A DNA stretch of 64,000 nt from Syntrophorhabdus sp. PtaB.Bin027 (GTDB lineage: Bacteria > Desulfobacterota > Syntrophorhabdia > Syntrophorhabdales > Syntrophorhabdaceae), in the NCBI GenBank assembly GCA_002067585.1, contig MVQO01000218.1, positions 3,455 through 67,454 on the forward strand. Reading direction: 5' to 3'. The notes under the pieces were generated by a model. The model worked only from the letters and a program-made list of their open reading frames with translations, searched no databases and had not been told where the DNA came from. A program made the translations under genes and the position numbers. This document shows, piece by piece, positions 1-64,000 of this stretch. How positions within the stretch are numbered: the stretch's first letter is position 1; the number at the start of each line of letters is the position of its first letter.

Positions 1-424
1 CCTCATCCCGCATCCCTTTGACAGTCTGGATGAGCTGAATAGAGTCTATGTCAAATACATTTTTTGCCGTGGGGTGATCTCCAAATTTCTGGTGATCCCC
101 TGAAAGACAGAGAAGGTTGTTGATGCCCAACGCAGCAGCTCCGAGGATATCGCTCTGCATTGCAATCCTGTTGCGGTCTCTGCATACCATTTGCATTATC
201 GGGTCAAGACCCACCCCTTTGAGCACCAGGCACGCAGAAAAGCTACTCATGCGAACTACGCTTGTCTGGTTGTCCGTAACGTTAACGCAGTCTACATATC
301 CGAGCAGATAACTGCCCTTTTTCTTCACAACCTCAGGATCAGCCCCCCGTGGAGGGCCGCACTCCGATGTAACAGCAAAGGTCCCGCTTTTCAGGACCCG
401 TTCGAGGTTGCTCTGCGTGCTCAT
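1..424 (-). CDS. metF: Methylenetetrahydrofolate reductase (5' part, runs off window start)
   Basis: Not in ORF track. Manual minus-strand translation from ATG at 424 gives MSTQSNLERVLKSGTFAVTSECGPPRGADP...DCVNVTDNQTSVVRMSS...DPIMQMVCRDRNRIAMQSDILGAAALGINNLLCLSGDH, which carries MetF motifs. ATGA overlap with the metV stop. Confidence 0.93.
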   Translation of the reverse strand, partial: MSTQSNLERVLKSGTFAVTSECGPPRGADPEVVKKKGSYLLGYVDCVNVTDNQTSVVRMSSFSACLVLKGVGLDPIMQMVCRDRNRIAMQSDILGAAALGINNLLCLSGDHQKFGDHPTAKNVFDIDSIQLIQTVKGMRDE

Positions 425-1089
425 ATTTTCAAGTCCTCCCTCACCCTTTTCCTTGGACCACCGTCCCTGCTCGTTGACCAATCTTTCATGGGCTGGATTT
501 CAAGGTATTTATCCATCATATTCAACTCTCTGTAACGGTCCACTATAAGGTGCCAGGCACACGGAATATCCCTGTCCACCTCACACTTGCCGCCCTGGGA
601 GCCTCCACATGGACCGTTAAATATACTCTTTGCGCATCGAGTGACAGGGCAGATTCCAAGGGTTTTGTGGAGAATGCAGTTACCACAGCCCTGACACCTC
701 TCAGTCCATACACCATGCTCTTCAGTGACACCATAAAAGGTCGTGTTGACTGCCGGCAAAACCAGCCTATCTCTGTAATGCTCTCCTACAAATTGAATCC
801 CACAGCCACACGCCATAGATAGGACCACCTCGTAATCATGAATGAAAGGTTTCAGACTCTCAACATACTCGGGATCGCAGTTGCGCTCAAGCGTTACCTC
901 CCCTATCTCAACAGGTTTTCCTTCCTTCTGCCTGTAAAGGCGAATCTCAGATGCCAGAACCGCAACCTCTTTTGAACCGCCCGTGGCACAGACAGTTACA
1001 CATTCGTTACAGCCAAGGAGGAGTATCTTCGAATAGGGCTTGAGCATCTCGATAATCTCTTCAAAGGGTTTTCTGTTTGCTACTATCAT
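421..1089 (-). CDS. metV: MetV (MTHFR small Fe-S/Zn subunit)
   Basis: Cys-rich motifs GCNECVTVC, ERCQGCGNC, GICPVTRCAKSIFNGPCGGS, CAW; directly upstream of metF. Confidence 0.88.
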   Translation of the reverse strand: MIVANRKPFEEIIEMLKPYSKILLLGCNECVTVCATGGSKEVAVLASEIRLYRQKEGKPVEIGEVTLERNCDPEYVESLKPFIHDYEVVLSMACGCGIQFVGEHYRDRLVLPAVNTTFYGVTEEHGVWTERCQGCGNCILHKTLGICPVTRCAKSIFNGPCGGSQGGKCEVDRDIPCAWHLIVDRYRELNMMDKYLEIQPMKDWSTSRDGGPRKRVREDLKI

Positions 1090-1178
1090 TTTTGGCTCCT
1101 TGTTATCTCAGCTCTCAGTTATTGTCAAATACATATTATTAGCCTTTTGCTCATTTTTGACTGCTAACTGCCAAACGT

Positions 1179-1595
1179 TTACTTTTCCTTTTTTGCAGGA
1201 TTTGGCCCTAGTGTTCGGATTTTCTCTGTCATCTCTCTTGCCACTTCGGCAAAACGTTGCCCCTCAGCTGAAGACATGTTATACATTGCCACGCGCTCAC
1301 CCCCCACCCCGCATTCATCAAGGATATGTTTCAAATACTCTACCCGTTTTTTTGCCCTAATATTTCCCACAAGGTAGTGACAGTCACCTTCAAGGCACCC
1401 CACAAGATAAACACCGTCTGCACCGTCCTCAAAGGCTTTAAGAACATGAGTGATATCTACCCTACCTGTACAGGGGACTTTAATGATTTTCACATTTGTA
1501 GGATAAGAAAGACGCATCGAACCTGCCAGGTCCGCCGCAGTATACCCTCAATATTCGCAACAATAGGCAATAATTTGCGGTTCAAATTTCCCCAT
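1179..1595 (-). CDS. mvhD: Hydrogenase iron-sulfur subunit MvhD, selenocysteine-containing (UGA at 1548-1550)
   Basis: The track ORF (1179-1517) extends in frame upstream through one TGA to ATG 1595, which has a GAGGA RBS: MGKFEPQIIAYCCEY-U-GYTAADLAGSMRLSYP. This matches the MvhD CCxxC...ADLAG motif; KVPCTGRV and GCxxGDCHY are also present. Confidence 0.92.
1514..1538 (-). promoter_or_regulatory. Putative bacterial SECIS hairpin
   Basis: Minus-strand mRNA after the UGA reads GCG-GC-GGACCU-GGC-AGGUUC-GA-UGC. The G-starting apical loop lies about 21 nt after the UGA. Confidence 0.65.
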
Positions 1596-1604
1596 TAGAA
1601 TTCC

Positions 1605-1700
1605 TCAACTACAGTTCATGTTTCGAAAGCAAATGTCCTCGGTCTCACCGTCAACCTTTTCTTCATCCTGTTCTTTTAAATCTGCAATCTTCATTTTCAC
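1605..1700 (-). CDS. Small acidic peptide (29-31 aa) between hdrA and mvhD
   Basis: GTG at 1700 overlaps the hdrA stop (GTGA); alternative ATG at 1694. Translation (MK)MKIADLKEQDEEKVDGETEDICFRNMNCS*. It fills the intergenic gap and is in frame with mvhD. Confidence 0.4.
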   Translation of the reverse strand: MKMKIADLKEQDEEKVDGETEDICFRNMNCS

Positions 1701-4700
1701 GATTCACATTCTGCTACCATGTCGCCTGTTACTTCAGAAAAAAGGGATTTAGCTTTGCCTATAATCTGAGCATCTCTGTAATGCATCAGGTCAATGGCCC
1801 CGGCAGGGCATTCAGCAACACATATGCCACATCCCTTACACTTACTGATATCGATCTCTGCATCACCTTTTTCATTGATCACCGGGACAGAGTATGGACA
1901 TACCCTCACACATGTCAGGCAGGCAGCACACTTTTCTGGCTCAACCCTTGCGACTACTCCGCCGGCTGCGATTTGATCTTTTGACAGGATCGTTATTCCT
2001 CTTGCAACGGCCGCCTCTGCCTGGGCAATACTTTCACGAATATTCTTCGGCGAGTGGCATAGTCCAGCCAGGAACATGCCGTCTGAGGGAAAATCAACAG
2101 GCCTGAGTTTCATATGTGCCTCAAGAAAAAAGCCGTCTATTGTTCTCGGAACCTTGAAGAGGGTTGCAATGGCTTCGTTGTCTCTCGGCACAATGGCACA
2201 ACTGAGGACAAGAAGATCTGTTGTAAAGCTGACCTCTTCCGTGACAGAAGGGTCAAAACATGTGATAGCAAGCACACCGTTACCATTGTTAACGATGGGA
2301 GGATTCGCCTTCTCAAACCGCACAAATCGGATGCCAAGCCTCCGCGCCTTTAAATAGTATTTCTCCAGAAAACCATAGGTCATAATATCCCTGAAAAGGA
2401 TAACCACATCTGCTTCAGGTTTTTGTTCTTTGAGGGTGATGGCATTCTTAATGGCCGTCGAGCAACAGATTCTGCTGCAATACGGACGTGCTTCGCTTCT
2501 TGATCCCACACACTGGATCATAGTTACCCTTTCGTAGCGTGGAAGCCGGCCTGATATGATCTGGCTCTCCAGCTCCGTCTGGGTCAGTACTTTCTCGTTC
2601 TCTCCGTAGAGAAACATGCCGTTTGGCTTGTATTCTTCTCCACCTGTGGCCAAAACGATGATACCGTGGTTGATCTTTTTGTATTTCTTGAGGGGGCCCG
2701 CCTCTATCCCTGTCTCAAAATTTCCCCGGAAACCTGTGTGATCGATTATCTGAGCCTCTGTTTCCACATGTATCAATGGATGGCTGTCAACCCTTTCAAT
2801 TGTCTCCTTCATGAATGATCTGACATCCAGACCGTCGATGGTAGAAAAGATATGTTTCAGGTTGCCACCGAGAGAATCTTCCTGTTCTATGAGAAAGACC
2901 TCAAAGTTCTGATTTGCCAATTTCAGGGCTGCTGTCATACCGGCCATGCCTCCGCCCACAACAAGGGCTTTTTTATTTACATCGAGCATGATGTCCTTAA
3001 GAGGCTTGATGTTGTTGGCGTTCATGACAGCCATCCTGACAAGGGCCTTTGCCTTCTCCGTTGCACCGGCCTTCTCGTGCATGTGGACCCACGAACATTG
3101 GTCTCTGATATTTGCCATCTCAAAAAGATACTTATTCAAACCAGCGTCTCGGATCGTAGCCCTGAAAAGCGGCTCGTGAGTGCGGGGAGAGCAGGACGCA
3201 ACTACTACCCTGTTTAATTTATAATCCTCGATAAGCTGCTTCATTTTATCCTGGGTGTCCTGAGAACACGTGAACAGGTTCTCCTCAGAAAAGACCACAT
3301 TGGGCAAACCTTTCGCATAGGATTGTACTTCAGGGACGTTCACAACACCACCGATGTTGATCCCACAGTTGCAGACAAACACACCTATCCGGGGATCCTC
3401 AGCATCCACATCTTTTTCCGGGGGCAGTTCCTTTATGACAAGTTCTTTCCCTCTTACCTCAGAGATAACGGACCCAGCCTCGCAGGCAGCACCGCTTGCT
3501 TGAATTACTGTTTCAGGGATATCCTTCGGAGCCTCACACGCGCCACTTACATAGATCCCTTCCCTGGAGGTAATAAGGGGATTCTTTTGGCTCGTTTTGA
3601 CAAATCCATACTCGTTGAGTTGAATACCCAGGACATTTGCAAGTGTGGGAAGATGCTCTGAAGGTCTGGTACCCACCGATAAAACAATCAGGTCAAATTG
3701 CTCGGACCTGAGATTCCCGCTCTCGTCAACGTAAACTATCTTAACATCCTTGGTTACCGGGTCTTCCAGGATTCGTGATACAAAGCTCTTGACGTATCGC
3801 ACGCCGTATTCAGACACTGCACGCTCATAGTATTGATCAAATCCCTTCCCAAAAACCCTGATATCAAGGTAGAAAATTGTGGTCTCCATATCATTCTGAT
3901 GTTCTTTTGCAATGATGGCTTCCTTGGTCGCATACATGCAGCATACAGAGGAACAGTATTCGTGCACTTTGTCCCTGCTTCCAACACATTGAACAAAAGC
4001 AATCTTCTTTGGTATCTTCCCATCAGACGGCCTCATTACAACACTTGCCGTCGGGCCTGTGGCAGAGAGAATCCTTTCGAATTCAAGGCTTGTGATGACA
4101 TTTGGATACACACCATATCCGAACTCCTTCTTTTGTGTTGCATCATAGGGGTCAAAACCACTCGTCACGATGATGCTGCCAACCTGTATCCTCTCTTCTT
4201 TCGGAGTTTCGAAATAATCTATTGCTTCGGGCTTGCAGAATTCTTCACAGATCCTACATCCAAGGCACCTTCTGCAATTCAGGCACCGTTCTGCTTCCCT
4301 CTTTGCTTCCTCCTCTGTAAGGGTCTGATAGACTTCCTGAAAACCTGTCCTTTCTGCAACCGGCAAGGATTGGATTGCTACTCTGGCTTTTTTCTCCATA
4401 AAGGTGGGAACATCCTCTACAAGTTTGGTCTCGATCGCCCTTCTGCCCTCTCTCAGATTCCGTCCTTCGAGGTATCTGATGATTGACTCCGCAGCATCTT
4501 TACCCTGGGCAATAGCGTCGATGGCCATCTTTGGACCGGTAACCACGTCACCACCGGAAAAAATCCCTTTAACAGTCGTCTCACCAGTGACCGGGTCGGC
4601 CTTGATACGGCCGTCGTGAAAAACTTCAAGATCATCCAGCTCTGACAGAAAAGCCGTGTCCATTGCCTGTCCGATGGCGATGATGGCTGTATCGGCTTCA

Positions 4701-6139
4701 TGGTAAATTGTAGTCTCTTCATCGTACTGGGGGTTGAACCTACCATACTCATCAAAGACAGACGTGCACCTTTTGAATTCGATACCCTTTATATGACCAT
4801 GGGAGACATCAAAGCGGAGTGGTCCCCACGATGGATGGAAGATTATTCCCTCTTCAACGGCCTGACCTATTTCCCATTTGTGAGCAGGTATTTCATCCCA
4901 CTTTTCAAGACAGACTACATGAACTTCGCGTGCTCCAAGCCTTCTGCTGGTAAGGGCAGCATCTATTGCCACGTTACCCCCTCCAATTATGAAGACTCGC
5001 TTTCCCACTTCAACGGGTGAGCCAATAATAACAGATTTCAGGAAATCCAAACCACTTAATACGCCCTGAGCATCCTCATTCGCCAGACCAAGGCTTCTCC
5101 CAAGGTGCGCTCCAACTGCAATGAAAGCTGCATCGAATGAATTTTGGATATCCTTTATTGAGATATCGCGACCTACCTTTGTATTCAACCGTATCTCGAT
5201 ACCCATTTTTTCAACAATGGCAACCTCTCTCGCCAGTTCGTCCTTGGGCAGCCGGTAGGGTGGTATGCCCACGTACAACATACCTCCAAGCTTGTCGTAG
5301 GTCTCAAAAATGGTTACCTTGTATCCTGCTTTTCGCACCTCTATTGCGCATGTAAGCCCAGCAGGTCCTCCCCCTACAATTGCAACGCTCTTTCCTTTAT
5401 CAGGCCCTACCCCAGGAATCGGAATCTCCCGTTTCCCGACTTCATAATCTGCAACAAATCGTTTGAGTGCACAAATGGCAATCGGTTGGTCTACCTTCCT
5501 GCCGCGCAGACATTCTTCTTCGCAGGGATGGGCACAGATACGTCCAATGATTGATGGGAAAGGAAGCCTCTCCCGTATGATATCTAAAGCTTCAAGAAAC
5601 CTTCCTTCAGCAATGAGGCCAACGTAGTCCCTGGCATTAAGGTTAATCGGGCATCGATCTACACAGGGCGCTATCTCTCTGTCAATCATGTAAGTCGATG
5701 GGATGGCCTGGGGAAAATTGATGAAGGCTGCGCTTCGCTGAGACATACCCACGTTGTAATCGCTACCCACCTCTAAGGGACAGGCAGGGGCACACAGAGC
5801 ACAGGATGTACATTTTTCAGGCAAAACCCTCCGTGGCTTTCTTCGAAGCGTCACTGTAAAGTTGCCAGGTTCTCCGGTCAGATCTATCACATCAGTGTTC
5901 ATCATGAGTTCTATGTTGGGGTTCCTACCAACTTCTACGAGCTTTGGAGCCATGATGCACATGGAACAGTCATTGGTAGGAAAGGTCTTATCAAGCTGTG
6001 CCATACGCCCACCAATGTTTGGTTTTTCATCGATAAGATACACTCTGAAACCCGCCTCGACGAGATTCAAAGAGGCTTCCATTCCTCCAATTCCTCCACC
6101 GATTACAAGTACCTTACCTACTTTGTCTACCTTTTCCAT
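1697..6139 (-). CDS. hdrA: Large heterodisulfide reductase subunit A with inserted GltD-like NAD(P)H-binding module (HdrL-type)
   Basis: LDKTFPTNDCSMC, two QCVGSR..YCSxxCC motifs, VFVCNCG/CSPRTHE, two HdrA Rossmann motifs plus GltD-like APC..CP..GRIC..PCE, GGGPAG and GGGNVA, and a C-terminal 2x[4Fe-4S] domain. Confidence 0.93.
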   Translation of the reverse strand: MEKVDKVGKVLVIGGGIGGMEASLNLVEAGFRVYLIDEKPNIGGRMAQLDKTFPTNDCSMCIMAPKLVEVGRNPNIELMMNTDVIDLTGEPGNFTVTLRRKPRRVLPEKCTSCALCAPACPLEVGSDYNVGMSQRSAAFINFPQAIPSTYMIDREIAPCVDRCPINLNARDYVGLIAEGRFLEALDIIRERLPFPSIIGRICAHPCEEECLRGRKVDQPIAICALKRFVADYEVGKREIPIPGVGPDKGKSVAIVGGGPAGLTCAIEVRKAGYKVTIFETYDKLGGMLYVGIPPYRLPKDELAREVAIVEKMGIEIRLNTKVGRDISIKDIQNSFDAAFIAVGAHLGRSLGLANEDAQGVLSGLDFLKSVIIGSPVEVGKRVFIIGGGNVAIDAALTSRRLGAREVHVVCLEKWDEIPAHKWEIGQAVEEGIIFHPSWGPLRFDVSHGHIKGIEFKRCTSVFDEYGRFNPQYDEETTIYHEADTAIIAIGQAMDTAFLSELDDLEVFHDGRIKADPVTGETTVKGIFSGGDVVTGPKMAIDAIAQGKDAAESIIRYLEGRNLREGRRAIETKLVEDVPTFMEKKARVAIQSLPVAERTGFQEVYQTLTEEEAKREAERCLNCRRCLGCRICEEFCKPEAIDYFETPKEERIQVGSIIVTSGFDPYDATQKKEFGYGVYPNVITSLEFERILSATGPTASVVMRPSDGKIPKKIAFVQCVGSRDKVHEYCSSVCCMYATKEAIIAKEHQNDMETTIFYLDIRVFGKGFDQYYERAVSEYGVRYVKSFVSRILEDPVTKDVKIVYVDESGNLRSEQFDLIVLSVGTRPSEHLPTLANVLGIQLNEYGFVKTSQKNPLITSREGIYVSGACEAPKDIPETVIQASGAACEAGSVISEVRGKELVIKELPPEKDVDAEDPRIGVFVCNCGINIGGVVNVPEVQSYAKGLPNVVFSEENLFTCSQDTQDKMKQLIEDYKLNRVVVASCSPRTHEPLFRATIRDAGLNKYLFEMANIRDQCSWVHMHEKAGATEKAKALVRMAVMNANNIKPLKDIMLDVNKKALVVGGGMAGMTAALKLANQNFEVFLIEQEDSLGGNLKHIFSTIDGLDVRSFMKETIERVDSHPLIHVETEAQIIDHTGFRGNFETGIEAGPLKKYKKINHGIIVLATGGEEYKPNGMFLYGENEKVLTQTELESQIISGRLPRYERVTMIQCVGSRSEARPYCSRICCSTAIKNAITLKEQKPEADVVILFRDIMTYGFLEKYYLKARRLGIRFVRFEKANPPIVNNGNGVLAITCFDPSVTEEVSFTTDLLVLSCAIVPRDNEAIATLFKVPRTIDGFFLEAHMKLRPVDFPSDGMFLAGLCHSPKNIRESIAQAEAAVARGITILSKDQIAAGGVVARVEPEKCAACLTCVRVCPYSVPVINEKGDAEIDISKCKGCGICVAECPAGAIDLMHYRDAQIIGKAKSLFSEVTGDMVAECES

Positions 6140-6180
6140 GGTCTGTCCCGTATGTGAAACTTCTTTGCTGCATTTATACC

Positions 6181-6543
6181 TTACCGCCTTACCTTTTTAA
6201 AAACAGCTTCTCTTCCCGCATATCCACTGATCTCTACCATATTCCTCCCCAGGAGATCCTTCATGTGATCAAAAACCTGCTGCAGTCTCATTCCTGTTGC
6301 CACTGACAGGTCATCAATTGTACTGTCATTTTTTGCAAGTGTCTCCAGGATACGCGCCTTCTCGAATGCTGCCTCGAGGAGAGAGGTGAATACAAGAGAA
6401 AACTGCCTGCCGGTCATTTTTTCACCGTACACATTCCCGGACATCAAGGCGTCTTTTTTATTGAGAAGTCTTGTGAGTTTCTCAGCCCCTCCGGGGTAGT
6501 GTGTTTTTACGTAGTCAAGTTTCTCGTCAATATTCATGACCAA
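6181..6543 (-). CDS. Hypothetical protein with C-terminal winged-helix-like segment, inside hdr operon
   Basis: 120-aa ORF between hdrB and hdrA; TIDDLSVATGMRLQQVFDHMKDLLGRNMV has an HTH-like pattern. Likely start ATG 6537. Confidence 0.7.
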   Translation of the reverse strand: MVMNIDEKLDYVKTHYPGGAEKLTRLLNKKDALMSGNVYGEKMTGRQFSLVFTSLLEAAFEKARILETLAKNDSTIDDLSVATGMRLQQVFDHMKDLLGRNMVEISGYAGREAVFKKVRR

Positions 6544-6551
6544 TACCGGAT

Positions 6552-7415
6552 TTATCCACCTATCTTCTTCACCTTCTTTACAGCCTGGTCCACGGCTATC
6601 ACATGAGAGTTGCTGCCGCTTAGTCTTCCAGAGATGGCAAGCTCAAAAACCTCGGATAGAAAGAGAATGGGAAGAGCCTGGTCAGTCCTGCCAAGATAGG
6701 GTAATAGATCGAGGTTCAACTGGCAGAGCGGACATGGCGTTACAATTACATCAGCTCCGAGCAATACTGCCATATCCATGATCTTATCTGAAAGGTCATA
6801 GGTAATATCCTTATCCGTCAGCGTTTTGCTCGCACCACAACACTCCATCTTATATGGCCAGTTTACAAGCTCAACCCCTAGAGCCCACAGCAATGAATCC
6901 ATGCTCGTTGGATTTTCTTTATCGTCAAAGGCCTCCATACCCATGACCCTCGTGAGAAGACAGCCATAATAGGGGACAACCCTAAGGGGAGAGATGTCAT
7001 ATTTAAGCCTTCCGGCAATAACCTCAATCCCCACACGGTCATGGAACACTTCAATGATATTCTTAACCTCTCCAGTACCCAGGCATTTGAGTGGTGAAAT
7101 AACGCTGTTAATATCCTCCCTGAAATTCTTGTCCTGTCTCATGCGCTCATTTGTAACCTTCGTCCGTATGTAACATGCTGAACAGGGGGCGAACAGATGA
7201 TTGTTCTGTTTTTCTGCAAGGGCAAGGTTTCTTGCAGCCAGAGCATGGGCAAGTCTCTCATCTACCGTATTTGCTGCAGATGCCCCGCAGCATGACCAGT
7301 CGGGAAGTTCCTGAATCTCTATCCCGTAAAAGGAAAAAACTTGCTTTATGGATGTTTCATAGAACTTGCTCGATGTCTTAAGTGAACAGCCTGGATAATA
7401 GGTAAGGGCTGTCAT
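6552..7415 (-). CDS. hdrB: Heterodisulfide reductase subunit B (two CCG domains)
   Basis: YYPGCSL, DWSCCGAS, CSACY, YYGCLL, ECCGAS, TPCPLCQLNLD. Confidence 0.93.
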   Translation of the reverse strand: MTALTYYPGCSLKTSSKFYETSIKQVFSFYGIEIQELPDWSCCGASAANTVDERLAHALAARNLALAEKQNNHLFAPCSACYIRTKVTNERMRQDKNFREDINSVISPLKCLGTGEVKNIIEVFHDRVGIEVIAGRLKYDISPLRVVPYYGCLLTRVMGMEAFDDKENPTSMDSLLWALGVELVNWPYKMECCGASKTLTDKDITYDLSDKIMDMAVLLGADVIVTPCPLCQLNLDLLPYLGRTDQALPILFLSEVFELAISGRLSGSNSHVIAVDQAVKKVKKIGG

Positions 7416-7464
7416 TGCCTGAGGGTCCCTAAATGCCCATATTCCCCCGGTCGATACAACAAAA

Positions 7465-8022
7465 TCACTGGCTGCATTTCTTAAATATCTCCTTCAACTG
7501 CTCACGATCCCTCACGCTGTGTGGAAAAATACCCATCCTTCCCTTCAGGAGCATGCCTATTCCCATTTTGGCATCTTCAAAAAGATTTTTCTTCTCTACT
7601 TTGAAGCGGAGAATAGCCTCTATTTCGTGGAGTCTGCCATGGCGTGCAACGCTATCCAAAAATATCTTATCAAAAGTCCACGTATCCGTTTCTGCTGCCT
7701 TCTGCTCCTTAATGGCTACTTTTCGGATGGTATCGAAGACATGGGCAATGTCTATGTCGTTCGGGCACCTCACACTGCACGTGATGCACTGGACACAGGT
7801 CCATATCGCTTTAGCTTTGAGTACTTTTTCTCGCTCACCGAGGATTATGTAACGGATAATTCCATGAGGAAAGATATCCATCTGAGTGACTACCGGACAA
7901 CCTGCTGTGCACCGGTAGCACTGGTAGCACGCTGATATGTTTTGTCCTGACAATGCTTCCATTTCTTTTAAAAATGTGAGATCGTTCATTCGATATCCCG
8001 GGTTTTCCTCATATTTGAACAT
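7465..8022 (-). CDS. hdrC: Heterodisulfide reductase subunit C
   Basis: CYQCYRCTAGCP and IWTCVQCITCSVRCP; adjacent to hdrB. Confidence 0.92.
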   Translation of the reverse strand: MFKYEENPGYRMNDLTFLKEMEALSGQNISACYQCYRCTAGCPVVTQMDIFPHGIIRYIILGEREKVLKAKAIWTCVQCITCSVRCPNDIDIAHVFDTIRKVAIKEQKAAETDTWTFDKIFLDSVARHGRLHEIEAILRFKVEKKNLFEDAKMGIGMLLKGRMGIFPHSVRDREQLKEIFKKCSQ

Positions 8023-8059
8023 CCAAGCATGAGAGTTTTGCTAACCTGCTTACTGCCAT

Positions 8060-8088
8060 ATTATAAGTAATAACCCCTTGGCTTACAA
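8060..8088 (-). promoter_or_regulatory. sigma-70-type promoter for the hdr-met operon
   Basis: Minus strand TTGTAA-17 nt-TATAAT, about 40 nt upstream of hdrC. Confidence 0.6.
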
Positions 8089-8225
8089 GTAGACTGGGGT
8101 CGACAAGCAGCGTTAACCGCTTGTTGATCACAGCCCGCATTATAATGAAGTGTACCTTAAATGGAAAAACAGGAAATGCGCATTATGGCAGACCTTGTTC
8201 CACGAAAGCTTATCTGTCTTGTTTC

Positions 8226-10597
<2,372 letters not shown>

Positions 10598-11003
10598 TTA
10601 AAATCCAATTTCTTTCTCTGAGTTCTTGCCAAGCCCCTCTGATGATGGGTGTGAAAACAAACCCTATTCAAATACCAACGAAGTGATGATTAATTATGCA
10701 TTTTCCCCCATTTTCTTCAGGACGCACAAAACTTTGCTGATGAGATTCACATATTCTCCGCTAATGCCATGTTCATCATTCTACCTGCCGGATAACATAT
10801 CATGCACGGCAGTTATTGCCGTCTTGAGAGCATTACCTGATCATGAGTTTCCATCACTCATTTTCCTCTGGACTTGAAGATCTCATACATGTAGTAAAAC
10901 CAAAAATGGTGATCGATAACAATCAGAGAAAACCTATTATTTATATCAGGGTAAATACGATATTATTGGTAGGTGATTCCCCTATAATCAAGTAGAATTA
11001 CTA

Positions 11004-11699
11004 TCAGAGGCTTTCTAGCCAGTAAACTGCGTGTTTTATCAGTTCTCTTGCATTTTTTAAATTCAACTTTTCTTTTATATTTGCACGGTAAGTCTCGACC
11101 GTCTTGACACTCACACGAAGCTCCTCTGCAATTTGGCGCGTCCCAAAACCCTGGCCTACCAGTCGGAATACCTCGAGCTCACGGTCGCTCAGAAGCTCTT
11201 CCGGAGACGACGAGCGCTTTGATTTCCCATCAACAAATTTTTTTACAATACCTGCGCTGACCTTTTCGCTAATGTAGAGATCACCCCTTATCACTCGACG
11301 AATCGCCTCCATCATCTTTTCTGTTGCTTCCTGTTTCATGATGTATCCCCGTGCTCCGGCCCGCAAGGCCCGTTCTGCATATAGTGATTCGTCGTGCATG
11401 GAAATGATGAGCACCGGCAGGTTCCCGTATCGGGCCCGAATGTTCTTGGTCAGTTCTATGCCGTCCATACCTTGAAGCGAGATATCGACAATAGTCAGGT
11501 CGGGCTTCAGTTTCTTGAGGATTTGGAGTGCACTCTGAGCGTCAGAGGCTTCCCCGCAGGTTAACAGGTCAGCCTCCTGATCAATAAGTTGGGAGAGCCC
11601 TTTCCGTACAATTGGATGATCATCTACAATGAAAATCTTGTAGGTCTGTCCGGAAAACTCGCCCTCCTTCATCATTGTCTTATCTTTTTTTTCTGTCAC
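11004..11699 (-). CDS. NarL/LuxR-family response regulator
   Basis: REC domain (VDDH, VDISL) plus LuxR HTH (LSDRELEVF..KTVETYRANI). Confidence 0.93.
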   Translation of the reverse strand: MTEKKDKTMMKEGEFSGQTYKIFIVDDHPIVRKGLSQLIDQEADLLTCGEASDAQSALQILKKLKPDLTIVDISLQGMDGIELTKNIRARYGNLPVLIISMHDESLYAERALRAGARGYIMKQEATEKMMEAIRRVIRGDLYISEKVSAGIVKKFVDGKSKRSSSPEELLSDRELEVFRLVGQGFGTRQIAEELRVSVKTVETYRANIKEKLNLKNARELIKHAVYWLESL

Positions 11700-11705
11700 G
11701 ACGCT

Positions 11706-13250
11706 CTAAAATGTACAGATAACCGCTGTCTCTCCGTCTCCATTGCTGCGGATTTCAAGGGATGCATGAATTGAATTGGCCCTGTACCGCATGATTTTCA
11801 TTCCCATTCCCTCACAGAAAGTCTTCTTGAAACCAATCCCATCATTTCTGATTGTCAGTACAGTCTGATTTTTATCGTTGCGGAAACTGATGGTGATATT
11901 CCTGGCAAGGCTATGTTTGATGGCGTTATTTACAGCTTCCTGGGCAATTCGATATAAGTGCATCGCGGTTAGGTCATCATCGATAGGAACCAGCTGATCA
12001 TATTCAACACAACATTTTATCATGAAGAGCTTCTCCACGGTATCTGCCAACTCGGAAAATGCAGCCATTAGTCCCTCTCCCACTAACCATTGCGGGTAGA
12101 GTCCCCGTGCAAGCCCTTTCGTTTGTATTATTGCATCATCAATTAGCTTCACGATCTGGTTTGCGTCTTTTGCTTCCTCAAATGACTTTGCAGCGATCTT
12201 TCTCTCCAGTGTTTTACCGAGATAAGCTATTCCTGCCAGTTGCTGGGACAGGCTATCATGAAGGTCTTGTCCTATTCTTTGCTTTTCCCATTCAGAGATC
12301 TCGAGAACCTGCTTTTCAAGCTTCCTCCACTCAGTCATGTCACGAATAATGCCAAGCACCTCATCCCTGCCGCTTACCGTTAAAAGGACTTCATAATGGT
12401 AGGTCTTTGAGCCATGACGATACTGGTGCTGAAATAGCTGTGTGGTTCCCTTCTCAAAAACCTGTTCAATATTTGTCATGCCCCGGCCCGTAATATCTTT
12501 AGATAGAAAGGGATACTCATGTGCCAAGTCCGCAATTTTCCTTCCAATAATTTTTTTGGCTTTAATTTTCTGTCCCAATGTTTTTCCCTTCTTAAAATCG
12601 AGAATCGTTCCATCCTTTTTGATTCTGAATATAAGATCAGGTATAGAATTCTGCAGGGCTTTATTTCTGACCATACTTTCTTTCAAATCATCTTCGGCCA
12701 ATTTTCTTTCTGCTATTTCTCCTATACGCTTTGCAAGGGAATTTATCAGCTTCCTCTCCTCTTTTAAAAACGGGCCTTCCCAGCACTGGGGCCTTTCTTC
12801 GAGATAGATCACCTGAAGAAAACCTGATTTCTCACCTCTTACCCGTATATCTGCTGACTGTGTCCATTTTGAGGGCCTGTAATTGGCAGTGATAAATGTG
12901 TTCGCGCCCATTGCAACCTTGGCCGCCGCAATCTCAGGATATTGCCATGCAGAAGGCATAACCTCTACCACGTGATGAAGTATTCTTTCGAGGGAAGTCC
13001 GGTGTTTCTCGACAAGACTCGACAGGGCATAGATACAATTCAACTCCTTGACTCTCTCGCCTAACGCACGGGTTTTATTCTGAAGGCTCTCCCTGGTCCG
13101 CCTGTGCTCTTTCTCTGAAGCTCTGAGGCAAGCGACTTCTTTTCGCAGCTTCGCCAACTCATCGGAATTGTTCAATTTGTCATTTTGAGAATGTGCATCC
13201 ATCTTCTCAGACGCATCAACCAGATGTGCGGATAATGTGCAGCATTCCAT
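11706..13250 (-). CDS. Cytoplasmic sensor histidine kinase (GAF-like/PAS, HisKA_3 type)
   Basis: RIGQDLHDSLSQQL H-box, YRIAQEAVNNAIKHS N-box, PAS-like region. True start may be near 13202. Confidence 0.9.
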   Translation of the reverse strand: MECCTLSAHLVDASEKMDAHSQNDKLNNSDELAKLRKEVACLRASEKEHRRTRESLQNKTRALGERVKELNCIYALSSLVEKHRTSLERILHHVVEVMPSAWQYPEIAAAKVAMGANTFITANYRPSKWTQSADIRVRGEKSGFLQVIYLEERPQCWEGPFLKEERKLINSLAKRIGEIAERKLAEDDLKESMVRNKALQNSIPDLIFRIKKDGTILDFKKGKTLGQKIKAKKIIGRKIADLAHEYPFLSKDITGRGMTNIEQVFEKGTTQLFQHQYRHGSKTYHYEVLLTVSGRDEVLGIIRDMTEWRKLEKQVLEISEWEKQRIGQDLHDSLSQQLAGIAYLGKTLERKIAAKSFEEAKDANQIVKLIDDAIIQTKGLARGLYPQWLVGEGLMAAFSELADTVEKLFMIKCCVEYDQLVPIDDDLTAMHLYRIAQEAVNNAIKHSLARNITISFRNDKNQTVLTIRNDGIGFKKTFCEGMGMKIMRYRANSIHASLEIRSNGDGETAVICTF

Positions 13251-13426
13251 ACTATACCATACATTTGGGGCGGAATTGAAGCGTTACAAGACGTACGCGG
13301 TAAGGACTGACAGCGGCAACGAGTGGGAGAAGTAAAAGAATAAGTGAAATGCTTTTCATTTCATTGCTATTTTAAAATTCACCGCTATATTTATGGTAAG
13401 ACGTATTAAAAATCAAGGAGGTAAAT

Positions 13427-13618
13427 ATGATCACTTTCGAAATGACAAAAGACGAAGCAAACATTGTCCAGAATGTCATCGAACGCTACCTCTATCATTT
13501 GCAAGTAGAAATTATGCATACAGATAAAAGAGAATTTCGAGATGCTTTGAAACAAAGGGAGAAATTTCTGAAGGATATTATAGACAGGATGAAAACAAAG
13601 ATACTTGCTGAGCCGTAG
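13427..13618 (+). CDS. Small helical hypothetical protein (63 aa)
   Basis: Strong AAGGAGG RBS; amphipathic sequence. Confidence 0.75.
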   Translation: MITFEMTKDEANIVQNVIERYLYHLQVEIMHTDKREFRDALKQREKFLKDIIDRMKTKILAEP

Positions 13619-13688
13619 GTTCTCTTTGCATCGTTCGAAAAAGGATCAGAGAACCATATCCTTGTTATGAGGCACTCCAGAGATATGG
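13618..13688. terminator. Paired inverted repeats in a convergent gap (possible terminator region)
   Basis: GGTTCTCT(13618-25)/AGAGAACC(13648-55) and CCATATC(13654-60)/GATATGG(13682-88). No clear U-tract. Confidence 0.25.
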
Positions 13689-13689
13689 A

Positions 13690-15399
13690 TCATCCCCTGT
13701 ATCTGTTGGTTATGGGCATTCTTCGGTCCTTGCCCAGTGCCTTTGGCGTAATCTTGATTCCAGGAGGGGATTGCCGTCGCTTAAACTCGCTCCCGTCTAC
13801 CATCCTCGATACCTGAATGACAACATCCTTTGCAAGAAAAGAAGAAGTAATCTCCTCGGGATGCTTGTCCTCTTCGACATAGGCCTTGAGAATGGAGTCA
13901 AGTGTTTCATATGGAGGAAGGGTATCGCGATCTTTTTGACCTGGCCTGAGTTCTGCAGTCGGTTCCTTATCAAGAATCCGTTGGGGAATTACAGGACCTA
14001 GGGAATTCCTGTAAGCACTCAATGTATACACGAGTGTCTTTGGTACGTCTTTGATGACCGCAAAGCCACCCGCCATGTCTCCATAAAGGGTTGAATAACC
14101 GACACTCATTTCTGATTTATTGCCAGCAGCCAATACAAGCCAGCCGAACTTATTTGAAAGGGCCATCAGGATATTGCCGCGAATCCTGGCCTGAATGTTC
14201 TCTTCCGTAATGTCTTCCTTGCGGTTTTTGAACAACGGCAAAAGCGTTGAAATATAGGCCATGTATACGTCATCGATGGGGACTGTAAGCAACTCGATGC
14301 CGAGATTTGCTGCGAGTTCTCGTGCATCTTCCTCTGATTCTTTGGATGTATATCGTGATGGCATAAAAACACCAGTGACATGATCTTTTCCCAGGGCATC
14401 TGCTGCAAGGGTTGCAACGATTGCCGAATCTATTCCTCCACTCAGACCCAAAGTGACCTTGTGAAAACCATTTTTCGCAACATAGTCATGGAGGCCTAGT
14501 TCAAGAGCCTTGTAAACTTCAGCAACTGGATTCAGCATCTCTCTCTGATGCCATGTAATCGCCGGTTTATCGGCATATTCTACATTCTCGGACAGCGTGA
14601 TCATTTCAAGTTTCGTGGCTCCATCTGTTTCTAACTTCCCTGTCTGTTCTTTTATAAGCTCGTTCTTGGGGATATCAATGACCAGGAGGTCTTCACTGAA
14701 TGCAGCAGCGCGTGCAATGATAGCCCCGGTGTTGTCACAAACCATACTCTGGCCATCAAAAACAAGCTCATCCTGACCACCTACCAGGTTCACGTAGAAG
14801 ATAAAAACTCTGTTAATGGAAGCATGGTGACTCACAATTTCTTCTCTAACCTTTATTTTGCCTGCTTGGTATGGGGAGGTATTGATATTGAGAATCAAAG
14901 CAGCACCTGAAGCAGCCTGCGAAGCTGTTGGCCCTTCATCAAACCATGTGTACTCGCAAATATTTACTCCAAAAATGAGTTCACCGAGTTTAAAAATAAG
15001 GGATTCATCGCCTGAAGAAAAATAACGTTTCTCATCAAATACGCCGTAATTTGACAAAAGGGTCTTGCGGCAGACACCTTTAATTTCATGGTCATATATC
15101 ACTGAAGCTGAGTTGTATATCTTGCCATTGTCTCTATCCACAAACCCCACAACCGCCACAATATCCTTTATTGACCGGGCAACCTCTTCAACTGCTCTTA
15201 TGTTATCTTCAATAAACTTTGGCTTCAGAAGCAGGTCTTCTGGCGGACAACCTGTTATTGCAAGCTCGGGAAAGACAACAATATCTGCACCCGAACCTCT
15301 TGCTTTTCGTGCATATTCAATAATCTTTGCACTGTTGCCTCTAAAGTCTCCAACAGTGCAATTAATCTGAGCAATCGCAATTCGCCAGTTTTCAGTCAT
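13690..15399 (-). CDS. nadE: Glutamine-dependent NAD+ synthetase
   Basis: N-terminal nitrilase domain (FPELA, NICE) plus LGLSGGIDS, ENIQARIRG, GNKSE, PTAELRPGQKD. Confidence 0.95.
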   Translation of the reverse strand: MTENWRIAIAQINCTVGDFRGNSAKIIEYARKARGSGADIVVFPELAITGCPPEDLLLKPKFIEDNIRAVEEVARSIKDIVAVVGFVDRDNGKIYNSASVIYDHEIKGVCRKTLLSNYGVFDEKRYFSSGDESLIFKLGELIFGVNICEYTWFDEGPTASQAASGAALILNINTSPYQAGKIKVREEIVSHHASINRVFIFYVNLVGGQDELVFDGQSMVCDNTGAIIARAAAFSEDLLVIDIPKNELIKEQTGKLETDGATKLEMITLSENVEYADKPAITWHQREMLNPVAEVYKALELGLHDYVAKNGFHKVTLGLSGGIDSAIVATLAADALGKDHVTGVFMPSRYTSKESEEDARELAANLGIELLTVPIDDVYMAYISTLLPLFKNRKEDITEENIQARIRGNILMALSNKFGWLVLAAGNKSEMSVGYSTLYGDMAGGFAVIKDVPKTLVYTLSAYRNSLGPVIPQRILDKEPTAELRPGQKDRDTLPPYETLDSILKAYVEEDKHPEEITSSFLAKDVVIQVSRMVDGSEFKRRQSPPGIKITPKALGKDRRMPITNRYRG

Positions 15400-15493
15400 A
15401 CATCATCCTGTTCAAATGCTAAGAAACACCTCAAATCGCCCAGTGTCATTTGGACGCCATAATCCCAAGGCAGACATAACATACACATTTCTG

Positions 15494-16717
15494 TCAAGAT
15501 TTTTTCCTCAGTTCAGATGAAAGGATAATTGCTTCTGCAATCTCCTTCATCGTCTTGCGTAAATCCATACTTTTTTTGTGGATCTTCTTATAAGCCTCGT
15601 CTTCTGAAACATCGAGATCCTTCATCAGGATACCTTTTGCACGCTCAACAATTTTTCGTGATTCGAGGGCCTCTCTTGCTGCCAGTATCTCTTCGCTGAG
15701 ATGGGTGTTCTCGATAGCAACAGCAGCTTGGTTCGCCACAGTTTGGAGAATGCTTATCTCCTCCGGCTTAAACTGGTGTTCTTTTTTAGTATAGCAATTT
15801 ATGACTCCAATAGCCCTATCTTTCACCATCATTGGAACAGATAACAAAGAAACGATCCCCTCTTTTCGAGCCACTTCAGGATACATGTATCCGGACTCCT
15901 GTCTAACGTCAGAGACTGTAACAGGTTGTTTTTCAAGAACCACTCTTCCGCTCACCGACTGTCCAACTTTTAGGTTCGGTTTATTAAGATATCCCCGACT
16001 GAGACTCTGGGTTGCAGCGATAAACAATTCGCTGCGCTTTTCATCGAGAAGCATTATTGAACAGATTTGCGAATCCATGACTTTTGCTGTCATAGTAACA
16101 ATCAGCTGAAGTATTTCTTTCAGATAGTGATTAGATACAATGGTTCGCGAGACTTCCGATAAAAGGTCCAACTGTTTTGCCTTTCTGATAACATCCTCAT
16201 AAATAATCGCATTGTGGATGGCGCTTCCCAGATAGCGACTAACAGTAAATAGAAGGTTTACCTGGTATTCTGGGTATCTGTGTACCTCCATATTCCGAAC
16301 ATTCATAACCCCTATGACCTCATCTTTGGATAGAATGGGTATGGACATGAACGCCTCATATTTCTCTTCCTCAAGGGATGAAAAAGTTTTAAAACGTTGG
16401 TCTTTATATGCCTCTTTCGGCAAAACAACAGGCCGTTTTTCCTTTGCAGCCCATCCTGTGACTCCCTCTCCTATCTTCAGTTTAACGCGCCCAATGGATT
16501 TTTCTTTAGGCTTGCTCGACGCAGTAAGGATAAGCTCATCATCCTGGCGGTCATAAAGATAGATAAGACAAGAGTCAGCTGTAATAAAGTTCATGATCAT
16601 AGAGATGATACGGTTAAGCAGTTCCTTCAATTCGAGGTTGCTGCTGATGTCCTTCGCAACCTCATGGAGGATTTTCAGTTCCTGCTCTTTCTGTTCTATC
16701 TTTTCACTAAGCTTCAC
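15494..16717 (-). CDS. GAF-GAF-ANTAR RNA-binding regulator
   Basis: Two GAF domains and C-terminal ANTAR (LESRKIVERAKGILM..SEDEAYKKIHKKSMD..MKEIAEAII); GTG start. Confidence 0.9.
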   Translation of the reverse strand: MKLSEKIEQKEQELKILHEVAKDISSNLELKELLNRIISMIMNFITADSCLIYLYDRQDDELILTASSKPKEKSIGRVKLKIGEGVTGWAAKEKRPVVLPKEAYKDQRFKTFSSLEEEKYEAFMSIPILSKDEVIGVMNVRNMEVHRYPEYQVNLLFTVSRYLGSAIHNAIIYEDVIRKAKQLDLLSEVSRTIVSNHYLKEILQLIVTMTAKVMDSQICSIMLLDEKRSELFIAATQSLSRGYLNKPNLKVGQSVSGRVVLEKQPVTVSDVRQESGYMYPEVARKEGIVSLLSVPMMVKDRAIGVINCYTKKEHQFKPEEISILQTVANQAAVAIENTHLSEEILAAREALESRKIVERAKGILMKDLDVSEDEAYKKIHKKSMDLRKTMKEIAEAIILSSELRKKS

Positions 16718-17173
16718 TTACCTGCCCCTTGATATATGGAAGCCCGCGGTATTCGTTGCAGTGATTAAGAATAGTGTATCCATGATTACCTTGTCAATAA
16801 AAGATCAATTCGAGTTGCAGGCATCCATGTTTGTCAATATTAGTACTGTTGATTAGGTTTTCCCTGCCAACCATTCTGGCAACTTTCCATTTTTCATAGC
16901 CAATCCTGGTCAAGTTCATGTAACTTATGACATGTAGCACTAGTCTGTCCAATATGCAAGCGAGGTAAACCTGCTAAAACCTTCTTAAGTTGCACTTGGG
17001 ATGATCGGAGAGGTGAACAACTACTACTTAAAATAGGAATCTCAACGGCAGAACCCTATTGGTTTTCTATTCATTTACCAGGGGTTTTTGACGCGGAAAA
17101 AGAAACACATTTAAGGGGCTCTGCAGTAATCTGTTCAAATGAACTGCGGGTATTCTCTCAAGCTTGTCATTTC

Positions 17174-17189
17174 TGGCACCGCATTTGCT
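17174..17189 (+). promoter_or_regulatory. sigma-54 promoter (-24/-12)
   Basis: TGGCAC-CGCAT-TTGCT with exact 12-nt GG/GC spacing, upstream of kinase 17213. Confidence 0.75.
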
Positions 17190-17212
17190 ATAATAGTAAC
17201 CGGAGTTGGGGC

Positions 17213-18928
17213 ATGCAACAAAAAATGAGTCTCGAAAAACTAAGGGTAAATCTTATTATTATTCTTATCCTCATCTCATCGGTCCCGCTGGTACTGTTCG
17301 CTATCGTGGTTTACAGGAAAGAGGCTGACCTCGTAAGGAAGAAAGTTCTATCCCACCTGAAAAGCATAGTTGCCCAGAATAGCCTTATGGTTGATGAATT
17401 CCGTCTGGAACGTATGCGCGATCTCAGCCTGCTGGCAGCAACCATCGAGGCACATGGCGGAGAATGCGACAGAATTCATCTTAAGCTTATGCACAAAGAC
17501 CGTACGATTTACAAACATATTTTTTTCGCTGATAAGGAGGGAAGAATCAGGTGTAAAACAGGTAAAGGACATCTATTTGAAAGGGGGCTTGTCAATCAGG
17601 CATGGTTTAAGGCTGCAGCAAAAGGAAAGCCTTTTATGGGAGAATTGACCTCTCGTGAAGGAAAAGACAGGTATGACCTCCTCCTCTCAGTCCCTGTGAG
17701 GATGGCTAACGGAACGACAATTGGTGTAGCAGGTGCTATTGTCGATTTTGATAATATCGCCAGTATTATGAAAAATACTGGTATAGGGCAGACAGGCGAG
17801 ATTTACATCCTGAACAAGGATGGGGTTTTTCTCACGTCAACACAAGTGGAGGAGGGCCGTTCAGGGGAGCGCATGGAGCCTGAGCTATTTGCAGGGTATT
17901 TCAAAGAGGTAGGGCCTAACGAGTATATCGACTATCGTGGTAAGAAGGTTGTACGGGTATTTAAAAAACTTTCAGATTCTAACTGGTATCTCGTTGGAGA
18001 ACAGGATGCAACAGAGGTCTTTAAGGACGTTGCAAACCTTAGAAACCTTTTTGCTGGCTTTGTAGTCCTTCTCATTGCCCTTATAACCCTTATAGGTTAT
18101 CTAATTTCAAGGAAAATTGTCCATCTGCTCAAATCCGCCTATGAGCAGAAGAAAGAATTGGAAATCCAGGTTATCCAAAAAGACAAGCTTGCCTCTATGG
18201 GACTACTGACTGCTGGAATCGCCCATGAGCTAAACACACCTCTTGCGAGCGCCCTTCTGTACACCCAGATGCTGAAAGAAGATGCCAGAAGCACATGGCC
18301 CGTGGCCCTGGAAAAACTTAGTTCAATTGAAGGAGAAATTAAAAGAGGAAGCAAAATTGTGAAGAATCTTCTCGACTTTTCAAGACAGTCCCAGACAGAT
18401 ACCGTGACAACAGATGTGAACGAGGTTCTCGGCAAACTCCTCGATATATCTGAGCAATTATGCTCTGACAGAGGCATTGAGATCAAACGAACCTTTGAAA
18501 AGAAGCTCCCCCTGGTAAAAGGTAACGCTAACATTCTTCACCAGGTTTTCATGAACATTGTTGCCAATGCTGTCGATGCCATGGAAAAAGGAGGCACTTT
18601 GAGCGTCCTCACCCGGCATATTGCTTCATTACACAAAACTGTTATAGAGATTCAGGATACTGGCACCGGAATTCCCGAAGAGCTGCTGGGCGATGTGTTC
18701 GACCCTTTTTTTACTACCAAACCCTCCGGGGAGGGAACTGGTTTGGGCCTTGCAATAAGCTATTCCATGGTGAGAAAAATGGGAGGCAACATCAGAGCGA
18801 CAAGCACCTGTGCTACTGAAAATAGCTATCCCTACCAGCCAACCGGAACAACCTTCACGATAGAGCTTCCGGCTTTAGATGATGACACACAAAGCACTGT
18901 AAAGGAAAGGATGGTAAAGACACAATGA
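17213..18928 (+). CDS. Membrane dCache-type sensor histidine kinase
   Basis: Two TM segments flank a periplasmic Cache-like domain; AGIAHELNTPL H-box; DTGTGI and GTGLGL boxes. Confidence 0.92.
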   Translation: MQQKMSLEKLRVNLIIILILISSVPLVLFAIVVYRKEADLVRKKVLSHLKSIVAQNSLMVDEFRLERMRDLSLLAATIEAHGGECDRIHLKLMHKDRTIYKHIFFADKEGRIRCKTGKGHLFERGLVNQAWFKAAAKGKPFMGELTSREGKDRYDLLLSVPVRMANGTTIGVAGAIVDFDNIASIMKNTGIGQTGEIYILNKDGVFLTSTQVEEGRSGERMEPELFAGYFKEVGPNEYIDYRGKKVVRVFKKLSDSNWYLVGEQDATEVFKDVANLRNLFAGFVVLLIALITLIGYLISRKIVHLLKSAYEQKKELEIQVIQKDKLASMGLLTAGIAHELNTPLASALLYTQMLKEDARSTWPVALEKLSSIEGEIKRGSKIVKNLLDFSRQSQTDTVTTDVNEVLGKLLDISEQLCSDRGIEIKRTFEKKLPLVKGNANILHQVFMNIVANAVDAMEKGGTLSVLTRHIASLHKTVIEIQDTGTGIPEELLGDVFDPFFTTKPSGEGTGLGLAISYSMVRKMGGNIRATSTCATENSYPYQPTGTTFTIELPALDDDTQSTVKERMVKTQ

Positions 18929-20280
18929 AACCCTCACAAATTCTCATTGTAGAAGATGATCGAAAAATGAGGCTGGCACTGCGAGAAATCATGACAAAGG
19001 AAGGGTACTCTGTTGACACAGTAGAGACAGGGGAAGCTGCGCTTGGTCGGGTAGAAGAAACAAGTTATGACCTGGTAATTACAGACCTCAAGCTGCCTGG
19101 AATAGATGGAATGAGTCTGCTCAAGGCCATTCGTAAATCAAGACCTGACACAAGCGTGGTCATTATAACAGCTTATGCAACGGTAGATACTGCAGTTGAG
19201 GCAATGCGGGAAGGAGCAGAGGACTACATATCAAAACCTTTCAACCTTGATGAAATAAGGATCATCGTGAAAAAAGTGCTTGAAAAAAAGGCACTTTTGG
19301 ATGATAACAGGCTCCTAAGAAACCAGCTCAAGAAAAAATACAGCTATGATAATGTGGTGGGTAATAGCGAGGCTATGATTGAGGTCTACAAAACCATTGA
19401 CAAGGTGAAGGATGCAAAAGCAACCGTTCTGATCTTGGGCGAGACTGGGACGGGCAAGGAGCTTGTGGCAAGAGCTATCCATTACAACAGTACCCGTTCT
19501 GGAGAACCATTTCTTCCTGTTAATTGTGCGGCCCTCACAGAGTCTCTCCTTGAAAGCGAGCTCTTTGGGTACGTAAAAGGTGCATTTACAGGGGCTCTAA
19601 AGGATAAACTGGGTGTGTTCGAAACAGCTGATGGTGGTACAGTTTTCCTCGATGAAATCGGGGACATAAGCCCTCGCCTGCAACAGGTATTGCTCCGGGT
19701 TTTGGAGAACGGAGAGATTCAGCCAGTGGGCTCGACAGCACGGAAAAAGGTTGATGTCAGGGTTGTTGCAGCTACAAACAAAAACCTGGAAGAGTTAATG
19801 AAGACATCATTATTCAGAGCTGATCTTTACTATCGTCTCAACGTAATCTCCCTACGGCTGCCCTCCCTGTTGGAGAGAAAAGAAGATATTCCAGCCCTTG
19901 CAAACCATTTTCTCAGAAAGTACTCGGCTGAAAACAACAAAACCATAACCGGCATATCAAAGGAGGCGCTTCAGATGCTTGAAGGCTATAACTGGCCTGG
20001 GAATGTACGGGAACTCGAAAATGTAATCGAACGGGCTACACTCCTTGAAACAACAGACGAAATTACCGTTGATAGTCTCTCTGAGAAAATACGGAGTTCC
20101 CTGAATAGATCTCCGGTGGTACTTGAGGAGGACCTGAGGACTCTTGAGGAAGTCGGTAGGGCATATATAATAGAAGTCCTTGAGAAGACAGGCGGAAACA
20201 AGGTTAAGACCTCCGAGATCCTGGGTATTAATCGTACCTCTCTCTGGCGGATGATGCAGAGATTGAAAATCGTTGCATAA
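18925..20280 (+). CDS. sigma-54-dependent response regulator (NtrC/AtoC family)
   Basis: REC domain, GETGTGKE, GAFTGA, WPGNVRELEN, Fis-type HTH; ATGA overlap with the kinase. Confidence 0.95.
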   Translation: MKPSQILIVEDDRKMRLALREIMTKEGYSVDTVETGEAALGRVEETSYDLVITDLKLPGIDGMSLLKAIRKSRPDTSVVIITAYATVDTAVEAMREGAEDYISKPFNLDEIRIIVKKVLEKKALLDDNRLLRNQLKKKYSYDNVVGNSEAMIEVYKTIDKVKDAKATVLILGETGTGKELVARAIHYNSTRSGEPFLPVNCAALTESLLESELFGYVKGAFTGALKDKLGVFETADGGTVFLDEIGDISPRLQQVLLRVLENGEIQPVGSTARKKVDVRVVAATNKNLEELMKTSLFRADLYYRLNVISLRLPSLLERKEDIPALANHFLRKYSAENNKTITGISKEALQMLEGYNWPGNVRELENVIERATLLETTDEITVDSLSEKIRSSLNRSPVVLEEDLRTLEEVGRAYIIEVLEKTGGNKVKTSEILGINRTSLWRMMQRLKIVA

Positions 20281-20305
20281 TGCAACATAGGCTGCAAAAA
20301 GCAAC
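20272..20305 (+). promoter_or_regulatory. Tandem palindromic enhancer-like sites
   Basis: GTTGCATAATGCAAC (20272-86, perfect arms) and GCTGCAAAAAGCAAC (20291-305), about 100-130 nt upstream of a sigma-54 promoter. Confidence 0.6.
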
Positions 20306-20398
20306 ACAGTTCTGGGAATATTTTTTCTGTATCCCCCGATTTAACCATACTTCTAAGCGAAAATAACTCCACTTACCTGTATTTAATGTACTTTTTCT

Positions 20399-20415
20399 TG
20401 GGCATGTTATTTGCT
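20399..20415 (+). promoter_or_regulatory. sigma-54 promoter (-24/-12)
   Basis: TGGGCAT-GTTAT-TTGCT; GG at 20401-02, GC at 20413-14. Confidence 0.7.
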
Positions 20416-20448
20416 TTATTAACTGATATCGAGCCAAGGGAGGAGGGA

Positions 20449-20880
20449 ATGAATATACGTTTTATTGATAAACACAGGGATTTTCAAATTACTTATGACA
20501 GACTTCTTGAGTTGAAAAATTCATTTGTCCTTGATCAGCATCAGCAGTTCCTTTGTAGAGCCCTCAGGCAAGATGGAAACTGGAGGCTTAAGGAAAGGAT
20601 TTTGGAATTTGCCATAGATATCCGAAAGCCCACAGATGACTTCATTGAGAACATCTGTGCTGTCATGACAAACAGAAACACGTCCATTAATGCCCGAATC
20701 CTTGCAGCTGACGCCCTTCGAGTCGTTGTGCCAAGGAAGGTGCGGCAAACCATGGCTTATCCTACCTTTCGGGGGGCATCAGTTTTGCGGGTCATGAAAG
20801 ACATTCTCAAGGCACCAGAGGTTCCTGAGCTTCACGAAGCAGTTACGCGAGCCTTGAAAGCTATTCAGGAAGGATCGTGA
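20449..20880 (+). CDS. Hypothetical HEAT-repeat-like helical protein (143 aa)
   Basis: Part of track ORF 20386-20880; start reassigned to ATG 20449 after GGAGGAGG and downstream of the sigma-54 promoter. ARILAADAL and VTRALKAI look HEAT-like. Confidence 0.7.
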   Translation: MNIRFIDKHRDFQITYDRLLELKNSFVLDQHQQFLCRALRQDGNWRLKERILEFAIDIRKPTDDFIENICAVMTNRNTSINARILAADALRVVVPRKVRQTMAYPTFRGASVLRVMKDILKAPEVPELHEAVTRALKAIQEGS

Positions 20881-20907
20881 AGCAAAAACGACAGCAGGGG
20901 GTGGACC

Positions 20908-21945
20908 ATGACACATAGAGACTACACACCAGAAGTCACACGGGTGCCAACCGGCTACAACTGTGACGGTATGAAAATCATCACATACTTTTCCGATGGT
21001 AAAGAGATTGCCAAAGAAATTCTCTGCGACAACGGGCTTCAGCTCGTGATGACAGGCACCATACCGGATGGCACTGTATTGGAGTATTATTGGGTGGGAA
21101 CCCTGCACAGGGTTTTCACATATGCAAACAATAGGGCCCATGGCCGCAGTCACACATTTTACCCTGATGGTGCAATCTGGATGGAACAAGAATTCATCGA
21201 CGGCCTACTCCATGGCCCTATGAAAACATTTTACAAAGGCGGCACGATCCAAGAAGAATGTACATACAAAAGCGGCAGACTCCATGGGGAGCTTAAAAGG
21301 TATTATGAAGACGGAACTCTTGATACTCTGGCATACTTTAATGAGGGTAAGCTGGACGGAGACTACTGTACATACTTTCAGAACGGGATGCCCAGAGAAA
21401 AAAGCATCTTCAGAGATGGGATAAGAGAGGGAAACTCAATCAAATATTATGAGACAGGGGAGCTACAGTGCATAGATCTATGCCTTGAAGGGAGGGTGGC
21501 CCACAGAAAGAGATTTGATGAGAGAGGAAGATTAATTTCAGACCAGTCAGAGCCAGTTGCTGAGATTGAAGAAGAAAAAAGCATAGAAGCAAAGGAACAC
21601 ATGAACAGGGGCATGGACCTAGCAACTATGGGGTGCCATAAGCAAGCTGCAGAAGAATTCCAACGGGCTATTTCCGCAGATCCCTTCACCTACGAAGCAT
21701 ACCTGAGGCTTGCTGTTGCCTACCGGCGTCTCGGCTTTTACGGTGATTGCATCGATACGCTCGGGAAGTTGCTCGAAATTAACCCCCACCACCTTGAAGC
21801 CCGTTTTAACCTTGCAATAGCCCATGTAGTGACAGGAAACAGGGGGGAAGCGCTTGCTGGCTATCATGTATTGAGAGACATAGACGAAGGGTATGCACAC
21901 GGGCTAATGACCATTCTGGAATCGCCCAGATTGCATCTGCAATGA
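20908..21945 (+). CDS. MORN-variant (YwqK-like) repeat protein with C-terminal TPRs
   Basis: Repeated (Y/F)xxG.L.G...YYxxG units followed by TPR motifs (HMNRGMDL..AISADP..AYLRLAVAY..LEINP). Confidence 0.85.
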   Translation: MTHRDYTPEVTRVPTGYNCDGMKIITYFSDGKEIAKEILCDNGLQLVMTGTIPDGTVLEYYWVGTLHRVFTYANNRAHGRSHTFYPDGAIWMEQEFIDGLLHGPMKTFYKGGTIQEECTYKSGRLHGELKRYYEDGTLDTLAYFNEGKLDGDYCTYFQNGMPREKSIFRDGIREGNSIKYYETGELQCIDLCLEGRVAHRKRFDERGRLISDQSEPVAEIEEEKSIEAKEHMNRGMDLATMGCHKQAAEEFQRAISADPFTYEAYLRLAVAYRRLGFYGDCIDTLGKLLEINPHHLEARFNLAIAHVVTGNRGEALAGYHVLRDIDEGYAHGLMTILESPRLHLQ

Positions 21946-22092
21946 AGGATCCAAGCTGGTATATATATGAAGACAGTTATTCTTCTGATCTGGTATGGGG
22001 GCCACCACTTGGTAGCTGCTCATGGGTTATAACATGGAGCGCAAAAAACAGGAAATGGATGCCCATACCATGAATAAAAAATACCAGTTCTA

Positions 22093-22108
22093 TGGCACAT
22101 GGATTGCT
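22093..22108 (+). promoter_or_regulatory. sigma-54 promoter (-24/-12)
   Basis: TGGCAC-ATGGA-TTGCT, consensus match with exact spacing. Confidence 0.78.
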
Positions 22109-22153
22109 TTACAGCCTACATTAACACATTTACACCATGGGGAGGAGTAACGT

Positions 22154-22459
22154 ATGGAAAACGAGAAGGATCGGTGTGAACAGGATAGTTTTTCTGGGTT
22201 CATTTTTAATAAGCCCCAGAGGTTTAAGGAGAGTTTGCGAGGGTGGGTCAACCATTTTCATAATATCGGCTGCAAATTCGTAGTGCTTCAACAAGGAGTC
22301 ACGGGACAGTATGTGATTTTTAAAGGGAGTCAGGACACAAGGGAGGATATGGACCGGTCAGTCCCGTTAAGCAAAGTGCTTAATAATGGATATCGTATGG
22401 TGGAATATCTCGATATGACCGATGAGGTTCGAAATCACAAGCACGACACCATGGCATGA
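22154..22459 (+). CDS. Hypothetical protein (101 aa)
   Basis: GGAGGAG RBS, directly downstream of the sigma-54 promoter. Confidence 0.7.
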   Translation: MENEKDRCEQDSFSGFIFNKPQRFKESLRGWVNHFHNIGCKFVVLQQGVTGQYVIFKGSQDTREDMDRSVPLSKVLNNGYRMVEYLDMTDEVRNHKHDTMA

Positions 22460-22592
22460 AGTGGTGTGCAGCACCAGGGATCCATCAGGGGGGTTATTTA
22501 GCGCAATTGCCTCTCGTGAACAAATCGCTATGCATGTAACCAATGCAGAAAGGAGGTTGGCTCGCAGGAGAATATATATCGAGGAGGTAAGT

Positions 22593-23096
22593 ATGGAAAC
22601 CACCAGAGATTTTTTTCAGGGCACGGAAGCGGCACCAATTCTAACCAGGAATGACAACGATACAGCCCTTGCAAACCCGGAACACATTTTTTCATTTCTT
22701 TCCTTAACACAGAATCGTGCTGGCGACCAACCCATGTCTATTGCCCCCTTCAAATTTCGTTCGGCGTGCAAACGGGCCCCTGTCGGCATGTCAGTCGTAA
22801 AAATAGACGATGGCAAGGTACTGTTAAGCAATCCAGCAATGCAAAACCTGTTGGGATACTCAAGGCAGGAGTTAATAGGGATGCCTTTTTCACAGTTTAC
22901 TCATCCCGAAGACGTAGAGAAACAGAAAGAGGCCTATCTGAAAATTAAGAGTGGAAAGCGTGTTTCCTTCGACCTCAAGAAACGATATATCCGCAAGAAT
23001 GGGACTTCTTTTACTGCACATCTTGTATCCACCCTCATCCGTAGATCAGATAGCAAACCCCAGGTTATGATTGAGATGATCATGGAAGAGGCATAA
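22593..23096 (+). CDS. Stand-alone PAS-domain protein
   Basis: Start reassigned to ATG 22593 (GAGGAGG RBS). PAS motifs: SNPAMQNLLGYSRQELIG..FTHPED..KRYIRKNG. Confidence 0.8.
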   Translation: METTRDFFQGTEAAPILTRNDNDTALANPEHIFSFLSLTQNRAGDQPMSIAPFKFRSACKRAPVGMSVVKIDDGKVLLSNPAMQNLLGYSRQELIGMPFSQFTHPEDVEKQKEAYLKIKSGKRVSFDLKKRYIRKNGTSFTAHLVSTLIRRSDSKPQVMIEMIMEEA

Positions 23097-23122
23097 AAGT
23101 CACGGCAGGGAGAGACAGAGCT

Positions 23123-24184
23123 ATGCAATTGGATTTGCGACCTAAGGAGGTGTATGGGCTATTTCCCACAGACATCCTTTTTCAGACAGCCTACTGGAGT
23201 CAGGTAAAATCCCGCCTGGGCTGGAAGGCACTTGCCTTCGATTTCTCAACATCGGGACACAGTGGCGATGTCCTTGTCCTCGCTAAGAATTTCGGGAATA
23301 AATTTTCTGCCGCCTATGTTCCCCAGGGTCCAGAATACGGTCCCGAACCCGAAGATTATGGTCGTTTTCTTGAAACCATGTCTTGTTCACTGGTAAAATA
23401 TCTCGACCCAAAACCCACCTTCATCCGGTATGACCTTCCCTGGGAGTCCCACTATGCCAGGGATATCGCTCAGGGAGAGTACTCTGCTCCTCCAGAAACG
23501 AGGCTGGTGGAGTTGCGCATGAATTTCGGAACACAAACATGGAACCTCAGGAAAGCGGTTACCAACATGACCTTCGCAGATGCCTATGTGGTCGACATCA
23601 CGCCTTCGGAAGAAGAAATCCTCCACTCCATGAAGCCCAAGACCCGGTACAATATACGCCTTGCAAAAAAAAGAGGGGTACATGTCTTTCCGGCATCTGT
23701 GGAGATGTTGCCCAAATTCTACGACCTGTACCGGCAAACAGCAATGCGGGATGGTTTTTATCTGTGCGGGTATAACAGTTTCCTTGCACTTTTTTCCCCT
23801 ATGCCAGAGGAAGCCAATTCACCAGAGGTTCATTTTCTCATCGCTGCCCATGACAACGACCTTCTTGCCTGTGCCATCATCACTATCAGTGGCAAAACAG
23901 CAACATACCTCTTTGGTGCGTCATCGAGCGAAAAAAGAAACCTTATGGGCCCGTATGCAGTTCAGTGGGCTGCCATTTGCCTCGCCCGCTCAAAAGGATG
24001 CCATGTTTATGACATGGGGGCAATCTCACCCACAAAAGATCCTGCCCATCCTTTCTTCGGACTCTACCGATTCAAATCAGGCTTCGGAGGCAGGATTGTG
24101 CACCGGACAGGTTCATGGGATTACCCACTGGATCAAAATCTATACAATACGTTCAGGAACTCAGAGATGATGAGTAGAGAATAA
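23123..24184 (+). CDS. FemAB/FemX-family peptidoglycan aminoacyltransferase-like protein
   Basis: LFQTAYWSQVK, KPKTRYNIRLAKKRGV, YLFGASS, YDMGAI, GLYRFKSGFGG. Confidence 0.88.
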   Translation: MQLDLRPKEVYGLFPTDILFQTAYWSQVKSRLGWKALAFDFSTSGHSGDVLVLAKNFGNKFSAAYVPQGPEYGPEPEDYGRFLETMSCSLVKYLDPKPTFIRYDLPWESHYARDIAQGEYSAPPETRLVELRMNFGTQTWNLRKAVTNMTFADAYVVDITPSEEEILHSMKPKTRYNIRLAKKRGVHVFPASVEMLPKFYDLYRQTAMRDGFYLCGYNSFLALFSPMPEEANSPEVHFLIAAHDNDLLACAIITISGKTATYLFGASSSEKRNLMGPYAVQWAAICLARSKGCHVYDMGAISPTKDPAHPFFGLYRFKSGFGGRIVHRTGSWDYPLDQNLYNTFRNSEMMSRE

Positions 24185-24201
24185 ACCCTCAGGAGGGCGC
24201 T

Positions 24202-24627
24202 ATGAAAAACAAGGCACGATACCTATATATCACCGAGCATGACGCAGAGCAACTGGAGCATCTTATCAAGATAGGAAGCACCATGGATGCTGCACACCTG
24301 GAAACCCTTGAAGATGAATTATCCTCTGCCAATGTCGTCAGCCCAAAAAAAATTCCGCCCAACATCATAACCATGAACTCAACTGTACAGGTAAAAGACA
24401 TGGATTCAGGGGAAGAGAAGACATACACCATTGTTTTCCCGAATAGGGTGGGCATGGTTGAGAACGCAATCTCTGTTCTTGCTCCCATTGGCACTGCCCT
24501 CCTCGGGTATAAAGAGGGTGACCTGATTGAATGGGAGGTCCCGGCAGGAACGAAGCGGCTCAAGGTCCTTAAGATCGTGTATCAGCCGGAGAGGGATGGA
24601 GAGAGAGGTGGTAAATTTTTAGAATAA
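24202..24627 (+). CDS. rnk: Nucleoside diphosphate kinase regulator (GreA/B family)
   Basis: ITMNSTV, ISVLAPIGTALLG, IVYQPE. Confidence 0.88.
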   Translation: MKNKARYLYITEHDAEQLEHLIKIGSTMDAAHLETLEDELSSANVVSPKKIPPNIITMNSTVQVKDMDSGEEKTYTIVFPNRVGMVENAISVLAPIGTALLGYKEGDLIEWEVPAGTKRLKVLKIVYQPERDGERGGKFLE

Positions 24628-24862
24628 TCAGGCAATGTTTCCACACCCTATAATATTCCAGGATTTAAGCTAAATCCGGAGAAAACTACGATGTTTGTCA
24701 TTACGAAAAGGACTAAACTTTTTTGAATGTCAGGCAATCTCCGGACAAGATGTATAAATCTATAAGGTGTATAGGTACAATATTCTCTTATCGCTTTCGT
24801 TAGCAGGTGCCATGGAGACACGATCACTCGTCTTTTGGCGAGAACCATGTCAGGAGGTAAAA

Positions 24863-24979
24863 ATGGGAGACAGAGGTGGTAAAAAAAATAAAGATAAGCG
24901 GCAAAAACAGAAAGCTCGCAAACTCGCAGATAATTTGAAAGAAAAGAAGGAAAAGGAATCCAAAGGCGTTACAAAATAA
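24863..24979 (+). CDS. Small Lys-rich basic protein (38 aa)
   Basis: CAGGAGG RBS; MGDRGGKKNKDKRQKQKARKLADNLKEKKEKESKGVTK. Confidence 0.6.
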   Translation: MGDRGGKKNKDKRQKQKARKLADNLKEKKEKESKGVTK

Positions 24980-25332
24980 GTCTGACAGGATTAGCAGACA
25001 GCAAATGCCGGGAAATTGAGTCCGTCCTTGGCAGGAGGGCAGTTGATCACGGGTGTGGCAAAGCCAGGGGCCACAACAGGGAAAAGACTGGTGTTTGAAG
25101 AACAAAACCATCTGATTAACATGGCCTGAGAGGCAGTCAACCTTAAAATTGGGGGTTTCGAGGCGCTTTTGTGTGTCCTGTCAAGGGTATACATGCACTC
25201 GATGGGCCCAAAGGAACCAACTTCAGGGAACTAAAAAGGCATTGCAGATCAGGAAACGTGGGGACAGGGCTATGCAGGTACGGATCTTTCTTCTGCTTGA
25301 TTGGCTAATGTGCCCAACCAAATGGAGATACT

Positions 25333-25551
25333 ATGCTAATTGGAAAAATCGACAACAAGAAACATGAAAAATTACTTGTAACGGTGCGGGAGCTAAAAGG
25401 TACAAAAATGATAGACTTCAGAATGCATCATCTGAACGTGGATGGGCGCTTGATTGCTACCCAGGCTGGGGTAACATTGACAGTGGATCAGGTTGGGCGG
25501 GCAATTGAGTTGCTTGAGGAGGCAAAGAAAAGGCTGACCGATCAAAACTGA
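25333..25551 (+). CDS. PC4/YdbC-like ssDNA-binding protein
   Basis: LLVTVRELKGTKMIDFR...ATQAGVTL pattern; GGAG RBS. Confidence 0.7.
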   Translation: MLIGKIDNKKHEKLLVTVRELKGTKMIDFRMHHLNVDGRLIATQAGVTLTVDQVGRAIELLEEAKKRLTDQN

Positions 25552-25987
25552 GGGGGCTTAATTCCCTTGGATTACAATGCGAACAACCTTGAATGGTTTC
25601 CATCTGAAGGGAAAACAGACTTGACTGTCTTTAAGGATAACACCTTCAAGGGTTTGTATGGCGTTGAGCTTTGGGCATTCTCTGTTGATTGAGTTTTGTA
25701 TCTTTGTTCAGGAATCCGGCAAAACACCCGGAAAGGCTTAAACAACAGCATTACAAAAAATATAGATAGTTTTTGTGGCTATGACAAATTTTGTCATAAC
25801 ATATCTGGATCCATAGCATTACGTCGTTTACATATGGTCTTCGGGGAGAATGAGCTGGCAATAATTATACTTCCATCCTGGCAAACAAGCCTGGTGAAAA
25901 AATGACTTCATTTTTGACGTTAGGGATTGGTGTATGGATGACGGCAATCAAGTGTTAATTCGGAATAGAGATTTGTAGCAGTGTTCT

Positions 25988-26659
25988 TCACATAGGTTCG
26001 TAAACCGGGCGAATGGTGTACTGTTTTTTAAGTACACTAAGACGACCCTTTTCTACGAGGCTCTTAATCATTCTCGAAACTGTTTCTCGTGAGCAGCCGC
26101 AGGCGCTCGCTATCTCAACCTGAGTAGGTCCGCTCTCAATAATAATACGGTCTTTTACTTTTATTCCCGACTTTTGACCTATATCCATCAGATATTCCAG
26201 GATACGACCCTCGACTCCAAGGAAAGCAAATCTTTTCAGCTTTTCGTTTGCTGCACGAAGCCTTTTCGAAAGCTCTTTAATCATGCTCAGGGCAAAATCA
26301 TTGTTGTCTCTGAGAATCCCCATGAAGTCCTTTCTTCGAATCACCAGCAGTTCACAATGTTCCAAGGTCATGACATTTGCAAAGCCCGACAGTTCTTCAA
26401 AAAGGGAAAGCTCACCAAAGAACCCGTCCTTACTGATGATATCTAGAATATACTCCCTGCCATCCTCATCGTATAGAGAGATTTTAACTCTTCCTTTGAG
26501 GACAATATAAAGGGTGTCTCGCTTTTCTCCCTCTTCAAAAACCATGTAACCTTTATTGAAGGTCTTCACAAATGCAATTTTAGCAACCATCTCAAGCTCC
26601 TGGTCGCTTAAAGTGGAAAACAAACTGACACTACGAATATTTTCTGCGTACAGTTTCAT
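25988..26659 (-). CDS. Crp/Fnr-family transcriptional regulator
   Basis: cNMP-binding domain (GFFGELSL) and HTH with CSRETVSR. Confidence 0.92.
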   Translation of the reverse strand: MKLYAENIRSVSLFSTLSDQELEMVAKIAFVKTFNKGYMVFEEGEKRDTLYIVLKGRVKISLYDEDGREYILDIISKDGFFGELSLFEELSGFANVMTLEHCELLVIRRKDFMGILRDNNDFALSMIKELSKRLRAANEKLKRFAFLGVEGRILEYLMDIGQKSGIKVKDRIIIESGPTQVEIASACGCSRETVSRMIKSLVEKGRLSVLKKQYTIRPVYEPM

Positions 26660-26678
26660 AACTGTTCACCCAAATGTG

Positions 26679-29306
26679 TTAGTTATCCATCAGTTCAATC
26701 ACAGAGCTTAATGCAGCTTTGATTTTATCCCCCGGTACACCGCCCTGTGCAATCTGTGGACCACCTCCGCCTTTGCCGCCATAGTGCTCCATCATCTTCT
26801 TCATCATTTTCCCTGCATTGTATTTACCGAGTAGATCCTTGCTCACTGCAACAATGACCATCCCTTTAACATTATCTCTTGTCCCAACCACAGCAACACA
26901 ACTTTTAACCCTGTCTCTTATTATATCGGTAACTTTTCTCAAATCTTCAGCTCTGGCATTGGGAACGAACAATGAAACAACTTTCACACCATCCTTTTCC
27001 GATGCCCCTTTAATAGCATCTTCCACCTTGTAACCGGTTAGCTCATCTTTTAACTTCTCCATCTCCCGTGACTGGGCATTGAGTTCTGCCACAAGGTTTT
27101 CAATCCGCTCCCTAACACGTTCCGGTTCTGTGTTGGCAACCCGGGCAATCCCCCTGATGGTCGCATCCATCTTTCTTTTGTAATCTAAAGCACTTTTCCC
27201 TGTCACAGCCTCTATCCTGCGTACACCGGAGGCTAAGGAACCTTCGCTGACAATATAAAAACTGCCTATTTCACCTGTGTTTCTTACATGGGTCCCTCCG
27301 CAGAGTTCAGCGCTGAAGTCGCTGATGCTCACTACCCGTACTTCATCACCGTACTTTTCTTCAAAGAGGGCTGTGGCACCTTCACGCATAGCCTCTTCCC
27401 TCGATTTTTTCTGCGTACACACATCAATATCTTCCATGATCTTCTCATTGACGATATCTTCGACCCTTGCAACCTCTGACTCATCCATTGCCTGAAAATG
27501 GGTAAAATCGAACCTAAGCCTGTCTTTATCAACGAGGGAACCAGACTGCTTTACATGGTCGCCAAGTATTTGCCGAAGGGCATACTGGAGAAGATGAGTG
27601 GCCGTATGATTTCTCGCAATGCTCTTTCTTCTTTCAGTATTGATGGACAAGTCCACTACCTGGTTTTTTTTCAGGATGCCCTTCTCGACAACTATGGTGT
27701 GTGAAAAGAGGTCTTCTTTAATCTTCTTGGCTGCGGTTACTCGTGCCGTGCCGCCAGTCCAATCTACCGTACCTTCATCTTCCACTTGACCACCACTCTC
27801 TGCATAAAAAGGTGTTTGGTCAAAAAACGCCTCCCCAGTTTCTCCTGCCCTGATCTCATCGACCATCGTATCATTCTTGATGAGGGTGATGATTCTGGCT
27901 TCAGGAATGCGAACCATGTCATATCCGAGAAATTCACTGGAAATACCTTGCTTCAAGACTGACACATGGACTTGATCAAGGCCCTCGCCCTTTATTCTTG
28001 AAGAAGTTCGTGATCGTTCCTTTTGCTCCTCCAGGGAACGAGCAAAACCATCCATATCCATGGAAAGCCCGTCTTCCTGGGCCATCTCTGTAGTAATATC
28101 AAGGGGAAATCCGAAGGTATCGTACAGCTTGTAAATCATCTCCCCTGACATTACGGATTCGCCTTTTGATGATATCTCATCTACAAACTCATCATAGACT
28201 TTCATGCCCGTGCTGAGGGTCTCAATAAATCTTTCCTCTTCTCCCTTTATGACACGGACAATGTAAGGGTGATTATTTTTGATGTCAGGATAAACATCTC
28301 CCATGATATCTACCACTGTTGACGAAAGGTCAGAAAGAAACTCCCGTTCAATACCTATTTTCTTGCCGTATCGAAGTGCCCTCCGCAGAATCCTCCGCAA
28401 TACATAGCCCCGTCCGTCCTTTGAAGGAAGGACACCGTCATTGATAACAAAGGTAGCGCCCCGTATGTGATCTGAAATGACGCGCATGGCAATATCTGTC
28501 TTTTCATTTTCACCGTACACATTGTGGGAAACATCTTCGAGTCGCGTGATAATGGGCCGGAATAGGTCTGTCTCATAATTACCCAGTTTTCCTTGCATAA
28601 TAGAGGCTATGCGCTCCAAACCCATACCTGTGTCGATTGATGGACGGGGGAGTTTCGTCATTTTGCCATCCCCAGACCGATCAAACTCCATAAAGACAAG
28701 GTTCCATATCTCAAGGAACCGATCACAGTCACACCCTACTGCACAGGATGGTCTTTTGCATCCCACGTGCTCTCCCAGGTCATAGAGAATCTCCGAGCAT
28801 GGCCCGCATGGTCCTTCTTCACCCATTGACCAGAAATTGTCCTTTTCTCCGAGCCTTACGATCCTGTCTTCCCTGATACCGATGCTTTTCCATATTTTTG
28901 CTGCCTCATCATCATCTTTGTAAACCGTTATCCACATCTTTTTTTTGTCAAGTTGATAGATATCCCCCAAAAGCTTCCATGCATAAGCTATTGCATCTTC
29001 TTTGAAATAATCTCCAAAGGAGAAGTTACCAAGCATCTCGAAAAAAGTGTGGTGCCTCAGGGTCTTACCCACGTTTTCAAGATCATTATGTTTGCCACCG
29101 GCACGAACGCATTTCTGACAGGTTGTGGCTCTAACATATTCACGCTTTTCAATGCCGAGGAAGAGGTTCTTGAACTGCACCATACCGGCATTCACAAAGA
29201 GTAAGCTGGGGTCCTTATCAGGAATAAGAGATGAGCTTGACACAATAGTGTGGCCATTTTCGTTAAAAAACTCTAAGAATTTCTTTCTGATTTCGTTTGA
29301 TTTCAC
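26679..29306 (-). CDS. alaS: Alanine--tRNA ligase
   Basis: [49 protein letters not shown]. Confidence 0.98.
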
Positions 29307-30319
29307 TGTTCAGCCTTTTTCATTTCGTAATGTTCGAGTATTTTATTTTCAATTTCTTTCGCAACCTCCTGGTGCTTCTTAAGATATTCCTTGGTATTTT
29401 CCTTCCCCTGGCCTATGCGCGTTTCACCGTAGGCATACCAGGCGCCTGCTTTCTCTATGACGCCTGCTTCTACACCCAGATCTACCATTTCTCCTTCCTT
29501 TGAAATCCCTTCCCCGAAGATAATATCGAATTCAACCTCTTTAAAGGGTGGGGCAAGCTTGTTCTTTACCACTTTCACCCGCGTCCTGCTTCCCACTACA
29601 TCTTGACCGTCTTTGATAGCCCCAATTCGTCTGATATCGAGCCTTACCGATGAATAAAATTTGAGGGCATTTCCTCCTGTTGTTGTTTCAGGGTTGCCAA
29701 ACATAATGCCTATTTTTTGCCGTATTTGATTTATGAATATTACTGTTGTAAGTGATTTGCTTATGGTGGCTGTCAGCTTTCGTAATGCCTGTGACATAAG
29801 CCTTGCCTGCAGTCCCACATGGGCATCACCCATTTCCCCTTCTATCTCAGCGCGAGGAACAAGGGCAGCTACAGAATCGACGACTATTACATCTACTGCT
29901 CCGCTCCTTACAAGGATTTCTGTGATTTCCAGCGCCTGCTCGCCTGTATCAGGCTGAGAGATAAGGAGGTCATCTGTGTTCACCCCAATTCTTTTTGCAT
30001 AGCTTATGTCAAGGGCATGTTCTGCATCAACGAAGGCCGCCGTCCCACCCCCTTTTTGAATCTCGCTTACAACTTCCAGGGCAAGGGTTGTCTTTCCTGA
30101 TGCTTCCGGACCATAGATCTCCACTACTCTGCCCCGGGGAAGCCCTCCAATGCCAAGGGCCATATCCAGTGCCATCGAACCAGTGGAAACTACCGGGACC
30201 TCTTCCAGGGCTTTCTCACCGAGTTTCATAATTGCACCCTTTCCAAATAGCCTTTCTATCTGGGTTACCGCCATGTCTATCGCCTTTGCTTTATTGCCGG
30301 TTTCTTCTTTCGCAGCCAT
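29303..30319 (-). CDS. recA: Recombinase RecA
   Basis: [29 protein letters not shown]; no intein. Confidence 0.99.
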
Positions 30320-30469
30320 ACGACCTCCAGTTTTTAAATTCAGCTCACAACTTTAAGCTCCAAGCTGATAGCTCTCAGTTAAATCCGTGACGCGTAACGC
30401 GTAATCGGTGATCTGTGATCTCTGTGTTTTTAATCCAATTCCGATCACGCTTCACTGCATCACTGTTTT

Positions 30470-31051
30470 TTAAGTTTTTTCGTCATTCCCGCCCGTCTCG
30501 CTTTTTCTGCTTTTAAAACCTATTTCCCACAGTGGAGAATAGATCGCCCCCTGCGGGGTCAGGGTACTTCTGAACATGACAAGCCGGTCAACAATAAATC
30601 TCATACCATTCAAGTCTGGAATGTCGCGTTCAAGAATAGGACTCTGTTCCTTCTTTCTCCCAAGGGTTATATGGGGGGTGTAGTCTCTTTTTTCACCCTC
30701 GAACCCAAGGGGCAAAAGTGCAACTTCTATATCATTAAATATCGCTTTTGCGATGTCAACCCCCTTTTCAAGGGTAACCACAATTACTCGGGCCCTTCTT
30801 TTATTTGGGAAAGCATCAATGCCTTTAATGGTTGCCTCAAAAGGCTCAAACTTATCATCAATACTTAATAGTCTCGTTCTTATGTTTTCTACCATGGCTT
30901 CATCGAGTTCACCGAAAAATTTTAGGGTAATATGCTGTCCTTCGCTCTTTACCCACCTGACACCCGTAATGCGTGATGCCATAATCTTTATGATCCCTTG
31001 AAGGTATTCCTTAACAGTGGGAGAAATTTCCAAGGCAAGAAATACCCTCAA
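30470..31051 (-). CDS. thpR: RNA 2',3'-cyclic phosphodiesterase
   Basis: Two HxT motifs (HITL, PHITL). Confidence 0.92.
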   Translation of the reverse strand: MRVFLALEISPTVKEYLQGIIKIMASRITGVRWVKSEGQHITLKFFGELDEAMVENIRTRLLSIDDKFEPFEATIKGIDAFPNKRRARVIVVTLEKGVDIAKAIFNDIEVALLPLGFEGEKRDYTPHITLGRKKEQSPILERDIPDLNGMRFIVDRLVMFRSTLTPQGAIYSPLWEIGFKSRKSETGGNDEKT

Positions 31052-31524
31052 CTCAACCTACCCTCCAAATAATCGAGCACAAGCTTCAGGGCCTCTTCAG
31101 AGGTTTGCTCCTTGATGGAGATTCTGTCACCACTGAAAAGAAATTTGCGCACAACGGTGCTATCTTTGGATGCAAGACCAGCAAATACTGTACCTACCGG
31201 TTTTTCAGGGGTTCCACCACCAGGCCCTGCAACTCCGGTCACGGAAAGAGCAATGTGTGCTTTTGTGGTCTCTCTGAGACCTTCTGCCATGGCCTTTGCA
31301 ACTTCAGCACTCACAGCCCCATTTTTTGTTAATACCCCTTCAGGAACAAAGAGATATAGTACTTTCGAGTCGTTGCTATAAGTAATAAATCCAATATCGA
31401 AGTAGTCTGATGCACCCTGAATATTGGTAATTCTGTTTGCTATATGACCACCCGTACAAGATTCTGCAACCGCTATCTTCATGCGTCTTTCCCTGAGGAT
31501 TCTCCCTATTTTTGCTTCTATCAT
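31048..31524 (-). CDS. CinA C-terminal domain protein (NMN deamidase-like)
   Basis: AESCTGG, GAVSAEVAKAMAEG, TGVAGPGGG..KPVGTV. Confidence 0.92.
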   Translation of the reverse strand: MIEAKIGRILRERRMKIAVAESCTGGHIANRITNIQGASDYFDIGFITYSNDSKVLYLFVPEGVLTKNGAVSAEVAKAMAEGLRETTKAHIALSVTGVAGPGGGTPEKPVGTVFAGLASKDSTVVRKFLFSGDRISIKEQTSEEALKLVLDYLEGRLS

Positions 31525-32000
31525 GTCAGTATCCTCTCTCCAATGATTATAATAATATTTGCAAAAACTCCAGCTACAACATCATCCCCTACAATACCGT
31601 ATCCTTGCCTGAGTGTCTCTACCCGTTTGATGGGGTAAGGTTTTTTAATATCAAAAAACCGAAAGAGAACAAATCCTGCTAACAGGCTGAAAAGTGTAAT
31701 ATTGTGGCCAGCCATAGTGACAAACATACCAGCCACTTCATCGATGATGATATATCGGGGATCTTTCCCCTCAAAAGCAAGGTTATTCAATACAATCAGG
31801 GTGACAACTATAAAAATGAAGACGAAGAGAGGATGAGCAAAAACTGAGGGCAAAAAATAGAGGAGAAGGCACGCAAGGGCTGATCCATATGTTCCGGGCG
31901 CATAAGGTAAATAACCAATTGGGCCAAGCGTCACAAAGGTGTGAAAGACATTATTTTTTGTCGCCGTAGACCTCTTTGTCATCAAAAACCTTTGTGCCAA
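31521..32000 (-). CDS. pgpA: Phosphatidylglycerophosphatase A
   Basis: [30 protein letters not shown]; start uncertain (32000 or 31982). Confidence 0.9.
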
Positions 32001-32337
32001 CTATATTCCAACCATCTTTCCAGACCCTGTAGAAGCAACTCCAAAATCCTGTGTGGCAGGCGGCAACCTTCTGATCTACCATAATAAGCAGGGTATCGTT
32101 ATCGCAATCAATATAGGTTGATTTTACTTCCTGGAAATGCCCCGAAGTCTCACCTTTCAGCCAAAGTTTCTTTCTCGACCTGGAGTAATAATGGGCTTTG
32201 CCTGTTTTTTTAGTCAACTCATATGCGTCTTGATTCATGTATGCAACCATGAGCACATCTTTCGTATTTATATCCTGAACAACAACAGGAACAAGCCCCT
32301 TTTCATCCCACTTTATTTGATTCATTGTATCTTCCAT
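31951..32337 (-). CDS. hisI: Phosphoribosyl-AMP cyclohydrolase
   Basis: [33 protein letters not shown]; probable start 32325. Confidence 0.95.
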
Positions 32338-32384
32338 CCCTTACTTTGCGTTTTTTATACTCGACATACTGAAATGATGTTCAT

Positions 32385-32418
32385 ATTGTATCTCCACTTC
32401 TGTGTCATGAGATACAAT
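32385..32418. repeat. Perfect 10-bp inverted repeat in the hisA-hisI gap
   Basis: ATTGTATCTC-14 nt-GAGATACAAT. Confidence 0.7.
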
Positions 32419-32485
32419 TATATCGAGAAAATAGTGTTTTTTGTTCATTTGCACTTCATGTTCCTTTGCATTAAGAAGTGATCCT

Positions 32486-33193
32486 TTAATCAGCATATTG
32501 TATGGCTTCTTCCACCTTTATCAGGCCTTCATAGACCGCCTTACCAAGTATTGAAGCCCATACTCCAAGATCTCTGAGTTTCTTCACATTGTCAATATGA
32601 GTAACGCCACCACTTGCAATAAGAGGGATGTCTGTCAACTGCATCATCTTTTTCATGCCATCGTAGTCCGGTCCTGCAAGCATACCATCCTTAGCAACAT
32701 TTGTGCAGAGAATTGCCATAATGCCAACCTGCTTCGCCTCATTCAGTATTTCCTGAACATCCCTATTTATGGCGCTCTTCCATCCCCTGACCATAGGTTT
32801 TCCATCGAGCACATCCAGACCAAGAACAATATTGTTGTATGTGGCAAGATTCGCAAAAAAGAGGGCATCTTCAAGGGCCTGCGTTCCAACTATAATGCCA
32901 TTGATGCCTGCAGAGGTATAGTCTCTGATGTCCTCTTCACGCCTTATGCCACCCCCTACCTCCATATAGCCCGGCACTTTCTCGCGAATCTTCAGGATAA
33001 TCTCTGTGTTAACACGATTGCCTGTTCGTGCGCCATCAAGATCTATGATGTGGAAATCCCTGGCACCCCGTTGCACAAGTTCTTCGATCTTGTCAACTGG
33101 ATTTTTACTGTAGACAGTGACTTTCGAAAAATCGCCTTTGACTAAACGGACGCATTCGCCATCTATGAGGTCCATGGCGAACAGAGTCTTCAT
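32486..33193 (-). CDS. hisA: HisA (ProFAR isomerase)
   Basis: AMDLIDGECVRL, HIIDLDGA, EVGGGIR, DGMLAGP, IASGGV. Confidence 0.94.
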   Translation of the reverse strand: MKTLFAMDLIDGECVRLVKGDFSKVTVYSKNPVDKIEELVQRGARDFHIIDLDGARTGNRVNTEIILKIREKVPGYMEVGGGIRREEDIRDYTSAGINGIIVGTQALEDALFFANLATYNNIVLGLDVLDGKPMVRGWKSAINRDVQEILNEAKQVGIMAILCTNVAKDGMLAGPDYDGMKKMMQLTDIPLIASGGVTHIDNVKKLRDLGVWASILGKAVYEGLIKVEEAIQYAD

Positions 33194-33759
33194 CTATAGT
33201 CCTCAAGAATTATATCCAGCCCCCGGCTGATGGCATCCCGGCAAAGTTCTTCAACGGTGAGCCATTTTGCGCCTCTTCTGAGAAACTTTCCTAAATTAAA
33301 TAGATTTTCTGACAAAGCTTCTTGATCCTCATCAAAGGTAAACACTCTTTTCAGCACGTTGTTTTCTATAAGATGCATATGGAAGCCAGCACCAGCAGGT
33401 TTGTCAACACCAAGATTGCCACCTATCCTCTCTTCATATCTATAGATCAGGAGATGGACATAGTTACCGTTGTTTTTATCCTTCCCATACCCTCCGATTC
33501 GTTCTGAAAAACTTTCTCGCAAAATGTTATTGATCGTTGCCTCTGCACCCTTAGGGATATTGCCAACCTTCATATATCTACCACAAACACTACATTTTTT
33601 GATCTCGCCGGGAGAACCGCTCATCTTCTCCACAACAATACCCAGGTCTCCAATAGCATGGACATTATTGGTTCCAGCAAATGACAAGAGAAGAAAAACT
33701 GTCGCGAATATCAGTGGTGCCTTTTCACGGAACATTTTTATTGGTATCATAGGTATCAT
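33190..33759 (-). CDS. Exported hypothetical protein
   Basis: Hydrophobic signal-like segment, CSVC, DEDQEALSENLFNL..KWLT; ATGA overlap with hisA. Confidence 0.75.
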   Translation of the reverse strand: MIPMIPIKMFREKAPLIFATVFLLLSFAGTNNVHAIGDLGIVVEKMSGSPGEIKKCSVCGRYMKVGNIPKGAEATINNILRESFSERIGGYGKDKNNGNYVHLLIYRYEERIGGNLGVDKPAGAGFHMHLIENNVLKRVFTFDEDQEALSENLFNLGKFLRRGAKWLTVEELCRDAISRGLDIILEDYR

Positions 33760-33799
33760 TCTACCTAAAAAAGTATGGAAAGAAAAGGATAAAAAGCCT

Positions 33800-35035
33800 T
33801 CACCTCATTGCATCAATGCAGGTATTGTAAAGCAGAATGAGATTAAGTCCAATCAAAAGACCGGTACTGACATAAGTCACCATGTTCATCCAGTGAGAAT
33901 TCCGGTACTCACCCATAAGTTCTTCATTGTTCACCAGCATGAGCATGAAAATCAGGATCAAGGGCAGAAGCAAGCAATTTATGATTTGACTAAACCACAT
34001 GACCTTTATGAGAGGTATATTTGGAATAAGAATGATTGAAGCTCCTAAGATAACAATGATCGTAAAAATAGTATTAAACTGGGGTGCTTCTTTGAAACGT
34101 TTTCCTGTGCCTGTTTCCCAGCCCATGGCTTCGCATATGTAATATGTGGTGGCAAGGGGCAGAATGCATGCAGAAAAAAGCGAGGCATTTGCAAGCCCTA
34201 TGGCAAATAGAATGTAGGCATACTTGCCAGCAAGTGGTTTTAATGACAGGGCTGCATCTTCAGCTGTGTGTATATGTATGCCTGCTGGAAAAAGAGTGGC
34301 TCCGCATGCGACAATTATAAAAAAGGCCACTACACCCATCATGATGCCTCCTCCTATGACATCAACTTTGGAAGCCCATCTATCCTGTTCATTCAGACCT
34401 TTCTCTACAACACCGGCCTGCAGATAAAACTGCTGCCATGGTGTGATGGAAGTACCTATGATACTTATTATCATGATCAGATAGCCGGAACTCCATTCAA
34501 TGCTCGGAGTGACTGTCTTCTGCATCACTTCCCCCCAGTCAGGTTTCGCGAGAAATGCTGAAATTATGTATGTACTGTATATAAGACAAACACTGAGAAC
34601 GATTTTCTCAAAGATTGAGTAGTTCCATCGCGTCACAAGAAACCAGACGAAAAAAGCTCCGATCGGCACTGATATGTATTTGCTGGCACCGAAGAGCTCC
34701 ATGCTCGCAGCCCACCCCGAGAATTCAGCCATTGTGTTGCCAACGTTCGTAACAAAGAGGGAAAGCATGACCCAGAAGGCCACCCTGATACCACTATTCT
34801 CCCGTATGAGATCTGCCAGACCTTTGCCAGTTACCATTCCCATTCTTGCAGACATCTCCTGATAGACGATCAGGAGAAATACAGTGGGAATCAGGGTCCA
34901 GAGAAGATTGTAACCATACCGTGCTCCTGCTATTGAATAAATCGCAATCCCTCCTGCATCATTGTTGATATTTGACGTGATAATTGCAGGACCCAGAAGA
35001 GAAAGAAGAATTATGAACTTTTTCATTCGTGCCAT
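33800..35035 (-). CDS. Nramp-family divalent metal transporter
   Basis: GPAIITSNINNDAGGI, QEMSARMGMVTGKGL, GTSITPW; many TM segments. Confidence 0.88.
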   Translation of the reverse strand: MARMKKFIILLSLLGPAIITSNINNDAGGIAIYSIAGARYGYNLLWTLIPTVFLLIVYQEMSARMGMVTGKGLADLIRENSGIRVAFWVMLSLFVTNVGNTMAEFSGWAASMELFGASKYISVPIGAFFVWFLVTRWNYSIFEKIVLSVCLIYSTYIISAFLAKPDWGEVMQKTVTPSIEWSSGYLIMIISIIGTSITPWQQFYLQAGVVEKGLNEQDRWASKVDVIGGGIMMGVVAFFIIVACGATLFPAGIHIHTAEDAALSLKPLAGKYAYILFAIGLANASLFSACILPLATTYYICEAMGWETGTGKRFKEAPQFNTIFTIIVILGASIILIPNIPLIKVMWFSQIINCLLLPLILIFMLMLVNNEELMGEYRNSHWMNMVTYVSTGLLIGLNLILLYNTCIDAMR

Positions 35036-35629
35036 ACTACCTTAATTAACACGATATTTTTTTTCGTTCAATTTATTTCAATAAAATGGTTCCATTTTTT
35101 TAAACCATCGTAACTACCTCGGCCCAACAAAGTTATAACTCATATTGGATTTCCCAACATAGCAATTTAGCTCAACTTATAAATCAGCCCTGAAAGAGGT
35201 TTTTATGAAAATTATGAAAACTTTTCTTGATTAAATATCTGATATGTATACAATAAATATTTAAAGCAGTTAAAAGCTAACAGAAGTAATGCAATGGCGG
35301 CAAAATCAAGCTGGCGGCAAAACCATCAGGGAAAATTGCCACTAAACCAGCGGAGAAGAACCAGTCGCGTAAGAGGGAAGCAAGTATACGTGTAGCTTAT
35401 GCAGAATAGTCGTATCAGTTGGCACTGCTTATAGATGTATTGAACCATGCTATCTCATTTTCTGTTCAAAACCAATGAAATTGAGAAATGCATCACATTC
35501 TGGGTCAGAATCGAGGACAAGACCGGTTGCCCTCTTCTGATGAATTTAAGTGAACAAATGAATTGATGTGTGGTATTTTAATAACTAGCTGCAGCACCTG
35601 TAATCAGCACTATTGAAATACAGCCTGTT

Positions 35630-36895
35630 TTGTCAAAGAAAATGATGAAAAGTAACTGCGGACATTACATTTTTTGTTTCATGAAGCCATGGGTGAAAAT
35701 GCTGGTTTTCTGCATTCTTTCCTTTTTTGTCAGTTTTCCCTATGCCCTCGCCATAAACGTAGCGTCTGTTGAAAAATTTTTAGATAACGCTGCCTTTGAC
35801 GCATGGGACCCCAATTCCAACGACCTTCTCTTTTTAAGAAAAGATGAAAAGGGCGTTTTGCAGATTTTCAAAGTTCGAGAAAATTCTATAAATCCTGAAT
35901 CAGACAAGGTATGTATCAGTTGTAATGCTCAACGGGCGGTTGGTTTCAAGCTATCCACAGTTCCTTTAATTCATAAGGGCGCCTCAGACTGGCACCCTTC
36001 CGGCGAGTGGTTCATTACCCAGGGAGAAATTCCGGACAACATTAGCTGGAAACAGGAAAAACGGATACCTGGCGCAAGATTGAATGCAGAGCCGGAAACA
36101 GGATGGTGGAATAATCTTTTTCTCGTCAGTAAAGACGGGAAGATATGGATCGAACTTACCAAATTCACAAATCATGATATCAACAGCGGCATCCTTTCTC
36201 CAACGTTTTCAAAAGATGGAAAAATGATCGCCTGGGCTGAGCGCATTGGAGGCTCCAGACCGTTTGATCAATATCCAAATGGACGCTGGCTCCTTAAGAC
36301 CGCAAAGATCCACGTGAATGGGGAAGATACGAGAATCTACGATATCAAAGTACACCCTCCACAGGATGGTGCTACATTCAAACCTCAGGGGTGGTCGTCA
36401 GATGGAAAACTACTTTTAGCAACAGATATAGGATACGGTGAACTGCCCTATCCTGGTTACAGAGCTGATATTTATGAAGTCAGATTCGATCCAGATGGTA
36501 CCATAAAAAACATGAAAAACCTTACCGGGTCAAAAGACTTCCTTGAGCACTATGCCTCCTATTCGCCGGATGAAAAATTGATTGCTTTCACAACAAACAA
36601 CTTCGACCCACAATATGAGAAACGCATGAACGATGCATGGAAAAAGGACGGACCGCGCTTCAGTCACTTTATCGTGCGAAACCTTTTCACCGATCTCTTT
36701 CTCATGGACCGGGATGGCAAAATTGTCAAGCGCATCACCAACTTTGTTGACCAGGAGTGGAAAGGAACACACCCAATCGTAGCAAAGAACGCATGGAGTA
36801 AAGACGGGAAGACAATCATCCTCGGTCTGGTCCTTCGTTCTAATATAACAGGGAAAAAGGAAGGTGAAATGATTTACAGGATTCGCCTGGAATGA
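35630..36895 (+). CDS. Exported TolB/PD40-like beta-propeller protein
   Basis: Signal-like N-terminus from about 35681; repeats DWHPSGEW, PTFSKDGKMIAW, WSSDGKL, YSPDEKLIAF, WSKDGKTI. Confidence 0.75.
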   Translation: MSKKMMKSNCGHYIFCFMKPWVKMLVFCILSFFVSFPYALAINVASVEKFLDNAAFDAWDPNSNDLLFLRKDEKGVLQIFKVRENSINPESDKVCISCNAQRAVGFKLSTVPLIHKGASDWHPSGEWFITQGEIPDNISWKQEKRIPGARLNAEPETGWWNNLFLVSKDGKIWIELTKFTNHDINSGILSPTFSKDGKMIAWAERIGGSRPFDQYPNGRWLLKTAKIHVNGEDTRIYDIKVHPPQDGATFKPQGWSSDGKLLLATDIGYGELPYPGYRADIYEVRFDPDGTIKNMKNLTGSKDFLEHYASYSPDEKLIAFTTNNFDPQYEKRMNDAWKKDGPRFSHFIVRNLFTDLFLMDRDGKIVKRITNFVDQEWKGTHPIVAKNAWSKDGKTIILGLVLRSNITGKKEGEMIYRIRLE

Positions 36896-36971
36896 GCCTC
36901 TCACCAGAACATCCATCACCTACTACCGATTGTCTGTGGTCTTTAACCTCCAATGGACTGAGAACCTGTGG

Positions 36972-37279
36972 TTAGTCCTGCTCCATCAGGTTGACCTTCT
37001 TCATTCCCAATTGCGCCCCTCCATAAGCACTCTCATCATCTGTGGTGTTCATCCGCCAGCTTCTTTCTCACCGGATATGCGAAAGGGATTTCCTCCTCTT
37101 TGCTGTGATGACGTCGGTCTGCATGACCATGCATGGAGTCCTTAAATGCATTTGTAAGCCCTTCATCAACCAATCATGTTTTTACGATGATGGGAACTTC
37201 CACATCAATAATGGATATCATTTTTTCAATAACACTGTATTCCACTATTCATAGTGCTGCGGATATCATACGGCAACAT
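36972..37279 (-). pseudogene. Degraded hemerythrin-domain gene
   Basis: Manual translation: ..VEYSVIEKMISII..KT*..HGHADRRHHSKEEEIPF..KKLADEHHR, then frameshifted MMRVLMEG. It resembles the hemerythrin EHxxIExM / ADxxHHxKEE.ILF motifs. In-frame TGA at 37174-76. Confidence 0.55.
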
Positions 37280-37321
37280 CTCACGTATGCACTCCCGTTT
37301 ATGCTTTATGATACCAGCCAC

Positions 37322-37606
37322 TTAAACTGCAACCGGCGGTGCTGCCGGGTCATATTTGCTCATAAGAAAAATGGCTTTAGTGGGACATGACAGCATACAG
37401 GCCCCATCACCAATACAGTTTTGCGGCCTCACCGGTTTTGCAACACCATCCACAATGTCGAGAACGTTTGGACCAAGCTTTTTGCAAAGATTAACGCAAT
37501 TCCTGCACCCAAGACACCTCACGCTGTTAATCTCCGGGATATTTCCTTTAATAAATGTACGCCCAAAGGCCTCGGCGGTTTCTGTCTGCACTGTTTTTCC
37601 TGGCAT
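37322..37606 (-). CDS. 2x[4Fe-4S] ferredoxin-like protein
   Basis: CLGCRNCVNLC and CIGDGACMLSCP; AAAGGAGG RBS. Confidence 0.85.
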   Translation of the reverse strand: MPGKTVQTETAEAFGRTFIKGNIPEINSVRCLGCRNCVNLCKKLGPNVLDIVDGVAKPVRPQNCIGDGACMLSCPTKAIFLMSKYDPAAPPVAV

Positions 37607-37689
37607 GGTATAATCCTCCTTTTATTTCATATTTCTTAGTGTAATCTGCCAGCCCGGTTATGCCCACAACAGCAGGTTCAGCATCCACA

Positions 37690-37810
37690 ACCTGAGCGAC
37701 GTGATGGGAGTGATCAGTTCTCTTCACAACGTCTGAGGCAATGCCTCCCATGAACTGCTTACCCATACCAGACCCTCCATAAGACACAATTGTCCATTTA
37801 TCTTCAAGGT
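37690..37810 (-). pseudogene. Possible C-terminal remnant of a third universal stress protein gene
   Basis: IVSYGGSGMGKQFMGGIASDVVKRT resembles the USP G-2x-G-9x-G(S/N) segment of the two upstream paralogs (IVISPHGRSAIKAFFMGNVASRVLKH). Confidence 0.35.
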
Positions 37811-37830
37811 GGAAAGGAAATCCTCAACAC

Positions 37831-38277
37831 TCATTTCACAAGTAGTGTCTCACACTTCGCGCCTTTTAGAACATTCGAGCTTACACTCCCGAGGAAGTAT
37901 TTTGCAATGGCTGATCTTCCGCGGGACGCAATGACGATGAGATCAACTCCATTCTGCTCCTGAAATTTTAGGATTTCCTCGTAGGGAATCCCCTGCACCA
38001 CTTCAGCTGAAGTCTTTACCTCCCCAGACAGAGGAAACTTGGTCTGTATCTGATGGAGGCTATTTTTTGCGTTTTCCATTACGCGTTTCTCCATTTTTGT
38101 AACTTCATCTTCAGTCAAGCAATAATCGACCGTGCACGCCTGGATGTCCTGGTCGATAACATGGAGGAGAACAACTTCAGAGTCGTTCTGTTTTGCAACA
38201 TCGAGTGCCCGTTCAAATGCTCTGTTTGAGTGCTCTGAAAAATCAGTAGGTACTAAAATTTTTTTTGGCTTCACCAT
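37831..38277 (-). CDS. Universal stress protein
   Basis: KKILVPTDFS..DLIVIASRGRS..LGSVS; start reassigned to ATG 38277 (AGGAGG RBS). Confidence 0.93.
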   Translation of the reverse strand: MVKPKKILVPTDFSEHSNRAFERALDVAKQNDSEVVLLHVIDQDIQACTVDYCLTEDEVTKMEKRVMENAKNSLHQIQTKFPLSGEVKTSAEVVQGIPYEEILKFQEQNGVDLIVIASRGRSAIAKYFLGSVSSNVLKGAKCETLLVK

Positions 38278-38329
38278 GAAATACCTCCTTGTTCTACCCG
38301 GTAATCTTCTTCTGAAATATCCCTGTTTT

Positions 38330-38776
38330 TCACTTAACCAATAGCACCTCACCCTTTGCGTGTTTCAGTACCCTGCTCGCCACATTTCCCATGAAGAAAG
38401 CCTTAATTGCCGAACGTCCGTGCGGAGATATGACAATAAGATCAGCACCTTTCTCTTCCTGTAGCTTTATAATCTCTTCGTAGGGAATTCCATTTCTTGC
38501 TTCGATGGAAACCTTTACCTCTTTGGATGATGGGAATTTGTCCAGTTGTTTTTGCATGTTTTCGGATGCCGCCTGAAACACCCTTTTTTTGAAAGCGTCA
38601 ATTTCATCCGCTGTAAAGCAATAGTCAACAACACAGGTCTGAAAATCTTCGTGTATTACATGAAAAAGAATAATCTCGGAGCCCTCTTCTTTGGCAATAT
38701 CGATCGCCTTCTCAAGTGCCCTATCTGCATGATCTGAGAAATCTGTTGGTACAAGTATTTTTTTAGGCTTAAACAT
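38330..38776 (-). CDS. Universal stress protein (tandem paralog)
   Basis: KKILVPTDFS..ADLIVISPHGRS..MGNVA; shares the CxVDYC motif with its neighbour. Confidence 0.93.
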   Translation of the reverse strand: MFKPKKILVPTDFSDHADRALEKAIDIAKEEGSEIILFHVIHEDFQTCVVDYCFTADEIDAFKKRVFQAASENMQKQLDKFPSSKEVKVSIEARNGIPYEEIIKLQEEKGADLIVISPHGRSAIKAFFMGNVASRVLKHAKGEVLLVK

Positions 38777-39704
38777 TGTACACCTCCTTGATGTAGTTGG
38801 ACTGCATTACCGCTGTTTTTTTTAACCTTGCATGACCCCTGATGTCAATAGTGGACTCCAAGAGAGGCAGAAACATACGTGCAGACGTTCCTTCCTCTTT
38901 TCTGCTTATTATTTTAAAGCAGCCTTTGTGGGCCTGCACAATTTGATTGACAAGTGTAAGGCCAAGCCCGTGACCAGTCCCTGTTGGTTTTGTTGTAAAG
39001 AAAGATTCAAAGATATGCGATTTCAGTTGGGGGTCTATCCCCTTGCCAGTGTCAACAACACTGAGTAATGCACATTCGACAATTTTATGTTGAGCTGAAT
39101 CAGGACTGTTCATTCTCACCTTTACCTTCCGCGTGACCAGAGCAATGGTTCCACCGAAAGGAAGGGCGTCCCTTCCATTCAAGATCAACTCTCCAACAGC
39201 CTGTTTTATAAATCTCATATCCCCCTTCATTGGCAAAGAATCTTCAGCTATATCAACTTGGATTGTAATATCATCTCGCATAATTGGAGAGATAAAAGGA
39301 ACGATACCCCTGAGAATGTCATTGAGATCAAAGTCTTCCATTTTCATGGGCATCTTTCCATTGAGAATCATGAGCGTGTAAACAAGATTTACACCACGGG
39401 CATGCGAATCCTGAATGCGACCGAGGTAAAACTGTTCCAGCGCCTTTTTTTCTATTTCTTCTTCAAGAACTGCCCCGTGCTGCATTACTGATTTGAAAGG
39501 CCCGACAGCTGGCAAAACCACCTGTTCAACAGCTCTTGATGTCTTTGGATCGCTGCTGAAACCATTTCTTTCATCCTGTTTTTTAGTCTGGATAATTCCT
39601 GCTCTATTCCACAGGCTGGCTAACGCCCAGTCAATAGAAACATTTGCATTGATAGAAACCACACGATGCCCCGTGCTGATTTCACTCCAAAAGCCTTTGG
39701 ACAT
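38769..39704 (-). CDS. Histidine-kinase-like ATPase protein lacking a recognisable H-box
   Basis: N box ELILNGRDA, G1 DTGKGI, F IFESFFTTK and G2 GHGLGL are intact; no HDFNN/HE.NNP motif. Confidence 0.8.
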   Translation of the reverse strand: MSKGFWSEISTGHRVVSINANVSIDWALASLWNRAGIIQTKKQDERNGFSSDPKTSRAVEQVVLPAVGPFKSVMQHGAVLEEEIEKKALEQFYLGRIQDSHARGVNLVYTLMILNGKMPMKMEDFDLNDILRGIVPFISPIMRDDITIQVDIAEDSLPMKGDMRFIKQAVGELILNGRDALPFGGTIALVTRKVKVRMNSPDSAQHKIVECALLSVVDTGKGIDPQLKSHIFESFFTTKPTGTGHGLGLTLVNQIVQAHKGCFKIISRKEEGTSARMFLPLLESTIDIRGHARLKKTAVMQSNYIKEVYNV

Positions 39705-39746
39705 GATTGCCTCCCCAAACTTAAGATTGACCTTGGTCTTTCTTTT

Positions 39747-39761
39747 TCAAGAATCGCGCCA
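39747..39761 (-). promoter_or_regulatory. Probable sigma-54 promoter (non-consensus -12)
   Basis: Minus strand TGGCGC-GATTC-TTGA; correct spacing but GA in place of GC. Confidence 0.5.
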
Positions 39762-39855
39762 CTCATGTGAGGTAGTTGAATTATTTTTTATTCCCCTGAT
39801 TACAGTGAGTTAGCATTTGTGGAATTGAGATTTGAAACATAATAACAGGAGAGTT

Positions 39856-39892
39856 GTCCTGAAAAACGAGACTAAGTCCTGCAGGACAAGAC
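39856..39892 (-). promoter_or_regulatory. Tandem 17-bp enhancer-like repeats
   Basis: GTCCTGAAAAACGAGAC (39856-72) and GTCCTGCAGGACAAGAC (39876-92); 20-bp period, just downstream of the activator gene. Confidence 0.55.
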
Positions 39893-39929
39893 ATGAACGC
39901 CACCGGGCCCTTTTTCAGCTAATATCTAT

Positions 39930-41345
39930 TTAAGGTTTCACCTTAATGAGTCTATGCTTTTTGAGTAGAGCATAAAGACGTGAACGTGACAATCCTGAAA
40001 TCCGACAGATCTCCTTGACATTGTTCTTCGTTCGGGCAATCAGTTCCACCAGATATTGCCGTTCAGCCTCATCGATGATATCCCCCCTGAATGAACTCAA
40101 CGTGGTAAATTCCTCGATCTTCCCTCCACCCGGAAGAACAGGCTCGACTGGTTTTTTCGTTTCTTTCAGGGCAGCATGGGCCAGCTTCACACGCAGGTAA
40201 GTCGGTAGATGTTTCGGATAAAGGGTCGGCTCATGGAGAGCACTGCAAACTGCAGTATCCATGGCATTGGCAAATTCTCTGACATTTCCTAACCATTCAT
40301 ACCCAGTAAGCGCGTCAAAGAATTCTGGTGTAACGCCTTTCATCGCAACCCCGTATCCTTCGCAGAACTTTCTAAGATAGTGTATCGTCAGCTCCTTGAT
40401 ATCTTCCTTTCTTTCTCGCAAGGGGGGAAGCTCTATTGTAAGAGCCTGAATTCTGAACAGGAGATCGGTTCTGAACTGACCGTTGGCAACCATCCTGTCA
40501 AGCTTTCTGTTGGTGGCTGCAATGAGCCTGAAATCGCTTTGTTCTTCCCCGCTGGAGCCGATAGGGCGAAACCTGTGTTCCTGCAAGACCCTCAAAAAAG
40601 ACTTTTGAATCAGAGGGGGTAACTCTCCAATCTCATCAAGAAAAAGCGTTCCCCTGTGCGCCAGCTTGATAAGGCCCTCCCGCGAACGATCCGCGCCTGT
40701 AAAAGCTCCTTTTTCATGGCCAAAAAGCGTGCTTTCAACGAGATTATCTGGCATGGCAGCACAATCCACCACGATGAAGCTTTTGTCTGCCCTTTGGCTG
40801 TTATCATGTATGGCACGAGCAAACAGTTCTTTTCCAGTTCCTGTCTCACCGGTTATAAGTACATTGATATCGCTCTGTGCTGCCTGGGCAACGAGATCAA
40901 AGCACGCCCTCAGTGAGGGGCTATTACCTATTATGTTGTCCTTTTTGAGGAGAACCGGTGGTTTTGTGGCAAGTCCCTTCTTCTCCCGGTACTGAATTGC
41001 CCGTGTCAGGACCAGCCTCATGGAGCTGAGGGAACAGGGTTTTTGGATAAAGTCCCACACACCGCTTTTCATGGCAAGCTCAGCACTGTCAGAATCTCCG
41101 TGTCCTGTGATAATGATGACCTCTGGCACAGAACTCATGTCCTTGATAAGGGGAAGAATATCCAGGCCATTCCCATCCGGGAGTCTAACATCCAAAAAAA
41201 TCACATCATAATCGTTAGCGAGGATCTTTTGCCGTGCATCTTTTAATGTAAATGATGATTCAGGGCGATGGCTCATCCTTGTCACCATTTCAACAAGCAT
41301 ATCAGACACATCACTGTCGTCATCGATGATCAGTATATCTGCCAT
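39930..41345 (-). CDS. sigma-54-dependent response regulator
   Basis: REC domain, GETGTGKE, GAFTGA, WLGNVRE, HTH. Confidence 0.95.
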   Translation of the reverse strand: MADILIIDDDSDVSDMLVEMVTRMSHRPESSFTLKDARQKILANDYDVIFLDVRLPDGNGLDILPLIKDMSSVPEVIIITGHGDSDSAELAMKSGVWDFIQKPCSLSSMRLVLTRAIQYREKKGLATKPPVLLKKDNIIGNSPSLRACFDLVAQAAQSDINVLITGETGTGKELFARAIHDNSQRADKSFIVVDCAAMPDNLVESTLFGHEKGAFTGADRSREGLIKLAHRGTLFLDEIGELPPLIQKSFLRVLQEHRFRPIGSSGEEQSDFRLIAATNRKLDRMVANGQFRTDLLFRIQALTIELPPLRERKEDIKELTIHYLRKFCEGYGVAMKGVTPEFFDALTGYEWLGNVREFANAMDTAVCSALHEPTLYPKHLPTYLRVKLAHAALKETKKPVEPVLPGGGKIEEFTTLSSFRGDIIDEAERQYLVELIARTKNNVKEICRISGLSRSRLYALLKKHRLIKVKP

Positions 41346-41357
41346 GGGCCACCCATA

Positions 41358-44300
41358 TTATACCCCTGTCGTCCCGTGAACTTCAGGATCCTTTCGGCTG
41401 TATTCTTCCTTATGCAGCACCCTCTGTATGGCATCCAAAAGTTCCTTTTTGGTAAGGGGCTTCATGAGGAATTCCTTGATACCTGCTTCTTTCATAATAT
41501 CTGTGGTTACAACGTCGCTGTGCCCTGTGCACAGTATGACGGGCATATCCGGCCTTATTTTGTAAATCTCCCTGGCGAGGTCGAGCCCGGTCATCCCAGG
41601 CATTGTCTGATCGGTAATCACAAGATCGAATCCTGATGGGTCAGATAGGAAGATCTCAAATGCCACAACACTGTTATCCAGAGCTGTCACTTCATACCCT
41701 ATTCGCTCCAGCTGCGCCTGCCCCCACTCAACAAGGAATTTCTCGTCATCTATAAACAAGACTCGCTCGCTGTTTCCAGGGGCCTGTTCAGAGGCGGTTT
41801 CCTCTGCTGATAAACCAGCTTCTGCCTTTGGAAAAAATATTGAAAAGGTTGAACCAACACCCGGCTCGCTTTCGGCTTCGATCTTCCCGTGAAGACTCTT
41901 CACGATCCCGTACACAACGGCAAGGCCCATTCCTGAGCCCTGGCCCACTTCCCTGGTCGTAAAGAAGGGATCGAATATCCTTTCCATAACATCAGGGGTC
42001 ATACCTGAGCCAGTATCGCTCACAACCACCCGCAGGTATTCCCCCGAGCCCATGTCAGGGTTGAGTATCGGGGAATCGGGCTCAATGTTAACATCAGTAA
42101 TGCTCACGTGAACCATCCCTCCTTTTTCGTTCATGGAAAGGGCAGCATTCGTTATAAGATTCATGAATACCTGCTGCACCTCAACCGGTGTGGCAAGGAT
42201 GGTATCAGAGACAGCGGCAATATCGAGCAGAATATCAATGGTGGTAGGAATTGAGGCTCGCAAGAGCTGTACCGTCTCCCTCGCCAGTGAGGCAACGGAC
42301 ACAGGTTTGCGGGCATGTTCTGTCTTCCGGGAAAACGCGAGGATCTGCTGAACCAGTTCCCGCCCCCTAGAAGCCGCACGAATCACCCTTTGAACGTGTT
42401 CAAGCTTTGGTCTGCCCTGAGGAATGTCCTCTTCAATCATTTCAGCAAACCCGATAATTGCTGCCAGGATATTATTAAAATCATGGGCAATCCCCCCTGC
42501 AAGGGTGCCGATTGCTTCCATCTTCTGAGAGTGACGCAGTTGATCTTCAAGATTTTTATATTCCGTAATATCCCTCAAGTAAGACAGTGACGCCGATTCT
42601 CCGAGATAGGTTGTTCTCACTGCTGAAACTTCAATGATTCGCAGGGTACCGTCTTTTTTTAGGCCTTTAAACTCATACCGGGCAGGAGCTGATTTACCCT
42701 CCTGTCTCGTTTTGTTGATTTCCAACACTCTGTTAAGGTCATCAGGGTGAACAGTGATTGACAGAGGTTTTCCAACAATCTCGCTGGGACCTTCATAGCC
42801 AAATATCTCTGCAAACCGTCTGTTGACGAATACGTGAAGGTCATGTACAACCAGAGCAATGCCGTCGGAGGCGCTTTCAATAGCGATTCGATATCTTTCT
42901 TCGCTTTCCCTTAGAGCCTGTTCTGCGTTTCTCAGGGCAGAAATATCCCTGGCCGCAGCAAAAACCCCTAGTACCTTCCTTGTTTCGTCTCTATACAACG
43001 TGGCATTGTAAAGTACAGGGGTAACATGTCCTGAACTGTGGCGAATCTCGAGTTCGTAGTCCCTCACCAGCCCTTCTTTGAACACCTGTTCATATCCGGC
43101 CTTGGCTCTTTCCGGGCTTGTGAAGTAATCAGAAAAATCAGTACCGATGAGCTGGAGTCTTGCACATCCGGTGACTTTCTCTGTGGCTTCATTGACATCC
43201 ATTATCCTCCCATCAGCGCTAATGGTTACAAGAGGATCGAGGCTCGCCTCAATAAGACTCCGATTGTATGCGTTTGCCAGCCGAACTTCCTCTTCAGCTC
43301 GCTTGCGATCAGTAATATCGATACCCATCTCCAGAATGAGCGTGGAACCGTCAGCATCTGTAAAGGGAAAATCGTGGATATCGTAAATATGACCGTCAGG
43401 GCCGGTCCACAGCCATCGTTGAGGTTCAATGGTCTTGAGGGTTTTGTAGGTTTCACAGCCTTCACAGGGGCCTGTGCGCCCGAAGAGATGATGAAAACAT
43501 TGCCTGTCCTCAGGATCCCCAAAAAGCTCCCGAAAAATGCGATTGGCGAATGGTATCCGGTAGTCCCGTGTTAACAAAACCACATAGGCAGGCAACGTTT
43601 CGAGGACACTGTAAAGCCGTTCCCGTTCCTCTTTCACCGCTTCTTCAACCTGTTTTCGAGAGGTAATATCCCGGTTTACTTCCATTATCTCCATTATCCC
43701 GTCGACCTCATTCTGCCGCAATATCCACTTGCTGTGTATCGTTGCCTTCCTCCCTTCCTTACAGGTGTGAATAAGTTCACCTTCCCAGCGTCCTTCGTGT
43801 TTAACGGTATTTATGATGTCTCTGATGGGAACCTGAGATTCTGTCTGTAACAGGTCATATATGTTACTACCAATAGATTCTTCCTGTGAAAATCCGTAAG
43901 TATTCTCGGCACCGGTGCTCCAAAAAATGATCTTTCCATCAATATCAGTCAGAATAATCGCATCCTGTGCCACATTAAGCAATTCTGCCTGTTGTTTGAG
44001 TTGAACAGTGCGCCTTGCTATCTGCAGCTCAAGTTCATCAGCCCGTTCTTTTTCTAGGCGGAGGAGGCGTATCCGGTCCATGGCAGTTGCTACCTGGTCT
44101 GCCACAATCTTCATAAGGGAAAGCTCATCTTCAGCAAAAGTCGAGCGGGACCGAGTGCCAAAAGAGAGGGTGCCAATAACCTGCTCCTGTACAAGAAGTG
44201 GATGACAGAAATAGGCGGTAATTCCCAAAGAGCGGATCAGGCCGGTTTGAATATCGGATGAGGCGGAAATATTCTCTGCCACTATCCGGCATGCATCCCT

Positions 44301-45632
44301 GGCTGCACACCCGCATACTGTTTCGCCATATTCGAGAAAATGTATGCTGTTGGCTATTTCCTCTTCAATGCCTGCATACGCATTAAGCCGTAAACACTTC
44401 ATCTCCTCATCCACAAGAAAGTTCAGGAAAACCTCGCAGTCAAGGTGCTCCATCACTCTGCGGCAGAGTGTTTCTACCATTTTCCGCGGTTCTGTACTGA
44501 AAAGGAGTTGATTTGCTGTTTCAGAAATGATATCGAGCCGTTCCATGCTTCGCAACAGTGCGCCTTCAGCCCGTTTCCGTTCATTAATTTCGTTCTGGAG
44601 TGATCGATTGATTACAGAAAGCTCTTCTGTTTTTTCTCTCTCTTCTCTCGTCGTGGTTCTCCTGACAAGCCAGGAAAAACCAAGCAACACGAAAAAAAAG
44701 ACAAGGGCAATCAGCGAGTAAACCTTGAGCCGCTCCCTCCATCCTTTCACAATAGGATCGAGAGGGGTTGTGGCCGCAACCACTAATGGCAACCTGTCAA
44801 TCTTCCTATACGCTATAAACCTTTTAATACCGCCTGTAGCTCGGGCTTCATACGATCCTGAAGGCTCTTTGTCAAAAGGAATGTTGAAGAGCTTGAGATG
44901 TTTGAAATCCTTTCCGAGAAATTCATCACTCATTGGCTGGCGCAGGATAAGGGCTCCATCGGTTCGAAAAACAATAACCGTACTTTCTTCGTCAAGTTCA
45001 ACGTTGCGCATGAAATTCGCAAAATCATCCGTATCTATAGCAGCAACAATGATGCCCAGAAAACGCCCATCCTTGCTTTCTAGCCTGCGGCTAATAGTGA
45101 AGCTGTATTTCCCCGTTATTCTACCCTTTACAACCGGTCCAATATAAAATCTGGTGCCCAGATCCCTGTGGGCAATAAAATATTCCCTTCCAGAGAAGTC
45201 TATTTGCGGTGAAGGATAAGACGTGGAATCCGACAAAAGACGAGCTTCGTGATCCAACAGCCAGAGAGATCCTGCATCTGAAAGGCCATCCGCAGCTGTT
45301 CGGAAACGCTCCCACTCTTGTTTTGATAAGATAATAGAACGAATGCCTTTTTCCTGGATTCGTATAGCGCGGCCATCCAGAGTCGCCTCAGCAGATATAA
45401 TGGTTCGTCTCACTCTTTCTTCAAGTGAGATGGCTGCTTTTTCAAGGCTAATTCTCGTTCGATCAAGGGTATTTTTGTAATCGGTTCTTGCTACAAACCA
45501 GAGAGTGAATGCATCTAAAAAAAACAAAAAAATAAGAATACTGCTGAGATAGAATTTAGAAGGGAATCTTCGTAATTTTGTGGTGCTCATCGAGGTGTTC
45601 CAGCTAACCGAAACAAAGCCAATTTTCCACAA
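41358..45632 (-). CDS. Hybrid sensor kinase (Cache-like, GAF, about 4 PAS, HisKA, HATPase, REC)
   Basis: Two TM segments, AHDFNN H-box, DTGSGM and GSGMGL boxes, C-terminal FIDDE/TDQTMP receiver. Probable start near 45590. Confidence 0.93.
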   Translation of the reverse strand: MWKIGFVSVSWNTSMSTTKLRRFPSKFYLSSILIFLFFLDAFTLWFVARTDYKNTLDRTRISLEKAAISLEERVRRTIISAEATLDGRAIRIQEKGIRSIILSKQEWERFRTAADGLSDAGSLWLLDHEARLLSDSTSYPSPQIDFSGREYFIAHRDLGTRFYIGPVVKGRITGKYSFTISRRLESKDGRFLGIIVAAIDTDDFANFMRNVELDEESTVIVFRTDGALILRQPMSDEFLGKDFKHLKLFNIPFDKEPSGSYEARATGGIKRFIAYRKIDRLPLVVAATTPLDPIVKGWRERLKVYSLIALVFFFVLLGFSWLVRRTTTREEREKTEELSVINRSLQNEINERKRAEGALLRSMERLDIISETANQLLFSTEPRKMVETLCRRVMEHLDCEVFLNFLVDEEMKCLRLNAYAGIEEEIANSIHFLEYGETVCGCAARDACRIVAENISASSDIQTGLIRSLGITAYFCHPLLVQEQVIGTLSFGTRSRSTFAEDELSLMKIVADQVATAMDRIRLLRLEKERADELELQIARRTVQLKQQAELLNVAQDAIILTDIDGKIIFWSTGAENTYGFSQEESIGSNIYDLLQTESQVPIRDIINTVKHEGRWEGELIHTCKEGRKATIHSKWILRQNEVDGIMEIMEVNRDITSRKQVEEAVKEERERLYSVLETLPAYVVLLTRDYRIPFANRIFRELFGDPEDRQCFHHLFGRTGPCEGCETYKTLKTIEPQRWLWTGPDGHIYDIHDFPFTDADGSTLILEMGIDITDRKRAEEEVRLANAYNRSLIEASLDPLVTISADGRIMDVNEATEKVTGCARLQLIGTDFSDYFTSPERAKAGYEQVFKEGLVRDYELEIRHSSGHVTPVLYNATLYRDETRKVLGVFAAARDISALRNAEQALRESEERYRIAIESASDGIALVVHDLHVFVNRRFAEIFGYEGPSEIVGKPLSITVHPDDLNRVLEINKTRQEGKSAPARYEFKGLKKDGTLRIIEVSAVRTTYLGESASLSYLRDITEYKNLEDQLRHSQKMEAIGTLAGGIAHDFNNILAAIIGFAEMIEEDIPQGRPKLEHVQRVIRAASRGRELVQQILAFSRKTEHARKPVSVASLARETVQLLRASIPTTIDILLDIAAVSDTILATPVEVQQVFMNLITNAALSMNEKGGMVHVSITDVNIEPDSPILNPDMGSGEYLRVVVSDTGSGMTPDVMERIFDPFFTTREVGQGSGMGLAVVYGIVKSLHGKIEAESEPGVGSTFSIFFPKAEAGLSAEETASEQAPGNSERVLFIDDEKFLVEWGQAQLERIGYEVTALDNSVVAFEIFLSDPSGFDLVITDQTMPGMTGLDLAREIYKIRPDMPVILCTGHSDVVTTDIMKEAGIKEFLMKPLTKKELLDAIQRVLHKEEYSRKDPEVHGTTGV

Positions 45633-45837
45633 ACACGCAGTTTAAGACCAGCGAGGAGTCACATATTTCAGTCCGAAAGCCTGTTGTGTCAGCTTCCATA
45701 AAAAAACCGGGTGTCTTGTTGCTAAGTATAGCGGATTCACCCCTAAAAAACAAACCACCATATTCTTCAGAAATCAGGTTATTTTGCGAGTTCCTTAAAA
45801 TGCCATTTTGGGGTCTAAGCCCCCCCCTCATCTTGAA

Positions 45838-46782
45838 TCAATTTCTGTTGAGGGCTTTAGCTCCATCAGGTCCTTTATGTGGCTGCCATAGACACAGGTT
45901 TGCCATATCTCCATTAAAGGCAGTCCTGGCTTTTTTCAGGACCCTCTGCTCGATCTGTCTGACACGCTCCCGGGATATACAGAACCTTGCCCCTATCTCT
46001 TCAAGCGTTTCCGGCTTATCTGCCATAATGCGGTTATCAAGTATGCATATCTCTTTCTCGTTCAGATTAATCTTCAACGCCTTAATTTTTTCATCCAGGA
46101 CTCTTTTCGATTCCTTTTCCATTACCACATACTCCACGTCCTCATCGGATGTGAGTAAATCCATAATCGTATCAACTCCATCGTCATTCACAGGAGAGTC
46201 AAGATATATGTCATTGTATGTTAATCGAATATTCATCTCTATTATGTCCTCCTCTTTTACTCCCAGGGAACGGGCAAGGGTGGCAGGGGCAGGGTTCAGC
46301 CCAAGATGCTCAAGTCTCCGTTTTTCCTTGTTCAATCGATAGAAAAGCCTCCTCTGGCCTTCGGTCGTTCCAATTTTTACAAGGCTCCATGAGCTCATTA
46401 TATACTGCAGGATATAAGCCCTTATCCAGAATTGCGCATATGTTGAGAATTTGGTTCCCTTGTGGGGATTGTATTTCTTTATGGCATGGAGAAGACCAAC
46501 ATTACCTTCCTGAATAAGATCGAGAATATTCTGATACGTGTTGTAGTAGCTCATAGCGATTTTAACCACAAGCCTGAGGTTAGAAACTGTCAGTTTCTCA
46601 ACCGCTCTGGGGTCATGGTTCTCGTAAACAAGCTGTGTAACCTCACGTTCTTCTTTCAGGGAAAGCACAGGATATTTTGATAGTTCCGAAAGATATGCAG
46701 TCAACGGGTCGCGCTTGACCGGCAGGCATTTTTTATGCTTCCTGTGTTCCGTACATTCTCCACAAACACAATGCCTTTCCAT
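45838..46782 (-). CDS. rpoH: RpoH (sigma-32)-like RNA polymerase sigma factor
   Basis: SNLRLVVKIA, DLIQEGNVGL, FSTYAQFWIRAYI, RpoH-box-like VKIGTTEGQRRLFYRL, SRERVRQIE; start reassigned to ATG 46782 (AGGAGG RBS). Confidence 0.85.
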   Translation of the reverse strand: MERHCVCGECTEHRKHKKCLPVKRDPLTAYLSELSKYPVLSLKEEREVTQLVYENHDPRAVEKLTVSNLRLVVKIAMSYYNTYQNILDLIQEGNVGLLHAIKKYNPHKGTKFSTYAQFWIRAYILQYIMSSWSLVKIGTTEGQRRLFYRLNKEKRRLEHLGLNPAPATLARSLGVKEEDIIEMNIRLTYNDIYLDSPVNDDGVDTIMDLLTSDEDVEYVVMEKESKRVLDEKIKALKINLNEKEICILDNRIMADKPETLEEIGARFCISRERVRQIEQRVLKKARTAFNGDMANLCLWQPHKGPDGAKALNRN

Positions 46783-46894
46783 TCTCCATCCCTCCTGATC
46801 AAAACTTGCATGGAATATTTTTCTCTCTATCAAAAATTGCGCCATACAATAAAACGGAATGTAAAAATTTGAGATTATCAATTATATCAATATA

Positions 46895-47254
46895 TTAGAC
46901 GAATTGGTCAGTGATCTGTAACATATTGAGAAAGAGGATTTTGTCCTGTTTGGCAGGACAAAATCTGTTTTTTAACTCTCTCTTATTTCTGGTTATGATC
47001 GGGCAAACCTGTATCCAGGCCTTCAGGGATTCCTGTTCATACCGGTATTTCGAGTGATGGGACAGAAAAATCTCGTGTGAGTTCCACTGAACAACCTGCT
47101 CAAGGAATTCTGGTGGAATGATATCTATCTTTGTTCTCTGCAGGAAAGTTGAAGAAAAAGGCATGTCATATTCGCATAAGAGGCACGTTATTGCCAGAAA
47201 AGAACCCGGTGAGTCGGCAAATGGAGCACTGTACATGCTCCTGTTTGATGACAT
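46895..47254 (-). CDS. Hypothetical protein
   Basis: 119-aa ORF in an otherwise empty interval; no motif recognised. Confidence 0.3.
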   Translation of the reverse strand: MSSNRSMYSAPFADSPGSFLAITCLLCEYDMPFSSTFLQRTKIDIIPPEFLEQVVQWNSHEIFLSHHSKYRYEQESLKAWIQVCPIITRNKRELKNRFCPAKQDKILFLNMLQITDQFV

Positions 47255-47447
47255 TTGACTCTATCTCTCTTGTTTGACAACTTGGCACAGAAATTCTGAC
47301 ATTCTTCAGCACCAAAAATAAGGATGTCTTAGGTGACTGAGAAACGCGTATGAGCCTTTAATGGTTTAACAAACATCATTGTTTTTTCAAAAACAACCAT
47401 AGGTTTGCATTATCTTCACTGGCTATGGTATTTTTAATGAAAAGGCC

Positions 47448-47990
47448 ATGATAAAAGACTGGGACCTCATCGATTCAAAGGTAGACCGAGATTACAGGGT
47501 GTTCAGAATTAATGTGGAAACATCTGTGTCTCCAAGAACCAAGAAAGCCGGGCGGTTTTACGTCATTGACACCAATGACTGGGTTAATATCATCCCCATC
47601 ACCGAGGATGAGCAGGTGGTAATGATCCAGCAGTACAGGCATGGATCAAAAAATATCACCCTTGAAATACCAGGCGGGCTTGTAGATGATGAAAGTCCGG
47701 AAAATGCAGCCCTGCGGGAACTCCTTGAAGAGACAGGCTATCAGGGAGATAACGTCACATATTTGGGTGCAACGAATCCAAACCCAGCCATTTTTAACAA
47801 CCTCTGCCATACCTTTCTCGTAAGAAACGTGAAAAAAGTGTCCGAAACAAACCTTGACGACAATGAGGATATCGAGGTAACCCTGAAACCCATTGAAGAA
47901 ATCCCGAGCTTGATAGCTGACGGGAGCATAAATCATGCTCTCGTCATCATAGCATTTCATTTTTACTTTTCCCGGCAATCACAATTTTAA
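47448..47990 (+). CDS. NUDIX hydrolase (ADP-ribose pyrophosphatase-like)
   Basis: QQYRHG..LEIPGG..AALRELLEETGY, NPAI. Confidence 0.92.
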   Translation: MIKDWDLIDSKVDRDYRVFRINVETSVSPRTKKAGRFYVIDTNDWVNIIPITEDEQVVMIQQYRHGSKNITLEIPGGLVDDESPENAALRELLEETGYQGDNVTYLGATNPNPAIFNNLCHTFLVRNVKKVSETNLDDNEDIEVTLKPIEEIPSLIADGSINHALVIIAFHFYFSRQSQF

Positions 47991-47995
47991 ACCCC

Positions 47996-48526
47996 ATGGT
48001 AAAAGAGAGCATACCTTACCTTGCCTTCGTCGGTAGATCAAAGACTGGAAAAACTACTGTCATTGAAAAGCTTATCCCTGCCCTCCGTGAAAAAGGGTTT
48101 AAGATAGCGGTTATCAAACATCATCACCATGATTTCGATATTGATATACCGGGAAAAGATACATACCGTTATAAGCAGGCCGGTGCCTCTACAAGCATTA
48201 TTGCCTCACCCGGTAAAGTAGCGGTTGTTGAAGATACTGCGAGAGAACTCCCCCTTCATGAGATTATTACCAGGTATGTACATGATGATGTTGACCTCCT
48301 GCTCATAGAGGGCTTCAAGAAAGAAAACATCCCTAAGATTGAGGTATTCCGTCAAAAAGAAGATGGGACCACACCAGTGTGCACCGGAGATAAAAACCTT
48401 ATTGCCGTTGTTACTGATGAATCAGTGAAAACGTCTCTTCCCATCTTCACACGGAATGATGTTCAGGGGATTGCCGAGTTTATTGTAAACCGTTTTTTGC
48501 GACAAAAATCTTCTGGAGTTCCTTGA
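47996..48526 (+). CDS. mobB: Molybdopterin-guanine dinucleotide biosynthesis protein B
   Basis: GRSKTGKTT, IKHHHHDFDID.PGKDT, LIEGFK. Confidence 0.93.
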   Translation: MVKESIPYLAFVGRSKTGKTTVIEKLIPALREKGFKIAVIKHHHHDFDIDIPGKDTYRYKQAGASTSIIASPGKVAVVEDTARELPLHEIITRYVHDDVDLLLIEGFKKENIPKIEVFRQKEDGTTPVCTGDKNLIAVVTDESVKTSLPIFTRNDVQGIAEFIVNRFLRQKSSGVP

Positions 48527-49739
48527 CCAGAGCAATATTCTCAAGATGACCTGTTTGTTTTGCAGAGATTCTGCCTATAACGGGCCTGTTCAAGAGATAT
48601 ATATCACCGATAAGATCAAGCACCTTGTGCCTAACAAACTCATCAGGAAACCGCAATGTGGTGTTAACAACCTCTTCATCATTCAGAAGGATTACATTGT
48701 TAACCCGCCCGCCGGAACCGAGTCCCATCTTTGCAAGGCGTTCAAAATCCTTGATAAATCCGAAGGTTCTTGCAGGGGCAATATTCTGTAAAAAATCATC
48801 TCTGTTGCCTGCAAAGTGGTATGACTGCCGGCCGATCGGCATGGGATGTTCCAAGATATATTCAACCTCGAACCTTTTTGAGGGCTCGATAGACAGGTGA
48901 CGACCGTCACCAGGGTTGGAAAGAACAATTTTTGTGTCTATTTTGAGAGGCTCTACCCCTTCCTTTTGTTCAACAATTCCTGCTTTTTCAATATTATTAC
49001 ACATCTCAAGGGCTGAGCCATCAAATATGGGCACCTCTTCGCTTACCTTTACCAGGAGGTTGGTGATTCCGAACATATGGCACGTGGCCATAAGGTGCTC
49101 TATTGTGCGAACCTGGCAGTTCTTTCCTTTAACAGTAGATGCATATCCCACCGAGAACACATAGTCGATGTGTGCAGGGATTCGTTCACCATCAGGTATA
49201 TGTTCAAAAACAATCCCGGTGCCTTCTGGCATGGGCAGGAGAATCATGCCGGTCTTGACCCCCGAATGCAGGCCAACCCCGTACACAACGATACTTTCTC
49301 CAATAGTCTTTTGTTTGTAAACATCAGGGCCTTTTGAAATACCAACCTTTACGTCTTCGGCAACTTCTGTTTTTTGGTTTTCACCGGCAAGCCCTCGTGA
49401 AATCACTTCCAACACCTTATCAATGGATAGGGGCTTTTCAAGAAAATCGTATGCACCCATTTTTACGGCCTCAACTGCTGTCGAGATTGTCCCATGTCCT
49501 GATATGACAATTACAATGGCCTCTTTTTCTTTCTCTTTGATCATTTTGAGCACCTGAAGACCATCAAGTCCGGGCATCCAGATATCAAGGAGGACAATTT
49601 CAGGCCTGGCTGTATCGAAGAGTTCTAGTCCCTCCCTGCCTTCCCTGGCTGTAAAAACTTGAAATCCCTCATCCCTCAAGATGGAGGAAAGACTATCGAG
49701 AATTTGCTTTTCGTCGTCAATAATGAGAACCTTGTTCAT
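48480..49739 (-). CDS. lpxC: Response-regulator receiver fused to UDP-3-O-acyl-GlcNAc deacetylase (REC-LpxC)
   Basis: N-terminal IIDDE/LLDIWMP/SGHG/EKP receiver; C-terminal KQKTI..GVGLHSG, TIEH, PIFDGSA, ARTFGF, EFVRHKVLDLIGD, TGH. Start reassigned to ATG 49739. Confidence 0.93.
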   Translation of the reverse strand: MNKVLIIDDEKQILDSLSSILRDEGFQVFTAREGREGLELFDTARPEIVLLDIWMPGLDGLQVLKMIKEKEKEAIVIVISGHGTISTAVEAVKMGAYDFLEKPLSIDKVLEVISRGLAGENQKTEVAEDVKVGISKGPDVYKQKTIGESIVVYGVGLHSGVKTGMILLPMPEGTGIVFEHIPDGERIPAHIDYVFSVGYASTVKGKNCQVRTIEHLMATCHMFGITNLLVKVSEEVPIFDGSALEMCNNIEKAGIVEQKEGVEPLKIDTKIVLSNPGDGRHLSIEPSKRFEVEYILEHPMPIGRQSYHFAGNRDDFLQNIAPARTFGFIKDFERLAKMGLGSGGRVNNVILLNDEEVVNTTLRFPDEFVRHKVLDLIGDIYLLNRPVIGRISAKQTGHLENIALVKELQKIFVAKNGLQ

Positions 49740-49869
49740 AGAGGATATTTTACCTGAAAGCACTCTTATTTACAAATTTACAGGATTCATACCCTTATAG
49801 TGCAAATATCTTTTTTGTGCTATACTATGTTCACAAAGTTAAGGAACTTGGAGGTCAACAACATACTAA

Positions 49870-50871
49870 TTGGAAGAAAAAACTGAAGAAGGTTACCTGA
49901 GGTTATCCTTTGACGATACCAACGTAGCTCGAAACCTTTTTGGCCCACGCGACGAAAACATAAAATACCTGAAAAAATACTTCAATATCAGAACAAGCAT
50001 TCGTGGGAACCACCTTACCATCATGGGCAACAAAAAAGATATCGACAATACAAACAGAGTGATCAACGAACTCCAGGGAATTGTTCGAAAAGGCCTTGCC
50101 ATCAATCAGGCCGATATTGACCACGCTGTTAGATACCTTTCCCATACCAAGGGCGATATGGAGGAACTCCACAAAGACCAGATTTACATAATGCCCTCAA
50201 GGAAACTTATAGCACCAAAATCAAAAAACCAAAAGCGCTATCTTGATGCCATCAAAAAATATGACATGGTCATTGGCATCGGCCCTGCCGGTACAGGAAA
50301 GACCTACCTCGCCATGGCAATGGCCCTTTCATCGTATTTCAGGAAGGAGGTTTCACGCATTATTCTCACAAGGCCGGCAATAGAAGCCGGTGAGAAACTC
50401 GGATATCTTCCCGGGACCATGTATGAAAAGGTGAATCCCTACCTACGACCTCTTCATGACGCTCTTTTCGACATGGTAGACATGGATAGAGCAACCCGGC
50501 TTATTGAAAAAGGTGTAATTGAAATCGCCCCTCTGGCATTTATGCGTGGCCGCACACTTAACGACGCCTTTGTAATTCTTGATGAAGCACAAAATACAGC
50601 CTCGGAACAGATGAAAATGTTTCTCACGAGGCTCGGGTTCTCTTCGAAGACCGTCATAACCGGCGATATTACCCAGATTGATCTACCTGACAAAAAAACG
50701 AGCGGCCTTGTTGAGATTCAAGCGGTGTTAAAAGGTGTCAAAGGCATCCGATTTGTTTACTTTTCAGAGAAAGATGTGGTAAGACATCCGCTTGTCCAGA
50801 AGATCATTCGGGCGTATGAATCCCGGAAGGCTGTCCTGGAGGATATAAAAAATGCTGAGCGAAAAAGCTAA
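49870..50871 (+). CDS. phoH: PhoH-family ATPase/RNA helicase
   Basis: GPAGTGKT, LTRPAIEAGEKLGYLPG, APLAFMRGRTL, DEAQN; TTG start. Confidence 0.95.
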   Translation: MEEKTEEGYLRLSFDDTNVARNLFGPRDENIKYLKKYFNIRTSIRGNHLTIMGNKKDIDNTNRVINELQGIVRKGLAINQADIDHAVRYLSHTKGDMEELHKDQIYIMPSRKLIAPKSKNQKRYLDAIKKYDMVIGIGPAGTGKTYLAMAMALSSYFRKEVSRIILTRPAIEAGEKLGYLPGTMYEKVNPYLRPLHDALFDMVDMDRATRLIEKGVIEIAPLAFMRGRTLNDAFVILDEAQNTASEQMKMFLTRLGFSSKTVITGDITQIDLPDKKTSGLVEIQAVLKGVKGIRFVYFSEKDVVRHPLVQKIIRAYESRKAVLEDIKNAERKS

Positions 50872-52558
50872 ACCTCCCTCGTACCTGAATTATCGCAGGC
50901 TTCTTGTCATTTTTTTTCTCTCCCTCCTCCTATCAATAGTATGCAGCACCAAAGATCCCTTTAAGTTGTCAGAATATCAGTATGGGGATATTGCTAAGAA
51001 GAATATAAAATCACCTGCTGATGTTTACCTTCCAGACAAAGACACCACCTTGAAGAAGGGAGAGATTATTGTCAGAGAAGGTGACAGAATTACTGACGAA
51101 CATCTTCAAAAACTCTCCCGGATAGAGGTCAGGGAAAGTACTGCGGCTTTCTCTGTAAAAAACCTGGTTCTGATCTTTCTTCTCCTTTTCTTTTCTCTTA
51201 CCCTCATATACGAATACGCAGATAAGAATATAAAGAAATTTACCCTTACAGAAAAAGACCTGAACTTTGCAGCTATCTTCACCTCTTTCATGGCACTTCT
51301 TGTGAAGGCTTCCACGTTGATTTTTGAACATTTTGCACCCGGTGCTGCCCCTTATCTTCTCTATATTATTCCCATATTCTGTTATGGCATCATACTGAGG
51401 ATAGTCCTGTTCTCTGAAGCGGCCATTATATTTTCCATACTCTTCTCGATCGTCATGGGCATCTTGTTTGAGAATAGCCTTCCAATCTTTCTTTATACAC
51501 TTCTAGGTAATATCCTTGCATCTTACTATTCTGGGAAGTGCGAAAACAGAAACACGGTTCTTAAAGCCGGTCTCTATACAGCTTTTATCATGTCTCTTAT
51601 TGTTATTCTTTTTGACTCTCTTCAGGGAACCTCACCCTCAAACATCCCCCTGAAGATGGCATTTATTATTGTTAACGGCGTAGGCAGCAGCTTTATAGCA
51701 CTGGGCCTTCTTCCTGTCATAGAACACATTTTTAATTACACCACGGACATCAAGCTCCTTGAGCTGGCAAACCTGGAACATCCACTCCTTGAAGAGATGA
51801 TGGTAAATGCGCCTGGAACGCATCACCACAGTATAGTTATCGGGAATCTTGCAAAGGCTGCAGCTGAAAGTATTGGTGCCCATCCACTTCTAGCAAGGGT
51901 ATCCGCGTATTACCATGACATCGGCAAACTAAAAATGCCTCACTATTTTATCGAGAACCGGGTGGGTAACGATGATGCCCACAGGGGACTCACCCCTAAC
52001 ATGAGCGCGCTGATTATCCTTTCCCACGTCAAAGAAGGGATTGAAATGGCACGGCAGTACAGACTTGGAAAAAAGATAACCGATATGATTGGTCAGCACC
52101 ATGGCACAAGCCTTGTCACATATTTTTATAACCGTGCGAAAGAACTTGAAGACCCAAGGATGCATGTGACTGAGGAAAAAGATTTCAGATATGCCGGGCC
52201 CAAACCTCAAACAAAAGAGGCAGGCATCATCATGCTGGCAGACTCTGTTGAAGCGTCATCACGCCTTCTCGACGATCCAACACCAAAAAGAATCGAAACA
52301 CACGTCCAGGAAGTCATTGAAAAAATATTTCTCGACGGGCAGCTTGACGAGTGTGAACTAACCCTCAAAGACCTCCACGCCATTCAGAAAAGTTTCATTG
52401 CTATTCTCATTGGTATATTTCATCACAGGATTGAATATCCAGAAAGGACCCTTCATGAAGGTACTGATAAGAGAGTCACCAAAGTTTCTGGGAACGGACA
52501 AAAGAACGGTCAGAAAGATAATCGAAAATTTACTAGCATCTTTAAAGCTACCGGATAG
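50852..52558 (+). CDS. 7TM-HD phosphohydrolase (PgpH-like)
   Basis: TM array; APGTHHHS, YYHDIGK, QHHGT, IMLADSVEA. Confidence 0.9.
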   Translation: MLSEKAKPPSYLNYRRLLVIFFLSLLLSIVCSTKDPFKLSEYQYGDIAKKNIKSPADVYLPDKDTTLKKGEIIVREGDRITDEHLQKLSRIEVRESTAAFSVKNLVLIFLLLFFSLTLIYEYADKNIKKFTLTEKDLNFAAIFTSFMALLVKASTLIFEHFAPGAAPYLLYIIPIFCYGIILRIVLFSEAAIIFSILFSIVMGILFENSLPIFLYTLLGNILASYYSGKCENRNTVLKAGLYTAFIMSLIVILFDSLQGTSPSNIPLKMAFIIVNGVGSSFIALGLLPVIEHIFNYTTDIKLLELANLEHPLLEEMMVNAPGTHHHSIVIGNLAKAAAESIGAHPLLARVSAYYHDIGKLKMPHYFIENRVGNDDAHRGLTPNMSALIILSHVKEGIEMARQYRLGKKITDMIGQHHGTSLVTYFYNRAKELEDPRMHVTEEKDFRYAGPKPQTKEAGIIMLADSVEASSRLLDDPTPKRIETHVQEVIEKIFLDGQLDECELTLKDLHAIQKSFIAILIGIFHHRIEYPERTLHEGTDKRVTKVSGNGQKNGQKDNRKFTSIFKATG

Positions 52559-52910
52559 GGACCTCAGTATCCTCTTTGTGGATAATAAAAAAATAAGACA
52601 ACTGAATAAACAATATTTTCATAAAGACTACCCTACAAATGTTATATCTTTTTCCTATATGGATGGGCTGACTTCTGAAGTAATAGGTGATATTGTAATC
52701 TCTATTGAAAGGACCCGCGAAGAAGCGGAATCTCTGTCAGTCCCTTTTTATGAAAGGCTTTTTACCCTCATTATACACGGGTTGGTTCATATTCTTGGCT
52801 ACGACCATACAGGAGACAAAAACCAGGCGAGGAGAATGCGCTATCGTGAAAAGAAGCTCCTCAATTTCATCATCTCCCACTCTCTGTATCAAAAATTAAT
52901 ATGTAGGTAG
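52455..52910 (+). CDS. ybeY: rRNA maturation endoribonuclease YbeY
   Basis: PTNVISF, GDIVIS, HGLVHILGYDH; start ATG 52455 after GAAAGGA. Confidence 0.92.
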   Translation: MKVLIRESPKFLGTDKRTVRKIIENLLASLKLPDRDLSILFVDNKKIRQLNKQYFHKDYPTNVISFSYMDGLTSEVIGDIVISIERTREEAESLSVPFYERLFTLIIHGLVHILGYDHTGDKNQARRMRYREKKLLNFIISHSLYQKLICR

Positions 52911-52913
52911 CTT

Positions 52914-54449
52914 ATGAGATTTTTTGATTTTTTTCATTCTAATGCCCGAAGTCTGAACTTCTCCGGGCAAATAGGGTTGCCTGTGCTCAGCGGAATTCTT
53001 CTCATTGTATGCCAACCCCCGGTCTCCCTGTTTCCTTTTGCCTTCATAGCATTGATCCCCCTGCTTTATGCTATGGCAAAATATCCATACCGTCATCCTT
53101 TCCTTCCCGGTTTTATCACAGGAATTGTTGCATATCTTGGCCTTATTTATTGGGTTATTGTTGCAATGAACACCTATGGGGGTATCGATATCTTCACCAG
53201 CACGCTTATACTGTTGTTGTTTGTTCTATATCTTTCCCTGTACCTGGGTTGCTTTACGACAGCAGTTTTTATACTTGAAAAAAAGATGTCAGTTCCTGTT
53301 TATCTATCTGTGCCCATTGTGTGGACACTTCTGGAGTACCTCAGGGGCGTTGCCCTCACAGGCTTTCCGTGGAGCTTCCTTGGCCACTCCCAGCACAACT
53401 TCCTCATCTTTATTCAAATTGCGTCTATTACCGGCACTTACTTCATATCTTTTCTCATTGCCGCTATAAATTGCATCGTTTTCTTTGTGGCACTCAAGAA
53501 ACCAATTTCAAAGATCTATTTAACAGTGATACTCGTCATAGTAACAGCTTCTGTTGCTTTTGGATTTATTAGAGTCAATGAGCCACAAGATGCAAAGTTA
53601 ACCGCTGCTATTGTCCAGGGAAACATCAGGCAAGACGTCAAATGGGATGATAATTTCAAGATTAAAACCATTCAGATATATTCCGAAAACACAATCAGAA
53701 AAGGCAACAATGTGGATTTCGTAATCTGGCCTGAGACTGCCCTACCTCTTATCTTTAACGAAGAAACGTACGTCAATCAATACATCAAAACATTGCCCTC
53801 TATGGTGAATTCACATCTTCTTTTCGGCACAATCTGGAAAGACCAGAGAGGAAAAGTATACAATTCAGCCTATGTCATTGGAAAAAATGGTGATGTAAAC
53901 GGTATTTACAATAAAGCGCACCTCGTCCCATTCGGTGAGTATACCCCGTTAGTCCGCTACCTCCCCTTTCTTGAGAAAATCACTGCCCAGGGTGCAGGTT
54001 TTGCTTCCGGCAATGGCCATGACCCTGTAATAACCCCCTCTGGCAAAGTAGGGATTCTTATCTGTTACGAAGGTGTCTTCCCCTATATCACAAATGCAAC
54101 AGTGGCAAGAGGGGCCCAGTTTCTCGTAAACCTGACAAATGATGCATGGTATGAAAAAACCTCAGCGGCTTTCCAACACTTGGCCTTCTATGTCTTCCGG
54201 GCTGTTGAAACCGACAGATATATTCTTCGTGCAGCGAATACAGGCATAAGCGCCATCATCGACCCAAGAGGGCGCATCACAGCCAGAACGCCTATTTTCG
54301 AAGAACAGGTTTTGAAAGGAAATTTCTCACTCAGGGACAGCATGACCTCATACATCGTATATGGTGATTACTTCATACTTATTTTATTCCTTTCTCTGCT
54401 GACCATCATAACTGTTCAATTCATTCGAAGGAACAAAAAACAAAGATAA
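52914..54449 (+). CDS. lnt: Apolipoprotein N-acyltransferase
   Basis: IWPETA, KAHLVPFGEY, ICYE, TNDAWY, RAANTGISA. Confidence 0.95.
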   Translation: MRFFDFFHSNARSLNFSGQIGLPVLSGILLIVCQPPVSLFPFAFIALIPLLYAMAKYPYRHPFLPGFITGIVAYLGLIYWVIVAMNTYGGIDIFTSTLILLLFVLYLSLYLGCFTTAVFILEKKMSVPVYLSVPIVWTLLEYLRGVALTGFPWSFLGHSQHNFLIFIQIASITGTYFISFLIAAINCIVFFVALKKPISKIYLTVILVIVTASVAFGFIRVNEPQDAKLTAAIVQGNIRQDVKWDDNFKIKTIQIYSENTIRKGNNVDFVIWPETALPLIFNEETYVNQYIKTLPSMVNSHLLFGTIWKDQRGKVYNSAYVIGKNGDVNGIYNKAHLVPFGEYTPLVRYLPFLEKITAQGAGFASGNGHDPVITPSGKVGILICYEGVFPYITNATVARGAQFLVNLTNDAWYEKTSAAFQHLAFYVFRAVETDRYILRAANTGISAIIDPRGRITARTPIFEEQVLKGNFSLRDSMTSYIVYGDYFILILFLSLLTIITVQFIRRNKKQR

Positions 54450-54602
54450 AGTAAGTTGGTTTGCCCCGGGACAGGTATCCGCGAAGAAAAATTATCCTTT
54501 ACAGACACTTTCATTCGCTCCACAACCCTCACCCACCCCAGTTCGTGCAAAGATAAGCATCAACATTGCAGGAGAGTCTGTTTTGGATTGGGTCTTGTTG
54601 TG

Positions 54603-55883
54603 TTACCTCAGGAGTAGCTTAGGAAGAAGGGTTGAAAGTTGTGGAACATACGTGATAATCACGAGGCACCCAAGGAACAGGAGGATAAAAGGAAGGATTG
54701 ATTTGCCGATCTCTACAAGGGACCGTTTCATGATAGCCATTGCAACAAACAGGTTCAGGCCAAAGGGCGGTGTCAGGAAACCACATTCTATGTTGACAAT
54801 CATGATGATACCGTAATGGATGAAATCAATATCATATCTGCTGAGCGTTTCCACAAGGATTGGTGAGATGACAATAATGGCTGTCACAATATCCATAAGA
54901 GCGCCGATAATGAGAAGGACCCCATTGATGGCCAGGAGAAAGAGCCACTTGTTCTGAATGTTTGAAACGATTGCTTCGGCCAGCTTAATGGGAATCTGTT
55001 CAACAGTCAGAAGCCAGATAAAACTCATGGCGCAGGAAAGAATAAAGAGGAGGCACCCCGACAGGATTGCAGAGTCCCTGCATATGTTGAATAGCTTGCC
55101 AATCTTCAACTCTTTGTAAATGAAAAGCTCAACAAATAAAGCATAAACTACTGATACTGCAGCAGCTTCTGTGGGAGTGAAGATTCCCCCGTATATTCCG
55201 CCAAGAACAAGCACAGGAAGAAAGAGTGCCCACAGGCCATCTTTGATAATTTTCAAACCCTCTTTAAAAGAATAGTGGACCTGTGACCGCCATCCATGTT
55301 TGCGAGCCATATAGTACGAGTAGCCCATAAGGCTACATCCTATGAATATGCCGGGAAGAAATCCTGCCATAAAGATTTCTGCCACAGAGACATTCATGAC
55401 AAGGGCATAGAGAATCATGGGGATACTGGGCGGGATGAGGATGCCTAGAGAACCGGACGATGTAAGCAACCCTATAGAGAATCTATTACCATAACCTTCC
55501 TTGATGAGGGCAGGCATCATGATGCTCCCGATTGCAATAACTGTTGCCGGGGACGATCCAGAGATGGCCGCAAAGACCATGCACGCCAAAACAGACGCAA
55601 GGGCAAGGCCTCCGGTGAACCTCCCTACGAAAAGCTTCATAACCCCAACCAAGCGGTCAGAGATAGCCCCTTCTGCCATAATGTTACCGGCAAGTATGAA
55701 AAAGGGCACCCCCAGGAGCACAAAATTATCGAGCCCATTAAAGAGCTGCTGGATAAGGGATGTAACAGGGACATGGGCGATAAAGATCAGGTAAATAGCA
55801 GTTGTGGCGGCAAGAAGTAAGGCAATGGGCATGCTCAGGGTAAGGAGTATAAAGAAACAGATGAGGACAATCGTTAGGGTCAT
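54603..55883 (-). CDS. TRAP transporter large permease DctM
   Basis: GVPFFILAG, SGSSPA, LIPPSIP, FTPTEAA, LTPPFG. Confidence 0.95.
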   Translation of the reverse strand: MTLTIVLICFFILLTLSMPIALLLAATTAIYLIFIAHVPVTSLIQQLFNGLDNFVLLGVPFFILAGNIMAEGAISDRLVGVMKLFVGRFTGGLALASVLACMVFAAISGSSPATVIAIGSIMMPALIKEGYGNRFSIGLLTSSGSLGILIPPSIPMILYALVMNVSVAEIFMAGFLPGIFIGCSLMGYSYYMARKHGWRSQVHYSFKEGLKIIKDGLWALFLPVLVLGGIYGGIFTPTEAAAVSVVYALFVELFIYKELKIGKLFNICRDSAILSGCLLFILSCAMSFIWLLTVEQIPIKLAEAIVSNIQNKWLFLLAINGVLLIIGALMDIVTAIIVISPILVETLSRYDIDFIHYGIIMIVNIECGFLTPPFGLNLFVAMAIMKRSLVEIGKSILPFILLFLGCLVIITYVPQLSTLLPKLLLR

Positions 55884-55886
55884 TGG

Positions 55887-56393
55887 TTATTTCTTCCTTA
55901 CCCGCCCAAAGGGCTCTCTCTTCAGAAAACTCATGAAATGCTTATGGGAAAGTACAAAAAATCTGAAGGCCATCATAATAGAGAAGAGAGGAATAGGGAT
56001 ATAGGGGATAAACATGGGCAACTGCATAGCAGAGCTTTTGACACCGAATGATTGGAGTTTTAAAATGTGGACAATACCGTAATATACGAAAAGAATACAC
56101 AGGATGCCCGACATCATATATGCAAAGACCTTCAAGAGGTGGCTCACCCTGTCAGGGGCATATTCGGTAAGCGCCTCCATGGAGAAATGAGTACCATATT
56201 TAACTCCTATGGCAGCTCCAAGATAGGTACAGAATATCATCATGTAATTGGCGAATTCACCAAACCAGGCAAAGGTATAGGAAACAGTATATCGAAGTCC
56301 GGTCTCAATAAATGTGAGGATTGCCAGGCCAAGGAGTGACATGCCGACAAGCCCCTCCTCGACCTTGTTCAGTGTCTTTATCAGGTTTTCCAT
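55887..56393 (-). CDS. TRAP transporter small permease DctQ
   Basis: Four TM segments; position between dctP and dctM. Confidence 0.9.
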   Translation of the reverse strand: MENLIKTLNKVEEGLVGMSLLGLAILTFIETGLRYTVSYTFAWFGEFANYMMIFCTYLGAAIGVKYGTHFSMEALTEYAPDRVSHLLKVFAYMMSGILCILFVYYGIVHILKLQSFGVKSSAMQLPMFIPYIPIPLFSIMMAFRFFVLSHKHFMSFLKREPFGRVRKK

Positions 56394-56420
56394 CTGAAAG
56401 CAGTATATTACGTTGAATCA

Positions 56421-56471
56421 GTTGATTAGGCTAAATGGTCTGGCAAACTCAATCCATCCAGCCTAATCAAC
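56421..56471. repeat. 12-bp perfect inverted repeat between dctP and dctQ
   Basis: GTTGATTAGGCT-27 nt-AGCCTAATCAAC. Confidence 0.75.
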
Positions 56472-56485
56472 ATACTTTCTGTTTT

Positions 56486-57496
56486 TTACTTCTTCTTGGA
56501 ATAGAAGTCGATCTTCTTCAGGTAAAAGTCATACCAATCAGCCCCATATTGGGCACGATATTTGTCATGCACAGGCTGAACAGCTTTTTTAAAGGCAGCC
56601 CTTTCCTGGTCAGTAAGGATATGCACATCCACCTTTTGTTCCTTCGCTTTGTCAAGTGCTTCTACCCTGTTCTTGGCGTTTCCTTCTCTGTTAACCTTTG
56701 CCTGAACTTCGGCCGCTTCCCTGAAGATCTTTTGCTGTTCCGGCTTAAGGGAATTCCAGAAGGCCTTGTTCACAATTGTCGGGCATTCGGTGAGGATGTG
56801 GTTTGTGATGGTGGCAAATTTGTTTACTTCAGTAAACTTCATAAGGATGGAGGTATAGATTGGGTTGTCCTGGCCATCAATCACCTTTTGCTGCAGTGCA
56901 TTATAAATCTCAGGAAAAGGCAGTGGTGTGGGATTGGCACCAAGAGCCCTGAACGTGTCAATCATCATGGGAGACTCAACAACCCTTATTTTCAAACCTT
57001 TCATGTCATCGGGCATTTTTATGGGCCGCTTTGAGTTGGTTAAATCCCTGAACTCATTCTCGGTGTAACCGATAAAAACAAAACCCTTTGCGTCGCAATA
57101 TTTTGCAAACCGATCTTTCACTTCTTTATCATCGAGAACCTTGTATGCCACATCTCTGTTTGGATAAACAAAAGGCAGCTCAATGATGCCCATCTCGGGA
57201 ACAAAGTTGGCGAGAACACCGGCTGTTGTTGAGGTCATCTGGAGTGTCCCACCCTGCACTTGCTCAGTCATTGAGCGCTCGCCTCCTAGCTGGCCAAGGG
57301 GAAATACCTGAACTTCAATTTCTCCGTTTGTTTTTTCAGTTACGTACTTCGCGAAAGCAACAGCTGCATGGTGCTGAGGGTGGACAGGTGGGCCAACATG
57401 CCCATACTTCACAATCGTTTTGGCATCTGCAACGCCAGAAGTTAAAGCCACAAAAACCGCTAAAACAAAAACAATGGACAGCATTTTTTTAATCAT
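56486..57496 (-). CDS. TRAP transporter substrate-binding protein DctP
   Basis: Signal peptide; QLGGER, GLKIRV, EIYNALQQKVIDGQDN; start reassigned to 57496. Confidence 0.93.
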   Translation of the reverse strand: MIKKMLSIVFVLAVFVALTSGVADAKTIVKYGHVGPPVHPQHHAAVAFAKYVTEKTNGEIEVQVFPLGQLGGERSMTEQVQGGTLQMTSTTAGVLANFVPEMGIIELPFVYPNRDVAYKVLDDKEVKDRFAKYCDAKGFVFIGYTENEFRDLTNSKRPIKMPDDMKGLKIRVVESPMMIDTFRALGANPTPLPFPEIYNALQQKVIDGQDNPIYTSILMKFTEVNKFATITNHILTECPTIVNKAFWNSLKPEQQKIFREAAEVQAKVNREGNAKNRVEALDKAKEQKVDVHILTDQERAAFKKAVQPVHDKYRAQYGADWYDFYLKKIDFYSKKK

Positions 57497-57665
57497 GATG
57501 ACCCCCTTGTTTGATATTGTTTTAATATAGACTTTATCAAAAGAATTCTTATACAAAAAACCTGTCTTGTCAAATAAAAAATCCTTGCTTCATTCGTTCT
57601 GATTGTAGAAGCCTCAACAAAATCTGTTGACATCAATCAGATATCTGGGGTACTGTACACAATGA

Positions 57666-58337
57666 ATGGCCAGATTCATCATTAAAGATAACGAGACAAT
57701 CAGAAAAAAAGTCTATCATCATATTAGAGAAAAAATCTTAAACGGAGAAATTGCGCCTGGCGAACGTCTTATAGAAACACGGCTTGCTCACGATATTGGT
57801 ACCTCGCGAACCCCTGTCCGTGAGGCGTTACACAGTCTTGAACTTGAAAAACTGATTAAGTCAATACCCAGGGTCGGTTATATTGTTGAAGGAATGGATG
57901 TGCATGAGTTGGAGCAAATCTGTGAGATCAGATCAGTCATTGAGGCACTTGCAACTCGTTGGGCAATGGAAAAGTCTAATAAAAAACTTGCAAAAAGTCT
58001 CATGAAAAATGTTGAAAAGCAGGAAAAGGCCCTGAGCAAAAACAGATTGCAGGAGTACATTGAACTCGATGCACAATTTCACGACATTATAGCAAAACTG
58101 AGTGGCAGTGATCGCCTTCTTGAACTGGATCAGACGTTGCGGAGACACATGTTACGGTACCGGGCTCATGTTGTCTACGCAATCGATACTGCTATTCGAT
58201 CCGTGGAGGGGCATCGTCGTATCGTGAATGCCATTGAAGAGGGGAATACTAATAAGGCAATTGAGGCACTTCAGTACCACCTTCAACAGTCAAAAGAAGA
58301 TATTCTTCAGTACGTTTTAAGCGAACACCCTCAGTGA
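57666..58337 (+). CDS. GntR (FCD) family transcriptional regulator
   Basis: GERLIETRLA..SRTPVREAL; FCD domain with DAQFH. Confidence 0.93.
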   Translation: MARFIIKDNETIRKKVYHHIREKILNGEIAPGERLIETRLAHDIGTSRTPVREALHSLELEKLIKSIPRVGYIVEGMDVHELEQICEIRSVIEALATRWAMEKSNKKLAKSLMKNVEKQEKALSKNRLQEYIELDAQFHDIIAKLSGSDRLLELDQTLRRHMLRYRAHVVYAIDTAIRSVEGHRRIVNAIEEGNTNKAIEALQYHLQQSKEDILQYVLSEHPQ

Positions 58338-58558
58338 GTAATTGCTCAGCCATCAAGCATTATCTGAAAAATTAAAGCTCTATGGAACAGCCGCTGTAAC
58401 CTCCATATCATGTGCTTTTTCTCCAGTATTTTTTCTTGCCACATGACCGAGAAAATCATATTTCTTTGATTGACAGTATGAAAAGATACATAGTAACATT
58501 TATCAATCATTGAGGGGGGCTGGAAAGATTCCCCAGAAACTAATCAAGGAGGTACAGG

Positions 58559-59770
58559 ATGCGAAGATCAGTTTTGTTTGTAGTGTTTATGGTTTTTGTC
58601 ATGGGTCTTGTCTGGTCGCAGTCAGGTTATTCAGCAAACACAATAAAGGTTGGTATTGTTGATACCTATTCAGGACCTGCAACTACGTATACCCAGGACG
58701 CCCTTGATGGATTCAAGCTTGCTACTGAACAGATCAATGCAAAAGGCGGTATACTTGGAAAAAAGCTGGAGTATACCACTCGTGATGAGAAATTCAAACC
58801 GGATATCGGTCTTGCCATGGCAAAAGAACTTGTCCTCAAGGAAAAGGTTGACATTCTGGCAGGTACCATAAACAGCGGGACAGCATTGGCAGTTTCAGAT
58901 TTTGCGAAAAAAGAAAAAATGCCTTTTTTCGTTTTCTATTCTAAGAGTGAAAAGATCATAGGTGAGAAAGGACACAAATATGTCTTTAATATGAATGAGA
59001 ACACGGAAATGGCAGGGAGGGCTGCTGCAGTTGCCTTATCCAAAAAACCCTACGTGAAGTACTGGATTGCAGGCGATGACTACGAATACGGTCATGCTAT
59101 TGCTGATGCAACGTGGAACAACCTGAAAAAAATGAAAGCAGGTGTTCAGCTCCTCGGTCAGTCCTGGTGGAAAGTTGGCGAGGCGGATTTCACCCCTTAT
59201 ATTACCCAGATTCTTGCTGCAAAACCTGATTTCATTATCGTTGCTACCGGTGGTTCAGGCATGGTGAACTTCCAGAAGGCCGCCAAGGCCACTGGTCTCG
59301 TTCAGAAAATTCCTTTTTATCAGCATACAGCAAACGAACTTGGAACCCTCCTTCCGCAGGGCAAAGATGCGCCTGAAGGAGTATGGGGAACCTCTAACTA
59401 CTTTTTCTACTATCCTGAAACTCCAGCAAATAAGGCCTTTGTTGATGATTTCAGAAAGGCATTTAACAGGTATCCAAAAGCAAGCGCACTGGTTGGCTTT
59501 ATGACAGCCCAGTTTATCGCGGAAGGTTACAAAAAGGCAGGCAAAATCGATAATGAAGCATTTATAAAAGCCATTGAAGGAATGAGCCTTGACAGCCCGG
59601 TGGGGCCTCTTGCAATCAGGGCATGCGATCATCAACTTGAACTGCCCACTTACTGGGGCGTAACCAAAAAGGACCCGAAGTATGATTTCTTAATCTCCGG
59701 TGATATCCAGGTCATTGCTCCCAAAGATTATATGCCAACGTGCCAGGATGTTTTAAAGCTCCGAAAGTAG
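58559..59770 (+). CDS. ABC transporter substrate-binding protein, branched-chain amino acid (HAAT) family
   Basis: Signal peptide; INAKGGILG, DYEYG, DFTPYI. Confidence 0.92.
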   Translation: MRRSVLFVVFMVFVMGLVWSQSGYSANTIKVGIVDTYSGPATTYTQDALDGFKLATEQINAKGGILGKKLEYTTRDEKFKPDIGLAMAKELVLKEKVDILAGTINSGTALAVSDFAKKEKMPFFVFYSKSEKIIGEKGHKYVFNMNENTEMAGRAAAVALSKKPYVKYWIAGDDYEYGHAIADATWNNLKKMKAGVQLLGQSWWKVGEADFTPYITQILAAKPDFIIVATGGSGMVNFQKAAKATGLVQKIPFYQHTANELGTLLPQGKDAPEGVWGTSNYFFYYPETPANKAFVDDFRKAFNRYPKASALVGFMTAQFIAEGYKKAGKIDNEAFIKAIEGMSLDSPVGPLAIRACDHQLELPTYWGVTKKDPKYDFLISGDIQVIAPKDYMPTCQDVLKLRK

Positions 59771-59803
59771 TTAATATGTCAATATAACCAAGGAGATCAG
59801 GCT

Positions 59804-60685
59804 GTGGATGTGACAGGGGTATTGAATCAGGTGTTCGTGGGCTTGAGCCGTACAGTAATTCTCTTCATAGTCTCTTCAGGGTTGAGTCTTATCCTGGGGG
59901 TTTTGCGGATCCCAAATGTAGCACATGGTTCCCTATACATGATTGGCGCCTTTATGGCCTTTACCTTATCTAAACTTTTTGGTGGAGGGGACATGGGATT
60001 CTGGATGGCCCTCATCGGTGCCCCGCTCGCTGTTGCACTCATAAGCCTTGTCGCAGAGCGGGGTATTTTCCAATACCTCTACGAAAGGGAACACCTTATG
60101 TTAATCCTTTTGACCTTCGCATTTTCGCTGGTCTTTGGAGATCTCGTTAAAATAGTATGGGGCGGGGAATACAAATCAGTACCCGTCCCATACATGTTTC
60201 AGGGGTTTATCCCCCTTATTGGCGGTCTGCCTTTCCCCCTCTACAACCTTTTTCTTCTTGTGTGTGGCCCGATCATAGCAATCCTCCTCTGGCTTCTCGT
60301 GAATAAGACCAAGATTGGAAAAATTGCTAGGGCTGCTGCTGTGGACATGGAGATGGTGGGTGCTGTAGGTATAAATGTGAGCTGGGTTTTTGCCAGCGTC
60401 TTTGTCATTGGCTGTCTGCTCGCCGGTCTTGGTGGCGTACTTGTAGCTCCAACTGTCAGCGTTACCCTTGGTATGGACCACACCTTGATTATAGAAGCAT
60501 TTCTGATAGTTATTATGGGCGGCCTGGGCAATATATGGGGTGCTCTTCTCGGCGCGCTTATATTTGGACTTTCACAGTCTCTGGGTATTCTTATTTGGCC
60601 ACAGTTCGGCATTATTTTTCCTTACCTGGCTGTAGTCATCGTACTTATTTTCAGGCCCACAGGTCTGCTGAAAGCTACATGGTAA
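59804..60685 (+). CDS. HAAT ABC transporter permease (LivH-like)
   Basis: GLSLILG..NVAHG, GGLGNIWGA. Confidence 0.92.
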   Translation: MDVTGVLNQVFVGLSRTVILFIVSSGLSLILGVLRIPNVAHGSLYMIGAFMAFTLSKLFGGGDMGFWMALIGAPLAVALISLVAERGIFQYLYEREHLMLILLTFAFSLVFGDLVKIVWGGEYKSVPVPYMFQGFIPLIGGLPFPLYNLFLLVCGPIIAILLWLLVNKTKIGKIARAAAVDMEMVGAVGINVSWVFASVFVIGCLLAGLGGVLVAPTVSVTLGMDHTLIIEAFLIVIMGGLGNIWGALLGALIFGLSQSLGILIWPQFGIIFPYLAVVIVLIFRPTGLLKATW

Positions 60686-60698
60686 CGAGGAGCATAAT

Positions 60699-61655
60699 AT
60701 GGCAACAGGGATATTGAACATAAAAGGCAGAATCTGGTGGATCGTGGCGCTCGTTGTCCTCTGTCTGGTACCTTTTGTGCTGCCACGATTCTATGTTTAT
60801 CTCTTATCAATCATCTTGCTCTTTGGGCTTTTTGCTATGAGCAACAATTTTCCCCTTGGTTTTGGCGGTATCTACCAGCTCCACCATGCTGTATTTTATG
60901 GCGTAGGGGCTTACGGGACTGCCCTTGTTATTACAAAATCTGGCCTCTCGCCCTGGATCGCATTTATCGTGGGACCTCTCATAGCTGCATTTTTAGGTCT
61001 TGTTATGGGCATCATCTGCATCAGGCTCTCAAAGCTTTATTTTGGTATGCTTCAGATTTCTCTTGGATCCCTCGTCTGGGCAGTCGTGTACCGATGGTAC
61101 TCTTTCACCGGAGGTGATGATGGAATCCATGGGATTTCAGTACCTGACATTATATCTTCTTACAAAGGGGCCTACTATTTTACCCTCATAGTCACCGGCA
61201 TTTCCCTCTATGTTCTTTACAGACTCCTTAAATCTCCTTATGGAAGTGTTCTCCAGGGAATCCGGGACAACCCGGTTCGAAGCTCTATGATAGGAGTTAA
61301 CGTTAAGAAGCACCAGCTTCTTGCTCTTGTAATTGCAGGTTTTTTTGCCGGAGTGGCCGGCACTCTCTTTGTTGTTGTCGATAACACGGTATTTCCTGAT
61401 ATGATGTTCTGGACTCTATCGTTGGAAGCAGTCATCATGTGCTTGCTCGGAGGCTGGCTGACCTTTCTTGGACCCATGCTGGGCGCTGCACTCATTGTCA
61501 TTATCAGGACTTTCGTGAGCACCTATACATTGTATTGGGCTCTTGTTCTTGGCATAATTTTTACACTTGTCATATTCTTCCTGCCGAATGGTGTGCTGGG
61601 ATGGATAGAAGATGCGGTGAAGCGAAAACCAAACCTTGCAGAAGCAAAGGAGTAA
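60699..61655 (+). CDS. HAAT ABC transporter permease (LivM-like)
   Basis: FYGVGAY, GGDDGI, IRDNP, LLGG...FLGP. Confidence 0.92.
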   Translation: MATGILNIKGRIWWIVALVVLCLVPFVLPRFYVYLLSIILLFGLFAMSNNFPLGFGGIYQLHHAVFYGVGAYGTALVITKSGLSPWIAFIVGPLIAAFLGLVMGIICIRLSKLYFGMLQISLGSLVWAVVYRWYSFTGGDDGIHGISVPDIISSYKGAYYFTLIVTGISLYVLYRLLKSPYGSVLQGIRDNPVRSSMIGVNVKKHQLLALVIAGFFAGVAGTLFVVVDNTVFPDMMFWTLSLEAVIMCLLGGWLTFLGPMLGAALIVIIRTFVSTYTLYWALVLGIIFTLVIFFLPNGVLGWIEDAVKRKPNLAEAKE

Positions 61656-61658
61656 CCG

Positions 61659-62408
61659 GTGTTACAAGTAAAGTCCTTAACAAAATCTTTTGACGGTTTT
61701 AAAGCGGTAAACAATGCTAATCTCGATGTTCAGAATGGCGAGATTGTAGCAGTAATCGGTCCAAATGGGGCTGGAAAGACAACGCTCTTTAACCTTATTT
61801 CCGGTATTTTAAAGCCGGATTCCGGGCAGGTGCTTTTCAAGGGTGACGATATCACCGGACTCCCCCCCTACGAGATATGCAGGAAAAGAATATCGAGGTC
61901 GTTTCAGGTTGTCAACGTATTCAACAGGCTTAGTATTTTTGAGAATACTCAGATATCGATCCTTTCGAGACAAAAAAAGACATGGAATCTTTTTACTCCT
62001 TCCTCAAGTCTTGCTGTCAACGAAACAAACGAACTTCTGAAGAACGTTGGTCTCTACGAAAAAAGAGACCATATAAGCGGAGCTCTTTCCCATGGCGACA
62101 GAAAAGTTCTTGAGATTGCCATGGCATTAGGTGGAAACCCGGAATTTCTTATCCTTGATGAACCTACAGCGGGAATGTCTCCTGAAGAAACAACCCGCTG
62201 CATCGATCTCATCAAGGGCTTGAGAGAAAAATATGGGCTTACCATTCTGTTCTGTGAGCACGACATGGAAATTGTCTTTGGTATTGCAAGCCGGATCATG
62301 GTGATGGTTCGAGGCGGAACGATTGTACAGGGTACCTGCGAAGAGGTTCGGTGCAACGAAGCTGTTCAAGATGCTTACCTGGGCGGGAGTGACGTATGCT
62401 TGATGTAA
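61659..62408 (+). CDS. HAAT ABC transporter ATPase (LivG-like)
   Basis: GPNGAGKTT, LSHGD, LDEPTAG, EHDM. Confidence 0.93.
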   Translation: MLQVKSLTKSFDGFKAVNNANLDVQNGEIVAVIGPNGAGKTTLFNLISGILKPDSGQVLFKGDDITGLPPYEICRKRISRSFQVVNVFNRLSIFENTQISILSRQKKTWNLFTPSSSLAVNETNELLKNVGLYEKRDHISGALSHGDRKVLEIAMALGGNPEFLILDEPTAGMSPEETTRCIDLIKGLREKYGLTILFCEHDMEIVFGIASRIMVMVRGGTIVQGTCEEVRCNEAVQDAYLGGSDVCLM

Positions 62409-63085
62409 AGTCTATCAATACATTTTATGGATTGAGCCATATCCTTTTTGACTTGTCTATAACTGTGTCCAAAGGGGAGGTGGTAGGACTCCTTGGCAGG
62501 AATGGGGCTGGAAAAAGCACGACCATGCGGAGTATTATGGGGCTCACCCCTCCTAAGGAAGGCTCAGTTATTTTTAAAGGAGAGGATGTTACAGGTGTTA
62601 AGCCCTTCCGATTGTTCCGGAAAGGCATTGGCTATGTCCCTGACGATCGGAGAGTTTTTGCCGATCTTTCGGTTGACGATAACCTGGAGATTGTTTATAA
62701 ACAGGACACCACCTGGAACAAGGACAGGGTCTATGAACTATTTCCTGCCCTCGCAGAGATAAAAACACGGAGGGCAGGTCATTTGAGTGGCGGTGAACAA
62801 CAGATGCTCACAATTGCCCGTGCGCTCATGGGCAGCCCTGAACTTCTTCTGCTTGACGAACCTACGGAAGGACTTGCACCTTTAATTGTTCGCAACCTTG
62901 AAGAACAGATACTTAAACTGAGAGATGCAGGTATCAGCATTCTCCTCTCCGAACAGAACGTCAGGTCAGCCCTCAAGATAATAACTAGGGCTTACGTCAT
63001 CGATATCGGACGAATACGCTTTCATGGAACTGTTGCAGAACTCGATGCAAATGAGGAAATTAAGAAGAAATACCTGATGGTATAA
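62396..63085 (+). CDS. HAAT ABC transporter ATPase (LivF-like)
   Basis: GRNGAGKST, LSGGEQQ, LDEPTEGLAP, EQN. Confidence 0.93.
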   Translation: MLDVKSINTFYGLSHILFDLSITVSKGEVVGLLGRNGAGKSTTMRSIMGLTPPKEGSVIFKGEDVTGVKPFRLFRKGIGYVPDDRRVFADLSVDDNLEIVYKQDTTWNKDRVYELFPALAEIKTRRAGHLSGGEQQMLTIARALMGSPELLLLDEPTEGLAPLIVRNLEEQILKLRDAGISILLSEQNVRSALKIITRAYVIDIGRIRFHGTVAELDANEEIKKKYLMV

Positions 63086-63534
63086 CGCGCTGACCAGGGG
63101 AAAATATGTGATGTTCCTCCCCCTCTTGAGTGGTCGCTGTTATCAATCAAAAGGTCACATAAAGGGTCCCGCCCATAACCGAGCAGCTTTTTATTATTGT
63201 TAGCATTTTCGTTGCATCCCCTGTATTTGCTATGCTTTCAGACAAATTCACTGATACACCATCACTCCTTTTTCGGCAAAAACGCAAAATAAGATCATGT
63301 GAGGATATCAGAAAACCTCGCTCCCCCGCAAAATTGGAGTCCCACAAGTAGTCATGATGAGAACATACTGATCACTAATCGCCCTTCGTTCTGAGTCCCT
63401 TTCGTGTTCCGATTAAGCAGGATCCCTACCTGCCATATATTTTTAAATGATTGCCTGCACAACTGAATTAGTGTATAAACTTTAGTTATGTTGTGCTCAA
63501 TATTCCATATAATCGTTCCATCCAAGGGGGGCTT

Positions 63535-63822
63535 ATGAAAAAATACCTGATTATTCTCTTGATCGTTGCAGGGATTTGTTACTATTATAATCCTCCTCTT
63601 GAAAACCACATAGAGTCTTTAAGCATTCTGGCCCCTGAAAAACTGACCGAAGGTGATAATTTTCAGGCAAAGATTCGAGAAAATCTGGATTTTATAAACT
63701 TCTATGTAGCCTCTGCAACAAAAGATAGGCAAAGGCTTTCTATTGTCACCTTTGGTTGTCTTGGAAGGGTTTTTGTTATCGATAAGGAATGGCTTTCGTG
63801 GCTTTCAAAGGGTCGTCCATAG
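63535..63822 (+). CDS. Small exported/membrane-anchored hypothetical protein
   Basis: MKKYLIILLIVAG N-terminal anchor; AAGGGGG RBS. Confidence 0.7.
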   Translation: MKKYLIILLIVAGICYYYNPPLENHIESLSILAPEKLTEGDNFQAKIRENLDFINFYVASATKDRQRLSIVTFGCLGRVFVIDKEWLSWLSKGRP

Positions 63823-63889
63823 AATAGGCCTGGAATTGGCCAAGTAATCTTTGACAAGCCTATAAACCATATGATAAATATACAGATTC

Positions 63890-64000
63890 ATGGGCATCAG
63901 AGTCTACAATACCTTTTCGGGTAAAAAAGAAGAATTCAGGCCAGTAAACGAAGGCAAGGTAAAACTCTATGTGTGTGGTGTCACAGTTTATGATCACTGC
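63890..64000 (+). CDS. cysS: Cysteine--tRNA ligase (5' fragment)
   Basis: Manual translation [33 protein letters not shown]. Confidence 0.93.

Follow-up and report, generated by a model that had tools for sequence, protein, structure and literature searches.

The seven-gene operon described here very probably encodes a Moorella-type ('Hdr-type') methylene-tetrahydrofolate (methylene-THF) reductase, in which MetF and MetV are accompanied by HdrC, HdrB, HdrL and MvhD. We assign it to this type because its large HdrA, HdrL, has the same layout as Moorella HdrA; taken together with a working model of electron flow, the whole explanation has, in our estimate, a probability of about 0.75. An enzyme of this kind has already been purified from Moorella thermoacetica, and the Syntrophorhabdaceae locus represents no new design.

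Gene order and transcription

The operon lies in a 64-kb window (the whole stretch of DNA analysed) from an uncultured Syntrophorhabdaceae bacterium of anaerobic digesters, a member of a lineage of syntrophs. Its genes, and all features given below, are on the minus strand, in the order hdrC, hdrB, ORF120, hdrL, mvhD, metV and the 5' part of metF, with gaps of 49, 8, 41, 101, 89 and -4 nt, the last being the overlap of the metF start with the metV stop. The co-orientation and tight spacing (-4 to 101 nt) described in the first-pass annotation therefore hold, as do the six genes that it named, but its list was incomplete, in that a seventh gene, ORF120, had been overlooked.

The first gene, hdrC-like (7465..8022), encodes 185 aa with two CxxCxxCxxxC [4Fe-4S] ferredoxin motifs (Cys 32, 35, 38, 42 and 76, 79, 82, 86) and gives Pfam Fer4_8/Fer4_17 and NCBIfam HdrC/QmoC partial matches. 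The hdrB-like product (6552..7415; 287 aa) has two CCG domains (PF02754 twice, E = 9e-27), matches NCBIfam TIGR03288 at 7.8e-38, which is under the family cutoff, and carries ten motif cysteines (10, 42, 43, 78, 81; 152, 192, 193, 228, 231) that form two five-cysteine non-cubane cluster motifs. At the other end, metV (421..1089) encodes the 222-aa Zn/FeS subunit of a MetVF-type methylene-THF reductase (PF12225, E = 5.8e-36; 14 Cys), and metF (2..424) is cut at the window edge after 141 codons, whose translation matches the NF006396 MTHFR region (3.9e-33); the full MetF, of 305 aa (PF02219), is present on a 99%-identical contig (L002).

Transcription from hdrC to metF probably yields a single mRNA. 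Contigs assembled from digester and sludge metatranscriptomes span mvhD-metV and every other gene junction (X2: 5664-6204, 6514-7083, 7078-7779; X3: 716-1305; X5: 1548-2041, 170-424), these being low-depth assembled contigs that carry no strand information and possibly contain DNA. In all four metatranscriptomes, contig depth is above zero as far as bin 7789-8142 and zero in 8143-8850. The probable promoter region (8060..8167) contains an imperfect 15-nt inverted repeat upstream of hdrC (8094-8108 / 8119-8133) and the sigma-70-like consensus match previously proposed as the sole promoter (8088..8060), but a second match occurs at 8167..8139, and such matches in the region are not above shuffled sequence (17 vs. 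11.6 +/- 3.4).

The mvhD gene (1179..1595; 138 codons; PF02662, E = 5e-51; NF045873 VhuD, 3.7e-53) has an in-frame TGA at codon 16 (1550..1548), within the motif CCEY-U-GY. Sequence comparisons support well the earlier call of selenocysteine at this site: in an alignment with the solved VhuD-type chain 9sfi_K, the UGA codon falls at the position of its Sec ('X'), Cys replaces Sec in 16 MvhD orthologues, and a SECIS-like hairpin, CGGACCU-GGC-AGGUUCG (1518..1534), which is recovered in MFE folds, begins 13 nt after the UGA. Synonymous sites in the hairpin codons (+5 to +10) are kept in 26/26 Sec-type mvhD genes, with 151 of 156 third positions matching, as against 38 of 90 at the same positions in 15-16 Cys-type orthologues (Fisher p = 6e-23), and the flanking codons vary among the Sec-type genes.

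HdrL and its relatives

Domain mapping bears out the previous description of a 1480-aa HdrA (hdrL, 1697..6139) with a GltD-like module inserted in an HdrA scaffold: there are two HdrA-like TrxR units and one GltD/NfnB-like insertion. In a phmmer search against the PDB, HdrL matched HdrA (5odc_A) in four stretches (E = 8.5e-190) and NfnB/StnC/GltD over aa 155-635; more than 120 full-length homologues were found. Unit 1 begins at aa 1-155 (5675..6139), of which aa 23-155 align to HdrA 159-291, and contains a FAD GxGxxG motif (aa 14-19), the HdrA flavin-site signature TNDCSMC (aa 55-61) and, at aa 110-120, the first cluster motif of the 'inserted ferredoxin domain'. That domain is interrupted by the GltD/NfnB-like module (aa 156-618; 4286..5674; PF14691, PF07992), which aligns to 9bov_A, 8oh5_C (StnC), 9n5u_A, 4ylf_B and 5jca_L and has two N-terminal [4Fe-4S] sites, a FAD site (GGGPAG, aa 256) and an NAD(P)H site (GGGNVA, aa 386). 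The remainder of unit 1 (aa 619-905; 3425..4285), in which aa 624-839 align to HdrA 292-510, supplies the second ferredoxin-domain cluster motif (CLNCRRCLGCRICEEFC) and a cluster site at Cys718/729/733/734. Unit 2 (aa 914-1480; 1700..3400), in which HdrA 2-174 is matched by aa 914-1086 and HdrA 505-652 by aa 1325-1469, has a TrxR-like FAD domain between an N-terminal cluster domain, on the MvhD side, and a C-terminal ferredoxin domain with 2x[4Fe-4S]; it is without an inserted ferredoxin domain, as aa 1087-1324 contain no CxxCxxCxxxC motif.

Within the NAD(P)H-binding beta-alpha-beta of the module (GGGNVAIDAALTSRRLGAREVHVVCLE; 4904..4984), GGGNVA is followed by 'VVCLEK' (aa 386-414), such that C-L-E stands where NADPH-binding relatives have Y-R-R. 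This substitution, reported in the first-pass annotation, recurs in our alignments, where the NADPH-binding structural homologues all have YRR (9bov 'VLYRRT', StnC 'IIYRRT', T. maritima NfnB 'IVYRRT', P. furiosus NfnI-L 'ILYRRT'), and in a family census, where CLE versus YRR divides the HdrL family into two classes. Judging from these residues, NADH is somewhat favored over NADPH as the cofactor.

The closest known counterpart is Moorella HdrA, a protein of 162.8 kDa and 1487 aa in which GltD interrupts the N-terminal ferredoxin and TrxR-like domains and the C-terminal unit (aa 922-1487, vs. aa 914-1480 in HdrL) has no inserted ferredoxin domain (Kremp et al. 2022, PMC9430772). Compared with this published description, HdrL, of nearly equal length, agrees in every module and almost down to the residue. 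The proposal of an Hdr/MvhD-linked MetVF with its own GltD-type module stands, whereas the module does not distinguish the enzyme from that of Moorella, and we rejected the idea of a new 'self-contained' variant. The M. thermoacetica cluster (Moth_1191-1196; Mock et al. 2014, via PMC9430772, PMC5861303) has six genes in the order hdrCBA-mvhD-metVF; by comparison, the window locus adds a 120-aa winged-helix gene between hdrB and hdrA, has an MvhD that is an apparent selenoprotein, belongs to a Desulfobacterota-type syntroph lineage rather than an acetogen, and has no Wood-Ljungdahl genes nearby.

Other systems share parts of this arrangement. Sporomusa ovata also has an HdrCBA-MvhD-MetVF cluster, and its HdrA contains two TrxR-like flavin domains, with a canonical unit that, as in the window, lacks the inserted ferredoxin domain; however, this HdrA (101 kDa, 942 aa) is without the GltD module, and the NADH:viologen activity is about 400-fold lower than that of the Moorella enzyme, whose NADH oxidation with benzyl viologen as acceptor reaches 190 U/mg (PMC9430772). 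HdrL1-3 of Desulfobacterium autotrophicum HRM2 are likewise fusions of HdrA with the glutamate synthase small subunit, with an NADH-binding site, and mvhD follows each of them; there MvhD is also a selenoprotein; but some of those HdrL proteins contain Sec as well, whereas the window hdrL has no Sec codon, and their loci adjoin dsrABC or fdh genes, not metVF (PMC2702500). Methanogen MvhADG-HdrABC / VhuD complexes (PDB 5odc, 9sfi, 8rvu, 7bkb) resemble the window proteins HdrA, HdrB, HdrC and MvhD in fold and in cluster motifs, have the HdrA signature TNDCS(I/M)C at the flavin site and, in VhuD, carry Sec at the position of the window UGA. They reduce CoM-S-S-CoB, where the terminal enzyme of the window is MetVF, and in place of a hydrogenase or formate dehydrogenase the window has the built-in NAD(P)H module as donor. 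That module has the fold and cofactor motifs of NfnB/StnC/GltD (4ylf_B, 5jca_L, 8oh5_C) over about 460 aa (E down to 1e-118), including two [4Fe-4S] clusters, FAD and a dinucleotide site, but differs from them in having CLE for the 2'-phosphate-binding YRR and in being embedded in the HdrA ferredoxin domain rather than forming a separate subunit.

The association with metVF is widespread. In a genome scan for HdrL loci, from which the best 80 were taken, homologues occurred in at least seven phyla, and the proposed survey of HdrL next to metVF proved positive: metVF lay within 7 kb in 49 of the 69 loci informative for linkage, with mvhD-metV(-metF) directly downstream in 31, downstream but separated by hdrCB or another hdrA in 10, and at most 7 kb upstream in 8. 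A 76%-identical Syntrophorhabdaceae genome has the identical seven-gene order between different flanking genes. MvhD proteins encoded next to metVF fall into a class of their own by sequence (FCCxx[U/C][GA]Y), whereas those not adjoining metVF have the canonical CNWC motif. In other lineages, Fhs (4 loci), pterin-binding methyltransferases (3), ACS/CODH (1), CdhD (1) and RACo (1) are among the co-oriented neighbors. Where a separate HdrL is also present, as in locus L033, a GltD-less HdrA of about 1010 aa, comparable to that of S. ovata, adjoins Sec-mvhD-metVF.

Electron flow, direction and alternatives

In our working model, NADH would bind the GltD-like module, as proposed because CLE replaces the 2'-phosphate-binding YRR and because the Moorella enzyme uses NADH, and would reduce the module's FAD. 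Electrons may then pass through its two [4Fe-4S] clusters to the interrupted ferredoxin domain and on to the HdrA-type flavin of unit 1, which keeps TNDCSMC. Unit 2 would provide the parts missing from unit 1, namely the N-terminal cluster domain, positioned against MvhD in the complexes of methanogens, and a C-terminal ferredoxin domain on the HdrC side, such that this duplicated and fused polypeptide could imitate by itself the methanogen HdrA dimer. The high-potential branch would run from HdrC through HdrB and MetV to the MetF flavin, where methylene-THF is reduced to methyl-THF (E0' about -200 mV), and, by analogy with the Moorella proposal, energy released from NADH (-320 mV) would drive reduction of a low-potential acceptor, for which ferredoxin, flavodoxin or a partner reached via the [2Fe-2S]/Sec protein MvhD are candidates. 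Genuine electron bifurcation, argued from this analogy, remains tentative, its chances falling a little short of even. With the ferredoxins tried, the purified Moorella complex failed to couple NADH to methylene-THF reduction (PMC9430772).

It is also conceivable, if unlikely, that HdrL-HdrCB-MvhD does no more than take in electrons from NADH and wire them to MetVF, with no second acceptor. In Acetobacterium woodii, a MetVF core is made NADH-dependent in this way by one RnfC-like subunit, RnfC2; the enzyme is non-bifurcating and works without Hdr or MvhD proteins (PMC9430772). Such a reading would fit the fact that more than ten years have brought no second acceptor for the Moorella enzyme, as well as the occurrence of HdrA homologues in non-bifurcating complexes (PMC9430772) and the lack, in HdrL unit 2, of the inserted ferredoxin domain, with which methanogen HdrA binds ferredoxin. 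But a simple wire should succeed with NADH alone on methylene-THF, where the purified Moorella complex failed (PMC9430772); moreover, three flavins, about nine clusters, two HdrB non-cubane sites and MvhD go far beyond a wire's needs, and unit 1 retains the HdrA flavin-site signature. Far less probable still are two independent enzymes encoded side by side, an NADH-dependent HdrL-HdrBC-MvhD reductase of disulfides (DsrC-type or other thiols) and a ferredoxin-dependent MetVF. HdrL-MvhD does occur without metVF in 20 of the 69 loci, as it does in many Acidobacteriota, and D. autotrophicum has it beside dsr genes; HdrB retains all cysteines of the disulfide-reducing site, and the MetVF of S. ovata depends on ferredoxin when isolated by itself. 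In that organism the Hdr/MvhD proteins did not co-purify tightly with MetVF, the Hdr proteins being associated loosely with it and partly with the membrane (PMC9430772), which also counts against a single complex. Against this separation stand the linkage kept across at least seven phyla, an MvhD class found only with metVF, the metV/metF overlap, tight spacing and RNA contigs across mvhD-metV and hdrL-mvhD, and the co-purification of the Moorella proteins as a single complex and the pull-down of S. ovata subunits by one another.

The Moorella-type complex could supply methyl groups anabolically for methionine or carry catabolic C1 flux in either direction. Since the reaction as proposed lies close to equilibrium (about -5 kJ/mol), a reverse run is also possible, in which methyl-THF would be oxidized with reduced ferredoxin as co-donor to yield 2 NADH (confurcation), as in oxidative Wood-Ljungdahl metabolism or demethylation in a syntroph, the kind of role that the first-pass annotation had suggested. 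The host lineage is syntrophic, the transcripts are from anaerobic digesters, and sulfate reducers, among other oxidative users of the pathway, have homologous clusters; even so, mainly reverse operation seems improbable. The search for Wood-Ljungdahl and methyltransferase genes that the first-pass annotation had called for found none (CODH/ACS, folD, fhs) in the 64-kb window, nor does the 76%-identical complete genome have any next to its cluster. In the window the cluster has as neighbors gdhA and genes for an NrpR-like and a GntR regulator, and if this is the sole metF of the genome, reductive methionine synthesis must be served too.

ORF120

The most novel element of the locus is ORF120 (6181..6543; 120 aa), which is conserved in relatives (26 close homologues) and matches no family in Pfam or NCBIfam. 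Its AF2 model (pLDDT 92) has three N-terminal helices with an invariant GNVYGE loop, followed by a C-terminal winged helix, and the top Foldseek matches are ArsR/SmtB wHTH proteins (E about 3e-3, TM about 0.46). ORF120 is a candidate regulator of the operon, but most likely it serves the Hdr/MvhD module as an accessory subunit or adaptor. In other organisms its domain is fused to MvhD, HdrB or HdrA-MvhD, and in the window both of its junctions are bridged by RNA contigs.

A probable Hdr-type MTHFR operon with a doubled HdrA

Seven co-oriented genes occupy positions 1-8088 on the minus strand, and the family assignments of the operon's proteins, as judged from sequence matches, are unambiguous. 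In order, they are an hdrC-like gene (8022..7465; 185 aa, with ferredoxin dicluster motifs), an hdrB-like gene (7415..6552; 287 aa, with two CCG domains), ORF120 (6543..6181; 120 aa), hdrL (6139..1697; 1480 aa), mvhD (1595..1179; 138 codons, with TGA as codon 16; FlpD/MvhD family, E = 5e-51), metV (1089..421; 222 aa; PF12225, E = 6e-36) and the beginning of metF (424..2), i.e., 141 codons specifying the MTHFR N-terminus of a gene that extends beyond the window edge. The intergenic gaps, in the same order, are 49, 8, 41, 101, 89 and -4 nt. The gene set of an Hdr-type MTHFR, hdrCBA-mvhD-metVF, is present with ORF120 as one additional insert. Gene calls and family matches confirm the operon described in the first-pass annotation, with corrections on two points: the addition of ORF120 and the status of the promoter. 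Because an exact-sequence look-up of HdrL returned no identical record, a 99%-identical metagenomic contig (L002) served as a stand-in; on this contig, the complete MetF is 305 aa and is followed by an unrelated GntR gene. L002 also carries a called gene matching an ORF of 29 codons between hdrL and mvhD (1694..1605, minus strand), which we rejected because it is conserved in no other locus and the corresponding gap in a 76%-identical relative is too short.

We looked for transcripts in metatranscriptomes of anaerobic digesters and activated sludge (four runs). RNA contigs of at least 95% identity, which are low-depth, unstranded and possibly include DNA, span 1..8142 and bridge all six gene junctions: hdrC/hdrB (7078-7779), hdrB/ORF120 (6514-7083) and ORF120/hdrL (5664-6204) in run X2, hdrL/mvhD (1548-2041) and metV/metF (170-424) in run X5, and mvhD/metV (716-1305) in run X3. 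Depth falls to zero at 8143-8850 in all four metatranscriptomes, which, for contigs of this kind, fits a single transcript starting at about 8050-8140. Two sigma-70-like matches (8088..8060 and 8167..8139) lie around this candidate start, but promoter consensus matches (17, versus 11.6 +/- 3.4 in shuffled sequence) are not above expectation, so we do not regard the earlier claim of one promoter as demonstrated. Terminator-like sites were absent from the intergenic gaps of the operon, in a scan that likewise did not exceed shuffle expectation, and footprinting found no conserved operator, the upstream sequences of six relatives being not alignable. Between the two promoter-like sites lies an imperfect inverted repeat (8094-8133; 15-nt arms, 80% complementary, with a 10-nt spacer) that may be an operator.

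Comparison of HdrL with solved structures, including methanogen HdrA (5odc_A), places a GltD-like module inside a doubled HdrA, as had been proposed from the sequence. Residues 23-155 align to HdrA 159-291, i.e., the start of the TrxR-like FAD-binding domain and the first half of the inserted ferredoxin domain, and retain the HdrA flavin-site signature DKTFPTNDCSMC. Residues 155-635 form the GltD/NfnB-type NAD(P)H module (9bov_A, E = 5e-118; StnC, 8oh5_C; also Thermotoga maritima NfnB, 4ylf_B, and Pyrococcus furiosus NfnI, 5jca_L), and residues 624-839 return to HdrA 292-510, the second half of the ferredoxin domain and the remainder of this TrxR-like unit, such that the GltD module interrupts the ferredoxin domain of the first HdrA-like unit (unit 1). 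The second unit (unit 2) begins at residues 914-1086 (HdrA 2-174; the N-terminal cluster domain and start of the unit) and ends at 1325-1469 (HdrA 505-652; the end of the unit and the C-terminal ferredoxin domain). Unit 2 is without the inserted ferredoxin domain, and a motif scan detected no CxxCxxCxxxC in residues 1087-1324. By motif count, HdrL has three GxGxxG sites of the FAD type, at residues 14, 256 and 1062, one more dinucleotide-binding site at 386 (GGGNVA), and roughly nine sites for [4Fe-4S] clusters. Since the two units jointly contain every module of methanogen HdrA exactly once, we infer that the fusion imitates an HdrA dimer. The protein carries sequence features of a bifurcating HdrA (a FAD site with the TNDC(S) signature, with the N- and C-terminal cluster domains supplied by unit 2), and, in joining HdrA to a GltD-like NAD(P)H module in one polypeptide followed by mvhD, it agrees with HdrL as defined in D. 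autotrophicum, where the name originated and where such fusions have dsr or fdh genes as neighbors (PMC2702500).

The built-in NAD(P)H module had been presented as a contrast with Moorella, a claim that the literature does not support. The HdrA encoded in the hdrCBA-mvhD-metVF operon of Moorella thermoacetica is a 1487-aa protein of 162.8 kDa in which an N-terminal ferredoxin and TrxR-like domain is interrupted by GltD, and residues 922-1487 resemble methanogen HdrA minus its inserted ferredoxin domain; its NADH:benzyl viologen activity is 190 U/mg (Kremp et al. 2022, PMC9430772). On the basis of this published description, rather than of a sequence alignment, the Moorella protein and the window's HdrL have the same architecture, with boundaries within about 10 residues. 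Among the HdrA proteins of the Moorella and Sporomusa clusters, only that of S. ovata (101 kDa) lacks GltD (PMC9430772), whereas the HdrL in the window has it. Moorella-type clusters have also been reported for marine Chloroflexi (PMC5736913), and HdrABC adjoining metF for syntrophic sulfate reducers (PMC10553843). The locus is a known enzyme type whose hallmark, GltD within a doubled HdrA, is already described for the Moorella complex, and it brings no new design.

Distribution, dinucleotide site and selenocysteine

A protein search returned more than 120 full-length HdrL homologues (1450-1500 aa, 52-99% identity), of which those with names belong to Syntrophorhabdaceae or Syntrophorhabdales MAGs, so the window's source is an uncultured bacterium of the same lineage. 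The large-HdrA version of the enzyme is not acetogen-specific and is widespread: in a scan of species-representative genomes, the best 80 loci with full-length homologues (43-76% identity) come from Desulfobacterota (Syntrophorhabdaceae, Desulfarculaceae, Desulfatiglandales and Syntrophobacterales), Bacillota (Desulfotruncus arcticus, Desulfofundulus australicus and Peptococcaceae), Acidobacteriota, Planctomycetota, Chloroflexota, Binatia, Aminicenantes and Cloacimonadota. Another protein search, seeded with the D. arcticus homologue, added many cultured Desulfotomaculia; Moorella was absent from the best 80 genome loci and from the 120 matches listed from this second search. HdrL homologues of 1450-1500 aa are now annotated as 'FAD-dependent oxidoreductase', 'glutamate synthase' or 'selenate reductase YgfK', and could be named correctly.

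Linkage to metVF, scored by tblastn with the window proteins over the best 80 loci, was found in 49 of the 69 that were informative. HdrL is followed directly by mvhD-metV(-metF) in 31 loci; in 10, metVF lies downstream with either hdrCB (the Planctomycetota order) or a second, GltD-less hdrA between, and in 8 it lies upstream, within 7 kb. The flanks of 20 loci are without metVF, and the remaining 11 are on contigs too short to be informative. The seven-gene order of the window is repeated in a 76%-identical complete genome with different flanking genes. Co-oriented neighbors elsewhere include Fhs (four loci), pterin-binding methyltransferases (three), and ACS/CODH-beta, CdhD and RACo (one each), which ties the HdrL family to C1-tetrahydrofolate metabolism generally, though not in the window.

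Two other arrangements occur in this survey. Five loci (L028, L033, L034, L066 and L073; e.g., L033:816-13398) have the order hdrC-hdrB-hdrL(YRR)-mvhD(CNWC, extended)-hdrA'-mvhD(Sec)-metV-metF, in which hdrA' encodes about 1010 aa without GltD, such that the NAD(P)H-binding HdrL and the HdrA adjacent to metVF are separate proteins. Five planctomycetotal loci (L037, L045, L047, L057 and L071) read hdrL-mvhD-hdrC-hdrB-metV-metF and have a Cys-type MvhD with the motif CCN[YF]CAF.

The YRR arginines of NfnB and GltD make contact with the 2'-phosphate group of NADPH; NADH sites usually have an acidic residue closing beta-2. In the window, the sequence following GGGNVA is ...EVHVVCLEKWDE (aa 386-414, nt 4898-4984), and the position that reads YRR(T) in 9bov, StnC, T. 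maritima NfnB and P. furiosus NfnI-L is occupied by C-L-E; HdrL is thus without the Y-R-R that follows beta-2 in NADPH-type GltD and NfnB. All close relatives have (C/A)LE and a more distant set has YRR (proteins P0001-P0120 and loci L001-L082). Members of either class occur upstream of metVF, and one operon of each is present in D. arcticus (L029, CLE; L050, YRR). The earlier hint about these residues has therefore proved to be a real, family-structured feature of the sequence. NADH is the cofactor of the Moorella enzyme; for the window's HdrL, a preference for NADH stays an argument from the motif. On sequence grounds, the two classes may correspond to isoenzymes of the Hdr-type MTHFR that are specific for NADH (CLE) and for NADPH (YRR).

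Codon 16 of mvhD is UGA, within the motif CCEY-U-GY. In alignment, this column holds the second Cys of CNWC, the canonical motif, and the selenocysteine of a solved VhuD-type subunit (9sfi_K). Across the surveyed loci, the MvhD adjacent to metVF forms a class of its own, FCCxx[U/C][GA]Y (26 distinct UGA genes and 16 with Cys), and MvhD proteins not adjoining metVF have CNWC. Codons +5 to +10 (GCG GAC CTG GCA GGT TCG) are essentially invariant in all 26 UGA-type genes and form a 7-bp hairpin (CGGACCU-GGC-AGGUUCG) that begins 13 nt past the UGA. In the Sec set, the third positions of these codons have an entropy of 0-0.6 bit, versus 0.9-1.9 bit in the flanking codons of that set and 0.9-2.0 bit at the same codons of Cys-type orthologues encoding the identical peptide, AADLAGS. 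Third positions match the consensus in 151/156 cases in the Sec set and 38/90 in the Cys set (Fisher p = 6e-23, a value inflated by shared ancestry). Because the hairpin codons are invariant in one set and variable in the other despite an identical peptide, we regard this comparison of sequences as strong evidence for a SECIS element. The alignment and the conserved hairpin together uphold the original selenocysteine call. At the gathering threshold, Rfam reported no family anywhere in the window, and a search of 1-8400 relaxed to E <= 1 gave none either, hence neither a riboswitch nor a catalogued SECIS family; tRNA genes, including tRNA-Sec, are absent from the window.

A winged-helix domain fused to Hdr and MvhD subunits

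ORF120 belongs to no Pfam or NCBIfam family. Its 26 close homologues are all of the Syntrophorhabdaceae type, and a profile search of 1.84 billion representatives yielded only 92 relatives, the free-standing ones being of about 120 aa. The AlphaFold model (pLDDT 92) consists of three N-terminal helices, an invariant GNVYGE loop and a C-terminal winged helix. The closest structural matches are ArsR/SmtB repressors, and these are weak (Foldseek E of about 3e-3 and TM of about 0.46, over some 80 residues); the match to Pfam MarR_2 (E = 0.012) fails the cutoff, and a few homologues have weak matches to PF01022.

We considered a plain ArsR- or MarR-type repressor and have downgraded this explanation. 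ORF120 has no cysteines, the Cys/His sensor sites of ArsR/SmtB and MarR proteins are lacking, and the domain, though free-standing in Syntrophorhabdaceae, is elsewhere repeatedly fused to Hdr and MvhD proteins, which does not fit a free-standing dimeric regulator. It is joined to the C-terminus of MvhD in five proteins (P0293, P0295, P0298, P0307 and P0317), to a ferredoxin-MvhD protein (P0303), to an HdrA-MvhD fusion (P0320) and to HdrB (P0267, E = 4e-43), and it forms the C-terminal extension of CNWC-type MvhD in three genomic loci (L066:11730-12182, L073:11766-12269 and L078:5238-5723). Such recurrent fusion to three different subunits points to a physical component or adaptor of Hdr/MvhD modules rather than an ordinary repressor, although the domain may still act in regulation. 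It might tether the complex to another protein, perhaps the long-sought low-potential acceptor or a membrane protein, or it might link redox state to gene expression. It is the only element of the locus that we would call new. That ORF120 is an undescribed seventh Hdr/MvhD component, a winged-helix adaptor, and that the CLE and YRR classes are at the same time NADH and NADPH isoenzymes, is a joint reading that we offer tentatively and consider doubtful as a whole.

Proposed electron flow and the other genes of the window

The best-supported reading of the locus is an NADH-dependent Hdr-type MTHFR. Beyond the observed gene content, motifs, synteny and RNA coverage, we infer an electron path and bifurcation. 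The GltD flavin, once reduced by NADH, would hand electrons to the clusters of the GltD module, from which they would cross the split ferredoxin domain and reach the HdrA-type flavin in unit 1. Unit 2 would contact MvhD and, through its C-terminal ferredoxin domain, would deliver electrons to HdrC, HdrB, MetV and finally MetF. The drop from NADH (-320 mV) to methylene-THF (-200 mV) would presumably power the reduction of a low-potential acceptor.

The complex might instead be a wire for NADH without bifurcation. In its favor, the coupled reduction of high- and low-potential acceptors is unproven for the Moorella enzyme too, and the purified complex has been listed as "Fd(?)- and NADH-dependent", its second acceptor being unidentified (Buckel and Thauer, PMC5861303). 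We consider a simple wire unlikely. Similarly unlikely is that the enzyme runs mostly in reverse, oxidizing methyl groups, as the first-pass annotation suggested; this alternative concerns the direction of the reaction and not the identity of the enzyme, and the window's genes do not support a catabolic C1 role. The annotation had also pointed to Wood-Ljungdahl genes as a check, and the 20 further ORFs scanned in the window include none. Besides the operon, the window has gdhA, genes for an NrpR-like regulator and for two-component systems, alaS, recA, lpxC, lnt and others of this sort. A literature search on Syntrophorhabdaceae and this pathway found nothing useful. That Hdr and MetVF are two unrelated enzymes, adjacent by chance, is highly improbable, being contradicted by synteny, by an MvhD class specific to MetVF, and by published co-purification and pull-downs.

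The Hdr-linked MTHFR is an unsettled step in the energetics of the Wood-Ljungdahl pathway. To this the survey adds two classes of dinucleotide site, an MvhD subfamily of its own that is often a selenoprotein, and a winged-helix domain recruited in some lineages, each of which is a handle toward the missing partner of the enzyme.

Beyond the operon (8226-10573, minus strand), gdhA, which encodes a glutamate dehydrogenase of the NADP type (451 aa, E = 3e-220), shares 4 nt with a gene of 331 aa. On the near-identical contig, the product of the latter has PF08461 and PF01995 (NrpR-like 'DUF128' nitrogen-regulator domains), a pairing that joins a bacterial gdhA to a nitrogen repressor of archaeal type. 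Signaling genes are unusually abundant in the window, and include a 1424-aa hybrid sensor kinase (41358-45632, minus strand) with dCache, GAF, several PAS, HisKA, HATPase and receiver domains, followed by a sigma-54-dependent response regulator (39930-41345, minus strand). LpxC catalyzes the committed step of lipid A synthesis, and the 427-aa LpxC encoded at 48480-49763 (minus strand) bears an N-terminal response-regulator receiver domain, an unusual combination.

Follow-up and report, generated by a model that had tools for sequence, protein, structure and literature searches.

The 64-kb window analysed here, meaning the whole stretch of DNA under study, carries close to its start a run of minus-strand genes in the order hdrC, hdrB, a 120-aa open reading frame (orf120), hdrA(L), mvhD, metV, and metF, and thus contains all six genes of the MetFV-HdrABC-MvhD set (Table 1). 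The 1480-aa product of the hdrA-like gene gives Pfam matches to Pyr_redox_2, Fer4_20 (residues 157–234), FAD/NAD-binding domains, and a C-terminal 2x[4Fe-4S] region, and the proteins that are more than 90% identical to it are named Syntrophorhabdus sp. The open reading frame between hdrB and hdrA recurs at the same position in relatives with 41–74% identity. On longer contigs of the same organism, metF is a 305-aa PF02219 methylene-THF reductase (MTHFR) gene with a 4-nt overlap over the metV stop. Elsewhere in the window, genes for RecA, AlaS, sigma-54 activators, LpxC, and Lnt give the sequence a bacterial, Gram-negative character.

Table 1. Features of the hdr-mvhD-met gene cluster and of the mvhD start region, in window coordinates.
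Feature	Position	Strand	Description or basis
hdrC-like, 4Fe-4S dicluster	7465..8022	-	Pfam Fer4_8, Fer4_17; NCBIfam HdrC/QmoC-like
hdrB-like, two CCG domains	6552..7415	-	PF02754, two stretches; NCBIfam CoB-CoM heterodisulfide reductase subunit B, below cut-off
Conserved 120-aa ORF between hdrB and hdrA	6181..6543	-	No Pfam/NCBIfam match
hdrA-like, "HdrL" type, 1480 aa	1697..6139	-	HdrA with inserted GltD-like NAD(P)H/FAD module
Shine-Dalgarno-like GAGGA	1602..1606	-	6-nt spacer to ATG; read from sequence
Full mvhD coding sequence (predicted)	1179..1595	-	Translation; PF02662 match; alignment to solved MvhD/VhuD chains
Predicted true start codon ATG	1593..1595	-	ATG kept in Sec forms, including relatives L002, L004, L007
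Predicted selenocysteine codon, in-frame UGA, codon 16	1548..1550	-	Alignment with Cys of CCxxC
Putative SECIS core, invariant 17 nt, GCGGACCUGGCAGGUUC	1519..1535	-	+16 to +32 from U of UGA; zero entropy
Hairpin CGGACCU-GGC-AGGUUCG	1518..1534	-	7-bp stem here, 6 bp where +33 = C
Internal ATG (Met27), start taken by ORF callers	1515..1517	-	At the 3' foot of the hairpin
mvhD stop TAA	1181-1179	-	Translation
metV, methylene-THF reductase small subunit	421..1089	-	PF12225 DUF5981 "MTHFR C-terminal", E = 6e-36
metF, N-terminal 141 codons, runs off window start	1..424	-	Translation

The mvhD frame spans 138 codons on the minus strand, opened by the ATG at 1595–1593 and including an in-frame UGA at codon 16. 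Its beginning reads GAGGAattctaATG GGG AAA TTT GAA CCG CAA ATT ATT GCC TAT TGT TGC GAA TAT TGA and is followed, past the TGA, by GGG TAT ACT GCG GCG GAC CTG GCA GGT TCG ATG CGT, which gives the context YCCEY-TGA-GYTAADLAG. In the list of open reading frames the gene appears as a 112-aa ORF (1179–1517) that starts at codon 27, a choice that cuts off the first 26 residues, and the public calls in the 90% cluster of Syntrophorhabdus MvhD are likewise all without the N-terminus (63–121 aa), with truncated calls of 126 aa occurring among close homologues outside this cluster. The earlier note had described a gene hidden from ORF callers, in which a TGA at 1548–1550 stands in frame at an MvhD cysteine position, a good ATG and ribosome-binding site precede it by 15 codons, and a hairpin GGACCU-GGC-AGGUUC follows it by 15 nt; all of these elements are present on the minus strand, the first base of that hairpin being the 15th nucleotide after the UGA. 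The putative ribosome-binding site is GAGGA in L007–L009 and GGAGA, one base upstream, in L002–L004, and the upstream element is thus a purine-rich block with no invariant motif.

With cysteine substituted at position 16, the product matches Pfam PF02662 FlpD over the entire model (positions 1–123 of 123, residues 8–130, E = 5e-51) at 172.2 bits against a cut-off of 22.3, and the match begins at residue 8, upstream of the UGA. Solved MvhD/VhuD chains (9SFI, 9SW2, 8RVU, 7BKB, and 5ODC) align from residue 1–5 with E = 1e-36 to 1e-43, and the "X" that stands for Sec in the VhuD chain 9sfi_K is aligned with position 16. An AlphaFold2 model (mean pLDDT 76) places strand 1 at residues 8–13 and helix 1 at residues 18–26, and the N-terminal 26 residues would therefore be part of the Rossmann-like fold, so that the 112-aa product starting at Met27 would be without the first strand, the first helix, and the CCxxU loop. 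In the same model, the C13-x-x-U16 motif sits in the loop that follows strand 1, where the fold has its cluster-binding edge. The conserved Cys/Sec set of C13, U16, C42, C67, and C72 is complete; C42, C67, and C72 are invariant in the homologue alignment, and each of the 88 loci has C or U at position 16. As judged by these comparisons, the gene at 1179–1595 is predicted to encode a full-length, 138-residue MvhD-type [2Fe-2S] adaptor belonging to PF02662. The NCBIfam VhuD model NF045873 scores it at 179.1 bits, below the cut-off of 215, and Syntrophorhabdus MvhD is a homologue of the archaeal VhuD equivalog rather than a member of it. Homology to solved complexes (5ODC, 7BKB, 9SFI) and the adjacency of hdrA suggest that the protein binds a single [2Fe-2S] cluster and hands electrons on to HdrA.

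The identity of the codon-16 column was followed through a search of 5.8 billion proteins, which returned 7,667 matches. The full-length homologues, 67–81% identical, all carry CCxYC at the column of the UGA, and the closest homologues (86–92% identity; P0053, P0070, P0088, P0114, P0117, and P0120) span 80% of the query and are all called from the equivalent of Met27. In the DNA behind such truncated calls (L001–L009), an ATG, the same 15 codons, and a TGA at the same column are found. A scan of one genome per species, amounting to 80 loci, gave TGA at this column in 51, TGC or TGT in 27, and TAA or TAG in none, the search patterns having left 2 of the 80 without an assignment. Carriers of TGA include the isolates Desulfonema magnum (4be13) and Desulfopila aestuarii (DSM 18488) as well as a Desulfocucumis MAG (Firmicutes); the cultured Syntrophorhabdus aromaticivorans UI has the TGA form too. 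Carriers of Cys include Neomoorella stamsii, Desulfofundulus, Desulfomonile tiedjei, and Desulforhopalus singaporensis. The earlier note had assigned the UGA to the last Cys of the MvhD CCxxC motif and had proposed aligning homologues for an alternation of Cys and Sec; the alignment bears out the column, and the 51 TGA and 27 TGC/TGT codons fall on that one position.

Downstream of the UGA, the hairpin CGGACCU-GGC-AGGUUCG, its closing C-G pair included, lies at +17 to +33 from the U of the UGA, and its GGC loop occupies +24 to +26, at a distance of 20 nt from the UGA. Column-by-column entropies were compared between 54 distinct TGA forms and 27 Cys forms. The core GCGGACCUGGCAGGUUC has zero entropy in 54 of 54 distinct TGA forms, and the synonymous third positions within it (+18, +21, +24, +27, and +30) are invariant in these forms but range from 0.46 to 1.79 bits in the Cys forms, where the encoded peptide AADLAGS is similar despite the variable third positions. 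The flanking third positions (+6, +9, +12, +15, +33, +39, and +42 onward) carry about 1–1.9 bits, equally in both classes. Of the seven stem pairs, six or seven are formed in every TGA form versus one to five in the Cys forms, and the mean MFE of the hairpin 19-mer is -7.2 kcal/mol versus -2.65 kcal/mol. The 19-mer of the window itself folds at -8.2 kcal/mol (z = -2.4, with 4 of 200 shuffles folding as well), and a 67-nt stretch folded alone is not significant (z = -0.94). The 15-mer GGACCTGGCAGGTTC was counted 67 times in 1.1 Mb of DNA, comprising the window and the fetched loci, and no copy is without a TGA starting 17 nt upstream.

As the hairpin is invariant among the TGA forms it displays no covariation, and its pairing is argued from class-specific conservation rather than from compensatory changes. 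A longer lower stem, pairing +12 to +15 with +35 to +38, was considered and dropped as not conserved; the lower-stem positions vary, with U at +15 in 25 of 54 forms and C at +33 in 21 of 54. Rfam at gathering thresholds gave no family match in the window. A bacterial SECIS of the fdhF type is a stem-loop within the ORF, past the UGA, with G in its apical loop, a layout reportedly described by Liu and colleagues in 1998 and by Zhang and Gladyshev in 2005. The element described here resembles the Escherichia coli fdhF SECIS in being a short stem-loop within the ORF that begins just over ten nt past the UGA and has G residues in its loop, but differs from it in sequence, in its GGC triloop (or UGGCA pentaloop), and in having no evident bulged U. 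The conservation pattern supports the assignment of CGGACCU-GGC-AGGUUCG as a putative bacterial SECIS, as the earlier note had supposed of the region 3' of the UGA: the hairpin is conserved, sits at bacterial spacing, and is confined to TGA forms.

The region upstream of the UGA evolves as coding sequence. Over the 12 codons before the UGA in 55 distinct TGA forms, mean entropy is 0.51 bits at the first codon position, 0.40 at the second, and 1.34 at the third, and this bias towards position 3 indicates a translated, selected peptide; an ATG is located 15 or 16 codons before the UGA in 47 of the 55. UGA as a sense codon throughout the genome was rejected, as at least nine long ORFs of the window end in TGA, including those of NadE at 13690, a sigma factor at 45838, and HdrC at 7465, and any recoding must therefore be local. 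A mechanical search for other TGA-interrupted ORFs in the window yielded 117 candidates and no other convincing selenoprotein.

Genes for the Sec machinery (selA, selB, selD, and tRNA-Sec) were not found in the 64-kb window by ARAGORN and by family scans of its long ORFs, the scans having covered all but four ORFs at 59804–63085, and ARAGORN found no tRNA-Sec on 93 loci. Indirect signs of a Sec trait are present in the lineage. A congener contig of 130 kb (L004), whose MvhD and HdrL are about 88% identical to those of the window, has its own TGA-containing mvhD together with an Rdx/SelW-family gene, called as 60 aa, in which the upstream frame reads MNIVIEYCTA-TGA-NYLP and holds a CxxU motif; downstream of the TGA of this SelW/Rdx gene lies a hairpin of 8 bp whose GGG loop occupies +26 to +28. 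In addition, Syntrophorhabdus aromaticivorans has been listed among the carriers of a Sec-dependent selenocysteine-assisted organometallic (SAO) cassette.

Taken together, the reading frame, the homology, the alternation of Cys and Sec, the conservation of the SECIS in TGA forms only, the coding-type evolution upstream, and the operon synteny make it very probable that the mvhD of 1179–1595 is a genuine Sec-MvhD, in which the UGA at codon 16 would be decoded as selenocysteine. Translation would start at the ATG at 1595 and, once the ribosome reached the UGA at 1550–1548, the hairpin 13–14 nt downstream would act as a bacterial SECIS, recruiting SelB-GTP-Sec-tRNA(Sec) such that Sec would be inserted at codon 16 and termination avoided. 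These decoding steps are modelled on the established bacterial Sec pathway, and by the same analogy selenium incorporation and SelB dependence would be expected of Syntrophorhabdus MvhD.

Were the UGA at 1550–1548 a real stop, the product would be the 112 residues from the ATG at 1517, and the upstream codons would form a leader peptide or be untranslated. This ATG is in frame, is preceded by AGG 5–7 nt upstream, and is, itself or through a nearby start, the one used in all public annotations, and the 64-kb window disclosed no Sec machinery. The resulting protein would nevertheless lose the first strand and helix along with two of the five invariant Cys/Sec positions, and the Pfam match begins at residue 8, ahead of such a start. 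Moreover, the 15 upstream codons are homologous to the N-termini of full-length MvhD proteins and show purifying selection on their first and second positions, and the stop in the codon-16 column is always TGA, which makes termination at this codon very improbable.

Read-through that inserts no selenium, for instance by a near-cognate tRNA for Cys or Trp or by a tRNA(Sec) wrongly charged with Cys, would yield a full-length protein that is not a selenoprotein, at least when selenium is limiting. Bacteria short of selenium are known to insert Cys or a near-cognate amino acid at Sec-UGA codons, and the Cys forms of the same orthologue are evidently functional in 27 species. A hairpin found only with TGA and invariant in 54 forms is hard to explain without SelB-type recoding, though, and UGA serves as an ordinary stop elsewhere in the window while relatives carry other CxxU selenoprotein genes; selenium-free decoding is accordingly even less credible than termination. 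The least probable reading is that of a pseudogene or an assembly error, in which a TGC or TGT Cys codon has been mutated or misread to TGA. It would take a single base change, but four metagenome assemblies obtained independently in 2016–2019, from activated sludge, biofilm, mixed culture, and soil, agree at every base of 1150–1700, which argues that the TGA is no sequencing error, and the gene is found on hundreds of contigs. TGA is present in 51 of 80 species genomes (54 distinct forms once close relatives and the window are added) with the frame intact on both sides, and this reading is effectively refuted.

A selenoprotein of this kind has precedent, and the earlier note's statement that Sec-containing MvhD/VhuD occurs in methanococci and some deltaproteobacteria agrees with the record, which includes archaeal VhuD, Desulfobacterium autotrophicum (2009), Desulfococcus multivorans, and BamF of Geobacter. 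A selenoproteome review treats MvhD/VhuD (PF02662, motif CxxU) as a recognised, experimentally verified selenoprotein family. VhuD of Methanococcus shares PF02662 with the Syntrophorhabdus protein, has the same fold over residues 5–135 (E = 7e-43), and bears Sec at the U16 column, and VhuD is a [2Fe-2S] adaptor feeding HdrA, as the Syntrophorhabdus protein would be by homology. VhuD differs in that, being archaeal, it has its SECIS in the 3' UTR and not in the ORF as in Syntrophorhabdus, in carrying a second Sec at the position of C67 and being without C12, and in having a [NiFeSe] hydrogenase or Fdh as its partner, not MetFV. Closer in lineage, the annotation of D. autotrophicum HRM2 (2009) lists four Sec-mvhD copies (MvhD1/2/3/5) beside hdrA or hdrL, and that of D. 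multivorans (2016) also includes a Sec-mvhD. These genes likewise belong to Desulfobacterota, have an in-frame UGA and a SECIS, and adjoin hdrA or hdrL, and the HdrL of Strittmatter et al. is, like the 1480-aa protein, a fusion of the HdrA/glutamate-synthase-like type. They come from other genera and are likened here by published description, in which metVF linkage of the copies is not stated.

The gene set itself has its counterpart in a methylene-THF reductase of the MetFV-HdrABC-MvhD type, which was purified from Moorella thermoacetica (Mock et al., 2014); Moorella is the only case in which the physical complex, with NADH-dependent methylene-THF reduction, has been shown biochemically. Both organisms have the same genes in the same order (hdrC, hdrB, hdrA, mvhD, metV, metF), apart from the extra 120-aa ORF between hdrB and hdrA in Syntrophorhabdus, and the MvhD of Neomoorella stamsii (L043), which shares the synteny, is 64% identical over its full length. 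The Moorella-type MvhD differs in that its column holds Cys (TGT) and a conserved hairpin is missing. More broadly, metV directly follows mvhD at 83 of 87 loci, Neomoorella included, and the order hdrA/L-mvhD-metV-metF is shared by 57 of the 60 loci with Sec and 26 of the 27 with Cys, a synteny that upholds the link to an MTHFR-associated Hdr complex drawn in the earlier note. By this likeness, a MetFV-HdrABC-MvhD complex may be expected to form in Syntrophorhabdus, and MvhD probably relays electrons between HdrA(L), which is NAD(P)H-linked, and the remaining subunits. A further relative by description is BamF of the Geobacter metallireducens class II benzoyl-CoA reductase, also an MvhD-homologous [2Fe-2S] adaptor beside an HdrA-like bifurcating subunit and also with an N-terminal Sec (Sec19) near the cluster. 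BamF differs in being more than 100 residues longer, in having two Rossmann domains and a winged-helix domain, and in belonging to a different complex.

What the selenium atom does in this protein can be framed as a choice between a direct selenolate ligand of the [2Fe-2S] cluster and an adjacent redox-active selenol that forms a selenenylsulfide. Direct ligation by Sec16 is a tenable but less favoured possibility. Only five Cys/Sec positions (13, 16, 42, 67, and 72) are conserved across the family, and archaeal VhuD has exactly five Cys/Sec, two of them Sec, so that if four thiolate-type ligands are used, position 13, position 16, or both must ligate; the loop location of U16 in the AlphaFold2 model, after strand 1 at the cluster edge, is also compatible with ligation. 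Against it, the CxxU motif given for the family in the selenoproteome review is typical of redox-active pairs, and a cryo-EM preprint on the Geobacter BCRII (2026) puts the equivalent Cys of methanogen MvhD near the [2Fe-2S] cluster in a regulatory disulfide. The same preprint equates this regulatory-disulfide Cys with Sec19 of the MvhD-like BamF, suggesting a selenenylsulfide, and Sec19 would correspond to U16 by its position in the motif. The VhuD cryo-EM paper discusses only Sec197 of HdrA.

At least 54 distinct genes share GCGGACCUGGCAGGUUC, mostly from Desulfobacterota orders, with a Firmicute (Desulfocucumis) and bins labelled Anaerolineales in addition. A rough neighbour-joining tree, built from 100 residues outside the SECIS-constrained stretch and only indicative since it carries no support values, implies at least about six switches between Sec and Cys. 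The simplest reading is that Sec is ancestral, that it has been replaced repeatedly by Cys, and that the hairpin decayed afterwards. A wider proposal would explain the invariant core and the six or so switches (or more) either by an unusually stringent dual constraint on an ancestral Sec, from the peptide and from SelB, with repeated losses, or by lateral spread of the UGA together with its SECIS. [quoted passage not shown]

Since Sec-MvhD, the bacterial SECIS, and the MetFV-Hdr complex are all already established, the conceptual addition is small. The features that may be undescribed in the literature found are the presence of Sec in about two-thirds of metVF-linked orthologues, the single invariant 17-nt core, and the roughly six switches. 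The practical consequence is one of annotation. Hundreds of public contigs, and NCBI MAG records as well, have this mvhD called with a truncated N-terminus (112–126 aa), and these calls lose the CCxxU loop that defines the MvhD redox site; among mvhD genes linked to metVF in the species-representative genomes of Desulfobacterota and relatives, about two-thirds share the problem. The 15–17-nt SECIS core offers a very clean marker for finding Sec-mvhD genes.

On the 130-kb contig of a congener that carries its own TGA-containing mvhD (L004), a Rdx/SelW-family gene has been called as a 60-aa fragment. The frame upstream of this call reads MNIVIEYCTA-TGA-NYLP, which forms a CxxU motif, and a hairpin with a GGG loop lies downstream of the in-frame TGA. 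The gene is a putative second selenoprotein overlooked by gene callers, beside the Sec-mvhD of the same contig. Within the window, an in-frame TGA (20878-20880) terminates an ORF for which a family scan returned no match, and a TPR protein begins nine codons further on in the same frame. As neither a Cys context nor hairpin evidence was found at this TGA, the sharing of frame is probably coincidental.

Features described in the text, with their coordinates
Feature	Sequence	Coordinates	Strand	Remark
NrpR-type regulator gene	window	8226-9221	(-)	start overlaps glutamate dehydrogenase stop
NADP-glutamate dehydrogenase gene	window	9218-10573	(-)	stop overlaps NrpR start
Rdx/SelW-family gene	L004	19519-19782	(-)	upstream in-frame TGA, hairpin
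REC-LpxC fusion protein, 427 aa	window	48480-49763	(-)	domain matches
120-aa ORF	window	6181-6543	(-)	between hdrB and hdrA
164-aa ORF and 345-aa TPR protein	window	20386-21945	(+)	same frame, TGA between
Fragmented hdrA region	L001	5458-9892		NCBI MAG contig; accessions for L001 and L007: GCA_040769885.1, GCA_040771005.1
Fragmented hdrA region	L007	5423-9813		NCBI MAG contig, same accession pair

In three of the four metagenome runs, further contigs of other organisms aligned with nothing but window positions 1500-1563, at 2-4 mismatches; one of them has a depth of ~200. Since this stretch is the SECIS core region, the motif is also present in other abundant community members.

On two contigs from NCBI MAGs (L001 and L007), gene calling splits the 1480-aa hdrA and its neighbours into numerous small pieces; the same genes are unbroken in contigs of similar sequence from Logan and JGI, which suggests indel-rich assemblies rather than true pseudogenes. 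The small ORF preceding hdrA matched no Pfam or NCBIfam profile; its conserved counterparts in Syntrophorhabdaceae and related loci occupy the equivalent position and are 41-74% identical, and it may encode an additional uncharacterised subunit of the Hdr complex.

Adjoining the hdr-mvhD-metVF operon on its upstream side is a gene pair, overlapping by 4 nt, for NADP-glutamate dehydrogenase and an NrpR-type regulator, here in a bacterial genome. The NrpR family is best known as the nitrogen repressor of euryarchaea. Unlike this arrangement, the NrpR gene of congeners is divergent from a Glu_synthase-domain gene.

Elsewhere in the window, one protein begins with a response-regulator receiver domain (residues ~10-136) and continues with an LpxC deacetylase domain (~150-416), an unusual architecture whose domain composition suggests that lipid A synthesis is under phospho-control.

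Follow-up and report, generated by a model that had tools for sequence, protein, structure and literature searches.

LpxC catalyses the committed step in the synthesis of lipid A and is both a control point for lipopolysaccharide (LPS) and a major antibiotic target. In Escherichia coli, its proteolysis involves FtsH, LapB and YejM, and, to our knowledge, all characterised control of LpxC is exerted by either proteolysis or transcription. Passages of two publications place the E. coli control at the level of the protein, through FtsH-dependent degradation (PMC3333781, PMC12444477), and the title of a reference cited in one of them indicates that the C-terminal end of LpxC is needed for this degradation (PMC3333781). 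NtrYX, a two-component system, has been linked to the cell envelope and to the expression of lpxC in R. sphaeroides and Caulobacter (PMC7240162, PMC12444477), with loss of NtrYX in R. sphaeroides raising lpxC mRNA 8.8-fold and increasing LPS (PMC7240162). According to passages of Rajeev et al. 2011 (PMC3333781), lpxC is the single target of the D. vulgaris response regulator DVU2934, and in S. fumaroxidans lpxC lies directly upstream of the operon of the orthologous regulator. In the literature searched, which included a review from 2025 on how lipid A is regulated, we found no description of a receiver (REC)-LpxC fusion and no characterised response regulator with LpxC as its output, matching an earlier note on this DNA, which was aware of no characterised example.

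Such a fusion is encoded in the window, by which we mean the whole 64-kb stretch of Syntrophorhabdus DNA analysed here. The single uninterrupted REC-LpxC open reading frame described in the earlier note was recovered in full on the minus strand, with its 5' end at an ATG and a translation beginning MNKVLIIDDE (open reading frame list and sequence). An in-frame GTG at 49763, upstream of this ATG, would add 8 aa; the ATG was taken as the start because homologues also begin there and not at the GTG. The gene and its parts are as follows.

48480..49739, minus strand: complete REC-lpxC fusion coding sequence, 419 aa plus stop (open reading frame list, Pfam, identical protein in independent assemblies)
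49386..49739, minus strand: REC domain, NtrX-type, residues 1-118 (Pfam PF00072, NCBIfam NtrX, AF2)
49713-49718, minus strand: REC acidic pair D8/D9 (residue conservation, 287 fused proteins)
49584-49586, minus strand: REC phospho-acceptor D52, within LLDIWMP (residue conservation)
49500-49502, minus strand: REC S80 (residue conservation)
49434-49436, minus strand: REC K102 (residue conservation)
49320..49385, minus strand: inter-domain linker GENQKTEVAEDVKVGISKGPDV, residues 119-140, 22 residues, variable and predicted flexible (AF2)
48510..49319, minus strand: LpxC deacetylase domain, residues 141-410 (Pfam PF03331, TIGR00325, Aquifex LpxC alignment, AF2)
49095-49100, minus strand: LpxC E214/H215, in TIEH (aligned to Aquifex LpxC)
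48765-48767, minus strand: LpxC T325 (aligned to Aquifex LpxC)
48603-48629, minus strand: LpxC HKVLDLIGD, H371-D379, containing H371, K372, D375 and D379 (aligned to Aquifex LpxC)
48546-48548, minus strand: LpxC H398, in TGH (aligned to Aquifex LpxC)
48480..48509, minus strand: short C-terminal tail IFVAKNGLQ plus stop (majority-residue fraction 0.18; open reading frame map)
49740..49869, no strand: intergenic region between REC-lpxC and the divergent phoH, 130 bp

The 3' end of the gene overlaps the 3' end of the convergent mobB (47996-48526) by 47 bp, and phoH lies divergently on the other side, these being the two neighbours that had been named beforehand. Upstream of the window gene, a scan for sigma-54 promoters gave no GG-N10-GC match, and sigma-70-like promoter and terminator matches around the gene did not exceed their frequency in shuffles of the sequence.

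The N-terminal part of the protein matched Response_reg (PF00072) at residues 4-113 (E 2e-30, 105.6 bits; Pfam), and each canonical residue expected of it (D8, D9, D52, S80 and K102) was present. Of 287 fused proteins, at least 285 retain each of the five, and W54 is invariant. AF2 models this part as a (beta/alpha)5 fold; its pLDDT is mostly 81-95 and drops to 76-84 across residues 101-118. The acidic pair, D52, S80, K102, the PF00072 match and the five predicted beta-alpha units together identify a receiver domain. Among NCBIfam response-regulator models, NtrX scored highest against the window REC (133 bits versus 102 bits for the runner-up), and Brucella NtrX was among the PDB matches of the window protein. 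The RssB model gave a 98-bit match, below the NtrX, PgtA and AtoC models, which is probably generic to receiver domains. The receiver is NtrX-type, and NtrY is the likely class of its kinase. The window protein as a whole belongs neither with NtrX, as it has no AAA+ or HTH domain and reaches only 133 bits, through its REC part alone, against the cutoff of 600 for the NtrX equivalog (NCBIfam NF051870), nor with the sigma-54 enhancer-binding proteins, as Pfam found no AAA+ domain in it.

The remainder of the protein is an LpxC by profile scores, residues and fold. PF03331 matched at residues 143-409, covering model positions 1-267 of 268 (E 9e-79; 265 bits, cutoff 27), and the lpxC equivalog TIGR00325 gave 221 bits versus a cutoff of 187. 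In the alignment to Aquifex LpxC (E 3e-47) the catalytic residues line up, and the Zn ligands H215, H371 and D375 are present along with catalytic E214, H398, T325, K372 and D379; across fused proteins, catalytic residues are retained in 295-296 of 296. The AF2 model superimposed on Aquifex LpxC with TM 0.93-0.95 and rmsd 1.4-2.0 Å, and on the E. coli LpxC of 8V24, a complex with LapB, with TM 0.84, normalised to the target. Judged by its sequence, the window LpxC should be catalytically competent, bearing out the full, intact enzyme of the earlier note. It is followed by no long C-terminal extension, only 9 unconserved residues, and thus does not have the conserved C-terminal degron extension of an E. 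coli-type, FtsH/LapB-regulated LpxC.

The linker, at 22 residues as short as had been claimed, sits where longer relatives described below have AAA+ and HTH modules. In the AF2 model, pLDDT is below 50 at residues 120-129, and the 10-residue blocks spanning residues 121-140 average 42 and 59. Across 118 orthologues, the fraction of majority residues was 0.84 in REC, 0.83 in LpxC, 0.52 in the linker and 0.18 in the C-terminal tail; the two halves are equally constrained. The pTM of the two-domain chain is 0.86, which suggests that the predicted REC/LpxC packing is fixed, as is more usual where control is allosteric or steric.

Independent Logan/ENA assemblies contain a 419-aa protein that is 100% identical, as well as more than 100 Syntrophorhabdaceae orthologues with 69-92% identity, and the best 120 matches to the window protein all have both domains in a single protein of 411-425 aa. 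Hundreds of orthologues share this architecture, on contigs of up to 5.5 Mb. With the frame continuous, and with the identical protein and orthologues recovered from independent assemblies, the assembly chimera or missed stop between two genes that the earlier note had raised as a concern is ruled out, its probability being negligible, and the fusion is real. It is found in at least six phyla and in long, intermediate and short forms, so that the architecture is conserved but is not the quirk of one lineage that might have been supposed.

The long form is REC-AAA+-Fis-type HTH-LpxC, of about 730 aa, in Nitrospinota, Schekmanbacteria, Tectomicrobia and some Thermodesulfobacteriota; the best 120 matches to one long form all have its architecture. 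Short forms like that in the window also occur in Binatia and Spirochaetota, and an intermediate form in Nitrospinota. Clustering at 50% gave at least 14 clusters of REC-AAA+-LpxC proteins (650-736 aa) and about 25 of short or intermediate ones. At present, these fusion proteins are annotated simply as 'LpxC' or 'NtrX'. NtrX is the best model for the N-terminal module of long forms, matching over its full length at 245-344 bits (equivalog cutoff 600). Their AAA+ domain has lost GAFTGA, the Glu of Walker B and its Arg fingers; REC is retained, Walker A mostly so, and the HTH in many. Alphaproteobacterial NtrX is likewise not known to carry GAFTGA.

At several loci the fusion directly follows a candidate kinase gene. 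In two short-form loci (L009, L010) and one long-form locus (L011), a kinase with the layout NtrY_N-HAMP-PAS-HisKA-HATPase ends 10-27 bp before the fusion, and in a second long-form locus (L013) about 55 bp separate the end of the kinase match from the REC match that follows. These pairings, with the kinase gene ending 10-55 bp upstream, come from Binatia, Schekmanbacteria and one unclassified MAG. The kinases were assigned to the NtrY type by Pfam NtrY_N; none of their listed NCBIfam matches was an NtrY model, the top ones being AtoS and LIC_11548. No NtrY orthologue was found in the 64-kb window, nor within 10 kb at four Syntrophorhabdia loci, one Nitrospinota-like locus and one Thermodesulfobacteriota locus; the ntrY pairing typical of NtrX is thus seen at L009, L010, L011 and L013 and is missing from the window and from Syntrophorhabdia loci L001, L004 and L006. 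The term 'orphan receiver' in the earlier note fits in that no NtrY is linked in the window, but misses the likely NtrX-type origin and the relatives directly behind an NtrY-type kinase. Its statement that no kinase is adjacent is true in a narrow sense: the same strand carries a 1424-aa hybrid histidine kinase (41358-45632) at a distance of 2.8 kb, but related loci do not keep it next to the gene. Both this kinase and a dCache kinase at 17213-18928 were rejected as specific partners because neither adjoins the gene in L001, L004/5 and L006, and their similarity to NtrY is that of a generic kinase core. Three Syntrophorhabdia loci also have an orthologous NtrC-type activator (57-63% identity) within 10 kb; identity between its REC and that of the fusion is only about 31%, and we took its presence as residual synteny.

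Among the matches listed, there were also at least six unfused lpxC-(DUF4390)-ntrY-ntrX clusters, in Acidobacteriota, Rokuibacteriota and a deltaproteobacterial MAG. The response regulators of six such clusters have a REC 47-53% identical to that of the window and keep GAFTGA. A sigma-54 promoter match lies 20-70 nt upstream of lpxC in 6 of 6 clusters, including four that score 10/11, the only matches at that score across the 105 kb scanned; the same scan found no sigma-54 promoter upstream of fused genes. Comparison of these sequences makes the unfused cluster the probable pre-fusion state. In it, lpxC is upstream of ntrY, whereas in fused operons lpxC is downstream of ntrX, so fusion required rearrangement.

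Phylogenetic analysis placed the fused LpxC domains in a clade against the sampled unfused LpxC (79.5% support), clustering by lineage within it. Sister pairs record clean deletion of AAA+, with or without the HTH, to give a short form (P0138 to P0137 and P0133 to P0144, both pairs with bootstrap 100%), and a third clean deletion leads from a P0127-like form to P0126. By these tree comparisons, the order 'long form first' is seen at three tips. For the Syntrophorhabdia lineage it is no more than inferred, as that clade, itself supported at 100%, is placed inside the fused clade with support of at most 0.2 (NJ tree), and as some short forms of divergent sequence split off close to the base. One apparent unfused close relative, P0167, was rejected as a frameshift artefact, since every one of its nearest relatives is fused and frameshifts abound on its contig. 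Of the full-length 'unfused' sequences that nest among fused ones, P0167 is the one whose locus was inspected (P0189 is another such sequence); the remaining nested 'unfused' sequences look like gene fragments.

Collectively, these results make it reasonably probable that the window protein combines a competent LpxC with an NtrX-like receiver, the relic of a two-component history, and that LpxC output is under phospho-control through D52. The Syntrophorhabdus enzyme is probably under direct phosphorylation control, and we infer from the sequence comparisons that a two-component system which formerly governed the transcription of lpxC ended up captured by its target. At first, an NtrY/NtrX-like system would have activated lpxC transcription from a sigma-54 promoter, an arrangement that would survive in the lpxC-ntrY-ntrX clusters. 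The regulator gene would then have fused in frame with lpxC, giving REC-AAA+-HTH-LpxC behind ntrY; the sigma-54 and ATPase functions of the fused regulator would have decayed; and AAA+, then the HTH, would have been deleted more than once to leave REC-linker-LpxC. In the present protein, an NtrY-type sensor kinase encoded elsewhere in the genome would phosphorylate D52, changing the alpha4-beta5-alpha5 face of REC and its dimerisation state and thereby LpxC output. This could occur directly, as in CheB, with the receiver packed on the catalytic domain and phosphorylation relieving or imposing inhibition, or through protein stability; the effect may be activation or inhibition. An envelope or redox signal would then determine lipid A flux at the post-translational level, replacing proteolysis of the E. 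coli type. More tentatively, this whole course, from a captured sigma-54 circuit through stepwise loss of ATPase activity, sigma-54 contact and DNA binding, may have ended in a direct, NtrY-driven phospho-switch that, rather than FtsH/LapB proteolysis, would chiefly control LPS flux in Nitrospinota, Binatia, Syntrophorhabdia and allied phyla.

Other explanations are less well matched to these observations. The receiver could control turnover rather than catalysis, with phosphorylation exposing or hiding a degradation signal or recruiting a protease. This is unlikely in our judgement, even though the tail is so short and unconserved that a handle different from the E. coli degron would be needed, and even though in E. 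coli, according to passages of PMC3333781 and PMC12444477, LpxC control acts on protein level through FtsH. The RssB match that would fit turnover is probably generic and scores below NtrX, PgtA and AtoC; the model suggests fixed packing of the two domains; and no protease or adaptor gene is conserved near the fusion in the window and the Syntrophorhabdia loci compared. We also doubt that the fused gene is an accessory, condition-specific paralogue, with a canonical unfused lpxC elsewhere doing the housekeeping. Our view of the genome spans 64 kb, which leaves room for such a gene, but no second lpxC occurs within that window, the fused protein scores above the TIGR00325 cutoff with near-invariant catalytic residues, and its relatives group by lineage, with full support for Syntrophorhabdia, which is the pattern that vertical inheritance of a core gene should leave. 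The seemingly unfused sequences nested among them, P0189 aside, come down to a frameshift artefact and what look like fragments.

The receiver might also be a leftover without a signalling role, serving as a folding or solubility appendage. The neighbouring AAA+ and HTH did decay and vanish, and no kinase is linked in the Syntrophorhabdia lineage. Against this, the phosphorylation residues are kept almost without exception and W54 without any, REC is as conserved as LpxC, and short forms in Binatia still stand directly behind an NtrY-type kinase, making a functionless receiver highly improbable. A phosphorylation-responsive receiver acting on LpxC is the reading that we retain.

If true, REC-LpxC would be the first direct two-component control of LpxC, and it would offer a clean test system, in which a single protein has a single aspartate to probe and a candidate class of kinase has already been named. 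The checkable predictions of the earlier note all held. As a 'Rosetta stone', the fusion would be independent evidence linking NtrYX-type systems to lipid A synthesis, and would support and help to explain both the envelope phenotypes of alphaproteobacterial ntrYX and the DVU2934-lpxC link. It would also document the conversion of a transcription factor into an allosteric module, with all intermediates still found in living lineages.

Set against known systems, the fusion shares its regulated step and its enzyme with E. coli LpxC, which has no receiver domain. Another natural LpxC fusion, LpxC-FabZ (NCBIfam NF009667), has a pathway enzyme as its C-terminal partner, whereas the partner here is an N-terminal signalling domain; that model recognises the LpxC portion of the window protein at 197 bits, short of its cutoff of 465, and the protein is therefore no member of it. 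In layout the fusion resembles response regulators with an enzyme output such as CheB, with the same N-terminal receiver, flexible linker and C-terminal hydrolase. Before phosphorylation, the CheB receiver keeps the active site blocked, and we take this as our working model. The catalytic domain of CheB is, however, unrelated to LpxC, and its kinase, CheA, is dedicated. The S. fumaroxidans arrangement of lpxC and regulator, compared here by its description, resembles the unfused sigma-54 lpxC-ntrY-ntrX clusters; in the passages concerned, the DVU2934 system, from the same phylum as the window, acts by transcriptional control with separate proteins, and the regulator family is not stated there (PMC3333781). 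NtrY/NtrX of alphaproteobacteria (Brucella NtrX, 5M7N/O/P) resembles the fusion in that NtrX is the best receiver model and a kinase of NtrY architecture lies upstream in relatives. NtrX is a free DNA-binding regulator, whereas in the window fusion AAA+ and HTH are gone, no ntrY is linked and an enzyme joined covalently to the receiver provides the output.

The receiver (REC)-LpxC gene of the window is one uninterrupted frame, as the earlier note had read it:

48480-49739, minus strand: REC-LpxC coding sequence, a single 419-codon open reading frame starting at ATG (MNKVLIIDDE...)

Pfam detects both domains: the receiver spans residues 4-113 (E 2e-30), and residues 143-409 form a full-length LpxC domain (model positions 1-267/268, E 9e-79). 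The score for TIGR00325, the NCBI lpxC equivalog, is 221 bits (cutoff, 187). Both halves are intact, again in line with the first reading: D8/D9, D52 (within LLDIWMP), S80 and K102 of the receiver are present, and E214/H215, T325, H371/K372/D375/D379 and H398 align to catalytic and Zn-binding residues of the nearest solved structure, Aquifex aeolicus LpxC (E 3e-47). An AlphaFold2 model with 88 homologues as input (mean pLDDT 87.7, pTM 0.86) gives the receiver a (beta/alpha)5 fold; the linker is of low confidence (pLDDT <50 at residues 120-129, mean 59 at 131-140), and the LpxC domain superposes on the Aquifex enzyme at TM 0.93-0.95. Sequence and fold searches of the PDB found no chain spanning both REC and LpxC. 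The sequence and fold tests all assign the protein to both the LpxC and the receiver-domain families. NtrX is the top NCBI model for its receiver alone (133 bits; next model, 102 bits), and the protein lacks the AAA+ and HTH that define NtrX proper and the sigma-54 activators, so it belongs to neither group.

The fusion could in principle be a chimera or reflect a missing stop codon. We rejected such an assembly artefact because the frame is continuous, independent assemblies hold a 100% identical protein and all of the best 120 database hits have both domains (69-100% identity; 411-425 residues, except one 354-residue entry). Some of these hits lie on contigs of 0.35-5.5 Mb, and the closest are named Syntrophorhabdus or Syntrophorhabdaceae (Thermodesulfobacteriota, class Syntrophorhabdia). 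The two domains are also conserved together: among 118 close orthologues, the receiver and LpxC have majority-residue fractions of 0.84 and 0.83, against 0.52 in the linker and 0.18 in the C-terminal tail of 9 residues. Among fused proteins more broadly, LpxC catalytic residues are retained in 295-296 of 296, and D8, D9, D52, S80 and K102 each in at least 285 of 287 receivers, in which W54 is invariant. Such conservation would not be expected of a vestigial receiver.

A search of 1.84 billion cluster representatives followed by domain scans found three size classes of LpxC fusion:

Short form, about 412-430 aa: REC-LpxC
Intermediate form, 440-510 aa: in some members a Fis-type HTH separates REC from LpxC
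Long form, 650-773 aa: REC, sigma-54-type AAA+, AAA lid, often HTH, then LpxC

The best 120 hits to one long form all have the architecture of the query and come from Nitrospinota/Nitrospina/Nitromaritima, Candidatus Schekmanbacteria, Candidatus Tectomicrobia and Thermodesulfobacteriota; intermediate forms are present in Nitrospinota, and short forms also in Candidatus Binatia and one Spirochaetota genome. The taxonomic spread, which the earlier note had marked for checking, therefore reaches well past Syntrophorhabdia. JGI annotates many long forms as 'NtrX', and NtrX is the best NCBI model for their N-terminal 450 residues over its whole length (245-344 bits, short of the 600-bit NtrX cutoff), ahead of NtrC and AtoC. 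Aligned to a genuine sigma-54 activator of the window (39930-41345), long forms retain the receiver and the LRERxEDI/lid region, mostly Walker A and in many cases the HTH. The GAFTGA loop is lost in all those aligned, and the Walker B glutamate, sensor I and arginine fingers in most; the transcription-factor module has thus decayed, and long forms can no longer act as sigma-54 activators. One long-fusion gene, on a Nitrospinota-like 3.25-Mb contig (L002:12418-15100 and 708-8670), is surrounded by envelope genes (lolA, an RseP-type M50 protease, an RlpA-like SPOR protein and LpoB), with no kinase nearby.

To read the direction of change, LpxC domains of 118 taxa, sampled with a bias towards top hits, were placed in a neighbour-joining tree with 200 bootstrap replicates. 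Support is 79.5% for the separation of fused LpxCs from those unfused ones that were sampled; a few apparently unfused ones fall inside the fused group, and the Syntrophorhabdia short forms are a clade at 100%. Two intermediate or short forms are sisters of long forms (100% support each). Pairwise alignments show P0137 to be P0138 without its AAA+ module and with the HTH almost unchanged, P0144 to be P0133 without AAA+ and HTH, and P0126 to be a P0127-like protein without AAA+. Sister pairs differing by a module deletion imply repeated reduction from long to short. The lineage of the window may likewise have been reduced from a long form; the tree does not settle where it joins the other fused LpxCs, and near the base lie some divergent short forms. 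That the window fusion originates from an NtrX-like regulator fusion we regard as highly probable. On the contig of one apparently unfused LpxC, P0167, ruvB and the upstream kinase are in fragments (L008:4818-6879) and a 430-bp uncalled gap lies at the expected receiver position. The contig probably comes from a long-read assembly rich in frameshifts, and 'unfused' calls among LpxC fusions should be read with this in mind.

Ordinary lpxC genes made up most of the matches listed in a genome-collection scan, among which at least six loci combine, on the same strand, an unfused lpxC with genes for an NtrY-type kinase (701-753 aa) and a response regulator (453-456 aa), and in some cases with a DUF4390 gene.

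Unfused lpxC-ntrY-ntrX clusters, with the sigma-54 motif upstream of lpxC
Thermoanaerobaculia: L015:3978 and L041:3962
Rokuibacteriota: L017:3890 and L062:3962
Candidatus Acidoferrum: L040:3963
Deltaproteobacterial MAG: L044:3937

The receivers of these regulators are 47-53% identical to that of the window and share with it the signature DIWMPG...SGHG...GAYDF(I/L)EKPLS. Their AAA+ is canonical: Sigma54_activat scores 239-246 bits in the two full-length regulators scanned (L044, L062), and GAFTGA and Walker A/B are intact in four of four read. The promoter motif TGGCA(C/A/T)-N5-(T/C/G)TGC lies 20-70 nt upstream of lpxC in six of six loci among the matches listed, and four matches at 10/11 are the only such scores across 104,946 positions scanned; the motif scan found none upstream of fused genes. 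Sigma-54/NtrX-like control of lpxC transcription is thereby implied in Acidobacteriota, Rokuibacteriota and the deltaproteobacterial MAG, and the unfused cluster is the probable pre-fusion state. These clusters fit published results: PMC3333781 gives lpxC as the single target of the Desulfovibrio vulgaris response regulator DVU2934 and places lpxC directly upstream of the operon of the orthologous regulator in S. fumaroxidans, and ntrYX deletion in R. sphaeroides raised lpxC mRNA 8.8-fold and increased LPS (PMC7240162). Two clusters carry a small gene between lpxC and the kinase (L040:5014-5601, L017:4973-5602); its product has a signal-peptide-like N terminus, is DUF4390 in L040 (56.9 bits) and may partner the kinase in the periplasm.

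Kinases also adjoin the fusion itself in relatives. The earlier statement that no kinase is adjacent holds for the window and the Syntrophorhabdia loci, where none is conserved beside REC-lpxC, but not for four other loci. In L009 and L010, two Binatia-like contigs, a short fusion follows 22-27 bp after the end of the gene for a kinase of 756-771 aa; in Schekmanbacteria (L011), one of 745 aa ends 10 bp upstream of a long fusion. All three have the layout NtrY_N-HAMP-PAS-HisKA-HATPase (Pfam NtrY_N, 23.6-30.5 bits versus a cutoff of 23.2), and L013, a 2.1-Mb contig, likewise has an NtrY-type kinase directly before its long fusion. Fusion-linked kinases show 33-43% full-length identity to each other and to one unfused-cluster kinase; the window contains no orthologue, only generic kinase-core matches.

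The flank of the window gene is largely conserved across related Syntrophorhabdia loci, and the window has no second lpxC in its 64 kb. The neighbours are those first named, mobB (convergent, with a NUDIX gene) and phoH (in a divergent cluster). The phoH cluster and further genes of the window are:

1697-6139, minus strand: 1480-aa multi-domain flavin/iron-sulfur oxidoreductase (several Pyr_redox_2/NAD_binding_8, Fer4_20, C-terminal 4Fe-4S dicluster)
8226-10573, minus strand: NrpR-like regulator (NRD1_2 + HTH_12), directly downstream of a glutamate dehydrogenase gene
38769-45632, minus strand: signalling-gene run downstream of REC-lpxC, same strand, including a 1424-aa hybrid kinase (dCache-GAF-PAS x3-HisKA-HATPase-REC) and a 311-aa HATPase_c protein
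39930-41345, minus strand: NtrC-type sigma-54 activator in this run
45838-46881: sigma-70-family factor, just upstream of the run
49870-54449, plus strand: phoH, 7TM-HD (PgpH-like), ybeY and lnt

The 3' ends of mobB and REC-lpxC overlap by 47 bp (48480-48526), with no terminator-like hairpin between the genes. The mobB-NUDIX pair is kept downstream of the fusion in Syntrophorhabdia loci (NUDIX only in L001), and L001 and L006 conserve the phoH cluster, whose lnt encodes apolipoprotein N-acyltransferase, a second envelope-biogenesis enzyme beside lpxC. As listed, the ybeY frame (52398-52910) shares 161 bp with the 7TM-HD gene; ybeY therefore probably starts further downstream. In L001 and L006, orthologues of the NtrC-type activator (57-63% identical) lie no more than 10 kb from REC-lpxC. 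NrpR is best known as an archaeal nitrogen repressor.

Taken on balance, we lean towards phospho-control of LpxC function through an NtrY-type pathway. An NtrY-type kinase encoded elsewhere in the genome would phosphorylate D52, and this would change LpxC output. The receiver might be packed on the catalytic domain as in CheB, with phosphorylation shifting the packing or driving dimerization, or phosphorylation might alter the half-life of the protein; both models fit the data, and the pTM of the two-domain chain (0.86) hints at a fixed REC/LpxC interface.

The earlier note knew of no characterized example, and full-text literature searches likewise turned up no paper describing LpxC fused to a receiver or to NtrX. 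Databases annotate the fused proteins simply as LpxC or NtrX, and a 2025 review, 'The regulation of lipid A biosynthesis', treats NtrYX only as a transcriptional regulator, with neither 'response regulator' nor 'fusion' occurring in its text. Escherichia coli LpxC has a C-terminal degron region, whereas the window protein has no such region. By analogy only, it may work like the CheB-type enzyme response regulators, and its enzymatic output would be new among response regulators, as would this mode of control for LpxC.
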